The notes under the pieces are model-generated. The model was not told the DNA's origin and did no database searches. It was given only the letters and a program-made list of their open reading frames with translations. From the NCBI GenBank assembly GCA_944375955.1, contig CALWBE010000016.1, positions 9,405 through 73,404 of the forward strand: a stretch of 64,000 nt of DNA, written 5' to 3'. This DNA is from an uncultured Clostridia bacterium. Lineage in GTDB: Bacteria > Bacillota > Clostridia > Oscillospirales > CAG-382. Every line of letters starts with the position of its first letter. The first letter of the stretch is position 1. Position numbers and translations under genes: made by a program. This document shows, in pieces, positions 1 through 64,000 of the stretch.

Positions 1-1
1 T

Positions 2-445
2 TTCGCTGCGGCAGAAGCGGCTGATATTCAGAATGAAATTATTAATTATGCTGATATCCCTGAATTCTCAATTCTCGGTGCCGTACCTACCGCCGAAGGT
101 GCCGCAGCAGAAATACCAAAACTAACCGGAAAAACAGTATCCGGTTCGGTTATACTTGTAACCGGCTGCGGCCGTGTCGGAAAACAGCTTTCCATCCTTC
201 TAAAATCCATGAACGCCGACGTATACGTCTCTGCACGCAAAAACGCAGATATTTCATGGATAGACGCTAACGGTATGAAGCCCCTCAGGACTTCTTGCAT
301 ATCTGACTGCAATATCGCTTTTGACATCATATGCAATACCGTTCCCGCCCTGATATTTGACAAAAAGACGCTTGAAAACCTCAAGGGTAATCCATCGATA
401 CTTGAACTCGCTTCAAAGCCCTACGGGGCGGGTTTTAAATTTTGA
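2..445 (+). CDS. dpaA: dipicolinate synthase subunit A (DpaA/SpoVFA), 5'/central part; starts upstream of the window and is interrupted at about 416-439
   Basis: The frame from nt 2 is open: FAAAEAADIQ...IPEFSILGAVPTAEGAAAE...VILVTGCGRVGKQLSILLKS...YVSARK...ICNTVPALIF...ILELASKP, then YGAGFKF-stop. It matches the SpoVFA Rossmann core (IPTAEG, GxGRxG, INTIPA, DLASKPGG) but lacks the last ~50 aa. Confidence 0.85.
   Translation, partial: FAAAEAADIQNEIINYADIPEFSILGAVPTAEGAAAEIPKLTGKTVSGSVILVTGCGRVGKQLSILLKSMNADVYVSARKNADISWIDANGMKPLRTSCISDCNIAFDIICNTVPALIFDKKTLENLKGNPSILELASKPYGAGFKF
415..439 (+). repeat. left junction repeat inside dpaA (candidate attL core)
   Basis: AAG CCC TAC GGG GCG GGT TTT AAA (416-439) aligns codon-for-codon with AAA CCT GCG GGG GTG GAT TTT AAA (18958-18981), 17/24 identical. 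It has an internal dyad AAAGCCC-N8-GGGTTTT (415-436). Confidence 0.6.
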
Positions 446-526
446 TAAAGAAAGTGAAAAACTCATTAAGTCCCGTTTTTCTTCATTGCGGTCAAATAAA
501 ACCGCCGCAAAAACAGCGTCAAGTTA

Positions 527-566
527 AAAGCTCCATCAAAAGGCAGAAGTCCTTTGATGGAGCTTT
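527..566. terminator. strong hairpin, probable bidirectional terminator (symporter 3' end / truncated dpaA ORF)
   Basis: GCTCCATCAAAAGG...CCTTTGATGGAGC, a 13-bp stem flanked by A/T runs on both sides. Confidence 0.6.
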
Positions 567-620
567 TATATAAAAATAATATTAGTATAATTAAATATTA
601 TAGACCAGCACGTGCCAATA

Positions 621-2234
621 TCAGTTCTTACCGAGGCATTCGGTAACATCGACTGTAACTTTTTCTTCGTAGCACTCAAACATTTCTTCTACAGATTTTC
701 TATCAAGCTTCTTTGTAAACAGGCTTACCAAAGGCACAAGAATCATTCCCCCAACCATGGCAAATACTCCGGAATACAGTGAGTTTTTAAATACAAATCC
801 CAGTATCCCGCCATTTACGCTTATTGCACCCAAAGATATCAAAAGCTGTATTATTTCAAGTACCGTGCCGTATGCAAAACATACTGCGACAGCTGCTTTA
901 GTAACTCTTTTCCAATAAAGTCCGTAAAGGAACGGGGCAAGAAATGCACCCGCCAGAGCACCCCATGAGACTCCCATCATCTGGGCTATAAAAGTAAAGT
1001 TAAACGTGTCCTTTACAACAGCTATAACTGCCGATACAACAACAAAAAATACGATAAAAAGTCTAAGGATAAAAATTGTTTTCTTTTCGCTTGTTATATT
1101 TTTGCCTTTTTTCTTTAACGCAGGCATTATGACATCAAGGGTAAGTGTTGAACTTGACGTTAAGACAAGAGAGGAAAGAGTTGACATTGATGCTGCAAGG
1201 ACCAACACTATTACAACTGCTATTATAATACCAGGCAGAGTAGAAAGCATTACGGGAATTATATTGTCATTCATTATTTTTCCGCCGCTGTAAAGTTTAT
1301 CTGCAAATTCAGGTGTGTCATACAGCCTTCCGAATCCTCCAAGAAAATAGCACCCGCCTGCAACTATTATTGCAAATACCGTTGAAATTATCGTTCCTTT
1401 TCGTATTGAGTCTTCATTATTTATAGAATAAAACTTTCCTACCATCTGCGGCAATCCCCATGTGCCGAGTGAAGTAAGCAAAACCACAAACAAGAGAAAT
1501 ACCGGATCAGGACCAAAAAACGATGCAAAGGCTCCCTGCATTCCGGCATCCGGATTTGCCGCGTCTAACGGGATCTCTGATAATCTGGTGTACGCCTCTA
1601 TGAATCCACCGTTTGAATTTAATACTGCTGCAACCACCGCAATTATTCCCAAAAGCATTATTATTCCCTGTATGAAGTCATTTATCGCCGTTGCCATATA
1701 TCCGCCGAAAATCACATATAATCCCGTAAGAGCTGCCATAACCGCTATCACTACCCAGTATGGTATTCCAAATGCCATTCCGAACAGGCTTGATAGACCG
1801 TTGTACAATGATGCCGTATATGGTATAAGAAACACAAAAACAATAACAGATGCCGCTATTTTCAAGGCACCGGAATCGTATCTCTTCTCGAAAAAGTCAG
1901 GCATAGTCTTGCTCTCAAGATGCTGTGTCATAACTCTTGTCCTTCTGCCAAGTATCGTCCATGCAAGAAGCGACCCTATAAACGCATTTCCCAATCCAAT
2001 CCATGTAGACGCCAGTCCGAAATTCCATCCAAATTGACCGGCATACCCTACAAAAATAACTGCAGAAAAATATGATGTTCCGAAAGCAAATGCCGTAAGC
2101 CAAGGCCCTACAGATCTACCTCCAAGCACAAAGCCTTCGACATCCTTTGAATGACGCCTGCAGTAAAATCCGACAGCTATCATCACCGCAAAAAATACTA
2201 TCAGCAGAGCTGCCGTTAAAATTTTTGTTTCCAT
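621..2234 (-). CDS. sodium:solute symporter family (SSF, PutP/PanF-like) transporter
   Basis: 537 aa polytopic membrane protein. The N-terminal GGRSVGPWLTAFAFGTSYFSAVIFVGYAGQ region is typical of SSF. Substrate unknown; the upstream Tyr T-box suggests tyrosine or a related compound. Confidence 0.8.
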   Translation of the reverse strand: METKILTAALLIVFFAVMIAVGFYCRRHSKDVEGFVLGGRSVGPWLTAFAFGTSYFSAVIFVGYAGQFGWNFGLASTWIGLGNAFIGSLLAWTILGRRTRVMTQHLESKTMPDFFEKRYDSGALKIAASVIVFVFLIPYTASLYNGLSSLFGMAFGIPYWVVIAVMAALTGLYVIFGGYMATAINDFIQGIIMLLGIIAVVAAVLNSNGGFIEAYTRLSEIPLDAANPDAGMQGAFASFFGPDPVFLLFVVLLTSLGTWGLPQMVGKFYSINNEDSIRKGTIISTVFAIIVAGGCYFLGGFGRLYDTPEFADKLYSGGKIMNDNIIPVMLSTLPGIIIAVVIVLVLAASMSTLSSLVLTSSSTLTLDVIMPALKKKGKNITSEKKTIFILRLFIVFFVVVSAVIAVVKDTFNFTFIAQMMGVSWGALAGAFLAPFLYGLYWKRVTKAAVAVCFAYGTVLEIIQLLISLGAISVNGGILGFVFKNSLYSGVFAMVGGMILVPLVSLFTKKLDRKSVEEMFECYEEKVTVDVTECLGKN

Positions 2235-2280
2235 TTTTATCCCTTCTTTCTTTTATTTTTTATGGAAGACGGATAAATGG

Positions 2281-2575
2281 AAAAAAATACCGTCCTCCGT
2301 TAAGAGGACGGAAAATAATCCGTGTTACCACCTCAATTTACCGATACGTTACCGCAGCGGCCTCATCAGGCACAAAAATCTCATGCCTTATTGCTATAAC
2401 GGGCAAACCCGGCGCAGTCTACTTTTCAGTACTCCATTAATAAGCCTATGGCAGTATCTGTTTTCGGTGCGCAGCTAACAGGATGTATTCGCTTTTGCCT
2501 CTTTACGCTGCCTTACACCTGCCGGAAGCTCTCTTTAGAAAATCAGCAAAGCTACTTGTTCCCGCTCATCGCTTC
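2281..2575 (-). promoter_or_regulatory. T-box riboswitch leader, specifier UAC (Tyr), controlling the SSF transporter
   Basis: The minus-strand leader contains GCGATGAG...AGTA, an AGAGAG box and a GGTGTAA distal loop. The specifier loop is GAA-TAC-A (codon complement at 2485-2487). The T-box is AAATTGAGGTGGTAACACGG; UGGU fits discriminator A73 of tRNA-Tyr. The terminator is CCGTCCTC-loop-GAGGACGG plus a T7 run. Confidence 0.75.
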
Positions 2576-2588
2576 TATATTGTTATGT

Positions 2589-2617
2589 ATTTTACACTTA
2601 AAAATCATTGTTGTCAA
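2589..2617 (-). promoter_or_regulatory. sigma-A type promoter for the T-box/symporter transcript
   Basis: Minus strand: TTGACA (2612-2617), 17-nt spacer, TAAAAT (2589-2594), about 15 nt upstream of T-box stem I. Confidence 0.55.
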
Positions 2618-2677
2618 GTACTTTTTTTATTTTATATATATTATTTTCTTTTTGAATTATAAAAAAATATTTTTTAC

Positions 2678-3586
2678 TTAATCTGAAAGCCTTAATTTTT
2701 TCATTCTTTTTTCAGCCTTTAAAAACAGTTCGCTTTCTACTAACGGCGCATGAGTTCCACAGACTTTATAATACTGCTCCGGACGGCATTTTCTCCGTTT
2801 ATCTGTTTTATAGTTTATTTTCGTTACAAAACCCTGAGTCAAATCTCCTTTATATGTGGGATTTGCAAGTATCCTCTTTATCATCACGGAATTCCATTTA
2901 TTGCTTTTTTGCCTATTGTCGCTTTTCATTCTCGACGGAGTCTTTATTCCGTCCGCAGTAAGTCCGCATGCTATGGCAAGCATGCTTTTTCCCGAAACAA
3001 ATTCAAGAAATATCCTTCGTACAACTCCCGCACAGCGTTCATCAGGTATCAAAAGATTTTTATCTTCTTCTGACTTTTTATATCCGTACGGTGCAGAGCT
3101 TCCTATAAATTTCCCTGCAGCTCTTTTGGAATCAAGCGCGGTCCTTACCTTTCTGCTTATATCCTTGGCATACAAGTCGTTAAATACAGCGCGGAACGGT
3201 ATCATGTCGTTTCCGTATCCGTCCCTCTCTGTATCTATCCCGTCATTTACCGCTATATACCTGATTCCGTTTACCGGAAAAAAACGCTCAATGTACTCTC
3301 CGGTTGCAATATAATCCCTGCCAAGTCTTGACATATCCTTTGTTAAAATAACTTTGAAATTTCCTTTTAATGCATCATTTACCATTCTCTTAAATTCCGG
3401 TCTTTCAAAATTCGTTCCAGTATACCCGTCGTCTATATATATTTCAGCTATCTCAAAGCCATATTTTCGGCAGTAATCTGTCAAAAACAACTTTTGCGAA
3501 AGAATGCTGTCAGATTCGCCGCCTGCTCCGTCGTCTCTTGAAAGGCGCAAATAAAGTGCGGCTTTATTTCCTTTCAATAAAAACAC
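2678..3586 (-). CDS. serine recombinase, large-serine-recombinase type (resolvase catalytic domain + recombinase domain) that ends before the zinc-ribbon/coiled-coil domain
   Basis: AALYLRLSRDDGAGGESDSILSQ contains the catalytic Ser motif of TnpX/TndX/SpoIVCA-like LSRs. DDGYTGTNFERPEFKRM, LTKDMSRLGRDY, IAVNDGIDT, SAPYGYKK and THAPLVESELF mark the recombinase domain. At 302 aa it is short of the ~450-550 aa typical for LSRs. The likely start is TTG at 3577 (GGGAGG SD 8 nt upstream) rather than GTG at 3586. Confidence 0.8.
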   Translation of the reverse strand: MFLLKGNKAALYLRLSRDDGAGGESDSILSQKLFLTDYCRKYGFEIAEIYIDDGYTGTNFERPEFKRMVNDALKGNFKVILTKDMSRLGRDYIATGEYIERFFPVNGIRYIAVNDGIDTERDGYGNDMIPFRAVFNDLYAKDISRKVRTALDSKRAAGKFIGSSAPYGYKKSEEDKNLLIPDERCAGVVRRIFLEFVSGKSMLAIACGLTADGIKTPSRMKSDNRQKSNKWNSVMIKRILANPTYKGDLTQGFVTKINYKTDKRRKCRPEQYYKVCGTHAPLVESELFLKAEKRMKKLRLSD

Positions 3587-3622
3587 CTCCCGAAAAAGCT
3601 CTTTATATACTTATTCGGGAGG
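3586..3622 (-). terminator. hairpin + T-run after proX; its 3' arm contains the recombinase SD
   Basis: Minus strand: CCTCCCGAA-19 nt-TTCGGGAGG followed by TGTTTTTATTG. The GGGAGG in the 3' arm is the only SD for the recombinase TTG/GTG start. Confidence 0.5.
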
Positions 3623-3653
3623 CTTATTTTTAATTCGCGAAAGTAAAACCTTA

Positions 3654-4202
3654 TCAAAGATCTACTACAGTATATGTATGCTTCATGGCAGGTATTATCT
3701 TTTCAATCATATCAAATGTTCGTATACGCAGGCTTGATGTGTTGACACACGGATGGCAACCTATATATTCGCTATTCAGAACATCTCTGTCAATCAGCAG
3801 TCGTACTTTTCCATTTTTGTCATTCATCAGTCCCATAACACTTACCGACCCGGGCGTTACGCCGAGATATTCCTGCATATGTCCGCTGTCCGCAAACGAC
3901 AGCCTTGATGATGATATCTGTGCTGAAAGATCCTTTGTCTTAAAAATCTTATCCTCAGGTATCATAAGCAAATAAAATGATGTCTGCTGTCTGTTGCATA
4001 AAAACAAATTCTTACATATAACTGCATCTAATACCTCATCTATATCCCTGCACACTTCCATTGTCATTGCCGGATCGTGATCAGCACGCCGGTATGAAAT
4101 TCCGAGAGCGTCTAAAAAATCGTATACCCTCATTTCTGTTTCACTGCGTCCTTTTGAATCTAAAGGCCGTCCCTCACACATTTCTATTTTCATTTTTATC
4201 AT
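3654..4202 (-). CDS. YbaK/ProX-type aminoacyl-tRNA editing (prolyl-tRNA synthetase-associated) domain protein
   Basis: VYDFLDALGISYRRADHDPAMTMEV...CKNLFLCNRQ...LGVTPGSVSVMGL...IGCHPCVNTSSL matches the ProX/YbaK fold family. The best-supported start is ATG 4193 (AAGGA 8 nt upstream). Confidence 0.7.
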   Translation of the reverse strand: MIKMKIEMCEGRPLDSKGRSETEMRVYDFLDALGISYRRADHDPAMTMEVCRDIDEVLDAVICKNLFLCNRQQTSFYLLMIPEDKIFKTKDLSAQISSSRLSFADSGHMQEYLGVTPGSVSVMGLMNDKNGKVRLLIDRDVLNSEYIGCHPCVNTSSLRIRTFDMIEKIIPAMKHTYTVVDL

Positions 4203-4632
4203 CCTTATACTTTTTTGTATTTTTTTCTTTTTTATCTTTTCGTTTTATTTTCCATGCATCTTTTTTTATCTTTGCTCTTTCATGCAATTCATGGAGCAGT
4301 CCCAGCGTTTTTTTATCATCCGGAAATATTTTTTTCATAATCAGTATCGATATTGCAATTGTGATTATCTTCTCCGGTGTCATAGGTATCCATAAAAATG
4401 CAATATATGCTCCGGAAACGGCAATCATCCAATGTATTTGAAAAACCGTTCCAAGACCCATCATCAAATATGACCAGCCATTTGTTATAAACCACGCTAT
4501 TCCGAAACATAATAAAAAACGAGGATTAGCTACTAAATAAAACGCTTTTTTCAATATATTTTCAAGGCTTTGCCATTTTATTCTTTTTTTCGTTTTATTT
4601 TTATATGAATCTGAATTTTTTTTTGTTTTCAA
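4174..4632 (-). CDS. hypothetical small membrane protein with Lys-rich termini
   Basis: 152 aa with 2-3 hydrophobic segments (FLLCFGIAWFITNGWSYLMMGLG, IAVSGAYIAFLWIP). No recognisable family. Confidence 0.45.
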   Translation of the reverse strand: MKTKKNSDSYKNKTKKRIKWQSLENILKKAFYLVANPRFLLCFGIAWFITNGWSYLMMGLGTVFQIHWMIAVSGAYIAFLWIPMTPEKIITIAISILIMKKIFPDDKKTLGLLHELHERAKIKKDAWKIKRKDKKEKNTKKYKDDKNENRNV

Positions 4633-4857
4633 AAAGTATTCTTCCTTTTTCTTCGGTATAATATATATATAATGTATTTATACTGTCTTTTTTATTTTTA
4701 TTATATATTATATACTTTGAAATTTCAACATAAATATTAAGTTTTTTCTATCTTCCGAAGATTTTTAAAATTAAGCTATTATTTGCTCTTCTTTTATTGT
4801 TATATCATTTATGATATTACTCTATACTTTTTTAATTATTCCCAAACTCTTATAAGA

Positions 4858-4875
4858 TTGTTAAAATAATAACAA
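4858..4875. promoter_or_regulatory. candidate Rex (redox-sensing repressor) operator upstream of adhE
   Basis: TTGTTAAAATAATAACAA matches the clostridial Rex consensus TTGTTAA-N4-TTAACAA at 13 of its 14 specified positions, 126 nt upstream of the adhE ATG. No rex gene is present in the window. Confidence 0.55.
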
Positions 4876-5000
4876 AGATAAAGCACATTAGGGCGTAATT
4901 GCATTATTGCATTGGTTATAAAGAATATTAATAAAGCTTTAAATGTACTTTTATCAGAAAAGTCAACAAATATATTATAATAAAATGGAGGAACATCATA

Positions 5001-7709
5001 ATGTCAGCACAGTATGAAATCGTCGACAGCGTTGAAAAACTTGAACAGGCTATTGCGAAAGTTAGAAAAGCACAACAGATTTTCGCTACCTATACGCAGG
5101 AACAGGTAGACAAAATTTTTCTTGCCGCTGCGACAGCTGCAAACAAAGCGCGTATACCGCTTGCAAAATTTGCGGTAGAAGAAACAGGTATGGGAGTAGT
5201 TGAAGATAAGGTCATTAAAAATCATTATGCTTCCGAATATATTTACAACGCCTACAAAAACACTAAAACCTGTGGAGTAATCGAGGAAGACAAAGCATAT
5301 GGAATTAAGAAAATTGCAGAACCCGTCGGTGTTATCTGCGCTGTTATTCCGACTACCAATCCAACTTCCACTGCTATTTTTAAAACGCTTATATCGCTCA
5401 AGACACGCAACGGAATTATTATAAGTCCTCATCCGCGTGCAAAACAGTCTACTATTGCTGCTGCAAAGGTAGTCCTTGAAGCTGCAGTAGCTGCTGGAGC
5501 TCCCGATGGAATAATCAGCTGGATAGATATCCCCTCTCTCGAAATGACTAATCTTCTCATGAAAGAAGCAGATATAATTCTTGCAACAGGCGGACCCGGA
5601 ATGGTAAAAGCCGCTTATTCTAGCGGAAAGCCTGCTGTAGGTGTCGGAGCCGGAAATACTCCCGCTATAATCGACGATACGGCCGATATTCTGCTCGCTG
5701 TAAACTCTATCATACATTCAAAAACATTTGACAACGGTATGATATGCGCTTCCGAGCAGTCTGTTATCGTTCTTGAATCTATTTATGACGCCGTTAAAGA
5801 AGAATTCGCTTCACGCGGATGCTATTTCTTAAATCCCGAAGAAACAGAAAAAGTCCGCAAAACTATTATCATTAACGGCGCTCTCAATGCTAAAATAGTA
5901 GGTCAAAAGGCTGCCACCATTGCCAAACTTGCAGGAGTAACGGTTCCGGAAGGCACTAAAATAATTATCGGAGAAGTAGAAAGCGTCGATCTTTCTGAAG
6001 AATTTGCTCATGAAAAACTCTCCCCCGTTCTTGCAATGTATAAGGCAAAAGATATACACGATGCGTTCGAAAAAGCCGAAAGACTTATAGCGGACGGCGG
6101 TTATGGTCACACATCTTCTATTTATCTAAATGCAGTTACGGAAAAAGAAAAGCTTGATGAATTTGCATCTCGCATGAAAACCTGTCGTATACTTGTCAAT
6201 ACTCCCTCTTCCCAGGGCGGTATCGGAGATCTTTACAACTTTAAACTTGCGCCTTCACTTACCCTCGGATGCGGCTCTTGGGGCGGAAACAGTGTTTCTG
6301 AAAACGTTGGCGTAAAACATCTCATTAACATTAAAACCGTTGCCGAGAGGAGAGAAAATATGCTTTGGTTCCGTGCACCTGAAAAAATATATATCAAAAA
6401 AGGCTGTCTGCCGGTCGCCCTTGAGGAACTCAGATCGGTTATGGGCAAAAAACGTGCTTTTATCGTCACTGACAGCTTCCTTTATAAAAACGGATATACG
6501 AAACCTATTACTGATAAACTCGAAGAAATGGGCATCGCTTATACCACTTTCTCAGACGTCGCTCCAGATCCTACACTCGCTTGCGCTAAGGCCGGTGCCG
6601 AACTCATGAGATCCTTCGCTCCTGACTGCATTATTGCTATCGGAGGCGGTTCAGCTATGGATGCCGGAAAAATTATGTGGGTGCTTTATGAACATCCCGA
6701 AGCTGACTTCATGGATATGGCTATGCGCTTCGTTGATATCCGCAAGAGAATTTATACATTCCCGAAAATGGGTGAAAAAGCTTACTTTATCGCCATTCCT
6801 ACTTCAGCAGGTACCGGCTCTGAAGTTACTCCTTTTGCTGTTATAACAGATGAAAAATCCGGCGTTAAATATCCTCTCGCCGATTATGAGCTTCTTCCTA
6901 AAATGGCTATTATTGATGCCGACTTCCATATGACTGCTCCTAAAGGACTTACTGCAGCCTCCGGTATTGATGCTGTTACTCACGCGCTTGAAGCATATGC
7001 TTCTGTAATGGCGACGGATTATACCGATTCTCTCGCTCTGCGCGCTCTTAAAGTTATTTTCGAATATCTTCCTATTGCTTATGAAAACGGTCCCAACGAT
7101 CCTGTCGCTCGTGAAAAAATGGCGAATGCCGCTACTATGGCAGGTATGGCATTTGCTAATGCTTTCCTCGGTGTATGCCACTCGATGGCTCATAAGCTCG
7201 GTGCATTCCATCACCTGCCTCACGGTGTAGCAAATGCCTTAATGATCGATGAGGTACTGCGTTTCAATGCAGCTGAAACCCCTGTTAAAATGGGAACTTT
7301 CTCTCAGTATGATCATCCTCATACTCTCGCGCGCTATGCAGAAGTAGCCGACTATCTCGGAATTCCCGGAAAAACCGACAGTGAAAAACTTGAAAATCTT
7401 ATTGCAGCAATCGATGAACTGAAAGTTAAGGTTGGTATAAAACCGACAATAAAAGATTATGTCGCAGATGAAAAAGACTTCCTCGATCGTCTTGATGAAA
7501 TGACTGAACAGGCATTTGACGACCAATGCACCGGCGCAAATCCGCGTTATCCGCTTATGAGCGAAATAAAACAAATGTATCTTAATGCTTATTACGGCAA
7601 AAAATTTGTGGAACTTCCTACTCCGGATGAACGTCAACTTGAATCAAATGATGATGCGCATGATATCAAAAAGCCCTACCGCAAAGCAAAAAACGGCATG
7701 AAGAAATAA
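5001..7709 (+). CDS. adhE: bifunctional acetaldehyde-CoA/alcohol dehydrogenase AdhE
   Basis: 902 aa. It has an N-terminal ALDH domain (PTTNPTSTAIFK, MICASEQS) plus a C-terminal Fe-ADH domain (GGGSAMDAGK, HSMAHKLG). RBS GGAGG lies upstream. Confidence 0.95.
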   Translation: MSAQYEIVDSVEKLEQAIAKVRKAQQIFATYTQEQVDKIFLAAATAANKARIPLAKFAVEETGMGVVEDKVIKNHYASEYIYNAYKNTKTCGVIEEDKAYGIKKIAEPVGVICAVIPTTNPTSTAIFKTLISLKTRNGIIISPHPRAKQSTIAAAKVVLEAAVAAGAPDGIISWIDIPSLEMTNLLMKEADIILATGGPGMVKAAYSSGKPAVGVGAGNTPAIIDDTADILLAVNSIIHSKTFDNGMICASEQSVIVLESIYDAVKEEFASRGCYFLNPEETEKVRKTIIINGALNAKIVGQKAATIAKLAGVTVPEGTKIIIGEVESVDLSEEFAHEKLSPVLAMYKAKDIHDAFEKAERLIADGGYGHTSSIYLNAVTEKEKLDEFASRMKTCRILVNTPSSQGGIGDLYNFKLAPSLTLGCGSWGGNSVSENVGVKHLINIKTVAERRENMLWFRAPEKIYIKKGCLPVALEELRSVMGKKRAFIVTDSFLYKNGYTKPITDKLEEMGIAYTTFSDVAPDPTLACAKAGAELMRSFAPDCIIAIGGGSAMDAGKIMWVLYEHPEADFMDMAMRFVDIRKRIYTFPKMGEKAYFIAIPTSAGTGSEVTPFAVITDEKSGVKYPLADYELLPKMAIIDADFHMTAPKGLTAASGIDAVTHALEAYASVMATDYTDSLALRALKVIFEYLPIAYENGPNDPVAREKMANAATMAGMAFANAFLGVCHSMAHKLGAFHHLPHGVANALMIDEVLRFNAAETPVKMGTFSQYDHPHTLARYAEVADYLGIPGKTDSEKLENLIAAIDELKVKVGIKPTIKDYVADEKDFLDRLDEMTEQAFDDQCTGANPRYPLMSEIKQMYLNAYYGKKFVELPTPDERQLESNDDAHDIKKPYRKAKNGMKK

Positions 7710-7716
7710 GATATAA

Positions 7717-8481
7717 GTGAGGAGAACGAACATGAAACTTGACAGAGTTATTGCAGTTAGAAACAACAAAACCGTATACCGCGACGGCGATAAATGTATC
7801 AAAGTGTTTAACGAAGAATATTCAAAAGCTGACGTTCTCAACGAAGCTCTTAATCAGGCTCGTATTGAAGAGACCGGCTTGCTTATTCCGAGAATTCTTG
7901 AAGTTACCATGATAGACGGGAAATGGGCTATTGTATCTGATTATATTAAAGGAAAAACTCTTGCACAGATTATGCAGGAGGATCCTGATAACAAAAACAA
8001 ATATATTGAGCAGCTTGTTGATCTACAGATTTTGATGCATTCAAAAACCTGCCCGCTTCTTAACAAGCTGAAAGATAAAATGAACCGCAAGATAAGTCAG
8101 GCTGAACTTGACGCAACGACACGTTATGATCTTCATACGCGCCTTGAAGGAATGCCTAAACACAACAAAGTTTGTCATGGCGACTTTAACCCCTCAAATA
8201 TTATTGTCGACGAAAACGGCAAAATGTATATTATTGACTGGGCGCATGCGACTCAAGGTAATGCTTCCGCCGATGCTGCAAGAACTTACCTGCTCTTCTG
8301 GCTGGACGGCGACATTGAAAGCGCAAACACATATCTTGATCTTTTCTGCAAAAAGAGCGATACGGCAAAACAATATGTTCAGAAATGGATGCCTATTGTC
8401 GCTGCTTCTCAGTCTGTAAAAGGCAATCAAAAAGAGCGCGAGTTTCTGCTTTCATGGGTAGATGTCGTTGATTATGAATAA
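7717..8481 (+). CDS. APH/choline-kinase-fold phosphotransferase (protein-kinase-like)
   Basis: HGDFNPSNIIVDENGKMYIIDW carries the HxDxxxxN catalytic loop plus the IDW metal-binding motif of the aminoglycoside phosphotransferase/ChoK family. It starts 8 nt after adhE. Confidence 0.7.
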   Translation: MRRTNMKLDRVIAVRNNKTVYRDGDKCIKVFNEEYSKADVLNEALNQARIEETGLLIPRILEVTMIDGKWAIVSDYIKGKTLAQIMQEDPDNKNKYIEQLVDLQILMHSKTCPLLNKLKDKMNRKISQAELDATTRYDLHTRLEGMPKHNKVCHGDFNPSNIIVDENGKMYIIDWAHATQGNASADAARTYLLFWLDGDIESANTYLDLFCKKSDTAKQYVQKWMPIVAASQSVKGNQKEREFLLSWVDVVDYE

Positions 8482-8502
8482 TTATTTTCGGAGGATATAC
8501 AA

Positions 8503-8742
8503 ATGAAAGTTACCATTTGCATAGGAAGCTCATGCCACATAAAAGGTTCGCGTCAGGTCGTTGAGCAACTTCAGTATCTTATACGTCAAAAAAATGTTGA
8601 AGACAAAGTTGAACTCGGCGGAACTTTTTGTATGGGAAAATGTCAAATGGGTGTGTGTGTCGGAATCGATGACGAAGTTTTTTCAGTAACACCCGATACA
8701 GTTGATGATTTCTTTGAAAAACAAATTTTGACAAGGATATAA
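8503..8742 (+). CDS. thioredoxin-like [2Fe-2S] ferredoxin domain protein
   Basis: 79 aa with a Cys pattern C-x4-C...C-x3-C (ICIGSSCHIKG ... FCMGKCQ). Confidence 0.7.
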   Translation: MKVTICIGSSCHIKGSRQVVEQLQYLIRQKNVEDKVELGGTFCMGKCQMGVCVGIDDEVFSVTPDTVDDFFEKQILTRI

Positions 8743-8746
8743 GCTT

Positions 8747-9007
8747 ATGATAATTCAAATCTGCATCGGCAGTTCATGCCATCTTAAAGGCTCAGAAGAA
8801 GTTGTAGAGCTTTTTAAAAAGGCTATTGACAAATACAGTCTTAACGATGATATCACTCTTGCCGGCAGCTTTTGTTTTGGAAAATGCAATCGTACAGGTG
8901 TTACTGTAACGGTAGATGACGAGGTGTTTACCGGTATAACAAAAGAGAACTTTGAAGGCTTTTTTAAAGAAAAAGTTTTAGGAAAAATCAGTCGCGAAAA
9001 GGAGTGA
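8747..9007 (+). CDS. thioredoxin-like [2Fe-2S] ferredoxin domain protein (paralogue of the previous gene)
   Basis: 86 aa with the same pattern (ICIGSSCHLKG ... FCFGKCN). It is clearly similar to 8503-8742. Confidence 0.7.
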   Translation: MIIQICIGSSCHLKGSEEVVELFKKAIDKYSLNDDITLAGSFCFGKCNRTGVTVTVDDEVFTGITKENFEGFFKEKVLGKISREKE

Positions 9008-9013
9008 CCGTAA

Positions 9014-10690
9014 ATGCCTAATTGTCTTACGCTCAAAAAATCCAACTGTAAAAACTGCTATAAATGTATAAGGCACTGCCCCGTAAAATCAATAAGATTT
9101 TCAGGAAATCAGGCTCATATTATCGGTAACGAATGCATTCTTTGCGGACAATGCTTTGTAGTTTGTCCGCAAAACGCAAAAGAAATTGTAAATGAAACTG
9201 AAAAAGCAAAGGTTTTACTCGCTTCCGGAGATCCTGTAGTAGTCAGTCTCGCTCCGTCTTTTATTGCAAATTATGACGGTGTAGGAATAGAATCTATGCG
9301 TGACGCTCTGAAAAAACTCGGATTTTACGACGCTGAAGAGACCGCTGTCGGCGCCACAATGGTAAAAAGAGATTATGAAAGGCTTTTAAGAGAGGAAGGC
9401 AGAGATATTCTTATATCGTCATGCTGTCATTCCGTTAATCTTTTAATTCAAAAATATTTTCCACGCGAGCTTGCTTATCTTGCTGATACCGTTTCTCCTA
9501 TGCAGGCGCATTGTATAGACATAAAAAAGCGCATACCGGGCGCCAAAACAGTATTTATCGGTCCGTGTGTAGCTAAAAAAGACGAGGCAGAACATTATGA
9601 AGGCATTGTCGACGCAGTTTTGACATTTGAAGAGCTCACAGAATGGCTTGCCGAAGAAAATATAGAGCTTGAAAAGAAAATCACCCCTAAAGAAGAAAGC
9701 CTTGCAAGATTTTTCCCCACGTCAGGCGGAATTCTGAAAACAATGACTGAACGGCTTCCCGAATATACATATATGGTAGTTGACGGTGTTGAAAACTGTA
9801 TTGCTGCGCTCCGTGAGATAGAGCAGGGAAAAATACACAAATGCTTTATTGAAATGTCCGCGTGCGTTGGCAGCTGTATAGGTGGTCCGGTTATGGAAAA
9901 ATATCATCGCCATCCTGTCGAAGACTATATGGCAGTATCTAATTTCGCAGGCAAAAAAGATTTTGAAACCCCTCAGCCTGAAATTGCCGTTATGAAAAAA
10001 AGCTTTGAATATATAGAGCGTAAAAGTTCTATGCCAACCGAAACCGAAATTACTGAAATTCTCCGGCAAATGGGCAAGTTTACTCCTGCCCAGGAATTAA
10101 ACTGCGGTTCATGCGGATATGATACCTGCCGCGAAAAAGCTATCGCTATATATCAAGGGAAAGCCGAAATATCCATGTGTCTGCCTTTCCTTAAAGAAAA
10201 AGCTGAAAGCTTTTCTGATACTATAGTTAAAAATACTCCTAACGGACTTATTGTTTTAAATGACAAGCTTGAGGTTCAACAGATAAATTCTGCGGCATGC
10301 AAAATTATGAATATTAGATCGGCTTCAGATGTGCTTGGTGACCAGGTCATAAGAATCCTTGATCCTTCGGTTTTTGTAAAAGTTCTTGAAAGCGGTAGAG
10401 GCATATACGATGATCATGTTTATCTTGCAGAATATGGTAAATATATAGAGCAAACCGTAGTCTACGACAAAGAATCGCATATGCTTATATGCATAATGCG
10501 TGATATAACAAGTGAAGAAAACGAACGCGAAAAGAAAGAAAATATCAGCCGTCAAACAATTGAGGTAGCTGATAAAGTAGTTGACAAGCAAATGAGAATC
10601 GTACAGGAAATCGCTTCTTTGCTCGGTGAAACTGCCGCCGAAACCAAAATAGCGCTTTCTAAGCTTAAGGAGTCAATATCAAATGAATGA
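9014..10690 (+). CDS. hydS: putative sensory [FeFe]-hydrogenase (group C, HydS-like) with a C-terminal PAS domain
   Basis: It has 2x CxxCxxCxxxCP ferredoxin motifs. The H-cluster-like motifs are SSCCHS, GPCVAKKDE and MSACVGSCIGGP. An extra Cys motif CGSCGYDTC-x16-C (Cx2Cx4Cx16C) follows, then a PAS-like segment (TPNGLIVLNDKLEVQQINSAACKIM). Confidence 0.8.
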   Translation: MPNCLTLKKSNCKNCYKCIRHCPVKSIRFSGNQAHIIGNECILCGQCFVVCPQNAKEIVNETEKAKVLLASGDPVVVSLAPSFIANYDGVGIESMRDALKKLGFYDAEETAVGATMVKRDYERLLREEGRDILISSCCHSVNLLIQKYFPRELAYLADTVSPMQAHCIDIKKRIPGAKTVFIGPCVAKKDEAEHYEGIVDAVLTFEELTEWLAEENIELEKKITPKEESLARFFPTSGGILKTMTERLPEYTYMVVDGVENCIAALREIEQGKIHKCFIEMSACVGSCIGGPVMEKYHRHPVEDYMAVSNFAGKKDFETPQPEIAVMKKSFEYIERKSSMPTETEITEILRQMGKFTPAQELNCGSCGYDTCREKAIAIYQGKAEISMCLPFLKEKAESFSDTIVKNTPNGLIVLNDKLEVQQINSAACKIMNIRSASDVLGDQVIRILDPSVFVKVLESGRGIYDDHVYLAEYGKYIEQTVVYDKESHMLICIMRDITSEENEREKKENISRQTIEVADKVVDKQMRIVQEIASLLGETAAETKIALSKLKESISNE

Positions 10691-11855
10691 TTTATGTGCC
10701 GATATAGGATATAAAAGTGTAAATCACTTCGGCGAACAGCTTTGCGGCGATCATGTTGATATAATTGAACAGGAAGACGGTTCGGAAGTCATCGTTCTTG
10801 CCGACGGACTCGGCAGCGGCGTAAAAGCCAGTATACTTTCTACACTTACATCTAAAATTATCTCTACAATGATGGCATCCGGTCTTCCGCTTGAAGAATG
10901 TGTCTCAACAATCGCCGCAACACTGCCTGTATGTTCGGTGCGCGGAGTTGCTTATTCGACTTTTACTATCATAAACCTTATAAATAATGAAACCGCCGAG
11001 TTTATTCAATATGATAACCCACAGATAATTATGATCAGAAATGAAAAATTTACCGATTATCCGAAATCTGAAATAAATATCGACGGCAAAAAAATATATA
11101 AATCCGTAATAAAGCTCCAGGAAAATGATGTATTTGTCGCTATGAGCGACGGATGTCCTCATGCCGGGATAGGTACCGCATACAATTTTGGCTGGAAATA
11201 TGAAGATATTGCATCGTTTGTAGAAACTATTATTCCGGCAGGATACACGTCAAAAACGCTTTCAACCATACTTATTAACGAATGCACCAAACTTTATGAC
11301 GGCAAGCCGGGCGATGATGCTACAGCTTGTGTTATACGCATTAGAAAAAGAGTACCAATGAACCTGCTGTTCGGTCCGCCTTCAAACCGTGATGACTGCG
11401 GAAGAATGATGTCTCTGTTTTTCTCTAAAGAAGGCAAGCACATAATCTGCGGAGGTACAACTTCTTCAATAGCTGCCGACTATCTTAAAAAACCTCTCCG
11501 ACCAACTCTTAATTTTGAACGCTCTGATGTCCCTCCTATCGCTGAACTTGAGGGCGTTGACCTCGTTACTGAAGGAGTTATAACCGTAAACAAGGTTTTA
11601 GAATATGCCAAAGACTATATTCAGGATAACTCAGGTTATGAAAAATGGAGTTGTGGAAGAGATGGAGCTTCACTTATATGTCGGATGCTTTTTGAAGAAG
11701 CTACTGATATAAACTTCTTTGTAGGCAGAGCCGTTAACCCCGCCCATCAAAACCCGGATCTTCCCATAAATTTCAACATAAAAATGAATCTTGTAAAAGA
11801 ACTTTCCGAATGTCTGAAAAAAATGGGTAAAAAAATAAAGGTAAGCTATTTTTAA
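10683..11855 (+). CDS. PP2C/SpoIIE-family serine phosphatase
   Basis: LCGDHVDIIEQEDGSEVIVLADGLGSGVKASILS and AMSDGCPHAG are PP2C-type metal-binding motifs. It overlaps the hydS stop by 8 nt. Confidence 0.75.
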   Translation: MNDLCADIGYKSVNHFGEQLCGDHVDIIEQEDGSEVIVLADGLGSGVKASILSTLTSKIISTMMASGLPLEECVSTIAATLPVCSVRGVAYSTFTIINLINNETAEFIQYDNPQIIMIRNEKFTDYPKSEINIDGKKIYKSVIKLQENDVFVAMSDGCPHAGIGTAYNFGWKYEDIASFVETIIPAGYTSKTLSTILINECTKLYDGKPGDDATACVIRIRKRVPMNLLFGPPSNRDDCGRMMSLFFSKEGKHIICGGTTSSIAADYLKKPLRPTLNFERSDVPPIAELEGVDLVTEGVITVNKVLEYAKDYIQDNSGYEKWSCGRDGASLICRMLFEEATDINFFVGRAVNPAHQNPDLPINFNIKMNLVKELSECLKKMGKKIKVSYF

Positions 11856-11867
11856 GGAGTATAATAA

Positions 11868-13292
11868 ATGAGAAAATTTGATACCAAGGTACAGTATCTT
11901 AAATATAAGGTTCTGCGTGAAGTTGCAAGGCAAGCCTGGAACGACACTCTTCTCGACAATGTTCTTGAAATTCCTAAAAAGATAGTTCCGGGAAAAACGC
12001 CGACTATGCGTTGCTGCGTCTATAAAGAACGTGCAATACTTTCGGAACGAGTACATCTTGCCATGGGCGGAAATAAAGAAAATCCGAATGTTATTGAGGT
12101 AATAGAAATCGCCTGCGATGAATGTCCGGCTGCCGGATATTCTGTTACCGATTCATGCAGAGGCTGTCTTGCTCATAGGTGTGAAGATGTCTGCAAGCGC
12201 GGAGCAATATCGTTTGATCACAACCATGTTGCTCATATCGATAAAACAAAGTGCGTCGAATGCGGTATGTGTGCTAAAGTTTGTCCTTATACCGCCATTA
12301 TAAATCGCAAACGTCCTTGTCAGAATGCATGCAAAATACACGCAATTTCTATCAATGAAGAAAACGCAGCTACAATAGACAATGAAAAGTGCACTTCATG
12401 CGGTGCATGCGTTTATCAATGTCCTTTCGGTGCTATCAGCGATAAATCTTACATCTTGAATGTTATAGATATGCTGAAAAAAAGCTGTGAAGGTAAAAAT
12501 TATAAGATGTATGCAATAGTCGCTCCATCTATTTCAAGCCAGTTCAATTATGCAAAACTCGGTCAGGTAATAACCGGTCTTAAAAAGCTTGGATTCTTTA
12601 CCGTGGTTGAAGCTGCTCTCGGAGCAGATATGGTCGCGCAAGCCGAATCAAAAGAACTTTATGAAAAAGGTTTTCTGACAAGTTCTTGTTGCCCTGCTTT
12701 TGTATCTTATATTAAATCGAATTTTCCTGCTCTTGTTCAATATATTTCTCATAATCTTTCTCCTATGGCTACTATCGCAAAATATATAAAGGAAACAGAC
12801 AAAACTGCAAAAACTGTATTTATTGGTCCTTGTACGGCAAAAAAAGCTGAAATCCAGCTTGATACCGTAAAACCATATATAGATTCGGTAATGACATTTG
12901 AGGAACTTCAGGCTCTTTTTGACAGCCGCGACATAGACATAACTACTCTTGAAGAAAGTATCCTTGACAACGCGTCATATTTCGGAAGAATATTCGCCAG
13001 AAGCGGAGGGCTTTCTGATGCCGTGGCACAAGGTCTTATCGAACAAGGACTTACAGATTTTAAATTAAAGGCATGCGCCTGCGACGGAATAGAAGCCTGC
13101 CGCACCGCTTTACTCAAAAAAAGCAAAAATGTGCTTGACGCAAACTTTATTGAAGGCATGGCATGTGTAGGAGGCTGCATAGGAGGCGCCGGATGTCTGA
13201 CTCACGGCGAAAAAAACAAAGATGAGGTAGACAAATACGGAAAAGAAGCTTATGAAAAAACAATAACAGAAGCTATTTCAGTTCTTAAATAG
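11868..13292 (+). CDS. [FeFe]-hydrogenase, monomeric group-B-like catalytic subunit
   Basis: It has ferredoxin Cys clusters and the H-cluster motifs TSSCCPAF, FIGPCTAKKAE and GMACVGGCIGGAGC. The N-terminus MRKFDTKVQYLKYKVLREV is typical of the B-type family. Confidence 0.85.
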   Translation: MRKFDTKVQYLKYKVLREVARQAWNDTLLDNVLEIPKKIVPGKTPTMRCCVYKERAILSERVHLAMGGNKENPNVIEVIEIACDECPAAGYSVTDSCRGCLAHRCEDVCKRGAISFDHNHVAHIDKTKCVECGMCAKVCPYTAIINRKRPCQNACKIHAISINEENAATIDNEKCTSCGACVYQCPFGAISDKSYILNVIDMLKKSCEGKNYKMYAIVAPSISSQFNYAKLGQVITGLKKLGFFTVVEAALGADMVAQAESKELYEKGFLTSSCCPAFVSYIKSNFPALVQYISHNLSPMATIAKYIKETDKTAKTVFIGPCTAKKAEIQLDTVKPYIDSVMTFEELQALFDSRDIDITTLEESILDNASYFGRIFARSGGLSDAVAQGLIEQGLTDFKLKACACDGIEACRTALLKKSKNVLDANFIEGMACVGGCIGGAGCLTHGEKNKDEVDKYGKEAYEKTITEAISVLK

Positions 13293-13490
13293 TAATCTCC
13301 AAGTTTATTTTCTAAAACCAATGCTTCAAATATTATGGTTTATTTGATTTAAAATATAAAATCCGTGTATACTTTAAAAGCATACACGCATTTATTTTAT
13401 TGAAAAAACAGCATTTAATTTATATTGACTTTTTAAAATATAAAGAATAAAATATATCCGACAGAAATATTTTCGGAGGTTAACTAAGTT

Positions 13491-14777
13491 ATGGTTTATT
13501 CTAAGAATCTGACAGAAAAATATAATGTAGATATATTTGTTGCCGGAGGCGGAGCTGCAGGTGTGGCAGCTGCCATTGCCGCATCTAAGCAAGGTAAATC
13601 TGTATTTCTTGCCGAGGCAACAGGAGCGTTTGGCGGACTTGGAACCTCAGGCTTGGTTCCGTCTTTTGCGCCGTTCGGAGACGGAATTAATATGCTTGCT
13701 TCCGGTATAGGTCTTGATATAAGAAAAAAAGTTTCCAAAGCTTTTCCTATCGATATCTACTGGGCTCCCATAAACGCCGAAGAACTGAAACGTGTATACG
13801 ATGATGAAATGATTTCTGCAGGTGTTGAATTCTCTTTTTTCACGACAGTATGTGATGTCGTGGTATCAGACGGTCATATTGACTATGTAGTATGCACTGC
13901 AAAATCCGGCATGTTTGCGGTGAAGGCTAAAATTTACATAGACTGCACCGGAGACGGAGATCTTTGTTATCTCGGCGGAGGGGACTACACTGTCGGAGAG
14001 GGTGACGGAAAAGTCATGCCCGGAACTTTATGCAGTCTTTGGGCTAATATCGACTGGTCAAATGTAAGCGGACCTCAAAATGCTTTTATTGAAAAGGCAT
14101 ACTCAGATGGTGTGCTTTCATATGAAGATCGTCATCTTCCCGGCATGTTTAAAAGAGATGATCTTCTCGGAGGCGGAAATATAGGTCATCTTTTCAATAT
14201 TGATCCAACTGACGAAAAATCTCTTACCAACTCTATGATATGGGGCAGAAAGTCGATGCTCGAATACGAGCGCTATTACAAAAAATATCTTAAAGGTTTT
14301 GAAAATATGATATTATGCGCTACCGGTTCTGTGCCCGGTGTCAGAGAATCAAGACGTATCACTTGCGACTATGCTCTTTGTGTTGATGATTTTATCAGCC
14401 GTGCCGTTTTTGAAGATGAAATAGGCAGATATTGCTATCCGGTAGATATACACGTTATGAATACTGATAAAAAGGAATATGAGAGATTTAGCAATGAGTA
14501 TGAAAATTTAAGATATAAGCAGGGTGAATCGTATGGTATACCATACAGAAGTCTTATATCAAAATCGTTTTCCAATCTGCTTACCGCCGGTAGATGCATG
14601 GGTACTGACAGAAAAATGCAGGCTTCAATACGCGTAATGCCGGGATGCTTTATTACAGGTCAGGCAGCAGGAGCTGCCGCTGCTCTCGCATCAAACTGCG
14701 GTGACGTCCGAAAAATCAACCATTCTTTGTTAGTTTCAGAGCTTAAAAAATTAGGTGCTTTTCTACCTAATGCATAG
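13491..14777 (+). CDS. FAD-dependent oxidoreductase
   Basis: N-terminal dinucleotide fold DIFVAGGGAAGVAAAIAASKQGKSVFLAE. 428 aa. Confidence 0.7.
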   Translation: MVYSKNLTEKYNVDIFVAGGGAAGVAAAIAASKQGKSVFLAEATGAFGGLGTSGLVPSFAPFGDGINMLASGIGLDIRKKVSKAFPIDIYWAPINAEELKRVYDDEMISAGVEFSFFTTVCDVVVSDGHIDYVVCTAKSGMFAVKAKIYIDCTGDGDLCYLGGGDYTVGEGDGKVMPGTLCSLWANIDWSNVSGPQNAFIEKAYSDGVLSYEDRHLPGMFKRDDLLGGGNIGHLFNIDPTDEKSLTNSMIWGRKSMLEYERYYKKYLKGFENMILCATGSVPGVRESRRITCDYALCVDDFISRAVFEDEIGRYCYPVDIHVMNTDKKEYERFSNEYENLRYKQGESYGIPYRSLISKSFSNLLTAGRCMGTDRKMQASIRVMPGCFITGQAAGAAAALASNCGDVRKINHSLLVSELKKLGAFLPNA

Positions 14778-14813
14778 AATTAAAAATTAGGTGCTTATTC
14801 TACCTATTGCATA
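14743..14813 (+). repeat. tandem ~35-bp duplication of the 3' end of the FAD oxidoreductase gene
   Basis: TTAAAAAATTAGGTGCTTTTCTACCTAATGCATA (14743-14776) is followed by TTAAAAATTAGGTGCTTATTCTACCTATTGCATA (14780-13). Confidence 0.8.
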
Positions 14814-15123
14814 AAATTTAAAACCAAGCAATACAATATTGAACTTTTTTGAGTTCCTTTTCGACGTTTTGTTCTCAATAGAAATCATTGAATGTTTAAA
14901 TGAATAGCCCAATAATTATATTTAATTTGGAAAGGTGATGATATAATAAGAGCAAAAGTAATTGGTATCTTACTCATATTGTGGACATTCTTGGTATTCT
15001 GATGGAACTAATAATGTTTGAGAATATTGGTATTGCTTGCATATTGGAGGCATAAAGGGGTTTGCTGTCTGGCATTGGCTTTGTGTCTTATACATCGAAA
15101 TAAATAATAAAGGAGAAATTAAA

Positions 15124-16041
15124 ATGAAAAGAACATTATCAGTTATCCTGGCAATTATTTTAGCTATGTCATTGTTAGCGTGCAGTAGTTATTCTGATGA
15201 AGACATTAAGGAGCCATCTAATGTTGCTACTGGCAGCAACGCTGGAGAAGGACAGAAGCAAGAGCAAGTAGAGGAAACAGAGGTACCTGAGGAAACAGAA
15301 GTAACTATTAATGAGACCGTTCTTGTTGATGAGGCTGGCATAAAAGTTACTGCTAAAAGCCTTGAAGTTGACGGGATTTTTGGTCCCGAAATCAAACTGC
15401 TTATTGAGAATAATTCTGGTAAAGACCTAACTTTCCAATGTCGCAATGCTTCCGTTAATGGCTACATGGTTGAAACCATGATGTCTGTTGATGTTGTGAA
15501 TGGTAAGAAAGCAAATGATAGTTTAACTTTTATGAAATCCGATTTTGAGGCGTGTGGGATTGAAAAAATTGCTGATATGGAAATTGCATTCCATATTTTT
15601 GATATGGCTGAATGGGAAACTTATTTGGATACTGCCTCAATCCAGATCAAGACTTCTATCGCTGATAACTTTGAGTACACCTATGATGATAGCGGAGATT
15701 TGGCCTATGAAGGAAATGGTATAAAGATTATAATCAAGGGACTTGCAGAAAATGAATCCATATTTGGTCCCAGCATCGTGACTTATATTGAAAACACTGG
15801 AGATAAGGATATAACTGTCCAAACAAGAGATGTATCCATTAATGGATTTATGGCGTCTGCCATATTCTCCTGCGATGTACTTGCAGGCAAACGTGCCGTG
15901 GATACTATTACTTTCATGGAGTCTGACCTTGAGGAAAATGAAATTACTGCGATTGAGGATATAGAACTGTCATTCCATATTTTTGACTCTGATGACTGGA
16001 AAACTATTGTTGATACAGAAATCGTAAAAATTAGCTTCTGA
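15124..16041 (+). CDS. lipoprotein with two tandem copies of an uncharacterised ~110-aa domain
   Basis: AAAGGAG RBS lies before ATG 15124. The signal peptide MKRTLSVILAIILAMSLLA-CSS has a lipobox. An acidic linker is followed by repeat A (15319-15651) and repeat B (15697-16038), which are mutually alignable. Confidence 0.7.
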   Translation: MKRTLSVILAIILAMSLLACSSYSDEDIKEPSNVATGSNAGEGQKQEQVEETEVPEETEVTINETVLVDEAGIKVTAKSLEVDGIFGPEIKLLIENNSGKDLTFQCRNASVNGYMVETMMSVDVVNGKKANDSLTFMKSDFEACGIEKIADMEIAFHIFDMAEWETYLDTASIQIKTSIADNFEYTYDDSGDLAYEGNGIKIIIKGLAENESIFGPSIVTYIENTGDKDITVQTRDVSINGFMASAIFSCDVLAGKRAVDTITFMESDLEENEITAIEDIELSFHIFDSDDWKTIVDTEIVKISF

Positions 16042-16200
16042 TAAGATATAAAACAAAGCTCCACCATTTCGGGTGTAGTCTCGTTTTATATTCAAAGAAT
16101 AAATTTACATTAGATTTTGGATTTTAGTCTAAGGGAACACAAAAGGAAATTGAGTGTTTTGAATTGCTTTTTAAAATAATATTTATGATTTAATATAAAA

Positions 16201-16233
16201 AATCCGCAGCAAAATAAAAATTTGCTGCGGATT
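16201..16233. terminator. bidirectional terminator between the lipoprotein gene and serS
   Basis: AATCCGCAGCAAA-loop-TTTGCTGCGGATT flanked by A-run and T-run. Confidence 0.7.
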
Positions 16234-16241
16234 TTTGTATT

Positions 16242-17528
16242 TTATTTTTTAGGAATTATTTTTTCAGCTCCTCCCATATACGGGCGAAGAGCAACAGGAA
16301 TATTTACGCTTCCGTCTTCATTAAGGTTATTTTCAAGAAATGCTATAAGCATTCTTGGAGGTGCAACAACTGTATTGTTGAGTGTATGAGCAAGATATTT
16401 TGAATTCTTTCCGCTTACACGGATCTTTAATCTTCTTGCCTGCGCATCTCCGAGATTCGAGCAGCTTCCGACCTCAAAATATTTCTTTTGTCTCGGCGAC
16501 CATGCCTCAACATCAAGTGATTTTACTTTAAGATCGGCAAGATCTCCCGAACAGCATTCAAGCGTTCTTACAGGAATATCCATAGAGCGGAAAAGGTCGA
16601 CTGTATTGCGCCACAATTTTTCAAACCACATCGGACTTTCCTCGGGTTTGCATACTACAATCATTTCCTGCTTTTCAAACTGGTGTATGCGGTAAACTCC
16701 GCGCTCTTCTATGCCGTGCGCTCCCTTCTCCTTACGGAAACACGGCGAATAGCTTGTCAGCGTCTGCGGAAGCTGTTCCTCCGGAATTATCTGATCAATA
16801 AACTTTCCTATCATAGAATGCTCTGAAGTACCTATAAGATAAAGGTCTTCTCCTTCTATCTTATACATCATAGCTTCCATTTCGGCAAAACTCATAACTC
16901 CGGTAACAACATCCGAACGAATCATAAACGGAGGTACACAATAGGTAAAACCGCGGTTTATCATAAAATCACGCGCATATGAAATAACTGCCGAATGCAG
17001 TCTTGCTATATCGCCCATAAGATAATAAAACCCGTTGCCGGCAACACGGCGCGCACTGTCAAGATCTATACCGTCAAAGCGTTCCATTATATCAGTATGA
17101 TACGGAATTTCAAAATCGGGCACAACCGGGTCCCCGAACTTCTCTATCTCTACATTCTCGCTGTCGTCTTTTCCTATCGGCACTGACGGATCTATTATCT
17201 GAGGTATTACCATCATTATTTTCTTGATTTTTTCTTCGTATTCCGACTCAAGCGCTTCGCATTCCGCAAGACGCGCCGCCTGCTCGTTAACTTTTTTCTT
17301 CATTTCTTCGGCTTCTTCTTTTTTACCCTGCCCCATAAGCGCGCCGATCATCTTTGAGCATTTGTTACGGTCTGCCCTGAGTCCGTCGGCTTCAAGCTTT
17401 ACAGCACGGGATTTCGCATCAAGCTCAATAACTTCATCTACCAAAGGCAGCTTTGAGTCCTGAAACTTATTTCTGATATTTTGTTTTACAGCGTCCGGAT
17501 TTTCACGCAAAAATTTAATGTCTATCAT
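16242..17528 (-). CDS. serS: seryl-tRNA synthetase
   Basis: 428 aa. MIDIKFLRENPD..., an N-terminal coiled-coil arm and a class II core (TSEHSMIG, FRKEKGAHG, GSCSNLGDAQARR). Confidence 0.95.
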   Translation of the reverse strand: MIDIKFLRENPDAVKQNIRNKFQDSKLPLVDEVIELDAKSRAVKLEADGLRADRNKCSKMIGALMGQGKKEEAEEMKKKVNEQAARLAECEALESEYEEKIKKIMMVIPQIIDPSVPIGKDDSENVEIEKFGDPVVPDFEIPYHTDIMERFDGIDLDSARRVAGNGFYYLMGDIARLHSAVISYARDFMINRGFTYCVPPFMIRSDVVTGVMSFAEMEAMMYKIEGEDLYLIGTSEHSMIGKFIDQIIPEEQLPQTLTSYSPCFRKEKGAHGIEERGVYRIHQFEKQEMIVVCKPEESPMWFEKLWRNTVDLFRSMDIPVRTLECCSGDLADLKVKSLDVEAWSPRQKKYFEVGSCSNLGDAQARRLKIRVSGKNSKYLAHTLNNTVVAPPRMLIAFLENNLNEDGSVNIPVALRPYMGGAEKIIPKK

Positions 17529-17597
17529 TTTTGTTCCTCCAAAAAATATTTTTTATTTTACACTATAACGGCTTGTGAGTTTTACAACGGCATATAT

Positions 17598-17858
17598 AAA
17601 AAATCAGAGTCCTTCCCTATATTGTAATGGGACGAAAGACTCCGTGTTGCCACCCATATTGCCGCACAATATTTCTATTTTAACAAATACTAATGCTAAT
17701 ACTAATAATGCGGCCTCTCATTTTACGCGCTGTAAGGGGCGCCTCCCGAAACTCTTCGCTTCATGCTCCGAAAGTGGAAAAGGTAAACTGTGCCAACTGT
17801 TTGCACCTCACACAGCCTCTCTTAAGACAATAATTTACCGTTTCTTTCATCATAGCTT
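17598..17858 (-). promoter_or_regulatory. T-box riboswitch leader, probable specifier UCC (Ser), controlling serS
   Basis: Minus strand: GCTATGATGAAAG...GGTAAA, AGAGAG and GGTGCAA. The specifier loop is UUUUCCA (codon complement at 17776-17778). The T-box is AATATGGGTGGCAACACGG; UGGC fits discriminator G73 of tRNA-Ser. A terminator hairpin plus T6 follows. Confidence 0.7.
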
Positions 17859-17956
17859 TATTATTATACATTATATGCTTTAAAAATGCAATAGAGTGCA
17901 TTAATTTTATACTAAATGTAACAATTTGTGCCCAATTTTATATATTATTCCTTATT

Positions 17957-18901
17957 TTAGTCCTTTATATACTCCCTTTTTGTCAGACAAAGTTCTGTTA
18001 TAAATCTTCTGTCAAGCTCAGTAAGCTTATAATCATTTCGGTATATAAGCACGTCCTTATATATTTTTTTATTATCCGGAAAGCTCCTTTGTTCCAGTCC
18101 ATATTTATTAAGTACTTTCTCAGGCACCGGTGATACCCACATAAATGCGTCTTTATTATGCGACAGTATCTCAAGTTCGCTCGCCCGTTCAAAAACATAT
18201 ATTCGGCGTATTATATCATCCGGAAGTTCTTCCTTCTTTACCTGAGCCATTGAAAGCGAAGGAACATATGGGTCTCCGTGTGCAATCTCTATATATGGCC
18301 TCAAATCTGAATATCTGATCTCATCCTTTCCTGCTAAAGGGTTTTCTTTATTTATAAGCAAAACATATTGAAATTCTGTAACAAGCTCATAATACAACCC
18401 CTTTTCTTCAAGCATTTCCTTAAAATATCCTTCATGTTTTTCTGCATATCTTATTATACCTAATTTATAATCCATCTGAAGTATATTGTTTAGTGTCCTT
18501 GACGAATTTGTTTCCTTATACATGAGTTCTGCCGGTTCAGCGCTCAATGAAGTCGAAAATCTTGCGAATGCCTCGGAAATATAACAAGCCCGCGGCACTG
18601 AAATCGAAAATCTTTGCTTCAGCGGTCTACCAGCTTTATACATGTTTTCAACATCATCTATCTGACTTAATATCTTTTTTGCATATCCTATAAATTCTTC
18701 ACCTTGAGGAGTTAAAACCATTCCTTTTGCCGATCTGTCAAATATTGTTATTCCAAGATCGCTTTCCAGTTCTTTTATGGAGCGGCTGAGGTTCGGCTGA
18801 GCAATAAGAAGCGTTTCGGAAGCTTTGTTTATTGAGCCGACTCTTGCTACCTCTACGGCATATTTCATATGAAGTATATTCAAAATTTTTCTGCCTTTCA
18901 T
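17957..18901 (-). CDS. LysR-family transcriptional regulator
   Basis: N-terminal wHTH LHMKYAVEVARVGSINKASETLLIAQPNLSRSIKELE plus a substrate-binding domain. An alternative TTG start at 18883 would give the canonical LysR N-terminus. Confidence 0.8.
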   Translation of the reverse strand: MKGRKILNILHMKYAVEVARVGSINKASETLLIAQPNLSRSIKELESDLGITIFDRSAKGMVLTPQGEEFIGYAKKILSQIDDVENMYKAGRPLKQRFSISVPRACYISEAFARFSTSLSAEPAELMYKETNSSRTLNNILQMDYKLGIIRYAEKHEGYFKEMLEEKGLYYELVTEFQYVLLINKENPLAGKDEIRYSDLRPYIEIAHGDPYVPSLSMAQVKKEELPDDIIRRIYVFERASELEILSHNKDAFMWVSPVPEKVLNKYGLEQRSFPDNKKIYKDVLIYRNDYKLTELDRRFITELCLTKREYIKD

Positions 18902-18956
18902 GTTTATTGAAACAAGTATATCATATTATAATTTTTTTTTCAATACCGCAGCATTT

Positions 18957-18981
18957 AAAACCTGCGGGGGTGGATTTTAAA
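18957..18981 (+). repeat. right junction repeat (candidate attR core)
   Basis: AAA CCT GCG GGG GTG GAT TTT AAA is the partner of 416-439. It has the dyad AAAACC-N9-GGATTTT (18957-18978). Confidence 0.6.
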
Positions 18982-19113
18982 ACCGCTGAAAAGCTTTCGA
19001 TTAAAACACATATCGCTTCCGGTCTGCCAGGCAAAATTGCTCCTTACAGTGCCGGCAAAATTATGTACACATGTATAAATAATATTCTCTCAGAAAGGGG
19101 GTTCACTGTATGA
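18958..19113 (+). CDS. dpaA: dipicolinate synthase subunit A, 3' fragment (last ~50 codons) with no start codon of its own
   Basis: KPAGVDFKTAEKLSIKTHIASGLPGKIAPYSAGKIMYTCINNILSERGFTV matches the SpoVFA C-terminus (KPGGTDFxYAEKxGIKALLAPGLPGIVAPKTAGxI). Its stop overlaps the dpaB ATG (ATGA). The upstream part of ORF 18832-19113 has no DpaA similarity. Confidence 0.8.
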   Translation, partial: KPAGVDFKTAEKLSIKTHIASGLPGKIAPYSAGKIMYTCINNILSERGFTV

Positions 19114-19670
19114 TTGGATTTTGTATGACCGGTTCTTTTTGTTCTTTCGAAAAAAGCCTTACTGCTATGGAAAAACTTGCCCAAAAATATGAAATTCTTC
19201 CTATTATGTCCGACAACGCATACAAGCTTGACACAAAATTCGGAAAAGCTTCAGATTTTCGTGAACGAATCAAATCTATCACCGGCAAAAATATAATTCA
19301 CACTATACCCGACGCCGAACCTATCGGTCCTTCTATTAAGTTAGATTGCTTACTTGTATGCCCGTGCACCGGAAATACTCTTTCTAAAATCGCAGCCGGT
19401 ATAACCGATACCCCTGTCGCTATGGCTGTGAAAGCTCATTTGCGCAATGAACGTCCCGTCCTTATCGCGCTTGCTACAAACGACGGACTTTCCGGTTCTG
19501 CTCCGGCAATAGGGAAACTGCTTCAGCGGAGATTTGTATATTTTGTTCCGTTCGCACAGGATTCTCCTTTTAAAAAGCCAAGATCTCTTGTCTGCGAATT
19601 TGATAAAATACCCGAAGCTCTCAGTCTTGCCATAGATTTAAAGCAAATTCAACCTATAATATCAACATAA
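19110..19670 (+). CDS. dpaB: dipicolinate synthase subunit B (DpaB/SpoVFB, flavoprotein)
   Basis: IGFCMTGSFC, AEPIGP, LDCLLVCPCTGNTLSKIAAGITDTPVAMAVKAHLRNERPV, ATNDGL and FVPFAQDSPFKKPRSLV are collinear with B. subtilis SpoVFB. Confidence 0.9.
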   Translation: MIGFCMTGSFCSFEKSLTAMEKLAQKYEILPIMSDNAYKLDTKFGKASDFRERIKSITGKNIIHTIPDAEPIGPSIKLDCLLVCPCTGNTLSKIAAGITDTPVAMAVKAHLRNERPVLIALATNDGLSGSAPAIGKLLQRRFVYFVPFAQDSPFKKPRSLVCEFDKIPEALSLAIDLKQIQPIIST

Positions 19671-19675
19671 AAAAT

Positions 19676-19720
19676 GCCTGTCATTACTTTTTACATAAAG
19701 AAATGACAGGCGTTTTTTTT
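19676..19720 (+). terminator. intrinsic terminator after dpaB
   Basis: GCCTGTCATT-loop-AATGACAGGC followed by T8. Confidence 0.8.
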
Positions 19721-19731
19721 CATTTATATTT

Positions 19732-21129
19732 TTATTCGCCGAATTTTGAAATATTATCAGAACAATCTATCGATGTCCCCCAGTTATATCCGCTTCCGGT
19801 CATCTTTTTCATCATACTGCGGTATTTATCTTCATATCTCATGTTAAATTCTTTTGAATTTTTTGCATCGGCATCATAAAAAATTTTTATCTCTCCGTTT
19901 TCAGGATACCATGCCATAAACTGTTCTCCCGGCAGTCCAAACCATCTTCCTATAAGCAAAAGCTGTCCTTTCGAATCGAAAACTTCATGTCCCTCGCTGT
20001 CCGCAACTCTTGAAGTTCTGCTTTCGCCTCCATTGAAAATATATTCGTGATACCCGTCTCCGTTTATGTCGATCGGGCGCCAGTTACGCATATTAAACGG
20101 CATCTCAAGCTTTTCTCCTGTCACCGCGTCATAATAATAATCTTCCCATTTATCCTTTTTCACACGGTGACGCAATGCGTACGCCACCCTTCGGAAATTC
20201 GGCCTTACAGTCGCTATAAATCCATAATGCATATGTCCATCCTCAACAAGATCTCCCCATTCGTCACTGTAAACGTCTTTCCAAATGATATTGCCTTTAT
20301 AATCATATGTTACGATCCGCGGACATCCTTCATATTCGCCTCCCTCGCGGCAGGTATATATATAGCTTTTTCCGCTGCCGTAATCATAAAAAGGCAAAAC
20401 CACGTCTGAATGTCCGTTATAATTTTTATGGTCAAGACTTATTATCTCATGCCCGTCATCCAAGCTTATTATATGTTCTCCGAAAATCACTTCATCTATA
20501 CCGTCTTTATTGATATCCATAACAGGCGTCGTATGCGATGCACGCGAGCCTTCAAATTCTCCTATAACCTTTTTCCAGCGCAGCGTCATATCCTTATTAT
20601 AACATTGAAAATATATATCTCCATATGTTCCCTGCTGCGTTACTATAACCGGCTCTCCTTTTACATATCCGGCAAAGATCATAAACCGGTAAGCATGCGA
20701 CAGTCTTTCCGATATTGTGTTTTCAGCTCCGAAATGATATTCTCCTATCGTTTCTCCAGTCATTCCGTCTACTCTTTCTAATACCATTGAAGCTGAATTT
20801 AACGGCAGATTGTCTTTTTTATTATTTAAAAACCAGATTTCGTCATATCCGTCTCCGTTAAGATCAAAGGATATAAACGGCATTAGCCATACTCCGGGTA
20901 TTACGCCCATCCCCAGCTCTCTATGCCACAATCGCCTTCCGTCTTCATCAAACATCGCCATTTGCAAAGGATATTTGTGAAAGAAAAAATATCTTTCGCA
21001 CGGATCTACATTAGGGCTTTCAGAATAAACAAAAAATATGCCCTTTTTTTCTCCGAGATCAGCCTCACATGTTCTTACCTGCCCTATCTTTGTGTCAAGC
21101 TCAAAAATCTTATAAGTTTCTATTTTCAT
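19732..21129 (-). CDS. FG-GAP/VCBS-like repeat beta-propeller protein, function unknown (no signal peptide)
   Basis: It has repeated Ca-binding-like motifs DLNGDGYDEI, DINKDGIDEV and DINGDGYHEY. 465 aa. Confidence 0.55.
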   Translation of the reverse strand: MKIETYKIFELDTKIGQVRTCEADLGEKKGIFFVYSESPNVDPCERYFFFHKYPLQMAMFDEDGRRLWHRELGMGVIPGVWLMPFISFDLNGDGYDEIWFLNNKKDNLPLNSASMVLERVDGMTGETIGEYHFGAENTISERLSHAYRFMIFAGYVKGEPVIVTQQGTYGDIYFQCYNKDMTLRWKKVIGEFEGSRASHTTPVMDINKDGIDEVIFGEHIISLDDGHEIISLDHKNYNGHSDVVLPFYDYGSGKSYIYTCREGGEYEGCPRIVTYDYKGNIIWKDVYSDEWGDLVEDGHMHYGFIATVRPNFRRVAYALRHRVKKDKWEDYYYDAVTGEKLEMPFNMRNWRPIDINGDGYHEYIFNGGESRTSRVADSEGHEVFDSKGQLLLIGRWFGLPGEQFMAWYPENGEIKIFYDADAKNSKEFNMRYEDKYRSMMKKMTGSGYNWGTSIDCSDNISKFGE

Positions 21130-21182
21130 AAAAAACTCCTCCTGAAATATTTTATAAATCTTCGGAATTTATTTTCAGCAAT

Positions 21183-22205
21183 TTATTTATCCCAAATCTT
21201 ATTTTCATATGCCCGTATCACAACCCTTAACGGATGAAGTTCTGTTTCGCTGTCAAAAGGCATCGGACTTCCAAATAAAAGATGTTCCGCAAGAATTTCA
21301 AAAAACGGCTTACATTTTGCATCTCTTTCGCAAAATGCTCCGTAATCTTTTTCTTTCGTCCACAAATGAGTATTTCTTCCTCCGTCAGTTATTTCTGCAA
21401 CACCTTTTGTACCAAAAGCTCTAAGGCTCTCATTTCCCCATAAGCCAAATGTTTCCGGATTACAGTAATTCAAACATACTGAAGCTACTCCTCCTTTTTC
21501 AAGTTTCATTATGAGTGATGATGCCGTAATAAGCTTTCTTCCTTCAGGCGCACCTATATTTGTTTCTGCCGTAATTATTTCAGAAACCCTCTCTCCGCAC
21601 ACATGTTCGATAAATCGCACGGCATGTATTCCTACCTGACGCGTTATCCCTCCGTCTATGTTTTCATCGTCCGGACGATTATCATAATTATTCGGATACG
21701 ACTTCTGCGCATATATCTGCACTATTTCACCAATAACTCCTTCCGCTATGATATGCCGCATTGTCATATACGGCTCAAAAAAAGCCGTGTCCGCTATCTC
21801 ATGAAATTCTACTGACGGATATATCTTTTTTGCTTCCCGCTCCTCCAAAAGTATTCTGTCTAATTCATCTTCATTTAAAGCTGCCGGCTTTTCGGCATAC
21901 ACACTTATCCCTCTGCGCAGACATTTTACAGCGTCTTCCCACTGCTTTGCACGCACCGGAGAACAAAGACAAACAAGATCAAGCTTTTCTCCAACTCTTT
22001 CAAGCATCTCCTCAAGAGTATCACAGCATATAAGTTCCCCGCTTTTATAGGCACTGTACACTATTAGCTTCTCTTTTGGCACTGCTGCTACAGCTATAAA
22101 TTCTACCAGCCGATATCCCTCAAGATAATCCCATATTTGATGAACATTTATACCATATATCCCTACTTTAAGCTTATTTTCTTTCATTTTTATCCTCTTT
22201 TTCAA
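21183..22205 (-). CDS. Gfo/Idh/MocA-family oxidoreductase
   Basis: N-terminal Rossmann fold (KVGIYGINVHQI), YAEKPAALNEDE and the C-terminal alpha/beta domain. The start is possibly ATG 22187. Confidence 0.7.
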   Translation of the reverse strand: MKKRIKMKENKLKVGIYGINVHQIWDYLEGYRLVEFIAVAAVPKEKLIVYSAYKSGELICCDTLEEMLERVGEKLDLVCLCSPVRAKQWEDAVKCLRRGISVYAEKPAALNEDELDRILLEEREAKKIYPSVEFHEIADTAFFEPYMTMRHIIAEGVIGEIVQIYAQKSYPNNYDNRPDDENIDGGITRQVGIHAVRFIEHVCGERVSEIITAETNIGAPEGRKLITASSLIMKLEKGGVASVCLNYCNPETFGLWGNESLRAFGTKGVAEITDGGRNTHLWTKEKDYGAFCERDAKCKPFFEILAEHLLFGSPMPFDSETELHPLRVVIRAYENKIWDK

Positions 22206-23376
22206 TAAAATTTATAAGCTCTCCTTTTTTAGGCTCAGAATAAAGCTTACACAGAACAGCTCCCATTCCTTCCGCTACTTTAAACCCATCCGTCTTTTTT
22301 ACCCGGTGCACCTGCATTATATCAAAATTCTTTTGTATATAATTTATTACCCTTGTCTGCACCGATGCTCCTTCCGTTCCGCAAAAGTAAGATTTTTCCC
22401 CCATTATCCTCTTGGCACACAATGCGAGCTTTCGGCAATTTCCTCCGTTATCTGGTATGCCATACCTTATTACTCTTCCATCGTTTAAAATACCTATTAT
22501 CTCCCCGTTAATATATGAATCCATATGATTCTCTTCAGGCGCGCCGATTGAATTATTTACAAGCAGTATCTTTCCTTTTTCGAATTCATACAGTAAAACA
22601 GGATCTACTGTCTCCGCTGTGGCATGCGACGTAATAAACCATGCATCGGCACCTGCCGGAAAACCGCATTTTATAACTGCAGTATCAAAATTTTCTATAT
22701 TGTTTACTCTTGCAAGTTCAGCATATACCGAATCCGGCATAAGCGATGTATTCATGCTTTTTCCAAGCATGAAAAACAAATTGTGAAGATAATGCGCGCA
22801 CGCATTATTTGCGATACTGTCATATACCGGTCTTCCGTCTTTATCATATATTTTTCCTGCCCATCCCGTAGAGCGGCTAAAATATTTTTCATCTCTCGGC
22901 CAAAGTGTCAAAGTTTTTAACAACTTAGGTTTTCCGTAAATTCCGCTTATGATATCTTTTTTTGCGTCAAGAATAGCTTTGCTTGTCGACCATTGATATC
23001 CTACAGTAAGCGTCTTCCCTGTTTTTTTCTCGGTTTCGGCAATCTTTTGTATATCAGCTTCATCCGCGCACAGCGGCTTTTCGCACAATACATCAGAACC
23101 ATGCTGCATACAATATATTATCTGTTCAGTATGAAAACCTATCGGGGTCGCTATTGCGGCAAGACGAGCCTCATTATCACGGTAAAACTCTTCAAGATTG
23201 CTATACACCGGTATTTTTCTTTCGATTATTTCCTGCATTCTCGGACAGGATTCTGGATATGGTTCCACTACGCCCACAACATTCACAAGCTCGCGCGATT
23301 CTCCGTCAAAACACTCGTCTACATAAAACTTTCCAAATCCGCCTGCTCCTACAATAACTATATCTATTTTTTTCAT
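22174..23376 (-). CDS. Gfo/Idh/MocA-family oxidoreductase
   Basis: MKKIDIVIVGAGGFGKFY and VLCEKPLCADEADI are family motifs. 400 aa. Confidence 0.7.
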   Translation of the reverse strand: MKKIDIVIVGAGGFGKFYVDECFDGESRELVNVVGVVEPYPESCPRMQEIIERKIPVYSNLEEFYRDNEARLAAIATPIGFHTEQIIYCMQHGSDVLCEKPLCADEADIQKIAETEKKTGKTLTVGYQWSTSKAILDAKKDIISGIYGKPKLLKTLTLWPRDEKYFSRSTGWAGKIYDKDGRPVYDSIANNACAHYLHNLFFMLGKSMNTSLMPDSVYAELARVNNIENFDTAVIKCGFPAGADAWFITSHATAETVDPVLLYEFEKGKILLVNNSIGAPEENHMDSYINGEIIGILNDGRVIRYGIPDNGGNCRKLALCAKRIMGEKSYFCGTEGASVQTRVINYIQKNFDIMQVHRVKKTDGFKVAEGMGAVLCKLYSEPKKGELINFIEKEDKNERK

Positions 23377-23520
23377 TTACTTTTACCGCCTTGACATTTC
23401 TGCATTATTGTTTATAATAGTAGCATATTATTTTTTATATTTCTATAAATTTTATTATGTAAAATATAGATTTTATAATTTTACGGAGTAAAATGTGCTT
23501 TAAGCCATAAATGTGTTTTT

Positions 23521-24375
23521 ATGAAAGAAACAATAATATATAATGCGGATATAAGCGCCGAAAACGGAAAGTCAATTCTTTTCAGCCATATTTGCTCATT
23601 TGAAAAAAGCTTCAAACCAGAACTGCATCTGCATGATTATCTTGAAATACATATTTACATTTCAGGAAACGCTGATTTTATTATCAATAATACTTTTATA
23701 AAACAAAAAAGCGGCAATGTTTTGTTTATGTTTCCTAATGAGCTTCACTGTCCTGTTATTAACTGTGACACCGAATATGAAAGGTACTATATCGGAATAT
23801 CAAACGCGGCATGTCTCGCATATTTGAAACTTCGTGGAAACCCTTTGGCTTGCTTTTTTGATCAAAAATCCCCTCAGAACCGTCTAATTTCTCTTGACGA
23901 GAATGCTTTTTCCGAGCTATTGAAATTATTAAAAAATATCGATTTATGCATTGAGGAAAAAGCTCCTGAATATTTGGCAAGCGCGTATTTCATGCGCGCG
24001 CTTTATATACTATCAAGCGGGAATATTTCAAATAAGCTTCAGGAGAACGGCTGCAAGCCGAAAATAATAAGCGATGTACTTGACTATATTGGTAAAAATT
24101 TTTCTTCTTTAACAACTGTTGAGGAAATCGCTTCTCATTTTTATATAAGCCAGCCTTATCTTTCAACAATATTTTCAAAAACCATGAATATTGGTTTAAA
24201 ACAATATCTCTTATATACCAAAATTGCTCATTCAAAACTGCTTCTTCAACAAGGAAGATCTGTCTCCTCCACAAGCCTTGAATGCGGATTTGGAAGCTGC
24301 TCTTATTTCATATATGTTTTTAAAAAAGTTACTGGCATGACTCCTAATCAATATAGAAAAAATCAAGACGTTTGA
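23521..24375 (+). CDS. AraC-family transcriptional regulator (cupin sensor + HTH)
   Basis: The C-terminus VEEIASHFYISQPYLSTIFSKTMNIGLKQYL...ECGFGSCSYFIYVFKKVTGMTPNQYR is an AraC HTH pair. It is divergent from the oxidoreductase operon. Confidence 0.85.
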   Translation: MKETIIYNADISAENGKSILFSHICSFEKSFKPELHLHDYLEIHIYISGNADFIINNTFIKQKSGNVLFMFPNELHCPVINCDTEYERYYIGISNAACLAYLKLRGNPLACFFDQKSPQNRLISLDENAFSELLKLLKNIDLCIEEKAPEYLASAYFMRALYILSSGNISNKLQENGCKPKIISDVLDYIGKNFSSLTTVEEIASHFYISQPYLSTIFSKTMNIGLKQYLLYTKIAHSKLLLQQGRSVSSTSLECGFGSCSYFIYVFKKVTGMTPNQYRKNQDV

Positions 24376-24501
24376 CATCAAAATAATTAACAATTTATAG
24401 TATAAAAAAATATATGTGTAATGTATAATTTATAATTATAAATAGGATTGTCTTTAACGTTATTTAATTTATTAAATTATTTAAAATCAGGAGAGTTCAA
24501 T

Positions 24502-25029
24502 ATGGAAGATAAAAAAATAAAAAAGCTTGTATTATGTGCTTTATTTGCCGCTGTATGCTTTGCGGTGACTCGCCTGATAATGTTCCCCACTTTTTTTACG
24601 AGAGGATATGTTAATATCGGCGACAGTATTGTTTTGCTGTCTGCATACATATTGGGAGGTCCGTGGGCTGCTGTCGCTTCAGGTATTGGTTCCGCTCTTT
24701 CTGATTTATCATCAGGTTACTTGATTTACGCTCCGGCTACTTTTGTAATCAAAGCGGCGATGGCTCTTGTCGCTTATGTTTTTTACAAAAGATCTTTCTC
24801 AGCAAAATCTAAAACGTTATCTTTTTTATACATCCTTTTAGGCTCGGTTTCAGCAGAAATAATAATGACTGCTGGTTATTTAATATATGAAATTCCTCTT
24901 TATGGTGCCGCCGCATTCGCTTCTGTTATCGGTAATCTTATTCAGGGTGCCGTAAGTCTTATTATTTCCGTAATATTAATTTACATTTTTTCGCAAAATG
25001 ACGATTTGAAAAAATATATTAAAAAATAA
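24502..25029 (+). CDS. ECF-transporter S-component-like membrane protein
   Basis: About 175 aa with 5-6 TM segments. NIGDSIVLLSAYILGGPWAAVASGIGSALSDL resembles ECF substrate-capture subunits. The GGAGAG RBS lies before ATG 24502. Confidence 0.55.
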   Translation: MEDKKIKKLVLCALFAAVCFAVTRLIMFPTFFTRGYVNIGDSIVLLSAYILGGPWAAVASGIGSALSDLSSGYLIYAPATFVIKAAMALVAYVFYKRSFSAKSKTLSFLYILLGSVSAEIIMTAGYLIYEIPLYGAAAFASVIGNLIQGAVSLIISVILIYIFSQNDDLKKYIKK

Positions 25030-25154
25030 CCATCTTTACATATAGTAAAATAAAAAATAAAAATTAAAAGAAGTACCGAAGGGAGGCACTTCGTGAGGAA
25101 GTGTCTCCCTTTATACTTTCGTCAGCAATATGAACGTCTGGTAAGTGCTGAAAT

Positions 25155-25928
25155 TTATGCGCGAAGGCCACACCAGCTCTCCTTGAAATCAGATAGTTTT
25201 TCAGCAAGTGAAAGAATCGGATAAATCAGCATCGGGAGTTTGTGATCACCAAAATGGCTGTATATATCTATTCTTTCGCCGGTATCCATTTCAACCGTCT
25301 GTTTTCTCGACAATGAATAATTTATCATTGATTCAAGCGCTTGTTTGGCATCTTCTTCCTTTATCCCGCATTTAAGGCTCACGGAAGAAACCGTATAAGA
25401 TGCTCCGCCATTTTCAAGCTGATATTTCAAAATTTTCCGAACATTGGGGTTTGCAAGACATTGCAAAAAAACAGCTACATTTTCATTACTGAATAATTTT
25501 GCTGAAGTCACATTATCAGCAATATATGTTAGCGCTATATTTTTGTCGGCATATACGCCGCCGCATTTTATAGAAACAAAACCGGTATGTAATTCAGAAC
25601 TATTGGAAAGATTATTTTTTATATGATCGATACTTGGATTTGTTTCATCCCACGCCCACATGGTATCAAGGATTGCATCATATACTGCAAACGGCGTTTC
25701 TTCTATCGCTGTAAAAGTTCTAGACCTTCTTTCTATTGAAAACAGTTCATCAAGCGTTATCTCAAAAAAACTGGCAATGACCGGAAGAAGCAGGATATCC
25801 GGCATTGTGACATTGTTTTCCCATTTTGAAATCGATTGAGAAGACACGCCAATTATGTCGGCAAGTTCTTCTTGCGTCATATTCTTGCCTTTTCGTAATT
25901 TTGCAATTTTTTCTCCGATATTATACAT
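25155..25928 (-). CDS. XRE-family HTH transcriptional regulator with a C-terminal domain of unknown function
   Basis: IAKLRKGKNMTQEELADIIGVSSQSISKWENNVTMPDILLLPVIASFFEITLDELF is a Cro/C1 HTH. Confidence 0.8.
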   Translation of the reverse strand: MYNIGEKIAKLRKGKNMTQEELADIIGVSSQSISKWENNVTMPDILLLPVIASFFEITLDELFSIERRSRTFTAIEETPFAVYDAILDTMWAWDETNPSIDHIKNNLSNSSELHTGFVSIKCGGVYADKNIALTYIADNVTSAKLFSNENVAVFLQCLANPNVRKILKYQLENGGASYTVSSVSLKCGIKEEDAKQALESMINYSLSRKQTVEMDTGERIDIYSHFGDHKLPMLIYPILSLAEKLSDFKESWCGLRA

Positions 25929-26154
25929 CGTAAAATCCTCCTTTTGATGATTAACAAAATGGTTCGATCATGTCTGATCATGTCTTTATTATAATATATT
26001 ACAATGAAATAAACTATAGCAAATTTGGCGAACAATCCATCTAAATAGACATAAAATTACTTTTTAGTAATAGAAGAAACAATGCAGATAATTTGGTGGT
26101 CCTATTGCGTAACGAGCATCGGATTATGATACCCGTAATCCGAAAAGAAAATAA

Positions 26155-26193
26155 AGAAAAAACTCGGGGCACCTTCCTTACGGAGGGTGCCCC
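26155..26193 (-). terminator. intrinsic terminator after asnB
   Basis: Minus strand: GGGGCACCCTCCGTAAGGAAGGTGCCCC followed by GAGTTTTTT. Confidence 0.8.
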
Positions 26194-26224
26194 AATACGA
26201 TACTTCTTTTTTTATTTTTATATA

Positions 26225-27802
26225 TTATTTACCACTGTCTCCGTAGTTTGACAGCACGCGCGCAGATGGATCGTCGACAGCACAGCCTTCCCATGCTTTG
26301 TTCGGCATCCAGAAATCAGGTATCATTTCTGCCTGTCCCGGATAATACTTCTCAAATATCTCCCTATAAAGCAGAGATTCTTTTGTAAATGGAGTGCAGT
26401 ACCCATACATTTGTGCCTTTTCTTTAAATTCAGAATCGGTATAAGCATGTTCGGCATATTCCTTTAAGTGATCTACCATGGAATGCCCCACAGCATCAGA
26501 AAACGCTGCTTTCTCTCTATACAGTATATCATGCGGCAAATAATCGCCTTCAAATGCATGTCTTAAAAGATATTTGCCTTTTTTGTATTTATTCATTTTT
26601 TTCTCAGGATCAATAGACATAACATATTTTACAAAATCAAGATCACCAAACGGTACTCTCGCCTCGAGTGAATTTACCGAAATGCATCTGTCTGCACGCA
26701 AAACGTCATATGTATGAAGTTCACGCAGACGTTTCTGCGCTTCCTTTTGAAATTCCTCCGCAGAAGGAGCGAAATCAGTATACTTATATCCAAACAGTTC
26801 ATCTGAAATTTCTCCCGTAAGCAACACGCGTATATCTGTCGTTTCATGTATAGCTTTGCATACAAGATACATACCTATACTTGCGCGTATCGTAGTAATA
26901 TCAAATGTCCCCAGAATAGAAATAACTGTCTCGAGCGATGATATTACATCATCTTTTGATATAATAACCTCCGTATGTTCGCTTCCTATATATTCGGCAA
27001 CCTCTTTTGCATATTTTAAATCTATTGCGTCCTCGCTCATTCCTATCGCAAAGGTTCTGATAGGGGATTCGCTTTTTTTTGCGGCAACCGAACATACAAG
27101 CGATGAATCAAGTCCTCCGCTAAGCAAAAATCCCACTTTAGCATCCGCTATAAGCCGCTTTTCTATTCCTGCTATAAGCTTTTCTCTAATATTTTTGCAC
27201 ACGGTATCTATGTCGTCATATACATATTTTTCAACTGCAGCTATATCTCTGTAACATTTAAATTCGCCGTCTTTATAATAATATCCCGGAGGAAATGGTT
27301 TAATCTTTTTGCACAGACCTACAAGGTTTTTTGCCTCGCTTGCAAATACAATTGCATTTTTCGAATCATATCCGTAATACAGCGGTCTTATTCCTATTGG
27401 ATCTCTTGCCGCTATCCAGCTGCAGCTTTCGCTGTCATATAATATACACGCAAATTCCGCATCAAGCATCTTAAACATTTCCACACCGTATTCTTTATAA
27501 AGCGGCAAAAGAACCTCACAGTCGGAATCACTGTGAAATGTATATTTTCCTTCAAGCTCATTTCTGAACTTCTTGAATCCATATATTTCTCCATTGCATA
27601 CAAGATAACTTCCGTCAAGCTCGAACGGCTGCATACCTGAATCAGTAAGTCCCATTATTGCAAGACGGTGAAATCCTATAAGTCCGTCTCCCGTATATAT
27701 TATTCTTGTATCATCAGGTCCCCTTGAGATAGTACGGTCAAAATATTTCTTAAATTCATCAAATGAAACACCGCTTGTGCAGTAACCCATTATTGAACAC
27801 AT
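26225..27802 (-). CDS. asnB: asparagine synthase (glutamine-hydrolysing)
   Basis: The start is chosen at ATG 27802 so the N-terminus is M-C (MCSIMGYC), as the Ntn amidotransferase nucleophile Cys2 requires. SGGLDSS is the PP-loop. The ORF track extends to 27859. Confidence 0.9.
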   Translation of the reverse strand: MCSIMGYCTSGVSFDEFKKYFDRTISRGPDDTRIIYTGDGLIGFHRLAIMGLTDSGMQPFELDGSYLVCNGEIYGFKKFRNELEGKYTFHSDSDCEVLLPLYKEYGVEMFKMLDAEFACILYDSESCSWIAARDPIGIRPLYYGYDSKNAIVFASEAKNLVGLCKKIKPFPPGYYYKDGEFKCYRDIAAVEKYVYDDIDTVCKNIREKLIAGIEKRLIADAKVGFLLSGGLDSSLVCSVAAKKSESPIRTFAIGMSEDAIDLKYAKEVAEYIGSEHTEVIISKDDVISSLETVISILGTFDITTIRASIGMYLVCKAIHETTDIRVLLTGEISDELFGYKYTDFAPSAEEFQKEAQKRLRELHTYDVLRADRCISVNSLEARVPFGDLDFVKYVMSIDPEKKMNKYKKGKYLLRHAFEGDYLPHDILYREKAAFSDAVGHSMVDHLKEYAEHAYTDSEFKEKAQMYGYCTPFTKESLLYREIFEKYYPGQAEMIPDFWMPNKAWEGCAVDDPSARVLSNYGDSGK

Positions 27803-27844
27803 AAAAACACCTTCCTTGTAAAAATGTAGATATGTCAGTGTCAG

Positions 27845-28058
27845 CATTACATAGGGCAAGTGCTGCTTCTCGCGGTGCCACCTATGTTTTTATCTCATTT
27901 TGCCAGATAACGCATGGCTACGGCTCGCCTATTTAGAGATTTTAACTCTGTTCAGCTCGCGGCTCAAAAAGTGTTATTCGCGTGCGGAGCGTATGCGGAG
28001 CTCTCACTGTCCCCCGCTCGCTTTTGCCGTTTCCCGCACGCTACTTCTCTTTTTTCCA
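27845..28058 (-). promoter_or_regulatory. T-box leader, probable specifier AAC (Asn), upstream of asnB
   Basis: Minus strand: AGTA-GCGTGCGG...CCGCACGC-GAAU-AAC-A (codon complement at 27973-27975). The T-box is ACATAGGTGGCACCGCG (complement at 27871-27882); UGGC fits discriminator G73 of tRNA-Asn. I could not find a convincing terminator downstream. Confidence 0.55.
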
Positions 28059-28076
28059 ACGCCTTTTCTTTTTATA

Positions 28077-29795
28077 TTATTCCTCAGGATCTTGAAGCGC
28101 TGCATATCCTTCTTCACCGGTGCGGACTTTTATGACGTTTTCTACATCATATACGAAAATCTTTCCGTCTCCTATATGTCCGGTATAAAGAACTTTTTTC
28201 GCTGTATCTATAACACTGCTTACAGGTACCTTGCTGACAACAATATCTATCTGTACTTTAGGCAGCAAATTCGTTTCCACCGGCACGCCGCGGTAATATT
28301 CAGGTTTTCCTTTTTGTACGCCGCAGCCTAAAACATGCGAAACTGTCATGCCCGTAATACCTATATCCATCATAGCGGCTTTAAGCGTCTCAAGTTTTGA
28401 TTCCTTGCATATAATTTCTACTTTTGTCAACTTCGGAGTTCCATCGTTAAACGACGGCATTTTCTTAACCGGAATAGCTTCCGCTGCAGGGACATCACCT
28501 GAAACCACAGCTGCTCCTTCATAACCATAATCCAAATTTTCAATAGCTGTTACAAAGTCAGGATATGCATGGTTTCCATGCTCGCCTATATCCAAACCTG
28601 CTATCTCCTCTTCCGGAGAAACACGTATTCCCATTGTTTTTTTCAGAATCAGCCATACTATACCCGAAGCAATAAACACAAAAGCTCCTACTGATATAAC
28701 GCCAAGCAGTTCTACACCTAAAAGTCTGAAGCCGCCTCCATAAAACAAACCGTTTACTTTTGAAAGGGTCGTTACACCCTCTTTTGCAAACAAGCCTATG
28801 CAAATAGTTCCTAACACGCCGCATCCAAGATGAACAGATGTAGCTCCCACCGGATCATCTATACCAACACGGTCGAAAAACATAACTGCAAAAACAACAA
28901 ATACTCCTGCAATTGCTCCTATTAACAGCGACATTTCAATGCTTATATAAGCACAGCCTCCTGTTATTGCAACAAGTCCTGCAAGACAGCCGTTAACAGT
29001 CATGCCAAGATCAGGCTTTCCTATAAAGATCCATGCAGTTATTGTCGATGTTAAAACTGCCGCTACAGCGGAAGTGTTAGTTGTCATAAGAATATGAATT
29101 ACATCCGCCGGATTTTGGAAACTCATTGTTGAACCGGGATTGAATCCAAACCAACCAAGCCAGAGCACAAACAGTCCTATAACCGCTAATGACATATTGT
29201 GACCCGGAATAGCCCTCGGTTTCCCGTCTTTACCGTATTTTCCAATACGCGGTCCTAATATTATCGCTCCGGCAAGAGCCGCCCATCCTCCTACAGAATG
29301 AACTGCAGTATCTCCTGCAAAATCAAGGAATCCGAGGTCAGCAAGCCATCCGCCGCCCCATATCCAATGTCCGACAATCGGATAAATCACAAGTGTGAGA
29401 ATAAATGAAAACACAATAAAAGATATGTACTTGACTCTTTCTGCCACCGCTCCGGAAACTATTGTCGCCGCAGTTCCGCAGAAAACGAGCTGGAAGAAAA
29501 ATTTTCCCCAAAACGGCACGTTTTCAGTCAAGGTAGAATCATAAAATGATAAATCGGCATTTCCTAATATCCATAAATTTTCTGTACCTAAAAATGGATT
29601 GTCTCCGCCAAACATCAAGCCCCAGCCTAAAAGCAAAAATCCTATAGACGATACGGCAAATACTATAAAGTTTTTTGATAAAATATTTACCGTATTTTTA
29701 GATCTTGCAAAACCTGACTCCACAGATGCAAATCCGAGATTCATAAAAAATACCAAAATCGATGCCAAAAACACCCATAATGTATCTATCAACAT
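28077..29795 (-). CDS. amtB: ammonium transporter (Amt) fused to a C-terminal PII (GlnK-like) domain
   Basis: Residues 1-~420 are Amt/MEP (DFAGDTAVHSVGGWAALAGAIILGPRIGKY, 11 TM segments). The last ~112 aa are PII (KVEIICKESKLETLKAAMMDIGITGMTVSHVLGCGVQKG..YRG...GDGKIFVYDVENVIKVRTGEEG). Confidence 0.85.
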   Translation of the reverse strand: MLIDTLWVFLASILVFFMNLGFASVESGFARSKNTVNILSKNFIVFAVSSIGFLLLGWGLMFGGDNPFLGTENLWILGNADLSFYDSTLTENVPFWGKFFFQLVFCGTAATIVSGAVAERVKYISFIVFSFILTLVIYPIVGHWIWGGGWLADLGFLDFAGDTAVHSVGGWAALAGAIILGPRIGKYGKDGKPRAIPGHNMSLAVIGLFVLWLGWFGFNPGSTMSFQNPADVIHILMTTNTSAVAAVLTSTITAWIFIGKPDLGMTVNGCLAGLVAITGGCAYISIEMSLLIGAIAGVFVVFAVMFFDRVGIDDPVGATSVHLGCGVLGTICIGLFAKEGVTTLSKVNGLFYGGGFRLLGVELLGVISVGAFVFIASGIVWLILKKTMGIRVSPEEEIAGLDIGEHGNHAYPDFVTAIENLDYGYEGAAVVSGDVPAAEAIPVKKMPSFNDGTPKLTKVEIICKESKLETLKAAMMDIGITGMTVSHVLGCGVQKGKPEYYRGVPVETNLLPKVQIDIVVSKVPVSSVIDTAKKVLYTGHIGDGKIFVYDVENVIKVRTGEEGYAALQDPEE

Positions 29796-29828
29796 TTCAT
29801 TTCCCCCCTAATATGTTGTCTAATATTG

Positions 29829-31925
29829 TTATCTAACACCGAAAAGAAGTTCTCCGTATGTCGGGAACGGCCAGTATTTTGCCGATGTAATTGTCTCCGC
29901 CTCATCACATGGGATGCGAAGCTCTGACATCCTTGGAAGTATCTCATCTCTGATATAACAGGATTCCTCCGCAATATCCGATATCGACGCTGACTTCGCT
30001 ATAGCTTCATCAAGCTCCGCAGCTTTTTCGGCTATCCTGTCAGTAAGTATTGAAAGCTGCTTTACAAGTCCCTTTTCATATCCGCAGGTAAGTGTCGGAT
30101 CTACGGCAAGCTTTTTTGCCGCTGCCGCTGAAACATCCGCAGCATAATTTTCTATCGCAGGCAGTATTTCTTTCTTAGCAATATCTGTCATTGTCCTTGC
30201 TTCAATACCTACTGTTTTAGTATAATTTTCAAGCATAATCTCAAATCTGCTCTTTAATTCTGTTTCGGTAAATACCTTATGACGTGTAAGCATATCAACA
30301 TTCTTCTTTGAAAGCAGATACGGCATGCAATCCGGTGTAGTTCTTAAATTGAGAAGCCCTCTCTTCTCTGTCGCTTCTTTAATCCATTCGTCGTCATAAC
30401 CGTTACCGTTGAATATTATTCTCTTGTGTTCATGTATAGTTTCTTTTATGATCCTATGAAGCTCAGCATCAAAGTCTGCAGCTGTTTCAAGCCTATCAGC
30501 AAATATCTTTAAACTCTCCGCTACCGCACTGTTGAGCATTATATTTGCACATGAAATACTGTTTGAAGAGCCAAGCATGCGAAATTCAAATTTGTTTCCG
30601 GTAAATGCAAATGGACTTGTTCTGTTGCGGTCTGTTGTGTCCCGTATAAATTTCGGAAGTACATGTACTCCAAGTTTCATCTCGGTTTTTTCCGCCGCAC
30701 TGTATGGCGTATTGTTTTCTATTGCTTCAAGGACCCCTTCAAGTTCATCTCCCAGGAAAATCGAAACAACCGCCGGTGGAGCTTCATTTGCTCCCAGCCT
30801 ATGGTCATTTCCCGCTGTTGCAACCGAGAGTCTTAAAAGATCCTGATAATCATCTACCGCCTTGATAACCGCTACAAGAAACAGCAAAAACTGAGCATTT
30901 TCATACGGCGTCTCGCCCGGTGTTAACAAATTTATACCTGTATCTGTAGCAATCGACCAGTTGTTATGCTTTCCCGAACCATTGACTCCAGCAAACGGCT
31001 TTTCATGAAGCAAACATACAAGACCATGCTTTTCTGCTACTTTCTGCATTATTTCCATTGTCAGCTGGTTATGGTCGGTTGCTATATTAGTTGTTGAATA
31101 GATAGGTGCAAGTTCATGCTGTGCAGGCGCAACCTCGTTGTGTTCCGTTTTTGCAAGCACTCCAAGCTTCCAAAGTTCTTCGTTAAGTTCTGCCATGTAT
31201 GCTGCAACTCTAGGCTTTATTATGCCGAAATAATGATCGTCCATTTCCTGACCTTTCGGCGGCTTAGCTCCGAAAAGAGTTCTGCCTGTGAAAATCAGAT
31301 CACGGCGCTTATTATATATCTCCCTGTCTACAAGAAAATATTCCTGCTCAGGTCCGACTGATGTCCTTACACATTTTACGCTGTCATTTCCGAACAAACG
31401 CAGTATACGAAGCGCCTGCTTATTGAGCGCCTGCATTGAACGAAGCAAAGGTGTTTTTTTATCGAGAGCTTCGCCTCCGTACGAGCAGAATGCTGTCGGT
31501 ATACAAAGCGTCTTACCCTTGATAAAAGCATACGATGTCGGATCCCATGCCGTGTATCCTCTTGCCTCAAATGTTGCCCTCAACCCTCCTGAAGGGAATG
31601 ATGAAGCATCCGGTTCGCCTTTTATAAGTTCCTTACCCGAAAACTCCATTATTACTCCTCCGTCAGGTGACGGAGAAATAAAACTATCATGCTTTTCCGC
31701 TGTGATTCCTGTCATCGGCTGAAACCAGTGAGTAAAATGTGTGGCTCCTAAGGATATCGCCCAATCTTTCATGGCTTCCGCTACGGCATTGGCAACCGAA
31801 ATATCAAGCTTCGCTCCTTCGTCGATAGTCTTTCTCAGCGAATTATATATTTTGCCGGAAAGCCTTGCTTTCATTATTCTGTCATCAAAGACCATACATC
31901 CAAAATATTCTGGTACTGTTTTCAT
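29829..31925 (-). CDS. glnN: type III glutamine synthetase
   Basis: About 698 aa. [15 protein letters not shown]...[13 protein letters not shown]...[14 protein letters not shown] is typical of GSIII. The start at ATG 31925 has AAAGGA upstream; the ORF track extends to 31985. Confidence 0.9.
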
Positions 31926-31957
31926 AATCGGGGTCATCCTTTCAAAGAATTTTAAAA

Positions 31958-32012
31958 TAAAAAAAGGCAAGGACACTGCGAGCACTTATATGCTCAAGGC
32001 GTCCTTGCCTTT
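31958..32012 (-). promoter_or_regulatory. glnN-amtB leader: intrinsic terminator with two mutually exclusive small hairpins (candidate ANTAR-type antitermination site)
   Basis: Minus strand: the terminator GGCAAGGAC...GTCCTTGCC + T7. The alternative structures are AAGGC-AAGGAC-GCCTT (31996-32011) and the directly adjacent GAGCA-TATAAG-TGCTC (31980-31995). The first hexaloop has A1/G4. Confidence 0.45.
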
Positions 32013-32022
32013 CATGTGTGTT

Positions 32023-32051
32023 ATTATATTACATTTTTTTTCATTTGTCAA
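32023..32051 (-). promoter_or_regulatory. sigma-A type promoter of the glnN operon
   Basis: Minus strand: TTGACA (32046-32051), 17 nt, TATAAT (32023-32028). Confidence 0.6.
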
Positions 32052-32225
32052 TAGCTTTTTTAAATTTTTTTATTTTTATTTTTATGTCTAAAATATATCC
32101 TTTAAAAATATAACATATTTTTGTACACTAAACAAAATATTTTTTTATTATTGATTTTTTACACAATTTATAGGATAATAATATTATATAAATTATATGA
32201 ACATTAATGATTTTCGGAGGCAAAA

Positions 32226-32915
32226 ATGGAAGAAACAACAAATAAGAATTTCAGTTCAGACAATATTCTTCGGGAAAATCTGATATTCGCAGGGCTGGAC
32301 GACAGAGATCTTAATAAAGCTAAAGATTTTTTTTCAATGTATCAAAAGGATTACAAAAAGGACGAAATAATTAAAAAGCCCGGTGAATATATGCAATCTT
32401 TCGGAATCGTTATCCGCGGAAATGTCATTGCATATATGGATGATATAGACGGAAACCACATGATAGTGACTAACGTTTTCCCATCGGAAGCTTTTGGAGA
32501 AGCACTTTGCTTTCTTGAGGTACGTGAAGTACCTATTTATATAAAAGCTTTCACCGACTGCCGAATAGCATGGCTGTCACCTGAAAAAATCAAATCTCCT
32601 TCATCGGAAATTTCCGGCAGCTTATATACATCTCTGACAACACGTTATATTTCAATGCTGTCTGACAGAATGCTGGCTATGAACGACAGGATCCAAGTCT
32701 TGTCTAAGAATTCTCTTAGAAGAAAACTTACAACGTTTTTCTCCCAGTGCGAACACAGATACGGGCAAAATACATTTGATATATCAATGTCGCGGTATGA
32801 CCTTGCAGTTTATCTCGGCGTAGACAGAAGCGCTTTGTCGAGAGAACTTTCCGCAATGAAAAATGAAGGAATTATTGAATTTTACAAAAACTCTTTTCGT
32901 CTTTTAAATAAATAA
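32226..32915 (+). CDS. Crp/Fnr-family transcriptional regulator
   Basis: It has a cNMP-binding-like beta-barrel plus the C-terminal HTH MSRYDLAVYLGVDRSALSRELSAMKNEGII. Confidence 0.8.
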   Translation: MEETTNKNFSSDNILRENLIFAGLDDRDLNKAKDFFSMYQKDYKKDEIIKKPGEYMQSFGIVIRGNVIAYMDDIDGNHMIVTNVFPSEAFGEALCFLEVREVPIYIKAFTDCRIAWLSPEKIKSPSSEISGSLYTSLTTRYISMLSDRMLAMNDRIQVLSKNSLRRKLTTFFSQCEHRYGQNTFDISMSRYDLAVYLGVDRSALSRELSAMKNEGIIEFYKNSFRLLNK

Positions 32916-33117
32916 CTTGTTTTTTAGCTTTATTGCGTTGCAATTGCAACGCACGAAATCTGAAGTATATGTATAATATATTTGTGCGTTAAATATTTGT
33001 CAAAATTTGTATTTGACGTCATAATTTATATTTTTTATTTTTAATGCTTATGGTTTATTAAATAGTTCTCTTTACAAAAATCATATGCGTCAATACTTTG
33101 AAAGGACTGAAATAATC

Positions 33118-34200
33118 ATGAAAAAACTTCTTGCAGCGCTTCTTGTATTTGCTGTTGCCTCAGTATCCTTTGCCGCATGTTCAACCTCAAACGAACCCGG
33201 CAATGATTCCGATATCAACAGTCAGGAAAACAATCAGGAGAATAATTCGGAAACAGACGATAAAAATTCCGATGGAAACACTGAAGAAATACCAGAACAA
33301 ACCGAAGATACTGTCGTACGCCTTGCCGGTCTTAAAGGTCCTACTTCTATGGGACTTGTAAATCTGCTCGCTTCCGACGAAGCCGGAACTTCCAAGAATG
33401 ATTATGAGTTCACAATCGCGGCTACAGCAGACGAAATAAATCCGCTTCTTATAAAAGGCGAACTTGATGTCGCCGCTATTCCGGCAAATCTTGCTTCTGT
33501 TCTTTACAACAACACTGACGGAAACATTCAGATACTTGCCGTCAATACTCTCGGAGTCATTTATATAGTTGAAAAAGGCGTTGACATCTCTGATATATCT
33601 GATCTCGCAGGCAAAACTATTTATGCTACGGGAAAAGGCTCCACCCCTGAATATGCTTTAAGATATATCCTTGAACAAAATGGCATTGACCCTGACAATG
33701 ATGTTACTATAGAATTTAAAAGCGAACCTGCTGAAATCGTCGCTCTTCTAAGCGAAAATGGCAGCGGAGTCGCTATGCTTCCCCAGCCTTATGTAACCGT
33801 TGCTGAAACTACAGTTGAAGGTCTTAAAACTGTTATCGATCTCAACAGCGAATGGGATAAGCTTGATACAGGTTCAAAACTCGTAACCGGCGTTGTTGTG
33901 GCGCGCAAAGAATTTGTAGAAAATTACCCGCAGACAATTAAAAATTTCCTTGACGAATATGAACAATCAGCAGAGCTTGCTCTTACTGATGTCGACGGAA
34001 CAGCTGAACTCGTTGAAAAATACGGTATTGTAAAAGCTGCCGTTGCAAAAAAAGCTCTTCCTTACTGCAACATCAAATTTATGCGCGGTGAAGAAATGAA
34101 AAAAGCTGTATCCGGCTATCTTACAATCTTGTCAAATCAGGATATAAAAGCTATCGGCGGAAAGCTTCCTGAAGATGACTTCTATTATATAGCTGAATAA
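33118..34200 (+). CDS. ABC transporter substrate-binding lipoprotein (NMT1/SsuA/NitT-TauT-like)
   Basis: The signal peptide MKKLLAALLVFAVASVSFAA-CS has a lipobox. An N/E/D-rich linker is followed by a periplasmic-binding fold. Confidence 0.75.
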   Translation: MKKLLAALLVFAVASVSFAACSTSNEPGNDSDINSQENNQENNSETDDKNSDGNTEEIPEQTEDTVVRLAGLKGPTSMGLVNLLASDEAGTSKNDYEFTIAATADEINPLLIKGELDVAAIPANLASVLYNNTDGNIQILAVNTLGVIYIVEKGVDISDISDLAGKTIYATGKGSTPEYALRYILEQNGIDPDNDVTIEFKSEPAEIVALLSENGSGVAMLPQPYVTVAETTVEGLKTVIDLNSEWDKLDTGSKLVTGVVVARKEFVENYPQTIKNFLDEYEQSAELALTDVDGTAELVEKYGIVKAAVAKKALPYCNIKFMRGEEMKKAVSGYLTILSNQDIKAIGGKLPEDDFYYIAE

Positions 34201-34216
34201 TATTCTCCCTCAAATA

Positions 34217-34975
34217 ATGATGAGAGTAAAAAATATATTTGTACGTGTCTTTGCGGTCGTTTTGGCTCTCGGCACGTGGCAAGCTGCGTCAGCTGCGTTT
34301 AAATCGGATTTGATACTTGTTTCTCCTGTAAACGTTCTGATGCGCCTTACAACAATATGGACTGAAGAAGGGTTTTTTTCCACCCTTCTTTCAAGTTTTT
34401 CTCATATTACCACAGGTTTCTTCGCCGGGCTTTTATCCGGTGCAGTTCTCGCTGTTGCCGCGGGACGTTTTAAAGCAATTGAGATATTATTAAGGCCTTA
34501 TATGACTGTAATAAAATCTGTTCCCGTTGCTTCTTTCATTATAGTCGCTATTATGGTATTCTCATCGGTATATCTTTCGATATTTATTTCTTTTCTTATG
34601 TCTTTGCCGGTAGTATACACAAATCTGCTTGCCGGAATAAAAAATACCGATAAAAAAATGACTGAAATGGCTGATATCTTCGGACTATCCTGGCAAAAAA
34701 GATTTTTATACATAATCCTTCCAGGACTTCGGCCTTATATACTTTCTGCCTGCAGTCTTTCCGTAGGTCTTGCCTGGAAATCAGGTGTTGCAGCCGAGCT
34801 TATTGGCATTCCTGCCGGTTCTGTAGGCGAAGCGTTATATTATACCAAAGTTTATTTCGATTCTGTGGATCTTTTCGCATGGACTGTAATTATAGTCGCA
34901 GTAAGTCTTATTTTTGAAAAACTTATAACACTGCTCATAAAAATGGCTTTTGCCGCATTGGAGAGAAAAAAATGA
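34217..34975 (+). CDS. ABC transporter permease (NitT/TauT-type)
   Basis: 252 aa with 6 TM segments and an EAA-like loop region. It overlaps the next gene by 4 nt. Confidence 0.75.
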   Translation: MMRVKNIFVRVFAVVLALGTWQAASAAFKSDLILVSPVNVLMRLTTIWTEEGFFSTLLSSFSHITTGFFAGLLSGAVLAVAAGRFKAIEILLRPYMTVIKSVPVASFIIVAIMVFSSVYLSIFISFLMSLPVVYTNLLAGIKNTDKKMTEMADIFGLSWQKRFLYIILPGLRPYILSACSLSVGLAWKSGVAAELIGIPAGSVGEALYYTKVYFDSVDLFAWTVIIVAVSLIFEKLITLLIKMAFAALERKK

Positions 34976-35535
34976 GCATATTACTTCAAAATATCTATAA
35001 AAGTTTTGACGGATTAAAAGTTCTTGAAAACTTTTCTCTTGAACTTGAAGACGGCAGCATAACATGTATTATGGGAGAATCCGGCATAGGCAAAACTACG
35101 CTTGCACGAATAATTCTCGGACTTGAAATTCCTGACAGTGGAATTGTATCCGGTGTTCCGAAAAAAACTGCCGCTGTTTTTCAGGAAGACAGACTGTGCG
35201 ATAGCTTTTCCGCAATTGTTAACGTCAGGATCGCAACTCAAAAAAGCAACAGTGAAATACTTGAATGTCTTAATGCTTTAGGTATAGGTAAATTTGCAGG
35301 AAAGCCGGTTTACAAGCTGTCAGGCGGTATGAAACGGCGCGTGGCTATTGCACGGGCGCTGCTTTTTGACGCTGAGTTTATTGTCTTTGACGAGCCTTTT
35401 AAAGGGCTCGATTCAGATACCAGAAAAACCGTTATCGATTATATACTTGAAAAAGCTAAAGGAAAAACTTTGCTTTTTATTACCCACAGTAAAGAAGAAG
35501 CAGAACTTCTCGGTGCTGAAATTATAAATATTTAA
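34972..35535 (+). CDS. ABC transporter ATP-binding protein (short, 187 aa)
   Basis: Walker A GESGIGKTT, signature LSGGMKRRVAIARAL and Walker B FIVFDEPF. Confidence 0.85.
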   Translation: MSILLQNIYKSFDGLKVLENFSLELEDGSITCIMGESGIGKTTLARIILGLEIPDSGIVSGVPKKTAAVFQEDRLCDSFSAIVNVRIATQKSNSEILECLNALGIGKFAGKPVYKLSGGMKRRVAIARALLFDAEFIVFDEPFKGLDSDTRKTVIDYILEKAKGKTLLFITHSKEEAELLGAEIINI

Positions 35536-35550
35536 AAGTATAAACTAAAA

Positions 35551-35591
35551 AGCCTTTAAATTTACACTTATGTAAATTTAAAGGCTTTTTT
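35551..35591. terminator. bidirectional terminator between the ABC operon and the GH13 gene
   Basis: AGCCTTTAAATTTACA-loop-TGTAAATTTAAAGGCT, with A-run and T-run flanks. Confidence 0.75.
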
Positions 35592-35594
35592 GCA

Positions 35595-37541
35595 TTAAGC
35601 CTGATTTTTATCGTCTTTTATTATAGCAAAAGAAAAACGTTCCATTATAATAGTGTTTTTTTCAGAATGGCTGCAACGCATATCATAGATTATTTTTGCT
35701 TTTTCTGGCAAAGGCATTAAAGTGCATTCCGTGCCTGAATTTACCGCAACAGTTATACTACCCTCTTCCCCGCTTCTTGTAAATGCAAACAATCCATTTT
35801 TATGACAAATTATATCCAGATCGCCATGACACAGCAACTTTTCGCTTCTGCGTATTCTTCCTAATTTTCTGTAGTGACTTAAAATTTCTTTATCTTCTCT
35901 TCCCCAGGGATACGTTTTTCGGCAAAACGGATCCCTTCCGCCGGATACGCCTGCCTCATCTCCGTAAAATACTGACGGTACTCCGGGAAGCGTATACTGC
36001 AGCACAGATGCGCATTTCAGCTTTATTTTTCCTATTTCATATTCAGAATTGTTAAGCAAAAAGTGCACCAGTTCATCTCCGTCTTTAGGGATCTCTCTTT
36101 CAGCCGCAAGCACCGTCATGATACGCTCGGTATCATGGGTTCCGAGAATATTCATAAGAGCTTCAGAAGCCTGTGTAGGATAGCTTGAATATATATCGCA
36201 TACAACATCCCAAAGCTTATTAGAATCCCCTTTGTTTATAAACGAGATTATGCCGTCCTTTAAAGGATAGTTCATTACACCGTCAAGCTGTTTTCCCTGA
36301 AAATACTTTCTGCGTCTGCCGTATGCGCATTTATCAGCCGCATTCTCCCATACCTCGCCGATTATTACCGCTTCAGGATCTTCCCCCTTTACCGTTTTTC
36401 TCAAACGCTCAAGAAATTTCTCCGGCAGTTCATCAGCAACATCAAGACGATATCCTGATATTCCGCGCTTTAAATATTTCGCGGCAATGCCGTTTTCACC
36501 GGCAAGAAAATCCTCAACCTTTGGATTTGACGTGTTTAACTTAGGAAGTATGGTTATTCCCCACCAGCTTTCATAATGATCCGGATATTCAGTAAAAAAA
36601 TACCAGTCATGATATACGGAATCATATTTCCTGTACGCTCCGTCTTCTCCATATCTGCCGTACTTATTAAAATACACGCTGTCATCACCGGTATGATTAA
36701 AAACTCCGTCAAGTATTATGTGAATGTTTCGCTTTTTGCACTCACTTATCAATACATCAAGAGCTTCGTCTCCACCAAACATCAAATCTACTTTTTCATA
36801 ATCGCCTGTATCATATTTATGATTCGAATAAGCTTCAAAAACCGGACTTAAATATATAGTTCCTATTCCCAGAGACTCTAAATAATCGAGCTTTTCACAG
36901 ACACCGTACAGCGTTCCTCCGAAAAACATATTATTTTTACAGAAATCCCCCTGCTTTTTGCCGTACTGCGGAATTCCTTCGTACCAGTCGTCATTAATTT
37001 CGGCATCTCTTCTTATCGGTATTTCTTTTTTATACTTTTCCTTAATAGCATCGCCCTTACAGAATCTATCAACAAAAATATGATACATTATACTTTCTCG
37101 AAACCATAAAGGAGTCCTGAAAGATCCGTCATATACAAGCATTTTAAATTCACCTAATCCGTCAGGCGAATATGTTAGCCTTCCCGAAACATTATTTCTG
37201 CTTATAAAATATATTGTGTTGTCTCCTATTGAAAACGATATTTTATAAAAAAGCAGTCCGGGCTCTTTGCATATGCTTTTAATATCTATATACAGCTCAT
37301 ATATATCATAAGTTTCATCAGAACATATATACCGAAAATCCTCACAGAACAAAAATCCTGTTCCGTCGCCCCTTAAAAAAAATTTAGGAAGATAAACTCC
37401 CAATTGCCTTTCCACACAAAGTTCAAAACATATATTATCATTAAGCGAACATGCCTTGCTAAATGTATACTTTCCGTTTATCTTATTCTTTAATAATATA
37501 CTTTCTTCGTTAAAAATATCTTTTGGATTAAGAGCCAACAT
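35595..37541 (-). CDS. glycoside hydrolase family 13 (neopullulanase/cyclomaltodextrinase/alpha-amylase-like), intracellular
   Basis: GH13 conserved regions DGVFNHTG, GYRLDVADE, EVWEN and ILGTHDTER. No signal peptide. Confidence 0.8.
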   Translation of the reverse strand: MLALNPKDIFNEESILLKNKINGKYTFSKACSLNDNICFELCVERQLGVYLPKFFLRGDGTGFLFCEDFRYICSDETYDIYELYIDIKSICKEPGLLFYKISFSIGDNTIYFISRNNVSGRLTYSPDGLGEFKMLVYDGSFRTPLWFRESIMYHIFVDRFCKGDAIKEKYKKEIPIRRDAEINDDWYEGIPQYGKKQGDFCKNNMFFGGTLYGVCEKLDYLESLGIGTIYLSPVFEAYSNHKYDTGDYEKVDLMFGGDEALDVLISECKKRNIHIILDGVFNHTGDDSVYFNKYGRYGEDGAYRKYDSVYHDWYFFTEYPDHYESWWGITILPKLNTSNPKVEDFLAGENGIAAKYLKRGISGYRLDVADELPEKFLERLRKTVKGEDPEAVIIGEVWENAADKCAYGRRRKYFQGKQLDGVMNYPLKDGIISFINKGDSNKLWDVVCDIYSSYPTQASEALMNILGTHDTERIMTVLAAEREIPKDGDELVHFLLNNSEYEIGKIKLKCASVLQYTLPGVPSVFYGDEAGVSGGRDPFCRKTYPWGREDKEILSHYRKLGRIRRSEKLLCHGDLDIICHKNGLFAFTRSGEEGSITVAVNSGTECTLMPLPEKAKIIYDMRCSHSEKNTIIMERFSFAIIKDDKNQA

Positions 37542-37647
37542 CCTGCTTTTCTCCGTTTAAAATTTAATACTTTATTTTTTAACCCGGCTGATAACAGCTC
37601 AGCCGGGTTTACTTATACTTATACAACTTATACTTTTATTATATTAT

Positions 37648-40077
37648 TCACTTATTCTCCGGCAGACGGATTTTCTTTAAATGCCAAATTTCAGACGCGT
37701 ATTCTTCTATACTGCGGTCTGCGGCAAAATATCCTGATCCTGCTATATTTTCAAGCGACATTCGGTTCCAGTTTTTGCTGTCTTTATACTCATCAACGAT
37801 CTGATCGTGTACTTTAGTATATGAATCGAAATCGGCAAGGCACATATACGGATCGGCTACTCCATGACCCGCAAGCAGATAGTTTGCTATATCAGCAAAA
37901 TTTTGTCCGGCAAATCCATTATTTAATGAATTTATTGCTCCGTTCAGCCGCTTATTATTTACGCAGTAAAGCGCCGAATTATATCCGGAAAGCCATTGCT
38001 TTTCAACCTCATCCGCACTCAAGCCGAAAATAAACATGTTTTCTCTTCCCACAGCATCAAGCATCTCAACGTTTGCTCCGTCAAGCGTACCTATTGTTAT
38101 AGCACCGTTCATCATCAACTTCATACATCCTGTACCGCTGGCTTCTTTACCTGCAAGAGAAATTTGTTCGGATATTTCCGCCGCCGGAATAAGTGCTTCC
38201 GCCATACTTACACAATAGTTTTCAAGAAATACTACCTTTAATTTTTTATTTATTTTAGGATTGTTGTCTATATCTTTAGCTATATAACAAATAAGTTTTA
38301 TTATTTGTTTCGCCATATAATATCCGGGCGCTGCTTTAGCTCCAAACAAATAAGTCTGAGGCTGTATATCTGCGTCAGGATTTTCTTTAAGCATATTATA
38401 TACGCTTATTATATTCAGCGCGTTAAGCAGCTGACGCTTATACTCATGCAATCTCTTTATATGAACGTCAAATATAGAATCAGGATCTATTCTTATTCCC
38501 GATATTTTATACAGCTTTTCTGCAAAAAGCTTTTTATTATTATGCTTTATTTCTCCGAGTCGGGCTAGTATCGTACTGTCAAAACTGAATTTCTTAAAAT
38601 CAGCAAGTTTCTCAGGTGATTTATGGTACCCGGTACCTATACAGTCGTCAAGCAACGACGCAAGCTCGGGATTTGAACAGTTGAGCCACCTCCTGTGAGC
38701 TATTCCATTTGTTACACTGTGAAATTTATAAGGATAAATTTTATAAAAGTCCTTAAATGTCGAGTTCATTAAAATATCAGAATGAAGCTTTGATACTCCG
38801 TTTACAGAATCAGATCCTATAATGCTGAGATTTGCCATTTTTACTCGAGAACCTGACAAAACTGCAAGGTTTGATATCTTATCCCAATTTCCCGTAAATG
38901 CATCCCAGGCATAATGACAAAACCGTTCGTTTATTTCATGAATAATTGAATAGATACGCGGCAATTTTATCTTAAAAAGATCTTCATCCCAGCATTCCAG
39001 CGCCTCAGGCATAACTGTATGATTTGTATAAGATACTGTTTTTGTTACAATACTCCATGCACTGTCCCAGTCCATAAAATATTCGTCAAGGAAAATTCTC
39101 ATAAGCTCCGGTATACACAAGGCTGGATGTGTATCATTTATGTGTATGGCAACTTTATCCGGAAAATTATCGAGTGTTCCGTATACAGCCATATGATCCC
39201 TTATAATGCTCTGACACGACGCAGATACAAGAAAATACTGCTGTGTCAAACGAAGAAGTTTTCCTTCATTGTGATTATCTGAAGGATAAAGCACCTTTGA
39301 TATAACCTCGGCTTTTGTACTTTCTTCAAGAGCCTGCGTATACTGCCCTTGAGTAAAAAGCTTCATATTGAAATTCACAATATCACGCGCTTTCCAGAGT
39401 CTAAGCTGGCTTACTGCGTCAGACTTATATCCGGATATCATCATGTCATACGGAACTGCCTCTAATTCATCATAATTTTCATATTGTATCTCAAGCCGCC
39501 CGTTGTTCCAATTTTCTCTTATATGCCCTCCGAATCTTACTTTAAAAATCCGGTCGGTTCTCGGTATAAGCCAGCTTTCTCCTCCGGGAAGCCATATGTC
39601 GGGAAGTTCTACCTGCATTCCATCTACTATTTTCTGTCTGAACAAGCCATATTCATAGCATATAGAAAAGCCTGTAGCGGGATAATCAAGCGATGACAAC
39701 GAATCCATGAAACATGCCGCCAAACGGCCAAGTCCTCCGTTGCCGAGTCCGGCATCCGGTTCAAGTTCATAAAGCTCGTCGATTGAATATCCCAATTCTG
39801 ACAGTGCTTCGGAAAACACCTTTGTAAGTCCGAGATTAAAAAGATTTATTTTAAGGCTTCTGCCAAGCAGAAACTCCATACACATATAATAAACGCGCTT
39901 CCCGCCGCGTCTGTTTACTTCTTTTTTATAATTATTCCGCTTCGCTGCAAGAATGTCTCTTACTGTAACTGCCACCGCTTTGTATATCTGCTCAAGCGAA
40001 GCTTCCTGAGGTGTTGTTCCGAAATATCGCGAAAGCTTACTGCCGAGCAATTCTTTTATCTCTTCATTTGTGTACAT
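37648..40077 (-). CDS. glgP: glycogen/maltodextrin phosphorylase
   Basis: 809 aa. GLGNGGLGRLAACF and the PLP-site region EASGTGCMKLMMNGA. Confidence 0.95.
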   Translation of the reverse strand: MYTNEEIKELLGSKLSRYFGTTPQEASLEQIYKAVAVTVRDILAAKRNNYKKEVNRRGGKRVYYMCMEFLLGRSLKINLFNLGLTKVFSEALSELGYSIDELYELEPDAGLGNGGLGRLAACFMDSLSSLDYPATGFSICYEYGLFRQKIVDGMQVELPDIWLPGGESWLIPRTDRIFKVRFGGHIRENWNNGRLEIQYENYDELEAVPYDMMISGYKSDAVSQLRLWKARDIVNFNMKLFTQGQYTQALEESTKAEVISKVLYPSDNHNEGKLLRLTQQYFLVSASCQSIIRDHMAVYGTLDNFPDKVAIHINDTHPALCIPELMRIFLDEYFMDWDSAWSIVTKTVSYTNHTVMPEALECWDEDLFKIKLPRIYSIIHEINERFCHYAWDAFTGNWDKISNLAVLSGSRVKMANLSIIGSDSVNGVSKLHSDILMNSTFKDFYKIYPYKFHSVTNGIAHRRWLNCSNPELASLLDDCIGTGYHKSPEKLADFKKFSFDSTILARLGEIKHNNKKLFAEKLYKISGIRIDPDSIFDVHIKRLHEYKRQLLNALNIISVYNMLKENPDADIQPQTYLFGAKAAPGYYMAKQIIKLICYIAKDIDNNPKINKKLKVVFLENYCVSMAEALIPAAEISEQISLAGKEASGTGCMKLMMNGAITIGTLDGANVEMLDAVGRENMFIFGLSADEVEKQWLSGYNSALYCVNNKRLNGAINSLNNGFAGQNFADIANYLLAGHGVADPYMCLADFDSYTKVHDQIVDEYKDSKNWNRMSLENIAGSGYFAADRSIEEYASEIWHLKKIRLPENK

Positions 40078-40144
40078 TTTTTATTGCTTTTCCTTTCAGG
40101 TATTCCTTTTATATTATTATAGTTATTTACAAAAAAAATCAATT

Positions 40145-41584
40145 TCAAACAAGTTCTTTATATAGCTGCATATACTCACCGGCTGATTTTTCCCATGAAA
40201 AATCTTCACGCATTACTTTGCGTACAAGTTTCAGCCATTCTTCCTTATTGTGATATAGAGAAAGTGCTGCGTACATTCTGTCTGACAGCTCATGCGCATT
40301 ATAATTTGCAAATGTGAATCCATTTCCGCACACATTCCCCTTTTCATCTACATAATAGCCCTTTATGGAATCATAAAGTCCTCCGGTCTCACGCGTTATC
40401 GGAACCGCTCCGTAACGCGAAGCTATCATCTGCGATAATCCGCAAGGTTCGCTCTTTGACGGCATTAAAAAGATATCGGCAGCAGCATATATTTTTTTTG
40501 AAAGCTGGCGATCATATACCAAAAGTGCAGAAACTTTATCTCTGTATTTTCCGGCAAGATATCGGAAATAGCACTCATAATCATACTCGCCTTTTCCTAA
40601 TACTATAAGCTGAATATCGTTTGATGCAACAAAATCTTCCATAATATATTTTATTAAATCAAGTCCTTTATGTGAAGCAAGCCTTGATATTATTGCAAAT
40701 ACCAGTACTTCTTCTCTTCTCGGAAGATTGCAGTATTCCTGAATCGCGGATTTATTTGCCGCTTTTTTATTTACACTGCGCCATGTGTAGTTCATTAATA
40801 TGTCAGGATCAGTTTGAGGATTATAATATTCATAATCTATACCGTTCAATATTCCGCGCAGTTTTCCTGCACACCGAGAAAGCATGCTGTCAAGCCCCTG
40901 CGAATACTGAGGGCTCATTATTTCTTTCGCATAAGTCGGTGACACCGTAGTTACAAAATCGGAAAATTCAATCGCACCTTTCATAAGATTTATGCAGCCA
41001 CCATATTCTACATATCGCTTGTCCCTTGTATCAAGATCAAAAACATCTCCGAGAATTGCAAAATCATATTGTCCCTGATACTGTATATTATGTATCGTGA
41101 ACACTGTGCGTATATTTTTATATTCTTCAATCTGTCGGTATTTTAAATTAAGATATATAACCGAAAGCGCACTTTGCCAATCATGCGCGTGAAGCATATC
41201 AGGATAAAAATTAACCTCATACATCATTCTTAGAACTGCAGCGCAGAAAAAGGCATATCTTTCCCCGTCATCAAAACAGCCGTAAAGTGAATCGCGTTTA
41301 AAATAATACTCATTGTCAAGAAAATAATATATAACGCCGTTCTTTTCAAAGGTAAATACTCCGCAATACAGCTTTCTCCACGAAAGTTTTACTTCAAATG
41401 ACTTTAAAAATGTCATTCCTTCTCTGTATATTTTCCCTATCGTTCCGTATAGCGGCATTACTACCCTTATATCATTATCGTTATATGCCTTGCTCAGAGC
41501 ATTCGGAAGCGATCCTAATACGTCTCCCAAACCACCGGTCGCTGCAAACGGCATTACCTCCGAACCAACAAATAGGATCTTCAT
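40145..41584 (-). CDS. glgA: glycogen synthase (ADP-glucose type)
   Basis: [22 protein letters not shown] and SEPCGLSQM. 479 aa. Confidence 0.95.
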   Translation of the reverse strand: MKILFVGSEVMPFAATGGLGDVLGSLPNALSKAYNDNDIRVVMPLYGTIGKIYREGMTFLKSFEVKLSWRKLYCGVFTFEKNGVIYYFLDNEYYFKRDSLYGCFDDGERYAFFCAAVLRMMYEVNFYPDMLHAHDWQSALSVIYLNLKYRQIEEYKNIRTVFTIHNIQYQGQYDFAILGDVFDLDTRDKRYVEYGGCINLMKGAIEFSDFVTTVSPTYAKEIMSPQYSQGLDSMLSRCAGKLRGILNGIDYEYYNPQTDPDILMNYTWRSVNKKAANKSAIQEYCNLPRREEVLVFAIISRLASHKGLDLIKYIMEDFVASNDIQLIVLGKGEYDYECYFRYLAGKYRDKVSALLVYDRQLSKKIYAAADIFLMPSKSEPCGLSQMIASRYGAVPITRETGGLYDSIKGYYVDEKGNVCGNGFTFANYNAHELSDRMYAALSLYHNKEEWLKLVRKVMREDFSWEKSAGEYMQLYKELV

Positions 41585-42717
41585 TATATTGTTACTCCTT
41601 TATTTATATAAAACGGTATTGACGGATGTCCTGAAAGCTCTCTGTCATCCTTTATCAAAACATTTTTATCTGATATTACACAATTTAAATGAACATTTTT
41701 ACCTATATACGTGCCCTGCATTATTATGCAGTTTCTCACTACGGAATTTCTGTTTATCTTTGCTCCTCGGAATATTATGCAGTTTTCTACAGTTCCTTCT
41801 ATTTCACATCCGTCTGCTATCAGCGAATTTTTTACACATGCATCGGAAGAATACAGCGTTGGCGGTGAATTCTTTATCTTCGTATATACCGACCTCTCAG
41901 GAATATCAAAAAGAGCTCTTCTGACATCTTTTTCAAGCAGTCTCATATTGCATTCGAAGTATTCCTCCATTGACCCTATGGCAGCATAAAATCCGTCGAA
42001 TTCGTATATATAAAATTCCATTTCTCCAAGTCTTTTTGCTACAATATCTGTATCAAAACTTTTTAGATCCCTTGCCATAGCGTCTGTCAGTAAAAGATAT
42101 AAAAGCTTTGTTTTCATTACCATTATATTGAGACTCACGTCAAATTCACCTGATATATGCTTCGGTTTTGAATATATCTGCCTTATCCGGCCTTTTTCGT
42201 CACTTTCAAAAAATGTCCGCGATGATGCTTTAAAATCGCTTAAATATTCTTTCTTTGTCACAAAAGTAATGTCTGCTTCACTTTCCTCATGTTTCTTTAT
42301 TACATCCGATATATCAATATTGCATATGCAGTCGCAGTCGGACAGCACTACATACTCCTCTTCCGAATGCTCAATAAAGCTCATCACTCCCATAAGCGCC
42401 TGTAGCTTTGATGTGTAAAGCTGTGAAGCAGCTTGGCTGTCATATGCAGTTATAAACGGCGGAAGTATTTTTATTCCTCCGCTTCTGCGTGCAAGATCCC
42501 AGTCTTTACCATTTCCCAAATGATCAAGCAAAGACTGATAATTATTATGAACTATTACGCCTACTTTGCTTATTCCCGCGTTCACCATGTTTGAAAGTGC
42601 AAAATCTATAAGCCTGTAACGACATCCAAACGGAACTGACGCCATTGTCCTTCTACGTGTAAGTTCGGGGATACTATTATCATGAATATTTGAAAAAATC
42701 AATCCGAATGCACTCAT
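41584..42717 (-). CDS. glgD: glucose-1-phosphate adenylyltransferase subunit GlgD
   Basis: It is a paralogue of GlgC that lacks the GGxGxRL motif (starts [10 protein letters not shown]...[18 protein letters not shown]). It sits between glgC and glgA as in other Firmicutes. Confidence 0.85.
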
Positions 42718-43934
42718 ACAGTCATGTCCCCCTTTAGCTTCTCCTCATAATACGCATCATTTACCATTTCTCCGTCAGCTATAACCTTTCCGTCATCTAT
42801 AGCTATGCCGGATCCGATCACCGTTATTCCTTTTGCATTTTCTTTATCCGCTCCTATCGAGGCGCCAGATCCTATGACTACTCCGGAATCAATTATCGTA
42901 TATTCGACTTTTGCATTCTTTTTTATTGTCACTCCGTTCATGATAACTGAATCCCGCACTGTTGCTCCCTCTTCCACTATTACACCTTCAGACAGTACAG
43001 AATTTTCTACTGTTCCGTTTATTTCACATCCCTCTGTAATTATGGAATCTTTTATTTGAGCATCTTTTCCTATATATTGCGGCGGTTCTGCATTTGTTCG
43101 TGAAAATACACGGCGCTCCTTTCCTTCAAATTTTAAAAGGCTATTTTCTTTCATTAAATCCATATTTGCTTCCCAATAGCTTTCTATCGTACCTACATCC
43201 TTCCAGTACCCGGAAAACGGATATGCAAACATTCGCTCGCCTCCGGCAAGCATTGCCGGAATAACATCTTTTCCGAAATCTTTTGAAGAGTTCGGATTTT
43301 TTTCATCTTCCTCGAGATATTTTGCAAGCTTGTCTTTACTGAAAATATATATTCCCATTGATGCAAGGGTGCTGTCCGGCTTTTTAGGCTTTTCTGAAAA
43401 CTTATATATCCTTCCGTTTTCATCAGCACTCATTATTCCGAAACGGCTTGCCTCTTTTATAGGCACGTTTATTACCGCTATCGTACAATCTGCATTCATC
43501 ACTTTATGAAATGCAAGCATTGTGTCATATCTCATCTGATATATGTGATCGCCTGATAATATCAAAACAAATTCAGGATTATAACGGTCTATAAAATTCA
43601 TGTTCTGATATATTGCGTTTGCTGTCCCGCTGTACCAATCCGCTTTCTTTTTTCCTTGATACGGCGGCAATATTTTTACTCCGCCGTATGTTCTGTCAAG
43701 ATCCCACGGCTGACCGTTTCCTATATATTCATTTAAAACAAGCGGCTGATACTGTGTAAGTACCCCTACTGTATCGATCCCTGAATTTACACAGTTTGAA
43801 AGGGTGAAATCTATTATTCTATATTTCCCGCCAAAGCTTACCGCCGGTTTTGCAGTTTTTTCCGTAAGAGCATAAAGCCTGCTGCCTTGTCCTCCCGCGA
43901 GAAGCATGGCTATGCATTCTTTTTTTCTAAACAC
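42714..43934 (-). CDS. glgC: glucose-1-phosphate adenylyltransferase
   Basis: [42 protein letters not shown] plus a left-handed beta-helix C-terminus. Confidence 0.95.
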
Positions 43935-44018
43935 TTATTTTTACCCCCTTATTATATGCTATTTTTCTTTGTTTTTTCCGCTCCGTTAAACTTATATTTT
44001 ATATTTTTAAATTCTTAT

Positions 44019-46082
44019 TTACTTTATCTTTTCCTTTATACTTTTCTTTTCCCTATTCATCTGTTTTTCTATGCCTTTTTTTTCGGCTGCCTCTTTCTTA
44101 ATGCGCATCTCTTTCTCTTCCATTGCTTTTCTGTACTTTTTTTCCGCTTGTTCTTTACTGTCCGCTTCTTTAATCTCAAAAACAGCAGCAGCAAGAGGGG
44201 GCAGCTTGATTTTTATAAGATCGTTGCCATATTCGCTCTTATACGAGTCTATTTCCCTTTCGTTTATACATCCCGATCCGCCGTAAATTTCATTATCACT
44301 TGAAAATACTTCTTTATATTTCCCGCTGTACGGAACATCTATAATAAAATCTTCTTTGGCAGAATAATTGTAATTTAAAACAACTATCAATTCTTTATAT
44401 GCTGTAAGCGCGCTGTTTATTCTCATAAAAGATGATACAATATTTTCTCGGTCATCTGGACGAAGCCAGTGAAATCCCTCCCAGCTATGATCATCATGCC
44501 ATAACTGAGAATGAGTATAATAAAATTTATTAAGGTCGCGCACAAAAAGCTGATGCTTTTTATGCATGTCATAATCCAATAAAAACCATTCTATGCTTTT
44601 GGTATAGTCCCATTCCGAAAACTGCCCTATTTCTGTTCCCATAAACGTAAGCTTTTTACCCGGATGAAACATCATATACGACAAAAACAGACGTGATCCT
44701 GCAAATTTTCTCCAATAATCACCTGGCATACGGTCAAGAAAAGATTTTTTGCCATGCACGACTTCATCGTGCGATACAGGCAGCACATACCTTTCCGAAT
44801 ATGCATACATCATTGAAAAATTAGTCTTATTATGAAACTGTGCACGATAGTCAAACTCTGTCTGGGCATAACTCAGTGTATCGTTCATCCATCCCATATT
44901 CCACTTATAACTGAAACCAAGTCCACCGTGCTCTACAGGCTTTGTAACACCGGCAAATGCTGTTGATTCTTCAGCCATAATCAGGACATCCGGGTATTTC
45001 CCAGAAATATGCGAATTTAATTTCTTGAAAAACGATATAGCTTCCAACGACTCGTTTCCGCCGTATATATTCGGATTCCATTCCCCGGGTTTTTTATCAT
45101 AATCAAGATAAAGCATCGAAGCTACAGCGTCAACGCGTAATCCGTCCGCATGAAATTCCTCCAACCAATATACCGCATTGGATATCAGAAAGCATTCTAC
45201 TTCATTCCGGGCTACATCAAATCTTCTTGTACCCCAGCCTGCATGCTCCATGCGGTCTGCGCCCTGGTATTCGTAAAGCGGCTTGCCGTCAAATTCGCAA
45301 AGACCGTGCTCATCTTTCGGAAAATGAGCAGGCACCCAGTCAAAAATAACTCCTATGCCGGCATTATGAAAATCATTTATAAATCTTTTAAAGTCATCCG
45401 GCTTACCAAAACGTGAGGTGGGCGCATAATATCCCGTTATCTGGTATCCCCAAGAACCGTCATAAGGATGTTCCATTACAGGCATAAGCTCTATATGTGT
45501 ATAACCCATCTGCTTTACATAAGGAATAAGTTCTGATGCTATTTCGTTATATGACAAATATGAGCCGTCTTCATGTCTTTTCCATGACGCAAGGTGCACT
45601 TCATAAATATTCATCGGTATTCTGTAATCCGGAGCTGTAACGTTTTTCCTGCGAGACTGCATATATCCACCGTCTGTCCATTCGAATTCATGCGGAATTA
45701 TTATCTTTGACGCTGTCAGTGGAGGCCTTTCGGCATAAAACGCGTATGGATCCGCCTTATAAAGTTCTCTGCCGTCACATGTCAGTATTTTAAACTTATA
45801 ATTGTCGCCTTCGTTTACCTTATCCGCAGAAAATTTTACTTCATACACCCCTCCGTCAGTAATTTTTTCCATTTCGAGTGTGTTGTCCCAGCAGTTAAAA
45901 TCTCCCGTTAAATATACTTTTTTAGCATTAGGAGCCCATGTGCGGAATACCGCCCATTTTTTTTCATTGAAAGATTCTATATGAAAACCGAGATATCTAT
46001 ATGTGTAATAATTCGTACCCTGATGAAATAAATACGGCGCCATTTCACTTTTTTCAATATTTTTCAATGTCTTTCCCCACAT
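44019..46082 (-). CDS. glgB: 1,4-alpha-glucan branching enzyme with a ~49-aa Lys/Glu-rich C-terminal tail
   Basis: GH13_9 core (DWVPAHF, GLRVDAVASMLY, MAEESTA, SHDEVVHGK). The tail EADSKEQAEKKYRK...KKSIKEKIK follows the usual end at ...PPLAAAVFEIK. The start is uncertain (46082 or 46043). Confidence 0.9.
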   Translation of the reverse strand: MWGKTLKNIEKSEMAPYLFHQGTNYYTYRYLGFHIESFNEKKWAVFRTWAPNAKKVYLTGDFNCWDNTLEMEKITDGGVYEVKFSADKVNEGDNYKFKILTCDGRELYKADPYAFYAERPPLTASKIIIPHEFEWTDGGYMQSRRKNVTAPDYRIPMNIYEVHLASWKRHEDGSYLSYNEIASELIPYVKQMGYTHIELMPVMEHPYDGSWGYQITGYYAPTSRFGKPDDFKRFINDFHNAGIGVIFDWVPAHFPKDEHGLCEFDGKPLYEYQGADRMEHAGWGTRRFDVARNEVECFLISNAVYWLEEFHADGLRVDAVASMLYLDYDKKPGEWNPNIYGGNESLEAISFFKKLNSHISGKYPDVLIMAEESTAFAGVTKPVEHGGLGFSYKWNMGWMNDTLSYAQTEFDYRAQFHNKTNFSMMYAYSERYVLPVSHDEVVHGKKSFLDRMPGDYWRKFAGSRLFLSYMMFHPGKKLTFMGTEIGQFSEWDYTKSIEWFLLDYDMHKKHQLFVRDLNKFYYTHSQLWHDDHSWEGFHWLRPDDRENIVSSFMRINSALTAYKELIVVLNYNYSAKEDFIIDVPYSGKYKEVFSSDNEIYGGSGCINEREIDSYKSEYGNDLIKIKLPPLAAAVFEIKEADSKEQAEKKYRKAMEEKEMRIKKEAAEKKGIEKQMNREKKSIKEKIK

Positions 46083-46112
46083 TTCGATATTTTATACAAA
46101 GATTTCGCTTAT

Positions 46113-46141
46113 ATTATAACGCTTTTTGAGCAAAAAAGCAA
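46113..46141 (-). promoter_or_regulatory. promoter of the glg operon with a palindromic spacer
   Basis: Minus strand: TTGCTT (46136-46141), 17 nt, TATAAT (46113-46118). The palindrome CTTTTT-GAGC-AAAAAAG (46122-46138, plus strand) spans the spacer and overlaps the -35 by 3 nt. Confidence 0.5.
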
Positions 46142-46260
46142 TAGGTTTCTGTAATGTGTTAATTTATTTTACTGCTTTATTATATTTATATCCGATGTAA
46201 ATTATATTAATTTTTCAAATTAAAACTAAAATATATAATAGTTTTTTGCCTATTAAAAAT

Positions 46261-46297
46261 TTAAGGAGCTTTTTACATAAAGTAAAAAGCTCCTTAA
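46261..46297 (-). terminator. intrinsic terminator after pfkA
   Basis: TTAAGGAGCTTTTTA-loop-TAAAAAGCTCCTTAA with a T-run on the minus strand. Confidence 0.75.
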
Positions 46298-46302
46298 CAT
46301 AA

Positions 46303-47373
46303 TTATATTGATATTTTTTCAGCTATCTCATATACAGAAAGCATCCTCTGGCGCTTTATTTCCGAATCTGCTACCATTTTTGCTATCTGCTCGTCAGAAA
46401 ATCCGGTTATATCTTCCGGCTTGATCTTACCTTTACATAACTTATCGTATGTAAGTGCGTATTCTATATCTATTCCGCATATTACTTCGTCATGAATACA
46501 TACGACCATATTTGACTTGCCGTCAAGTAAAAGTTCGACAGCCTTATATCCCATAAGACTTGCAAGCTCTCTATCCCTCAGTGTCGGAGTTCCGCCTCTC
46601 TGTACATGGGCAAGCCTTGCAAATTTCGTTTCTATTCCGGTTTCATCCTGGATTCTTTTGGCAAGATTTTCAGAAAAATCCGGTCCGAACGCTTCCGAAA
46701 CAATTATTATAAAGTTTCTTTTCTTCGCTTTTTTAAGCGCTATCATTTTCTCTATCGTCTCATCTATATCAAACGGAAATTCCTCAATCGCTATTCCGAC
46801 CGCGCCTGTTGCAAGCCCCGTATTTATAGCAATATATCCGGCATTTCTGCCCATTACCTCAACAACATTGCATCTTGCATGCGATTCGCATGTGTCACGA
46901 AGCTTATCCACAAGCTCTACTACAGTATTCATCGCCGTATCATAACCTATGGTATAGTCAGTCGCCGAAATGTCATTGTCAATAGTTCCCGGAAGCCCTA
47001 TACACGGTATGCCACGCCTTGTAAGATCCTGAGCTCCTCTGAATGTGCCATCTCCTCCTATCGTTACAAGGCCGTCTATCTTATTGTCTCGACAGGTCTT
47101 TATAGCCTTCTGCAAACCGCTCTCTTCTTTGAATTCAAGGCAACGATCAGTAAAAAGCATTGTACCGCCATGATTTATTATATTCGCAACATCGCGAGCA
47201 TCAAGAAGCTTCATGTCGTTTTCGACAAGTCCTCTATATCCGCCGAATATACCCATGACTTCAACGCCGTTTTGTACAGCCGTCCTTACTACACTGCGTA
47301 TAGCAGCATTCATGCCCGGAGCATCTCCTCCGGAAGTAAGAACTCCTATTCTTCTAAACTTTTTATCAGCCAT
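46303..47373 (-). CDS. pfkA: ATP-dependent 6-phosphofructokinase
   Basis: IGVLTSGGDAPGMNAAIRSVV, GGDGTFRGA, PGTIDNDI and MGRNAGYIA. Confidence 0.9.
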   Translation of the reverse strand: MADKKFRRIGVLTSGGDAPGMNAAIRSVVRTAVQNGVEVMGIFGGYRGLVENDMKLLDARDVANIINHGGTMLFTDRCLEFKEESGLQKAIKTCRDNKIDGLVTIGGDGTFRGAQDLTRRGIPCIGLPGTIDNDISATDYTIGYDTAMNTVVELVDKLRDTCESHARCNVVEVMGRNAGYIAINTGLATGAVGIAIEEFPFDIDETIEKMIALKKAKKRNFIIIVSEAFGPDFSENLAKRIQDETGIETKFARLAHVQRGGTPTLRDRELASLMGYKAVELLLDGKSNMVVCIHDEVICGIDIEYALTYDKLCKGKIKPEDITGFSDEQIAKMVADSEIKRQRMLSVYEIAEKISI

Positions 47374-47435
47374 TTATAATTACCTCGCAGAAAATCGTAT
47401 TTTTTATCTTTTTTGTATAATATCAAATCATAGAT

Positions 47436-47464
47436 ATTTTAATACTTTTTTCAGCAAAAAGCAA
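47436..47464 (-). promoter_or_regulatory. pfkA promoter, near-duplicate of the glg promoter
   Basis: Minus strand: TTGCTT (47459-47464), 17 nt, TAAAAT (47436-47441). The palindrome CTTTTTT-CAGC-AAAAAG lies at 47445-47461. Confidence 0.5.
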
Positions 47465-47532
47465 TAGATTTTTAGTTTTGTTTTTTAATATTTTGTAAAC
47501 AACAATATTTTTGTTTTTTTATAAATATTCTG

Positions 47533-48273
47533 TTATTTATTCTCTTTGTCTGAAAAAACACGGCTCATCATTTCCTCATATGCCTGCTCTGTTCCACCTA
47601 AATCACGGCGGAATCTGTCTTTGTCAAGCTTTTCGTTTGTCTCTGCATCCCAAAAGCGGCAGGTGTCAGGCGATATTTCATCGGCAAGAACTATTGTGCC
47701 GTCCGGAAGTTTGCCAAACTCAAGCTTGAAATCAACAAGCTTTACTCCGATATCAGCAAAAAATTTCTTTAATATCTCATTTATTTTGAACGCTGTTTCC
47801 TTTATCTCAGCAATTTCTTCTTTTGTAGCCAATTTTAACGCAATAGCATGGTATTGGTTAAGCATCGGATCATGCAGTGCGTCGTTTTTATATGAAAATT
47901 CTATAGTCGGCTCATCAAAAACGATTCCTTCCTCTACGCCGTATTTCTTTGAAAATGATCCAGCCGATATATTCCTTATTATAACTTCAAGCGGCACGAT
48001 ACTAACTTTTTTTACTACGGTCTCTCTATCTGACAGCTCACGTACATAATGGGTTCGTATTCCATGTTCTTCAAGCTTCTGCATTAAGTAATTTGACATT
48101 CGGTTATTTATAGACCCTTTTCCCGTTATTGTGCCTTTTTTCAACCCGTCAAGCGCCGTAGCATCGTCTTTATATGAAACGATCACGTAGTCTGCGCAGT
48201 CTGTAGAATATACTTTTTTTGCTTTTCCTTCATAAAGAAGTTCACATTTTTTCACTTCGTCTTTGATACTCAT
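47533..48273 (-). CDS. purC: phosphoribosylaminoimidazole-succinocarboxamide synthase
   Basis: LLYEGKAKKVYSTD...DDATALDG...KGSINNRMS...LEVIIRN...DEISPDTCRFWD. Confidence 0.95.
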   Translation of the reverse strand: MSIKDEVKKCELLYEGKAKKVYSTDCADYVIVSYKDDATALDGLKKGTITGKGSINNRMSNYLMQKLEEHGIRTHYVRELSDRETVVKKVSIVPLEVIIRNISAGSFSKKYGVEEGIVFDEPTIEFSYKNDALHDPMLNQYHAIALKLATKEEIAEIKETAFKINEILKKFFADIGVKLVDFKLEFGKLPDGTIVLADEISPDTCRFWDAETNEKLDKDRFRRDLGGTEQAYEEMMSRVFSDKENK

Positions 48274-48295
48274 AATTTTTGCCTTTCTTTTTTAT

Positions 48296-49723
48296 TTATT
48301 TTTTTCTGTCAGACAACTTTTTCTCAAATCGGTGCTTTCCTGTGTCCTTTGGTATATCTGTCGGATACACCCCATCAAAGCACGCTTTGCATATGCATTT
48401 TGTCCCAGCAAGTTCACACAGTCTCTCAGCAGGGAAATATCCGAGGCTGTCAGCTCCTATAATTTTCGCCGTTTCTTTCACGGAATGACTGCACGCAATA
48501 AGATTATCCCTTGAATCGACATCAGTGCCGTAATAGCACGGATTAAGAAAAGGTGGAGATGATATTCTCACATGAATCTTCTCTGCCCCAGCATCGCGCA
48601 GAAGTTTTATTATACGCGCCATCGTATTCCCTCTTACTATTGAATCATCAACAAGCACTATACTTTTTCCGTAAACCGTAGATTTTACTACATTTAGCTT
48701 TATCTTTAATCCGTCTATGCGTTCATTTTGCTCAGGAGATATAAAAGTCCTGCCTATATACTTATTCTTTATAAAGCCTATGCTGTATGGTATACCTGAG
48801 GATTCGGAAAAACCCAGAGCTGCATCAAGCCCGGAATCCGGTATTCCTATTACCACATCCGCTTCAGCAGGGCTCTCTGCTGCAAGTATTTTTCCTGCAA
48901 GTCTTCTTGATTCATGAACGGTTACACCACCTATCACAGAGTCGGGACGTGCAAAATAAATATACTCAAATATACATGACGTAACTGTTTTTGTTCCACA
49001 GTGACCTTTATCCGAATGTACACCGTCTTTATCAAAAATCAATATTTCTCCCGGACAAATATCCCTTATAAATCTCGCTCCTATGCTTTGTAACGCGCAG
49101 CTTTCGGAAGCAACTACATATATCCCGTCATCTGTCTTCCCATAACACAGCGGTCTGAATCCGTGAGGATCCCTTGCAGCTATAAGTTTTGCCGGCGACA
49201 TAAGCACAAACGAATATGCACCGTCTGTAATATCCATAGCACGACTCACTGCAGTTTCTATTGACGGAGATGTGAGCCTTTCTTTAGTTATTATGTAGCA
49301 TATTGTCTCAGTATCGCTTGTAGTATGAAATATTGCGCCGCCATTTTCAAGGCTGTCTCGGAGTTCTGATGAATTAACAAGGTTTCCGTTATGAGCAAGC
49401 GCCATATGACCTTTTTTATGATTTACTTCAATCGGCTGGCAGTTATTTCTGTCTGCAGACCCGGTAGTAGCATACCTTACGTGACCTATTGCCATACCGC
49501 CCCTTGGCAGAGACGAAAGTACATTTTTAGTAAAAACCTCATTTACAAGCCCTATATCTTTATGTGAACTGAATACGCCGTCATCATTTACCACTATTCC
49601 GCACGATTCCTGGCCGCGGTGCTGAAGTGCATACAGACCGTAATAAACCATATGTGCGGCATCAAACGAAGCTGTCGGAGAAAATACTCCAAAAACTCCG
49701 CATTCTTCATGCATACCGCTCAT
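48296..49723 (-). CDS. purF: amidophosphoribosyltransferase
   Basis: The propeptide is followed by CGVFGVF (Ntn Cys). It also has [27 protein letters not shown] and a C-terminal Cys cluster. It overlaps pyrG by 4 nt. Confidence 0.95.
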
Positions 49724-51342
49724 ATTCCGCTTCCATTCTCTCTCTTAAGTGCCGCTTCTATAAATCCGGCAAACAAAGGATGAGGTCTATTGGGTCTGCT
49801 CTTAAATTCCGGATGATACTGCACTCCTACAAAAAAGTCGTATCCTTCGTCATTAAGTTCTACTGTCTCTACAAGTCTGCCGTCCGGAGAAAGGCCGCTC
49901 AGAACAAGTCCGTTTTCCTCAAGTATGCTTCTATATTCATTATTGAATTCATAACGGTGACGGTGTCTTTCACTTATCGACAACTTCCCATAACAGCGTT
50001 CCATTGTCGTCCCCCGCTTTATTTCACATGGATAACTGCCAAGCCTTAGAGTACCGCCTTTATCTATCTCGTCGTTTTGGCCCGGCATAAAGTCTATTAC
50101 CTTTGCCTTTGACTCTGGATCAAACTCTCCTGAAGTCGCTTCATTTATACCCGCTTTATTCCTTGCAAATTCTATTACCGCAATCTGCATTCCTAAACAT
50201 ATCCCAAAATAAGGTATCTTATTTTCTCTCGCATAACCTGCGGCAACTATCATTCCTTCAATTCCGCGGTCTCCAAAACCGCCCGGCACTATTATTCCGT
50301 CAATATTGCTTAACTTTTCTTTACAATTTTCTTTTGTGACTGTTTCTGAATCTATCCATTCAATATCAATCTTCGCTTCATGATAATATCCAGCGTGCCT
50401 TAAAGCTTCAGCTACTGAAAGATATGCGTCATGCAATGCGACATATTTCCCAACAAGCCCTATCTTAACTGACCTGCTTCTGTTTTTTATGCTTTCTACC
50501 ATCTTCTCCCATTCATACAGCTGCGGTTCGGGAGCTTCTATTCCCAATTCGCGGCATACAATAGAAGAAAATCCGGCCTTTTCAAGCATTAGAGGTGCTT
50601 CATACAATATAGGAAGCGTTACATTCTCTATTACGCAGTCGTCTTTTACATTGCAGAATCCGGCTATTTTCTCAAAGACTGTTCTGTCCGTTATCGGCTC
50701 GTCTGTTCTCAAAACAATGATATCCGGCATTATTCCGAGTCCTTGAAGTTCTTTTACCGAATGCTGAGTCGGTTTTGTCTTATGTTCTCCCGAAGCTTTC
50801 AGATATGGCACCAGTGTTACATGGATATAAAGAGCGTTTTCTTTGCCTGCCTCATATCCTATCTGTCTTATCGCTTCTATAAAAGGCTGACTCTCTATAT
50901 CACCTATAGTTCCGCCTATCTCTGTTATAACTATATCCGCATCTGTCTTCTTTCCCACACGATATATGAACTTTTTTATTTCATCAGTTATGTGGGGAAT
51001 CGTCTGTACTGTTTTACCCAAATATTCTCCGCGTCTTTCTTTATAAATTACATTAGAGTATACTTTGCCGGTTGTCAGATTTGAATATTTATTAAGATCT
51101 TCATCTATAAATCTCTCATAATGTCCGAGATCCAAGTCCGTTTCAGCTCCGTCTTCCGTGACAAATACCTCGCCGTGCTGATACGGACTCATTGTTCCCG
51201 GATCTACATTTATATACGGATCAAGTTTCTGGGCCGCAACCTTTAATCCTCTTGATTTCAAAAGTCTGCCTAGCGACGCTGCGGTAATGCCTTTTCCAAG
51301 GCCTGAAACTACTCCGCCGGTGACAAATATATATTTCGTCAT
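49720..51342 (-). CDS. pyrG: CTP synthase
   Basis: [23 protein letters not shown], the GATase domain GICLGMQ and QYHPEF. Confidence 0.95.
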
Positions 51343-51406
51343 AAATCAAATTTACCCCTATCGTCTAACTTTTTATAAACGTTAATGTTATCTCTGCGCA
51401 GCCTCG

Positions 51407-51991
51407 TTATCTGTATGTTCTTATGATCCTCTCAGCTATCTGCTTTTTGGAACAGCGCTCATTCATTGCCTGTTTTTCTATGTATCTGTGCGCTTCTTCT
51501 TCTGACATCTTCAGAAACTCGATAAGCAGCCACTTTGCGTGGTTTACTGTTCTTATTTCTTCCATTTTGTCTTTAAGAGATGCGCTTTCTTTGCGCACAC
51601 ATTTTATTTTCTCGTGCACAGCACACAAAAGATGTATCGACTGCAAGATAAATGACGGTGATGTTGGTTTTGAAAGCGTCAATATCCCTAATTCCATAAC
51701 TTTTGCCGTTACTCCTTCATATATGTCATTTTTTACAAACAGCAAAACTCCCGTCTCTGAATTTTCGGATACCTCTGTTGCAAATATTATACCCTGATCA
51801 TCAGGCAATGGCGAATTTATTACAATGATATCGTAAGTTCTTTCAAGTACTTTTCTTTTTGCTTCTGATATATTACCAACTGTATCAACCGGATAAAAAT
51901 CACATTCGGGCAGTATCGATGACATATAGGAATTGAACTTCCCGGATGCTGAAACTATCAGAACACTGTACACACATTCCTTAAATGTCAA
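51407..51991 (-). CDS. ANTAR-domain RNA-binding antiterminator with a receiver-like N-terminal domain (NitR/AmiR-like)
   Basis: The C-terminal ANTAR helices are VNHAKWLLIEFLKMSEEEAHRYIEKQAMNERCSKKQIAERIIRTY. The N-terminus has a CheY-like fold (VLIVSASG...DIIVINSPLPD). Confidence 0.75.
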   Translation of the reverse strand: MTFKECVYSVLIVSASGKFNSYMSSILPECDFYPVDTVGNISEAKRKVLERTYDIIVINSPLPDDQGIIFATEVSENSETGVLLFVKNDIYEGVTAKVMELGILTLSKPTSPSFILQSIHLLCAVHEKIKCVRKESASLKDKMEEIRTVNHAKWLLIEFLKMSEEEAHRYIEKQAMNERCSKKQIAERIIRTYR

Positions 51992-52036
51992 AAAACACTG
52001 CCTCCTTTCATTTCCCGCAGTTTTACTGCAGATCTA

Positions 52037-53251
52037 TTACATTGTATATTCCTTAATTATCTTCTCAGTAAGACAACTACGCAGAAAAACGCTCTCTGAA
52101 GCTGCTTTTTTAGCCTGCTCCAAAGTAAGCGGCAAAGTTTTGTATTTCTTTGTTATTTCCTCGCTGATATTTGCGCCAAACAAATTTATATCTGCCGCTA
52201 CCGGAGGAAGTATCTCATTTTTAAGTCCCTCAAGACCGGCATATATTATAAGCGCAAATGCAAGATACGGATTTGCTCCGGGATCTGGAGAACGAAGTTC
52301 TACACGCCTATAATCTCCTCCTGCAGCGGGAATTCTTATAAGCTGCGAACGGTTTTCAGACGACCATGTTATATATTTCGGAGCTTTTTGCTTTCCAAGC
52401 CTGTCATATGAATTTTCGTTAGGATTCAAAAACAGTGTCATATCGTTTATGTTTTTTAATATCCCGGATATAACATACGGCAAAAGATCATGTTTTTTTC
52501 CGCTTTTTACGGATACGTTTATATGAAATCCGTTGCCCGGAAAATCACTTAGCGGCTTTGCAGAAAAATCTGCAAAAAGACCGTTTCTCGCCGCTACCGT
52601 CCGTACTACAGATTTAAAAGTTACGGCATTATCAGCCGCCGTCAGCGGATCTGAAAATTTAAAATCTATTTCATTTTGTCCCGGTCCCTCTTCATGATGA
52701 GAGCTTTCCGGATATATCCCCATCTTTTCCAATGTAAGACAAATCTCTCGCCTTACGTTCTCTCCCTTGTCATCAGGCGCAATATCCATATATCCGGCTT
52801 TATCATACGGAATATTTGTGGGCTCACCATTTTCATCAAGCTTAAAAAGATAAAACTCCATCTCCGAGCCAAACGAAAACAAATATCCAGCATTTGCTGC
52901 TTCTGACACCGCTTTTTTTAAAACTGCTCTTGTATCTGCACTGAAAGTTCGACCGTAAAAATCAGTTATGTCGCAAAACATGCGCACAACTCTGCCGTGT
53001 TCTGGACGCCATGGCAGAACTGAAATGGTTGACGGATCGGGATGAAGAAAAAGATCCGAATGCACTTCCCCGCCGAACCCCTTAATTGCCAATGAATCAA
53101 ATGCTATCCCGGTATCAAATGCCCGTATAAGCTCGTCCGGCATAACAGAAATATTTTTCTGATTACCAAAAATATCGCAAAAAGCCAAGCGTATGAACTT
53201 TACATCTTCTTCACTCACATACTGCATAATCTCTTTTGCTGAATAATTCAT
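52037..53251 (-). CDS. glnA: glutamine synthetase family protein (short type I-like, 404 aa)
   Basis: It has a beta-grasp N-terminus (VKFIRLAFCDIFGNQKN) and the catalytic region (HHEEGPGQNEIDF, NGFHINVS, ELRSPDPGANPYLA). Confidence 0.85.
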   Translation of the reverse strand: MNYSAKEIMQYVSEEDVKFIRLAFCDIFGNQKNISVMPDELIRAFDTGIAFDSLAIKGFGGEVHSDLFLHPDPSTISVLPWRPEHGRVVRMFCDITDFYGRTFSADTRAVLKKAVSEAANAGYLFSFGSEMEFYLFKLDENGEPTNIPYDKAGYMDIAPDDKGENVRREICLTLEKMGIYPESSHHEEGPGQNEIDFKFSDPLTAADNAVTFKSVVRTVAARNGLFADFSAKPLSDFPGNGFHINVSVKSGKKHDLLPYVISGILKNINDMTLFLNPNENSYDRLGKQKAPKYITWSSENRSQLIRIPAAGGDYRRVELRSPDPGANPYLAFALIIYAGLEGLKNEILPPVAADINLFGANISEEITKKYKTLPLTLEQAKKAASESVFLRSCLTEKIIKEYTM

Positions 53252-53286
53252 GTCGCACCCTCTTTTAAATTTGCTGAATCATCTTT

Positions 53287-54009
53287 TTAATTTGCTACAT
53301 ACATTTGCTTATATGGATTTTTGCTATCCGGAGTAACTACGGTAAAATATGAATTAAATATCTCATCTTTACCATATCCGAATATTTCACAAAACTCACT
53401 TATATAGCCTTCTATCTCTTGCATATCCTCATATGAAGCTTTTCTGGCATGTACCTGCCCAGGAAACTTTATTTTTTTGCAATCCGAACGAAGATACATT
53501 TTCCCGCCGTGCATTCCGGTACACGGAAATGCTCCTACAATATTCTTCTCGCCTATATCTATTCCTATAACTATTATAATTCCGCCTGCTTGATATTCCC
53601 CTAAAAAACTTCCCGCCGTGCCTCCTATGACCATTACGGGCAGCTTTTCTTTATATGCCTTCATATGTATACCTGCACGGTAGCCTGCATTTCCTTTCAC
53701 AAATATTCTTCCTCCGCGCATCGCGTATCCGGCAGCATCTCCTACGCTTCCCCTGACGATAATCTCTCCGCCGTCCATAGTATCTCCCACTGCATCCTGC
53801 GCGTTTCCAAAAACTTCTACCTTTGCTCCGTCAAGATATGCTCCGAGCGCATTTCCCGGTACTCCGTTTATAATTACGTTCTTTCCCTTAAGTCCGGCGG
53901 CAATAAATCTCTGTCCGAGACATCCGTTTATCACACAGTCATCAGCTGAGCTGCGCACCGCTTCATTAAGTTTTAAAAAATCAAGCTGACCTGCTTCTAT
54001 CGTTAACAT
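53287..54009 (-). CDS. glutamate synthase GXGXG (GltB C-terminal) domain protein
   Basis: It has repeated beta-helix G-x-G motifs (INGVPGNALGAYLDG, VRGSVGDAAGYAMRGG, VKGNAGYRAG). Confidence 0.8.
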   Translation of the reverse strand: MLTIEAGQLDFLKLNEAVRSSADDCVINGCLGQRFIAAGLKGKNVIINGVPGNALGAYLDGAKVEVFGNAQDAVGDTMDGGEIIVRGSVGDAAGYAMRGGRIFVKGNAGYRAGIHMKAYKEKLPVMVIGGTAGSFLGEYQAGGIIIVIGIDIGEKNIVGAFPCTGMHGGKMYLRSDCKKIKFPGQVHARKASYEDMQEIEGYISEFCEIFGYGKDEIFNSYFTVVTPDSKNPYKQMYVAN

Positions 54010-54113
54010 AAATTATACCACACTCCAAGACATTTTTGTTGATTTTTAAACACTAAAATTTTAATTTTTTTCCATTCTTTTGTATTCCATTTATTTTTTC
54101 AATAATTCTTTTT

Positions 54114-55619
54114 TTATTCTCCAGCATGAGCTATTCCGAGTATGCTGAGTTCTTTTTCATTCAGCCCTATTCCACGAAGCATAGATCTGTTGCCGCAAAG
54201 GCTTTCTATTGAATTTATACCCATGCCTCCCATAAGTTCTTTTATTTCATGACGCCATGCAGTCATAAGATTTACAAGCCGTTCGCTTCCGACATCCGGA
54301 TCAAGACGCTTTACAAGTTCGGGACGCTGAGTAGCTATTCCCCAGTTGCATTTTCCTGTCTGGCATGAACGGCAAAGATGGCATCCTAAAGCCAAAAGTG
54401 CCGCAGTTGCTACATAACATGCATCTGCTCCCAACGCTATCGCTTTTACAACGTCGGCTGCACTTCTTATGCTTCCTCCGGCAACAAGCGATATCTGATT
54501 TCTTATTCCTTCATCGCGAAGTCTCTGATCCACCGCTGCAAGTGCAAGTTCTACCGGTATACCAACATTGTCCCTTATTCTTGTAGGCGCAGCTCCGGTT
54601 CCTCCGCGGAAACCATCGATTGCTATAATATCTGCACCACTGCGTGCTATCCCGCTTGCTATCGCCGCTATATTATGTACCGCTGCAACTTTTACTATTA
54701 TCGGTTTTTTATATTCAGTCGCTTCTTTCAGCGAATAAACAAGCTGACGCAGATCTTCTATTGAATATATATCATGATGCGGTGCCGGTGATATCGCGTC
54801 AGAACCCTCTGGTATCATTCTCGTTCGTGATACATCTCCTACAATTTTCGTGCCCGGCAAATGACCTCCTATACCCGGTTTTGCTCCCTGTCCCATCTTT
54901 ATCTCAACTGCCGCTCCCGCTTCAAGATAATCTTTATGCACTCCGAATCTTCCTGACGCTACCTGTACTATCGTATTCGCGCTGTAACAATAAAAATCTT
55001 CATGCAAACCTCCTTCACCTGTATTATAGCAGATACCAAGCCGCTCCGCAGCTCTTGCAAGGCTCGCATGAGCATTATAGCTTATAGATCCATAACTCAT
55101 CGCCGAAAACATTACCGGCATAGAAAGCTCAAGCTGAGGAGATGTGTCACATATAAGTTCCCCTTGCGCATCTCTCTTTATATTATCATTCTTTTTCCCA
55201 AGAAAAACCCTTGTTTCCATCGGCTCGCGCAACGGATCAATGGACGGATTTGTAACCTGAGATGCATTAATTAAAATTCTGTCCCAATATACAGGCAAAG
55301 GTTTGGGATTACCCATTGATGAAAGCAATACGCCAGCGCTGTTTGCCTGTTTATATATCTCATTTATCGTGTCGTGCTGCCAGTTTGAATTTTCTTTCAG
55401 AACACATCTGCTCTTTACTGTTTTAAGCGCCCTCGTCGGACACATGGAAACACAACGCTGACAATTTACACATTTTGTATCATCTATTAAAATTGTTTTT
55501 CTTGTTTCATCATACGAATATACTTCATTTGCACACTGTTTTTCACACATCCTGCATTTTGTACAGCGTGAATCATTCCGCTCAACCTCAAATTCGGGAT
55601 AAATAAACTCGATACCCAT
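54114..55619 (-). CDS. glutamate synthase FMN-binding (GltB central) domain protein with an N-terminal 2x[4Fe-4S] ferredoxin
   Basis: CTKCRMCEKQC and CVNCQRCVSMCP, then the FMN/TIM-barrel motifs (KMGQGAKPGIGGHLPG, ISPAPHHDIYSIEDL, IAIDGFRGGTGAAP). Confidence 0.85.
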   Translation of the reverse strand: MGIEFIYPEFEVERNDSRCTKCRMCEKQCANEVYSYDETRKTILIDDTKCVNCQRCVSMCPTRALKTVKSRCVLKENSNWQHDTINEIYKQANSAGVLLSSMGNPKPLPVYWDRILINASQVTNPSIDPLREPMETRVFLGKKNDNIKRDAQGELICDTSPQLELSMPVMFSAMSYGSISYNAHASLARAAERLGICYNTGEGGLHEDFYCYSANTIVQVASGRFGVHKDYLEAGAAVEIKMGQGAKPGIGGHLPGTKIVGDVSRTRMIPEGSDAISPAPHHDIYSIEDLRQLVYSLKEATEYKKPIIVKVAAVHNIAAIASGIARSGADIIAIDGFRGGTGAAPTRIRDNVGIPVELALAAVDQRLRDEGIRNQISLVAGGSIRSAADVVKAIALGADACYVATAALLALGCHLCRSCQTGKCNWGIATQRPELVKRLDPDVGSERLVNLMTAWRHEIKELMGGMGINSIESLCGNRSMLRGIGLNEKELSILGIAHAGE

Positions 55620-55620
55620 A

Positions 55621-56715
55621 TCAATAACACCCCTCTTTTACCTTTACGATTACCGCTTCGCCGCCTTCCGGCGCATAAATGTTTTCCGCCTCAGGTTCCA
55701 TTGTGCGTATCGCCGCTTCTTCGCTCGCTATATAAACTTTGTCTTCCTTTTCTCCTACCACCATTGAGCGCAGCTTGAGCCTGTCATTTAACGCCATAAG
55801 ACCTCCCTCAAATCCCAATATTATTGAAAAAGGTCCTGTAACAAGCAAGCCGGAAAATGTTTTTCTAAGATATGTCAGTTTTTCTTTTTCCTTTTCTTCC
55901 ATATCCTCTATCGTGCTCCAGAACGGTGCAGCTATAACCGATGCGGCTTCTTTAAGCGTTAATCCTTTTTTCCTCAAAAGATAATCCATTATATATGTTA
56001 TAACCTCGGTGTCAGTCTTGAGCGTGCATCTGTATCCGAACATTTCTATATATCTTCGGTTTGCATCGTATGACGATATCTCTCCGTTATGAACTATAGA
56101 ATAATCAAGCAGTGCAAACGGATGCGCGCCTCCCCACCAGCCCGGCGTGTTTGTAGGATATCTTCCATGAGCGGTCCATGAATAGCCCTCATATTCATCA
56201 AGACAGTAGAATACACCGACGTCCTCCGGAAATCCAACCGCCTTGAAAGCTCCCATATTTTTACCGCTTGAAAAGCAATAACATCCGTCGATAAGTGAAT
56301 TTATCTTTATGACCGAACGTGCGACAAATTCCTTTTCATCAAGTTGCTTTGCCGAAAGCACCGATTTTAACGGCGATACAAAATATCTCATTATTACCGG
56401 AACATCCGTTATATTCGGATGCTTTCTTGTCGGAATAGGTTCACTCTTTACTATCTCAAATCCCTCTTTAAGAAAATTTTCACAATCAGTGCGCCTTGAC
56501 ATATCGTCAAAAAACATATGCATTGCGTAAAATTCCCTATATTCAGGATAAATGCCGTATCCTGCAAATCCTCCTCCTAATCCGTTGGAACGATCATGCA
56601 TAGGTATCATGCTTTTTATTATATTTTCTCCTGTCATTCTTTTGCCTTCTTTTGATATGACCGCCGAAATAGCACAGCCTGACGGAATTCTGACCTGACC
56701 TTCCAAATACTTCAT
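55621..56715 (-). CDS. class II glutamine amidotransferase (GltB N-terminal domain homologue)
   Basis: An Ntn-type GATase fold (IPSGCAISAV..., HGRYPTNTPGWWGGAHPF, VHNGEISSY). It is the first gene of the split glutamate synthase set. Confidence 0.75.
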   Translation of the reverse strand: MKYLEGQVRIPSGCAISAVISKEGKRMTGENIIKSMIPMHDRSNGLGGGFAGYGIYPEYREFYAMHMFFDDMSRRTDCENFLKEGFEIVKSEPIPTRKHPNITDVPVIMRYFVSPLKSVLSAKQLDEKEFVARSVIKINSLIDGCYCFSSGKNMGAFKAVGFPEDVGVFYCLDEYEGYSWTAHGRYPTNTPGWWGGAHPFALLDYSIVHNGEISSYDANRRYIEMFGYRCTLKTDTEVITYIMDYLLRKKGLTLKEAASVIAAPFWSTIEDMEEKEKEKLTYLRKTFSGLLVTGPFSIILGFEGGLMALNDRLKLRSMVVGEKEDKVYIASEEAAIRTMEPEAENIYAPEGGEAVIVKVKEGCY

Positions 56716-56740
56716 AAATTTTATCGACCTTTCAGAAAAA

Positions 56741-56795
56741 TAAAAAAAGATGCCCGTTTGAAGGCAAATATACCCTCAAATGAACATCTTTGTTC
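56741..56795 (-). promoter_or_regulatory. leader of the glt-glnA operon: long intrinsic terminator overlapped by a small hexaloop hairpin
   Basis: Minus strand: the terminator AAGATGTTCATTTGAGGG-loop-CCTTCAAACGGGCATCTT + T7. The competing hairpin GAAC-AAAGAT-GTTC (56782-56795) has a loop with A1/G4. Confidence 0.45.
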
Positions 56796-56807
56796 TTTAC
56801 TTTTGTT

Positions 56808-56836
56808 ATTCTAACATAAAAGTTTTTTAATGTCAA
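56808..56836 (-). promoter_or_regulatory. sigma-A type promoter of the glt-glnA operon
   Basis: Minus strand: TTGACA (56831-56836), 17 nt, TAGAAT (56808-56813). Confidence 0.6.
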
Positions 56837-56989
56837 TACTTTTTTATATTTTATTTACATTTCTTTTATAAAAACTTTTTTCTTCATATTATATAATAAG
56901 TTTTATTTTTTTATACTATTATATTGATTTTATCTTTTAATAATGTTAAAATAACTCTGTAAAATAAATATAATGATAGGATGCTATAT

Positions 56990-58501
56990 ATGAAAAATAT
57001 ATCAGATACAGTAAAAGAACTTGTTATTTATGCCGCAGAAAAAGGTCTTATTGGAAAATATGACGAGATCTGGGCTAAAAATAAGTTGTTGGAAATTCTT
57101 CAGCTTGATGAAATTTCGGATGATCCAGTAACACGCCGCAGAGATCTTGAAAAAATACTTTCGGATATGTGCGACTTTGCCGCGGAAAAAGGTCTTATCG
57201 AAAGCAGCACAATAGTATACCGCGATCTGTTTGATACAAAACTTATGGGCGCTATTACTCCGACTCCGGGCTGTGTTATTGAAAAATTTTATTCACTCTA
57301 TTCGGAATCCCCTGAAAAAGCTACTGATTATTATTATGCTTTTTCGAAATCCACAAATTACATAAGAGAATACCGAGTTGAAAAAGATCTGAAATGGAAA
57401 ACTCCCAGTAAATATGGGGATATTGACATAACAATAAATCTTTCAAAGCCGGAAAAAGATCCTAAAGCGATCGCCGCCGCAAAGCTGCTGCCGCAAAGCG
57501 GATATCCAAAATGTCTTTTATGCCGCGAAAATGAAGGATATGCCGGCAGAGTAAATTCTCCCGCAAGACAAAATCACCGAATTATACCGATAAATCTCGG
57601 AGGCGATGAATGGTATCTTCAATATTCCCCTTATGTCTATTATAACGAACACTGCATTGCATTTTCAAAAGAACATGTACCTATGAAAATTGACTTTTCT
57701 ACTTTTGAGAAATTGCTTGATTTTATTGAAGTGTTTCCTCACTATTTTATAGGTTCAAATGCCGATCTCCCCATAGTCGGAGGATCTATACTTTCACATA
57801 ATCATATGCAGGGCGGAAGATATACCTTCGCTATGGAAAATGCAAAGGATGAAATAAAACTCGCATTTTACAATTATCCTGATATTAGCGCTTCCATTGT
57901 CGATTGGCCGCTCTCTGTTATCCGCATTTCCGGAGAAGACAAGAAAACTCTTTCTGTGCTGGCGGATGAAATTCTTAATAAATGGCGTGATTATTCTGAT
58001 GAAAATGCTTTTATTTTCGCAAATACTGACGGTGAACCTCACAACACTATAACCCCCATTGCAAGACGCCGAGGTAAAAAATATGAGCTGGATCTTGTTC
58101 TGCGCAACAATATAACTACAAAAGAACATCCTTTAGGCGTTTTTCATCCTCATGCAAACCTTCACAATATTAAAAAGGAAAACATCGGACTTATTGAAGT
58201 TATGGGACTTGCCGTTCTGCCCTCACGTTTAAAGGATGAAATGGCTTCTATGAAAACCGCTATCCTTAACGGCGTGGATTTTAGATCAGTTAAGGAAATA
58301 GAAAAACACGCCGATTGGTTTGATTCCTTCCGCGGTTCTTATAATTTTACTGAGGAAAATACCGAAAATATATTAAAAGCTGAAATAGGAAAAACTTTTG
58401 TTAAAGTGCTTGAGGATGCAGGGGTTTACAAATGCACCCCCGACGGTAGAAAAGCTTTTATGAGATTTGTTGAAAGCATAAAAGGTAAAAAAATAAATTG
58501 A
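56990..58501 (+). CDS. galT: UDP-glucose--hexose-1-phosphate uridylyltransferase (type 2 GalT)
   Basis: About 503 aa, the long Firmicutes GalT form. It has the CLLCRENEGY Zn site and the HNHMQGG active-site His motif. The start at 56990 has AGGA 8 nt upstream. Confidence 0.9.
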   Translation: MKNISDTVKELVIYAAEKGLIGKYDEIWAKNKLLEILQLDEISDDPVTRRRDLEKILSDMCDFAAEKGLIESSTIVYRDLFDTKLMGAITPTPGCVIEKFYSLYSESPEKATDYYYAFSKSTNYIREYRVEKDLKWKTPSKYGDIDITINLSKPEKDPKAIAAAKLLPQSGYPKCLLCRENEGYAGRVNSPARQNHRIIPINLGGDEWYLQYSPYVYYNEHCIAFSKEHVPMKIDFSTFEKLLDFIEVFPHYFIGSNADLPIVGGSILSHNHMQGGRYTFAMENAKDEIKLAFYNYPDISASIVDWPLSVIRISGEDKKTLSVLADEILNKWRDYSDENAFIFANTDGEPHNTITPIARRRGKKYELDLVLRNNITTKEHPLGVFHPHANLHNIKKENIGLIEVMGLAVLPSRLKDEMASMKTAILNGVDFRSVKEIEKHADWFDSFRGSYNFTEENTENILKAEIGKTFVKVLEDAGVYKCTPDGRKAFMRFVESIKGKKIN

Positions 58502-58526
58502 TCTGTCTTAGATCAATTTTATAAAA

Positions 58527-58554
58527 AGTTCTCCGATTTCTTGGAGAACTTTTT
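58527..58554 (+). terminator. intrinsic terminator after galT
   Basis: AGTTCTCC-loop-GGAGAACT + TTTT. Confidence 0.75.
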
Positions 58555-58595
58555 ATTTATTAATTAAGTCTGTACGGTAAAAATTTAGTTTTGTA

Positions 58596-58630
58596 TAAAA
58601 AACCGTCCGAAACAAAAACATTTCGGACGG
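58596..58630 (-). terminator. intrinsic terminator after rplA
   Basis: Minus strand: CCGTCCGAAA-loop-TTTCGGACGG + T6. Confidence 0.8.
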
Positions 58631-58679
58631 CGAAAACACTTAATTATATTTATTTTATAGCTTACAGCAAAACTCGTGA

Positions 58680-59372
58680 TCAGGCAAGCTTTGCGCTGTT
58701 AACCTTTACACCGGGACCCATTGTAGATGCAAGAGCACAGGTTTTAATGTACTGTCCTTTTGCTGCGGCAGGTTTTGCTTTTATAATTGCACCCATAAGT
58801 GCATTGAAATTGTCGGCAAGTTTTTCAGGGCCGAAAGAAGCTTTTCCTATTGCGCAGTGAATTATATTCTGCTTGTCAAGACGGTATTCTATCTTACCGG
58901 CTTTTGCTTCCTTTACAGCCTTTGCAACATCAGTAGTAACTGTTCCGGCTTTCGGGTTAGGCATAAGTCCCTTAGGTCCGAGAACTTTACCGAGACGTCC
59001 TATAACACCCATCATGTCCGGAGTTGCAATTATAACATCATAATCAAACCAGTTTTCATTCTGTATTTTTGCTACAAGATCTTCTGCTCCGACAAAATCA
59101 GAGCCGGCTTCTTCAGCAGCCTTTGCATTGTCTCCCTTTGCAAAAACAAGTGTACGTGTAGTTTTTCCCGTACCGTGAGGAAGAACGATAGCTCCTCTTA
59201 CCTGCTGATCGGCATGACGTGAGTCAACACCCAGCTTTACATGAAGTTCAACCGTTTCATCAAATTTTGCAGATGCTGTCTTGCATACAAGCTCAAGAGC
59301 TTCTTCTGCGTCATAAAGCTTTGTTCTGTCTATAAGCTTCTGGCTTTCAATATATTTCTTTCCTTTTTTCAT
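58680..59372 (-). CDS. rplA: 50S ribosomal protein L1
   Basis: [16 protein letters not shown]...[24 protein letters not shown]... Confidence 0.97.
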
Positions 59373-59388
59373 TTATACGCCCCTCCTG

Positions 59389-59814
59389 TCAGTCAGCAAC
59401 GGTAACGCCCATGCTGCGCGCCGTACCGGCGATCATGCTCATTGCCGCTTCAAGTGAAGCTGCATTAAGGTCGGGCATTTTCTGTTCTGCTATTTTCTGG
59501 ATCTGCTCCTTTGTTATGGTAGCTACCTTATTCTTATTAGGAGTACCTGAAGCTGTTTCAATTCCGCAAGCCTTCTTAATAAGAACCGCTGCAGGCGGAG
59601 TTTTTGTTATGAAGGTAAAGGATCTGTCAGCATAAATAGTGATGACAACAGGAATTATAAGTCCCATGTCACCCTTTGTCCTTTCGTTAAACTCTTTGCA
59701 GAAGCCTGCAATGTTAACGCCGTGCTGACCGAGTGCCGGTCCTACTGGAGGAGCAGGAAGAGCCTTTCCTCCGGGTATCTGCAATTTTACTAAGGCAACA
59801 ATTTTCTTTGCCAT
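59389..59814 (-). CDS. rplK: 50S ribosomal protein L11
   Basis: [35 protein letters not shown]. It starts at ATG 59814 with a GGAGGTG RBS. The ORF-track extension to 59901 is not supported. Confidence 0.97.
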
Positions 59815-59956
59815 TTTTAACACCTCCGAATGTGGTAATATAATTTTTCGGGAAAGTTTTCTTTTTTTCCCTCCCACAGCGCCGCAAATCTCTTGCAGCA
59901 CCGGAAAAACGATTGTGTTTTTCTTCTTTTTCTTTGATTTTTCTATCGGGATATCA

Positions 59957-60556
59957 TCAGTCTTTTATTGCTTCGACATCCTTCGCATCCATCTCAACAA
60001 CCGACTCTTTTCCGCCGAATATGATAGATGCCTTGATTCTTCTTTTTTCTTTGTCGATTTCCTTTACGGTCACTATGGAACCTGCAAAAGGTCCTGCGAC
60101 AACATATACGCTTTCACCGACATCAAATTTTATGTCGGCTATATGCAGATCTACTCCAAGTGCCTCGACTTCTGCTTCTGTCAGCGGCACCGGCTTTGAC
60201 CCGGGTCCGACAAATCCTGTCACACCTGTTATATTGCGAACAATGTGCCAGCTTTCGTCGTTCATGATCATTTTAATAAGAACATAGCTTGGAAACAGCT
60301 TGTGAGTCTCTGTCTTCGGACCTTTCCGCGGCTTTTCGTTTCCATCGTCGTCATATTCAACTATACGCTGACCTTCTACATAGTCATCATACATATCGCC
60401 GTCACTGACTACCGTTTCAACTGGAATGCGCGTTTCAAATATTAAGTCGTGAAGTCCGCGGTTTTCGACAATCTTTTCAATATTGGCAGCCACCTTATTC
60501 TCATAGCCAGAATAAGTATGGAGCACAAACCATTCCGCTTTTGCTTCGTTTGACAT
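59957..60556 (-). CDS. nusG: transcription termination/antitermination factor NusG (with a ~20-aa acidic insertion in the NGN domain)
   Basis: [23 protein letters not shown] and [14 protein letters not shown], plus a KOW domain ([13 protein letters not shown]). Confidence 0.95.
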
Positions 60557-60604
60557 AAATGGTCTCCTTTACAGGATTTTTAAAGTATAGCGAAACTGCC
60601 GCAA

Positions 60605-60823
60605 TCAGAAAATCTGCGCGAGCCACCCGTTGAAACTTGTAAATAACAGGTCTACGACAAATATGCACACGCTGATTACTACAATAGCCGCTATGACCAT
60701 AATTGTTCTTTTTGTAGTTTCTTTTCTGTTAGGCCATGAAATTTTCTTAAATTCGCTTTTGTAATCTCTGAAAAATTTCTTGATTCTTTCTTTGAAAGAT
60801 ATCTTCTCTTTCTCTTCTGCCAT
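60605..60823 (-). CDS. secE: preprotein translocase subunit SecE
   Basis: 72 aa. FFRDYKSEFKKISWPNRKET plus a single TM segment. Conserved position between rpmG and nusG. Confidence 0.9.
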   Translation of the reverse strand: MAEEKEKISFKERIKKFFRDYKSEFKKISWPNRKETTKRTIMVIAAIVVISVCIFVVDLLFTSFNGWLAQIF

Positions 60824-60864
60824 GTTTTTTTACCTCCATTTGAATAGTTTAGCAAACACGTTGC

Positions 60865-61014
60865 TTACTTTGTTTCCTTGTGAAGGGTATGCTTGCGGCA
60901 GAAACGACAGTACTTATTCAGTTCAAGACGATCCGGATTATTCTTTTTGTTTTTGGTACTGTCATAATTTCTTTGTTTGCATTCGCTGCAAACGAGCGTG
61001 ATCTTTACTCTCAT
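60865..61014 (-). CDS. rpmG: 50S ribosomal protein L33 (49 aa, below the ORF-track cutoff)
   Basis: Manual translation of the minus strand gives [60 protein letters not shown] lies upstream. It has the 4-Cys Zn-ribbon form. Confidence 0.9.
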
Positions 61015-61178
61015 TTTAAGCACCTCCCGGTAAATTATAAGTGTTTTTCTTTACCTCCCTCGTTTGAAAAGCACTTTTCTTCCTATTTATAGTAGTAATC
61101 ACTATCTGTAAATATTATGGCTTCATATCACTTAAAAATAGGCATAACAAAAAAAGCACCTTCAGAAGAGGTGATAAG

Positions 61179-61207
61179 ATTATACCATGCTTTTATATAT
61201 TTGTCAA
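61179..61207 (-). promoter_or_regulatory. consensus sigma-A promoter facing rpmG-secE-nusG
   Basis: Minus strand: TTGACA (61202-61207), 17 nt, TATAAT (61179-61184). Confidence 0.55.
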
Positions 61208-61245
61208 CAATATTTTAAAAATTATCCTTTTTTTCATAAAATCTA

Positions 61246-61275
61246 TTGACAAGAGCAAACTATTTATGATAAAAT
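61246..61275 (+). promoter_or_regulatory. sigma-A promoter of the rplU-prp-rpmA operon
   Basis: TTGACA (61246-61251), 18 nt with a TGA extended -10, TAAAAT (61270-61275). It is followed by a ~105-nt leader that could be an L21-type ribosomal leader. Confidence 0.55.
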
Positions 61276-61386
61276 AAATAGCCGCTTGAAAAAGGTTTGG
61301 GCTCTTTGCTCATGAATTTGGCTCTATTTATATGTGTGCTAAAACCTTGTTTCAGCGAGACTTATATTGAAAGTGAGGTGCTTTTC

Positions 61387-61698
61387 GTGTTCGCAATTTT
61401 TGTTACAGGCGGAAAGCAGTACAAAGTTCAGGAGGGCGATGTCATTTTCGTCGAAAAACTCGATGTTAATGACGGTGATACTGTTACGTTTGACACAGTT
61501 CTCGCTGCCGATTCAGATTCTGGTTTCTCAGCCGGTACTCCTTATATTGCCGGCGCGTCAATCGAAGCTTCCGTAATCAAAAACGGCAAAGGCAAAAAGA
61601 TTCATATTCTTAAATATAAATCTAAGAAAAACGAAAAGAAAAAAATCGGTCACAGACAGCCTTATACTAAGCTTCAGATACGCAAAATTTCTATCTGA
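61387..61698 (+). CDS. rplU: 50S ribosomal protein L21
   Basis: GTG start 61387 (GAGGTG 6 nt upstream) gives (M)[24 protein letters not shown]...[13 protein letters not shown]. The ORF-track extension from 61297 is not supported. Confidence 0.92.
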
Positions 61699-61714
61699 CT
61701 TTATAGCTTTTGCT

Positions 61715-62056
61715 ATGACAAACATTGTTTTTTTCAGGGATTCTTCCCAGCGTTTTTCCGGCTTTTCCGTAAAAGGTCATTCTGGATACGCTGCCGAAGG
61801 CTGTGATATCGTCTGCGCTGCTGTTTCTTCATGCTGTGAGCTTATACTCAATCAGCTGTGCGACAGCTTCGGTTTTGACATATCTGCGGAAATAGATCCC
61901 GCTATTGCCGCCGTCGGGTGCGATTCCCGAAATGCGGCTGTCTCAGAAGAATCGCGCGTTATAATTTCCCGAATTATCGACGGTTTTTACCGTACCGCCG
62001 CAGATCTTGAAAAACAATATCCGCGATTTATAAAATGCAGTATAACGGAGGTGTAA
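61715..62056 (+). CDS. ribosomal-processing cysteine protease Prp (YsxB family)
   Basis: [24 protein letters not shown] carries the His/Cys dyad. It lies between rplU and rpmA. Confidence 0.85.
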
Positions 62057-62058
62057 CT

Positions 62059-62334
62059 ATGAGATTAGGTTTGCAATTTTTTGCTCATAAAAAAGGTGTT
62101 GGTTCAACAAAAAACGGCAGAGATTCCGAATCAAAGCGTCTCGGTGTTAAAAAGGCCGACGGTCAGTCAGTAATCGCCGGAAATATTATCGTGAGACAGA
62201 GAGGAACTAAAATCCACGCCGGAAAAGGTGTCGGCATCGGCACAGACTACACCATTTATGCTCTCATCCCCGGTAAAGTTAAATTTGAACATATGGCCGG
62301 CGGAAAAAAACGCGTAAGTGTTTATGAAGCGTAA
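62059..62334 (+). CDS. rpmA: 50S ribosomal protein L27 with an N-terminal propeptide
   Basis: [31 protein letters not shown]... The GGAGGTG RBS lies before ATG 62059. The propeptide is of the kind removed by Prp. Confidence 0.95.
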
Positions 62335-62353
62335 TTACTTTTTATGATGATCT

Positions 62354-62380
62354 GGCTGTCCGTACAGGACAGCCATTTTG
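62354..62380 (+). terminator. hairpin + T-rich tract between rpmA and obg (terminator/attenuator)
   Basis: GGCTGTCC-GTACA-GGACAGCC followed by ATTTTGTTCTTTTT. Confidence 0.6.
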
Positions 62381-62438
62381 TTCTTTTTATCAGGCTTTTA
62401 ATATTCATCCTTCGAAATTTGCCGAAAGGAATAAATAT

Positions 62439-63722
62439 ATGATTTTTGACAGAGTTACAATTTATGTAAAGGCCGGCAACGGCGGAAACGGGTGCGTTTC
62501 TTTCCGCAGAGAAAAATATGTTTCGCACGGCGGTCCGGACGGCGGTGACGGCGGCCGCGGCGGTGATATAATTTTTAGAGTCGATGAAGGTAAAAATACT
62601 CTCCTCGATTTTAAATACCGCCGTAAATTTATCGCTTCAAACGGAGAAGACGGTAAAAATTCAAGATTCCACGGCAAAAATGCCGAAAACCTTATTATAC
62701 CTCTTCCCCCTGGAACACTTATCAAAGATCCAAAAACCGGCAAAATTATTAAAGATATGTCTGACAGCGATGTTGCGTCTTCAGGTTCCTTTACGCTTCT
62801 CAAGGGCGGGAAAGGCGGCTTTGGCAACACTCATTTCGCCACCCCCACAAGGCAGACTCCGAATTTTGCCAAAGCCGGCATAAAAGGTCAGGAAATGGAA
62901 ATAGCCTTAGAGCTTAAAATGCTGGCGGATGTCGGTCTCGTCGGTATGCCAAGTGCCGGGAAATCTACAATACTATCTGTTCTAAGCTCTGCAAAGCCCA
63001 AAATTGCCGACTATCATTTTACTACCCTGTCCCCTATACTTGGCGTTGTTGAAGCAAAAGCCGGTGGATATGTGCTTGCTGACATTCCCGGTCTTATCGA
63101 AGGCGCTCATGAAGGACTTGGGCTCGGGCATGAGTTTTTAAGACATATCGACCGCTGCAGAATACTTGTAAATGTAGTTGACGCTTCCGGTTCTGAAGGC
63201 AGAGATCCTCTTGATGACATAGCCACTATAAACAACGAACTTTTTCAGTACAATCCTGAACTTTTAAAAAGGCCGATGATTATTGCAGCTAACAAAATAG
63301 ATATGATGTCTGATGAAAATAAAAAACGGCTGCAGAAATACGCAGACGAAAAGAATCTTGAAATTTTCTTTATGTGCGCCGGAATAGGCGAAGGCGTACG
63401 AGAGCTATCTGAAGCAATAGCGGCTCGCCTGAAAACGCTCCCGCCTCTTAAAGTCTTTGAGCCTGAACTTGACATAAGCGATATCAAAGATGAATTGCAG
63501 GATGACGAAATAACAATCACCGTCAGTAACGGTGTATTTGATGTAAAAGCTGAGCGTCTTGTGAACGTTGTAAACTCAATAAACTTCAGCGACCGTGAAT
63601 CTACCGCATATTTTCAAAAAGTTCTGCGACGCGCCGGTATTTTTGACGCTCTTGAAAAAAAAGGTATAAAAGAAGGCGATACCGTGAATATTTACGGCGC
63701 GGAATTTGAATATTATAAGTAA
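62439..63722 (+). CDS. obg: GTPase Obg/CgtA
   Basis: It has the Obg fold (VKAGNGGNGCVSFRREKY, Gly-rich), the G domain (GMPSAGKST, DIPGLIEGA, NKID) and a C-terminal TGS-like domain. Confidence 0.95.
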   Translation: MIFDRVTIYVKAGNGGNGCVSFRREKYVSHGGPDGGDGGRGGDIIFRVDEGKNTLLDFKYRRKFIASNGEDGKNSRFHGKNAENLIIPLPPGTLIKDPKTGKIIKDMSDSDVASSGSFTLLKGGKGGFGNTHFATPTRQTPNFAKAGIKGQEMEIALELKMLADVGLVGMPSAGKSTILSVLSSAKPKIADYHFTTLSPILGVVEAKAGGYVLADIPGLIEGAHEGLGLGHEFLRHIDRCRILVNVVDASGSEGRDPLDDIATINNELFQYNPELLKRPMIIAANKIDMMSDENKKRLQKYADEKNLEIFFMCAGIGEGVRELSEAIAARLKTLPPLKVFEPELDISDIKDELQDDEITITVSNGVFDVKAERLVNVVNSINFSDRESTAYFQKVLRRAGIFDALEKKGIKEGDTVNIYGAEFEYYK

Positions 63723-63820
63723 AATCTCACTATTTTTATGATAAAAGGCAATTTTTGCTCATTCTACTGTTTAAAAAAGCAATTATAAAGTTAATAAATT
63801 GTAAATTATTTCATTTTTTC

Positions 63821-63849
63821 TTTACAAGTTATCAGTACTTTGATATAAT
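63821..63849 (+). promoter_or_regulatory. sigma-A promoter for the gene starting at 63989
   Basis: TTTACA (63821-63826), 17 nt, TATAAT (63844-63849). Confidence 0.5.
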
Positions 63850-63988
63850 TATGCGGTAAATGTTTTTTTACATTTGCAAATAAAATTAATACACACATAC
63901 GCACGGTCGAGGCAGGGTGTCGCTGTATTGCGATTTTGCCGCTGACAAACCGCGTATGGAGGGTAAAACCCAAGGAGGAAAAACAATC

Positions 63989-64000
63989 ATGTCAGTAGTA
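63989..64000 (+). CDS. start of an unidentified CDS (MSVV...), truncated by the window end
   Basis: ATG lies 9 nt after AAGGAGG. Only 4 codons are visible. Confidence 0.4.

Follow-up and report, generated by a model that had tools for sequence, protein, structure and literature searches.

The window, i.e., the whole analysed stretch of 64,000 nt from an uncultured Clostridia bacterium (genome G000 in the following), contains a dpaA gene that is split by an insert. Both dpaA parts are co-oriented (Table 1) and separated after ...ASKPYG, i.e., at HMM position ~252. Past the junction, the 5' part reads through 5 element-encoded codons until a stop at 443-445, while the stop of the 3' part overlaps the dpaB start (ATGA). 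Joining both parts at the central GG of the junctions brings dpaA back in frame (KPYG joined to VDFK). In C. difficile, this gene is part of the sigmaK regulon (PMC3789822), and G000 has an intact SpoIVA along with a sigE-like gene and another sporulation-type sigma factor. As is typical for skin-type elements, the insert interrupts a mother-cell gene whose co-oriented halves can be joined in frame, and carries its own site-specific recombinase.

Table 1. Coordinates of the dpaA insert features within the window
Feature	Position	Strand	Details
dpaA 5' part	2..427	+	HMM positions 3-253; TIGR02853 six-frame search
attL (predicted)	412..439	+	TTCAAAGCCCTAC-GG-GGCGGGTTTTAAA; centre GG 425-426
AT-rich spacer (60 nt) and sigma-70-type promoter of T-box/symporter unit	2589..2677	-	
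Recombinase gene	2678..3577	-	299 aa; resolvase catalytic domain, alpha-E helix, recombinase domain (RD)
Terminator-like hairpin upstream of recombinase	3585..3623	-	stem, then T-run; SD in 3' arm
Candidate mother-cell-type promoter	3607..3636	-	GAATTAA (3636-3630), 14-nt spacer, AATAAGTAT (3615-3607)
attR (predicted)	18954..18981	+	TTTAAAACCTGCG-GG-GGTGGATTTTAAA; centre GG 18967-18968
dpaA 3' part	18967..19113	+	48 codons without start codon

The recombinase (34 kDa) shows the domain order of large serine recombinases (LSRs) up to a certain point. The resolvase-type catalytic domain (PF00239, residues 9-159, E 2.4e-22) holds the serine nucleophile S13 and the conserved arginines R11, R84 and R87. 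It is followed by helix alpha-E and the RD (PF07508, residues 186-297, E 4.3e-20). A zinc ribbon with embedded coiled-coil (Zn_ribbon_recom, PF13408) is absent from the Pfam search of the protein. Aligned to the SPbeta integrase SprA, the recombinase matches residues 35-295 of 545. Since the alignment stops at SprA residue ~295, we place its end at the junction of RD and zinc ribbon, which agrees with the first-pass annotation, where the protein was said to stop at the expected beginning of the zinc-ribbon/coiled-coil part. The length of 299-302 aa given there also holds: the likely start is the TTG at 3577, 8 nt past the GGGAGG, while an alternative GTG at 3586 yields 302 aa; the stop codon is located at 2678-2680. 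Furthermore, the catalytic domain of TnpX is matched (E 2.5e-31), and the AF2 model of the recombinase (pLDDT 82.6) has the SPbeta integrase, Bxb1 and the NTD+RD fragment of phiC31 (4BQQ) as top fold matches. A small serine recombinase of resolvase/invertase type (~180-200 aa, HTH_7 C-terminus) is ruled out by the length of 299 aa and a C-terminal half that is PF07508.

Next, we considered whether the missing part is encoded elsewhere. The promoter of the T-box/symporter unit (TTGACA-17-TAAAAT, 2617-2589) follows ~60 nt past the recombinase stop, and a TTGACA...TAAAAT promoter is likewise found 3' of the stop in orthologous loci. Because the 60-nt spacer leads directly to this promoter, there is no room for a zinc-ribbon remnant. 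The first-pass annotation had described the spacer in the same way, i.e., as AT-rich DNA without a 3' coding remnant, and had suggested a genome-wide check for LSR C-terminal domains. Run as a six-frame PF13408 search of the whole assembly, this check gave 11 matches, none of them within the insert. No second recombinase was found in the insert either, such that the gene is indeed its only one. An 82-aa zinc-ribbon-only frame at the end of contig C16 was rejected as the missing half. It is cut by the contig end, adjoins phage-like genes and lies 80 kb away from the recombinase, i.e., it is a fragment of another LSR.

The top relatives of the recombinase are ~26 protein clusters of 294-306 aa that are 55-73% identical and, like the frames of the insert, show no PF13408. 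Next in similarity are proteins of ~500 aa, which carry this domain. Within a tree of ~500-aa LSRs, the short proteins group into a single clade (SH-aLRT 99-100). All of them end within a few residues past the last RD helix, and none of the 26 clade members deviates at Y9, R11, S13, R84 or R87. The dN/dS ratio of the short recombinases is ~0.1 (range 0.05-0.18; e.g., dN 0.107 and dS 0.909 for the pair G006/G007). All clade members are hypothetical proteins by annotation and stem from genomes of uncultured Oscillospiraceae/Ruminococcaceae. Among the matches listed from genome contigs (near genomes left out), we find only full-length LSRs with at most 53% identity. A second short clade (283-286 aa) belongs to a different lineage with a different chromosomal neighbourhood, but splits dpaA at the same codon. 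A tree constrained to hold the two short clades together is worse by 7 log-likelihood units, with an AU p value of 0.26.

These data also bear on whether the short reading frame is an artefact, i.e., the product of a frameshift, a misassembly or a recent nonsense mutation in an ~500-aa LSR. Such cases exist, since the database sporadically lists short entries next to almost identical long ones (e.g., P0035 with 306 aa beside P0034 with 490 aa). Here, a frameshift or assembly problem, as considered in the first-pass annotation, is refuted because this stop position is shared by more than 26 diverged clusters, which stem from independent assemblies. In addition, only 60 nt separate the stop from a promoter that is itself conserved in orthologous loci, and no frame of the insert gives a PF13408 signal. 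We therefore attach practically no weight to an artefact. Judged by this comparison, the truncation is neither decay nor a frameshift nor an assembly error. Rather, the comparison of relatives identifies the 299-aa recombinase as a functional member of a serine-recombinase lineage derived from LSRs, which lost the zinc ribbon together with its coiled-coil but retained catalytic domain, alpha-E helix and RD.

The short recombinase gene is present in six other genomes of the genus. For 5/6, the search places it between two dpaA pieces that are split at HMM position ~252; for G007, the 3' piece is below the search cut-off and was identified by reading the junction. The genomes with intact dpaA (three of the same genus and three of the same family) all lack the short recombinase gene. 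Among 11 examined metagenome places (nine proteins), 10 show the split-dpaA context, and contig P0004 holds no dpaA piece. The dpaA 3' piece comprises exactly 48 open codons in 10/10 interrupted genomes. The same 48 codons are found in 2/3 intact relatives, while G009 has 53. Since this orphan piece stays open in all ten interrupted genomes, its conservation suggests that excision of the insert very probably still happens.

The predicted att sites, each 28 bp long, are in line with this. The centre GG of attL sits in the Gly codon of ...ASKPYG, with the same junction in 14 loci, and the centre GG of attR opens the dpaA 3' piece. A degenerate pattern of the full site occurs twice in the 2.18-Mb assembly, namely at attL and attR only. 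The predicted attB junction reads ...AAGCCCTACGGGGTGGATTTTAAA..., while joining the element-side arms results in a near-palindromic 28-bp attP with the junction ...TTTAAAACCTGCGGGGCGGGTTTTAAA... (11/13 arm positions identical in G000). Comparing the two arms of the predicted attP yields 95/117 identities within +/-13 bp vs. 25/117, i.e., chance level, at positions 14-26. All four half-sites have TTyAAAryC in common (positions 5-13 from the centre). Between species, the arms co-vary (TGCAAAACC in G001 and G003, TTTGAAA in G008), and those of the second short clade (TTCGACATC) track the dpaA codons. Sites of typical LSRs cover ~40-50 bp, and their distal zinc-ribbon motifs differ in placement between attP and attB; the junction sites studied here contain no such motifs. 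For the LI integrase, the RD region spans positions 1-12 and the zinc-ribbon motif 16-24 (PMC3783163). The dyad symmetry that ends sharply at +/-13 bp hence matches the RD footprint of LSRs and would fit binding by the RD alone. A genome pattern search found no extra half-site copies near either element end, i.e., nothing that resembles the accessory sites or enhancers of resolvase-type systems.

Regarding the cargo, no gene besides the recombinase is common to all elements, including any conserved small gene alongside it. Minimal elements combine the recombinase with a symporter (G003), an FAD oxidoreductase (P0010) or bacA (second clade), while the element studied here carries the only serS of its genome. 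We infer that the element is old and mostly vertically inherited. Originally, the element may have consisted of hardly more than a recombinase gene between two sites, and later cargo capture, including the host's only serS, may have made it indispensable.

Given this cargo, the element could also have ceased to excise. In this case, dpaA would stay split for good and the recombinase be kept for another role, or spores would be dipicolinate-free or not formed at all. As loss of the only serS would be lethal, immobility would be safe, and some clostridia make dipicolinate by an alternative route via EtfA. The first-pass annotation had listed a related option, namely a decayed, immobile remnant with dpaA permanently broken. 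Both are at odds with a conserved recombinase clade under purifying selection with invariant catalytic residues. They are also contradicted by att sites that keep their dyad symmetry at both ends and co-vary over long divergence, by the start-less 3' piece, which stays open and coupled to dpaB in ten genomes, and by the intact sporulation genes. A lasting loss of excision is thus quite improbable.

A further option is a recombinase that is catalytically competent but depends on a partner encoded outside the element, e.g., a DNA-bending or sporulation protein of the host, or another element's full-length LSR acting in trans for synapsis or directionality. XisF of Anabaena, a protein of 465 aa, requires XisH and XisI, and G000 has other LSR genes on C58, C51 and C39. 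Furthermore, the zinc-ribbon/coiled-coil part of studied LSRs contributes to affinity, dimerisation and synapsis (PMC3783163, PMC5499577, PMC3152356), and in canonical LSRs both laboratory truncation and zinc removal weaken DNA binding and dimerisation (PMC3152356, PMC5499577). Because such truncated or zinc-depleted LSRs bind and dimerise worse, autonomy of an RD-only enzyme is not a given. On the other hand, the recombinase is the sole gene shared by all elements, while the minimal ones carry unrelated cargo and the other LSRs vary from genome to genome. Neither site conservation past +/-13 bp nor additional half-sites nearby point to a second protein. We thus rate a dependence on a partner as rather unlikely. 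That is, for the compact recombinase with a partner elsewhere, as put forward in the first-pass annotation, the compact working enzyme is favoured, while the data do not require a partner, and none is conserved within the element.

We also investigated how the recombinase could be controlled. The SD GGGAGG (3591-3586) had been described as buried in the 3' arm of the terminator-like hairpin of proX, which our folding corroborates. G3623-A3614 pairs with T3594-T3585, resulting in a 10-bp stem with a 19-nt loop that is followed by TGTTTTTATT. The hairpin has an energy of -21.2 kcal/mol (z = -4.9), and 0/200 shuffles are equally stable. An equivalent hairpin with the SD in its 3' arm is found in 10/10 loci with a co-directional upstream gene (z from -3.6 to -7.8), although the stem sequences differ among them. 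The 3 loci of the same comparison with attR upstream lack such a hairpin.

No sigma-70-type promoter was found between proX and the recombinase. The earlier statement that no promoter is evident in this region therefore holds for sigma-70, but misses a conserved motif inside the hairpin that resembles a mother-cell promoter. In this candidate, the hairpin's 5' arm forms the 14-nt spacer, and AATAAGTAT lies in the loop. G000, G006, G007 and G008 share the conserved geometry GAATyAA-N14-(C/A)ATAAGTAT, of which P0007 and P0016 show near variants. Loci without hairpin show GCATATT-N14 followed by CATACCGT, CATAACAT or CATACCAT, and the upstream region of spoIVA in G000 shows TAATATA-N14-CATAAAAAT. 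We compared these to a strict sigmaE-like pattern ([GT][AC]AT..[AT]-N13/14-[CA]ATA...T), which has a genome background of 0.14 per kb. It matches 5/15 recombinase upstream regions, one of them elsewhere, i.e., 4/15 at the proposed position. The candidate of G000 has AATA instead of CATA as -10-like element and a -35-like element without ATA core. Since only 4/15 upstream regions match the strict pattern where proposed, the mother-cell assignment is a weak, partial match that we put forward purely as a hypothesis.

Taken together, we consider it probable that the gene, a member of a conserved short lineage derived from LSRs, encodes an autonomous compact excisase of the dpaA insert, held back by the hairpin and activated in the mother cell. 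As a dedicated excisase of the element that splits dpaA after ...ASKPYG, it would bind each 28-bp site as a dimer via the RD alone, bring both sites into synapsis and exchange strands at the central GG. The insert would be released as a circle, and dpaA would be rejoined in frame upstream of dpaB. Because there is no coiled-coil and hence presumably no auto-inhibition of attL/attR, no directionality factor would be needed, and control would be by expression only. In this respect, the LI integrase without coiled-coil is promiscuous, with attP x attB activity similar to attL x attR activity, and yields small product amounts only (PMC5499577). The terminator hairpin would block upstream read-through and hide the SD. 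An mRNA from a sigmaE/sigmaK-like promoter nested in the hairpin would begin past the 5' arm, such that its SD would be free, and a mother-cell type of this promoter would imply that the recombinase is made in the mother cell only. The generalisation to a natural class of autonomous ~300-aa RD-only recombinases with 28-bp sites, four equivalent half-sites, no directionality factor and nested-promoter silencing is more tentative, albeit quite possible.

In every studied LSR, the zinc-ribbon/coiled-coil part is regarded as essential for affinity, for the distinction of attP, attB, attL and attR, and for contact with the directionality factor. If the proposal is true, catalytic core and RD would be a sufficient recombination machine whose direction is set purely by the timing of enzyme production. 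A 0.9-kb gene with 28-bp sites and factor-free excision would also be attractive for genome engineering. Within literature outside subscription journals, our search found neither a dpaA-interrupting element nor a natural LSR without zinc ribbon. The case would add dpaA to the sporulation genes rebuilt by programmed DNA excision and provide a case of an intervening element fixed through capture of an essential gene (serS).

The closest known systems are skin with SpoIVCA, which splits sigK in Bacillus subtilis, and skinCd with CD1231 and the directionality factor CD1234 in Clostridioides difficile. As for dpaA, a mother-cell sporulation gene is split, its co-oriented halves rejoin in frame, and the insert encodes a serine recombinase with Resolvase and Recombinase domains. 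However, these recombinases are ~500 aa long and have the zinc-ribbon/coiled-coil part that the dpaA recombinase lacks (PMC5025042). While the C. difficile and SPbeta recombinases require a directionality factor, the dpaA element shows no candidate for one. It further differs from skin in its target, its 28-bp sites and its housekeeping cargo in place of prophage remnants. Like the dpaA insert, the element gin, which interrupts gerE in Bacillus cereus ATCC 10987, is of non-prophage type, and it is excised in sporulation by a serine recombinase, GirC. In contrast to the 34-kDa dpaA recombinase without accessory gene, GirC is of full length (58 kDa) and needs the 6.5-kDa GirX for in vitro excision (PMC5595907). 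In Bacillus weihenstephanensis KBAB4, vfbin in spoVFB (dpaB) also interrupts the mother-cell dipicolinate synthase operon, but in the gene of the other subunit, as a prophage-like element and in Bacilli (cited in PMC4191935).

XisF of the fdxN element in Anabaena heterocysts also belongs to the serine recombinases and excises a gene-interrupting insert in terminally differentiated cells, but the dpaA recombinase reaches only 44.7 bits against the XisF model NF041201 (cut-off 375). With regard to domain content, the A118-type LI integrase without coiled-coil and the phiC31 NTD+RD fragment are the same as or close to the dpaA recombinase, and loss of the coiled-coil in LI integrase erases the distinction of att sites (PMC5499577). 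These fragments are engineered and weakly active, whereas the dpaA recombinase represents a naturally occurring lineage that is under selection and whose sites are shortened accordingly.

We found the spore gene dpaA (TIGR02853) in the window as two co-oriented pieces, split by an insert of 18.5 kb that carries the short serine recombinase (coordinates are listed in the table). The short recombinase gene is also present in six further genomes of the genus. In 5/6 it lies antisense to dpaA, flanked by a 5' piece that stops at HMM position ~252 and a 3' piece that begins at ~241; G008 has its 5' piece on a separate contig. The 3' piece of G007, which scored below the search cut-off, was located by reading the junction. 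dpaA is intact and next to dpaB, and the short recombinase is absent, in three genomes of the genus and in three of the family. The same layout was observed in 10/11 metagenome places looked up (nine proteins), the exception being the contig of the relative P0004, which is without a dpaA piece. Element contents vary, i.e., G003 has ~3 kb with symporter and recombinase only, other elements of 4-6 kb have proX, the membrane protein and serS in addition, one locus carries a glycoside hydrolase, and in P0010 (deepest branch) the recombinase lies directly at attL, together with an FAD oxidoreductase. The sole gene common to all elements is the recombinase.

Features of the dpaA element in the window
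Feature	Position (window)	Strand	Details
dpaA 5' piece	end near 445		TIGR02853 HMM positions 3-253
attL	412-439		TTCAAAGCCCTAC-GG-GGCGGGTTTTAAA
Insert genes, first part			T-box-controlled SSF symporter, recombinase, ProX/YbaK-type editing protein, small membrane protein
Recombinase ORF	2678-3577 (more likely); 2678-3586	minus	299-302 aa; TTG start 8 nt after GGGAGG, or GTG start
Hairpin	3623-3614 paired with 3594-3585		10-bp stem; -21.2 kcal/mol, z -4.9
Insert genes, middle			adhE, kinase-like gene, HydS/PP2C/[FeFe]-hydrogenase block
adhE to FAD oxidoreductase block	5001-16041		about 11 kb
Insert genes, last part			FAD oxidoreductase, unknown gene, serS, LysR regulator
serS	16242-17528		~404 bits on TIGR00414
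attR-side promoter	18885-18950	minus	TTGAAA-17-TATACT before lysR
attR	18954-18981		TTTAAAACCTGCG-GG-GGTGGATTTTAAA
dpaA 3' piece	18958-19095		TIGR02853 HMM positions 242-287

The domain-profile search that the first-pass annotation had suggested returned Resolvase (residues 9-159) and Recombinase (186-297) from Pfam and nothing further. None of the NCBIfam curated models reached its cut-off (CcrB 90.9 bits vs. 900, XisF 44.7 vs. 375). When compared with solved structures, the N-terminal domain is closest to TnpX (E 2.5e-31), while residues 23-291 align with residues 35-295 of the SPbeta integrase (545 aa). The AlphaFold model (26-sequence alignment, mean pLDDT 82.6) predicts a catalytic domain, a long alpha-E helix (129-153) and an alpha/beta domain with a terminal helix (282-298). 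Its best fold matches are the SPbeta, Bxb1 and phiC31 integrases, and among them is the laboratory fragment 4BQQ (N-terminal plus recombinase domains). Given the SprA-type alignment and the fold matches, the protein stops at the point where the linker leading to the zinc-ribbon domain would begin. That is, Pfam, structure alignment and fold matches all bear out the earlier claim that the ORF stops before the zinc-ribbon/coiled-coil domain of large serine recombinases (LSRs). The claim that no 3' coding remnant follows downstream also holds: the T-box/symporter unit has its TTGACA-17-TAAAAT promoter 60 nt past the stop, and PF13408 has no match within the insert when the whole assembly is searched in six frames.

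Next, we studied the short form among 5,204 database relatives. Its ~26 best-matching clusters have 294-306 aa and 55-73% identity to the query, all without PF13408; the next-best relatives have 490-528 aa, PF13408 and at most 55% identity. A tree of the shared region (~300 residues) places the short proteins in a single clade (SH-aLRT 99; 100 with a reduced set), and scattered short entries outside it are near-copies of long proteins. In 26/26 members, the last helix of the recombinase domain (RD) is followed by the protein end within a few residues, and Y9, R11, S13 (the nucleophile), R84, R87 as well as about 75 further positions are invariant. Pairwise dN/dS is 0.05-0.18 wherever dS could be estimated (e.g., G006/G007: dN 0.107, dS 0.909). 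Within an even sample of the order (401 genomes, 178 genera), the short form is confined to the window's own genus, and the frames of all other matches measure 410 aa or more. All known members were assembled from uncultured Oscillospiraceae/Ruminococcaceae and carry the annotation hypothetical protein. The short form is thus a conserved lineage; the chance that the short ORF is an artefact is practically negligible.

A second short clade (P0077, P0113, P0116; 283-286 aa, 57% identity to the query) is inserted at the same dpaA codon in a different chromosomal neighbourhood (CinA, ThiI, DnaX), with bacA as cargo, in some cases together with a SleB-like hydrolase. Tree comparison neither establishes nor rejects a common origin of the two clades (AU p 0.26). 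The recombinase ORF of the second clade spans attL, with the stop codon inside the dpaA-side arm (L123 about 6830-6860, L125 about 6840-6870). The last codons (..STPAP*, ..TSAP*) run from the P' arm through the crossover into the dpaA-side arm, such that excision would alter the protein's C-terminus.

We then compared the recombination sites. All interrupted dpaA genes read ...ELASKPYG before they diverge, and the 3' pieces start with G(V/L)D.... Joining attL and attR of the window's genome at the central GG gives AAG CCC TAC GGG GTG GAT TTT AAA, i.e., K P Y G V D F K; the other product of the exchange is near-palindromic over 28 bp. Over nine loci, the element-side arms are identical at 95/117 positions within +/-13 bp, compared to 25/117 matches (chance level) at positions 14-26. 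TTyAAAryC occupies positions 5-13 from the centre in 4/4 half-sites. Between species, the arms change in concert: the two on the element carry TGCAAAACC in G001 and G003 and TTTGAAA in G008, and second-clade arms (TTCGACATC or TTnnACATC) track the dpaA codons (VDVE there vs. VDFK). In the 2.18-Mb assembly, a degenerate full-site pattern matches exactly twice, at attL and attR, and the degenerate pattern search found no extra half-sites near them. In the attP-bound structure of the A118-type LI integrase, the RD lies over positions 1-12 and the zinc-ribbon motif over 16-24, with the whole C-terminal region spanning 25 bp per half-site (PMC3783163). Measured against this footprint, sites with a symmetry limit of +/-13 bp have the size that DNA binding by the RD only would predict.

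The recombinase and both sites are under selection. Furthermore, the orphan dpaA 3' piece, which has no start codon, keeps exactly 48 open codons in 10/10 interrupted genomes; its stop overlaps the dpaB start and its conservation equals that of uninterrupted relatives. The window's genome encodes a sigE-like gene (343.6 bits), a second sporulation-type sigma and an intact SpoIVA (689 bits). Open tail, selection and sporulation genes together provide strong indirect evidence that excision still happens. An immobile element, against which the open tails and the selection on recombinase and sites speak, is very unlikely. How the short enzyme would work is suggested by LI integrase, which becomes promiscuous without its coiled-coil and is then comparably active on attP x attB and attL x attR pairs, from which its authors conclude that the coiled-coil confers the identities of the four sites (PMC5499577). 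A natural enzyme that has neither zinc ribbon nor coiled-coil, and whose four half-sites are equivalent, should accordingly need no directionality factor for excision. We thus consider the recombinase probably an autonomous excisase, which would be regulated solely by the timing of its synthesis. Since truncated or zinc-depleted LSRs are described as poor in DNA binding and dimerisation (PMC5499577, PMC3152356), an external partner, e.g., a host protein, is conceivable but rather unlikely; none is encoded in the elements.

With regard to expression control, the first-pass annotation was right that the Shine-Dalgarno sequence (SD) is buried: it lies within the 3' arm of the hairpin, which is followed by a T-run. 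Wherever a co-directional gene lies upstream (10/10 such loci), a strong hairpin with T-run (z -3.6 to -7.8) holds the SD in its 3' arm, while stem sequences differ (CCTCCCGAA..., CCTCTCTTTTGCC..., CTCCCGAATATAC..., GCCTCCGTT...). Such a hairpin is absent from the three first-clade loci with attR directly upstream of the recombinase. Being found only where a gene reads into the recombinase, the hairpin looks like an insulator that would stop read-through and mask the SD on any transcript getting past. Inside it, a conserved arrangement is observed, i.e., GAATyAA, 14 nt forming the 5' arm, and (C/A)ATAAGTAT or AATATACT in the loop/inner stem. Loci without hairpin show GCATATT-N14-CATACCGT, GAATATT-N14-CATAATGA, GCATAGA-N13-CATATATA, CATAACAT or TGATATT-N13-CATACCAT, and spoIVA of the window's genome is preceded by TAATATA-N14-CATAAAAAT. 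Mother-cell promoters of C. difficile have a CATA-type -10 with ATA (sigmaE) or AC (sigmaK) at -35 (PMC3789822). We infer that a candidate promoter nested in the hairpin may drive the recombinase: a transcript begun 6-9 nt past the -10-like element would start in the loop, without the 5' arm, leaving the SD free. The -10-like element in the window is a partial match (AATA vs. CATA), and only 4/15 recombinase upstreams have the strict pattern at the proposed position. Upstream of dpaA itself, outside the window (contig C16 about 9040-9060), CATACTATA matches the sigmaK-type -10 CATAnnnTA.

Concerning cargo, the 11-kb block and lysR are specific to the window's genome when compared with G005-G008; the block separates the membrane-protein gene from serS, two genes that are direct neighbours in G005-G008, P0007 and P0016. 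The element-borne serS, a divergent type, is the only serS in the window's genome and likewise in G005-G008. G001 and G009 (element without serS, or no element) have a different serS (~570 bits) located elsewhere. The element copy thus seems to have displaced the native serS, which would make the element indispensable. The strong sigma-70-type promoter abutting attR is directed into the element and has equivalents in G006-G008 and P0016 (in G006-G008 TTGCAA-17-TATAAT before a short ORF or leader and serS). A zinc-ribbon frame at C16:93482-93730 (locus L006 1474-1722), ~20 kb past the window end, was rejected as related to the element. It has 82 aa, comprises zinc ribbon and coiled-coil start only, runs off the contig end and adjoins holin-like and tail-fibre-like genes, i.e., it is part of some other LSR or prophage.

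Finally, we relate the dpaA element to the skin/SpoIVCA, SPbeta/SprA-SprB, gin/GirC-GirX and XisF systems, like which it would function. In contrast to these, its recombinase is without a defining LSR domain, its sites have half the length, it has no directionality-factor candidate, and its target is dpaA, which is not named as such in the main texts and abstracts searched from the intervening-element literature. Because of these differences, we place the dpaA recombinase outside the LSR family in the strict sense.
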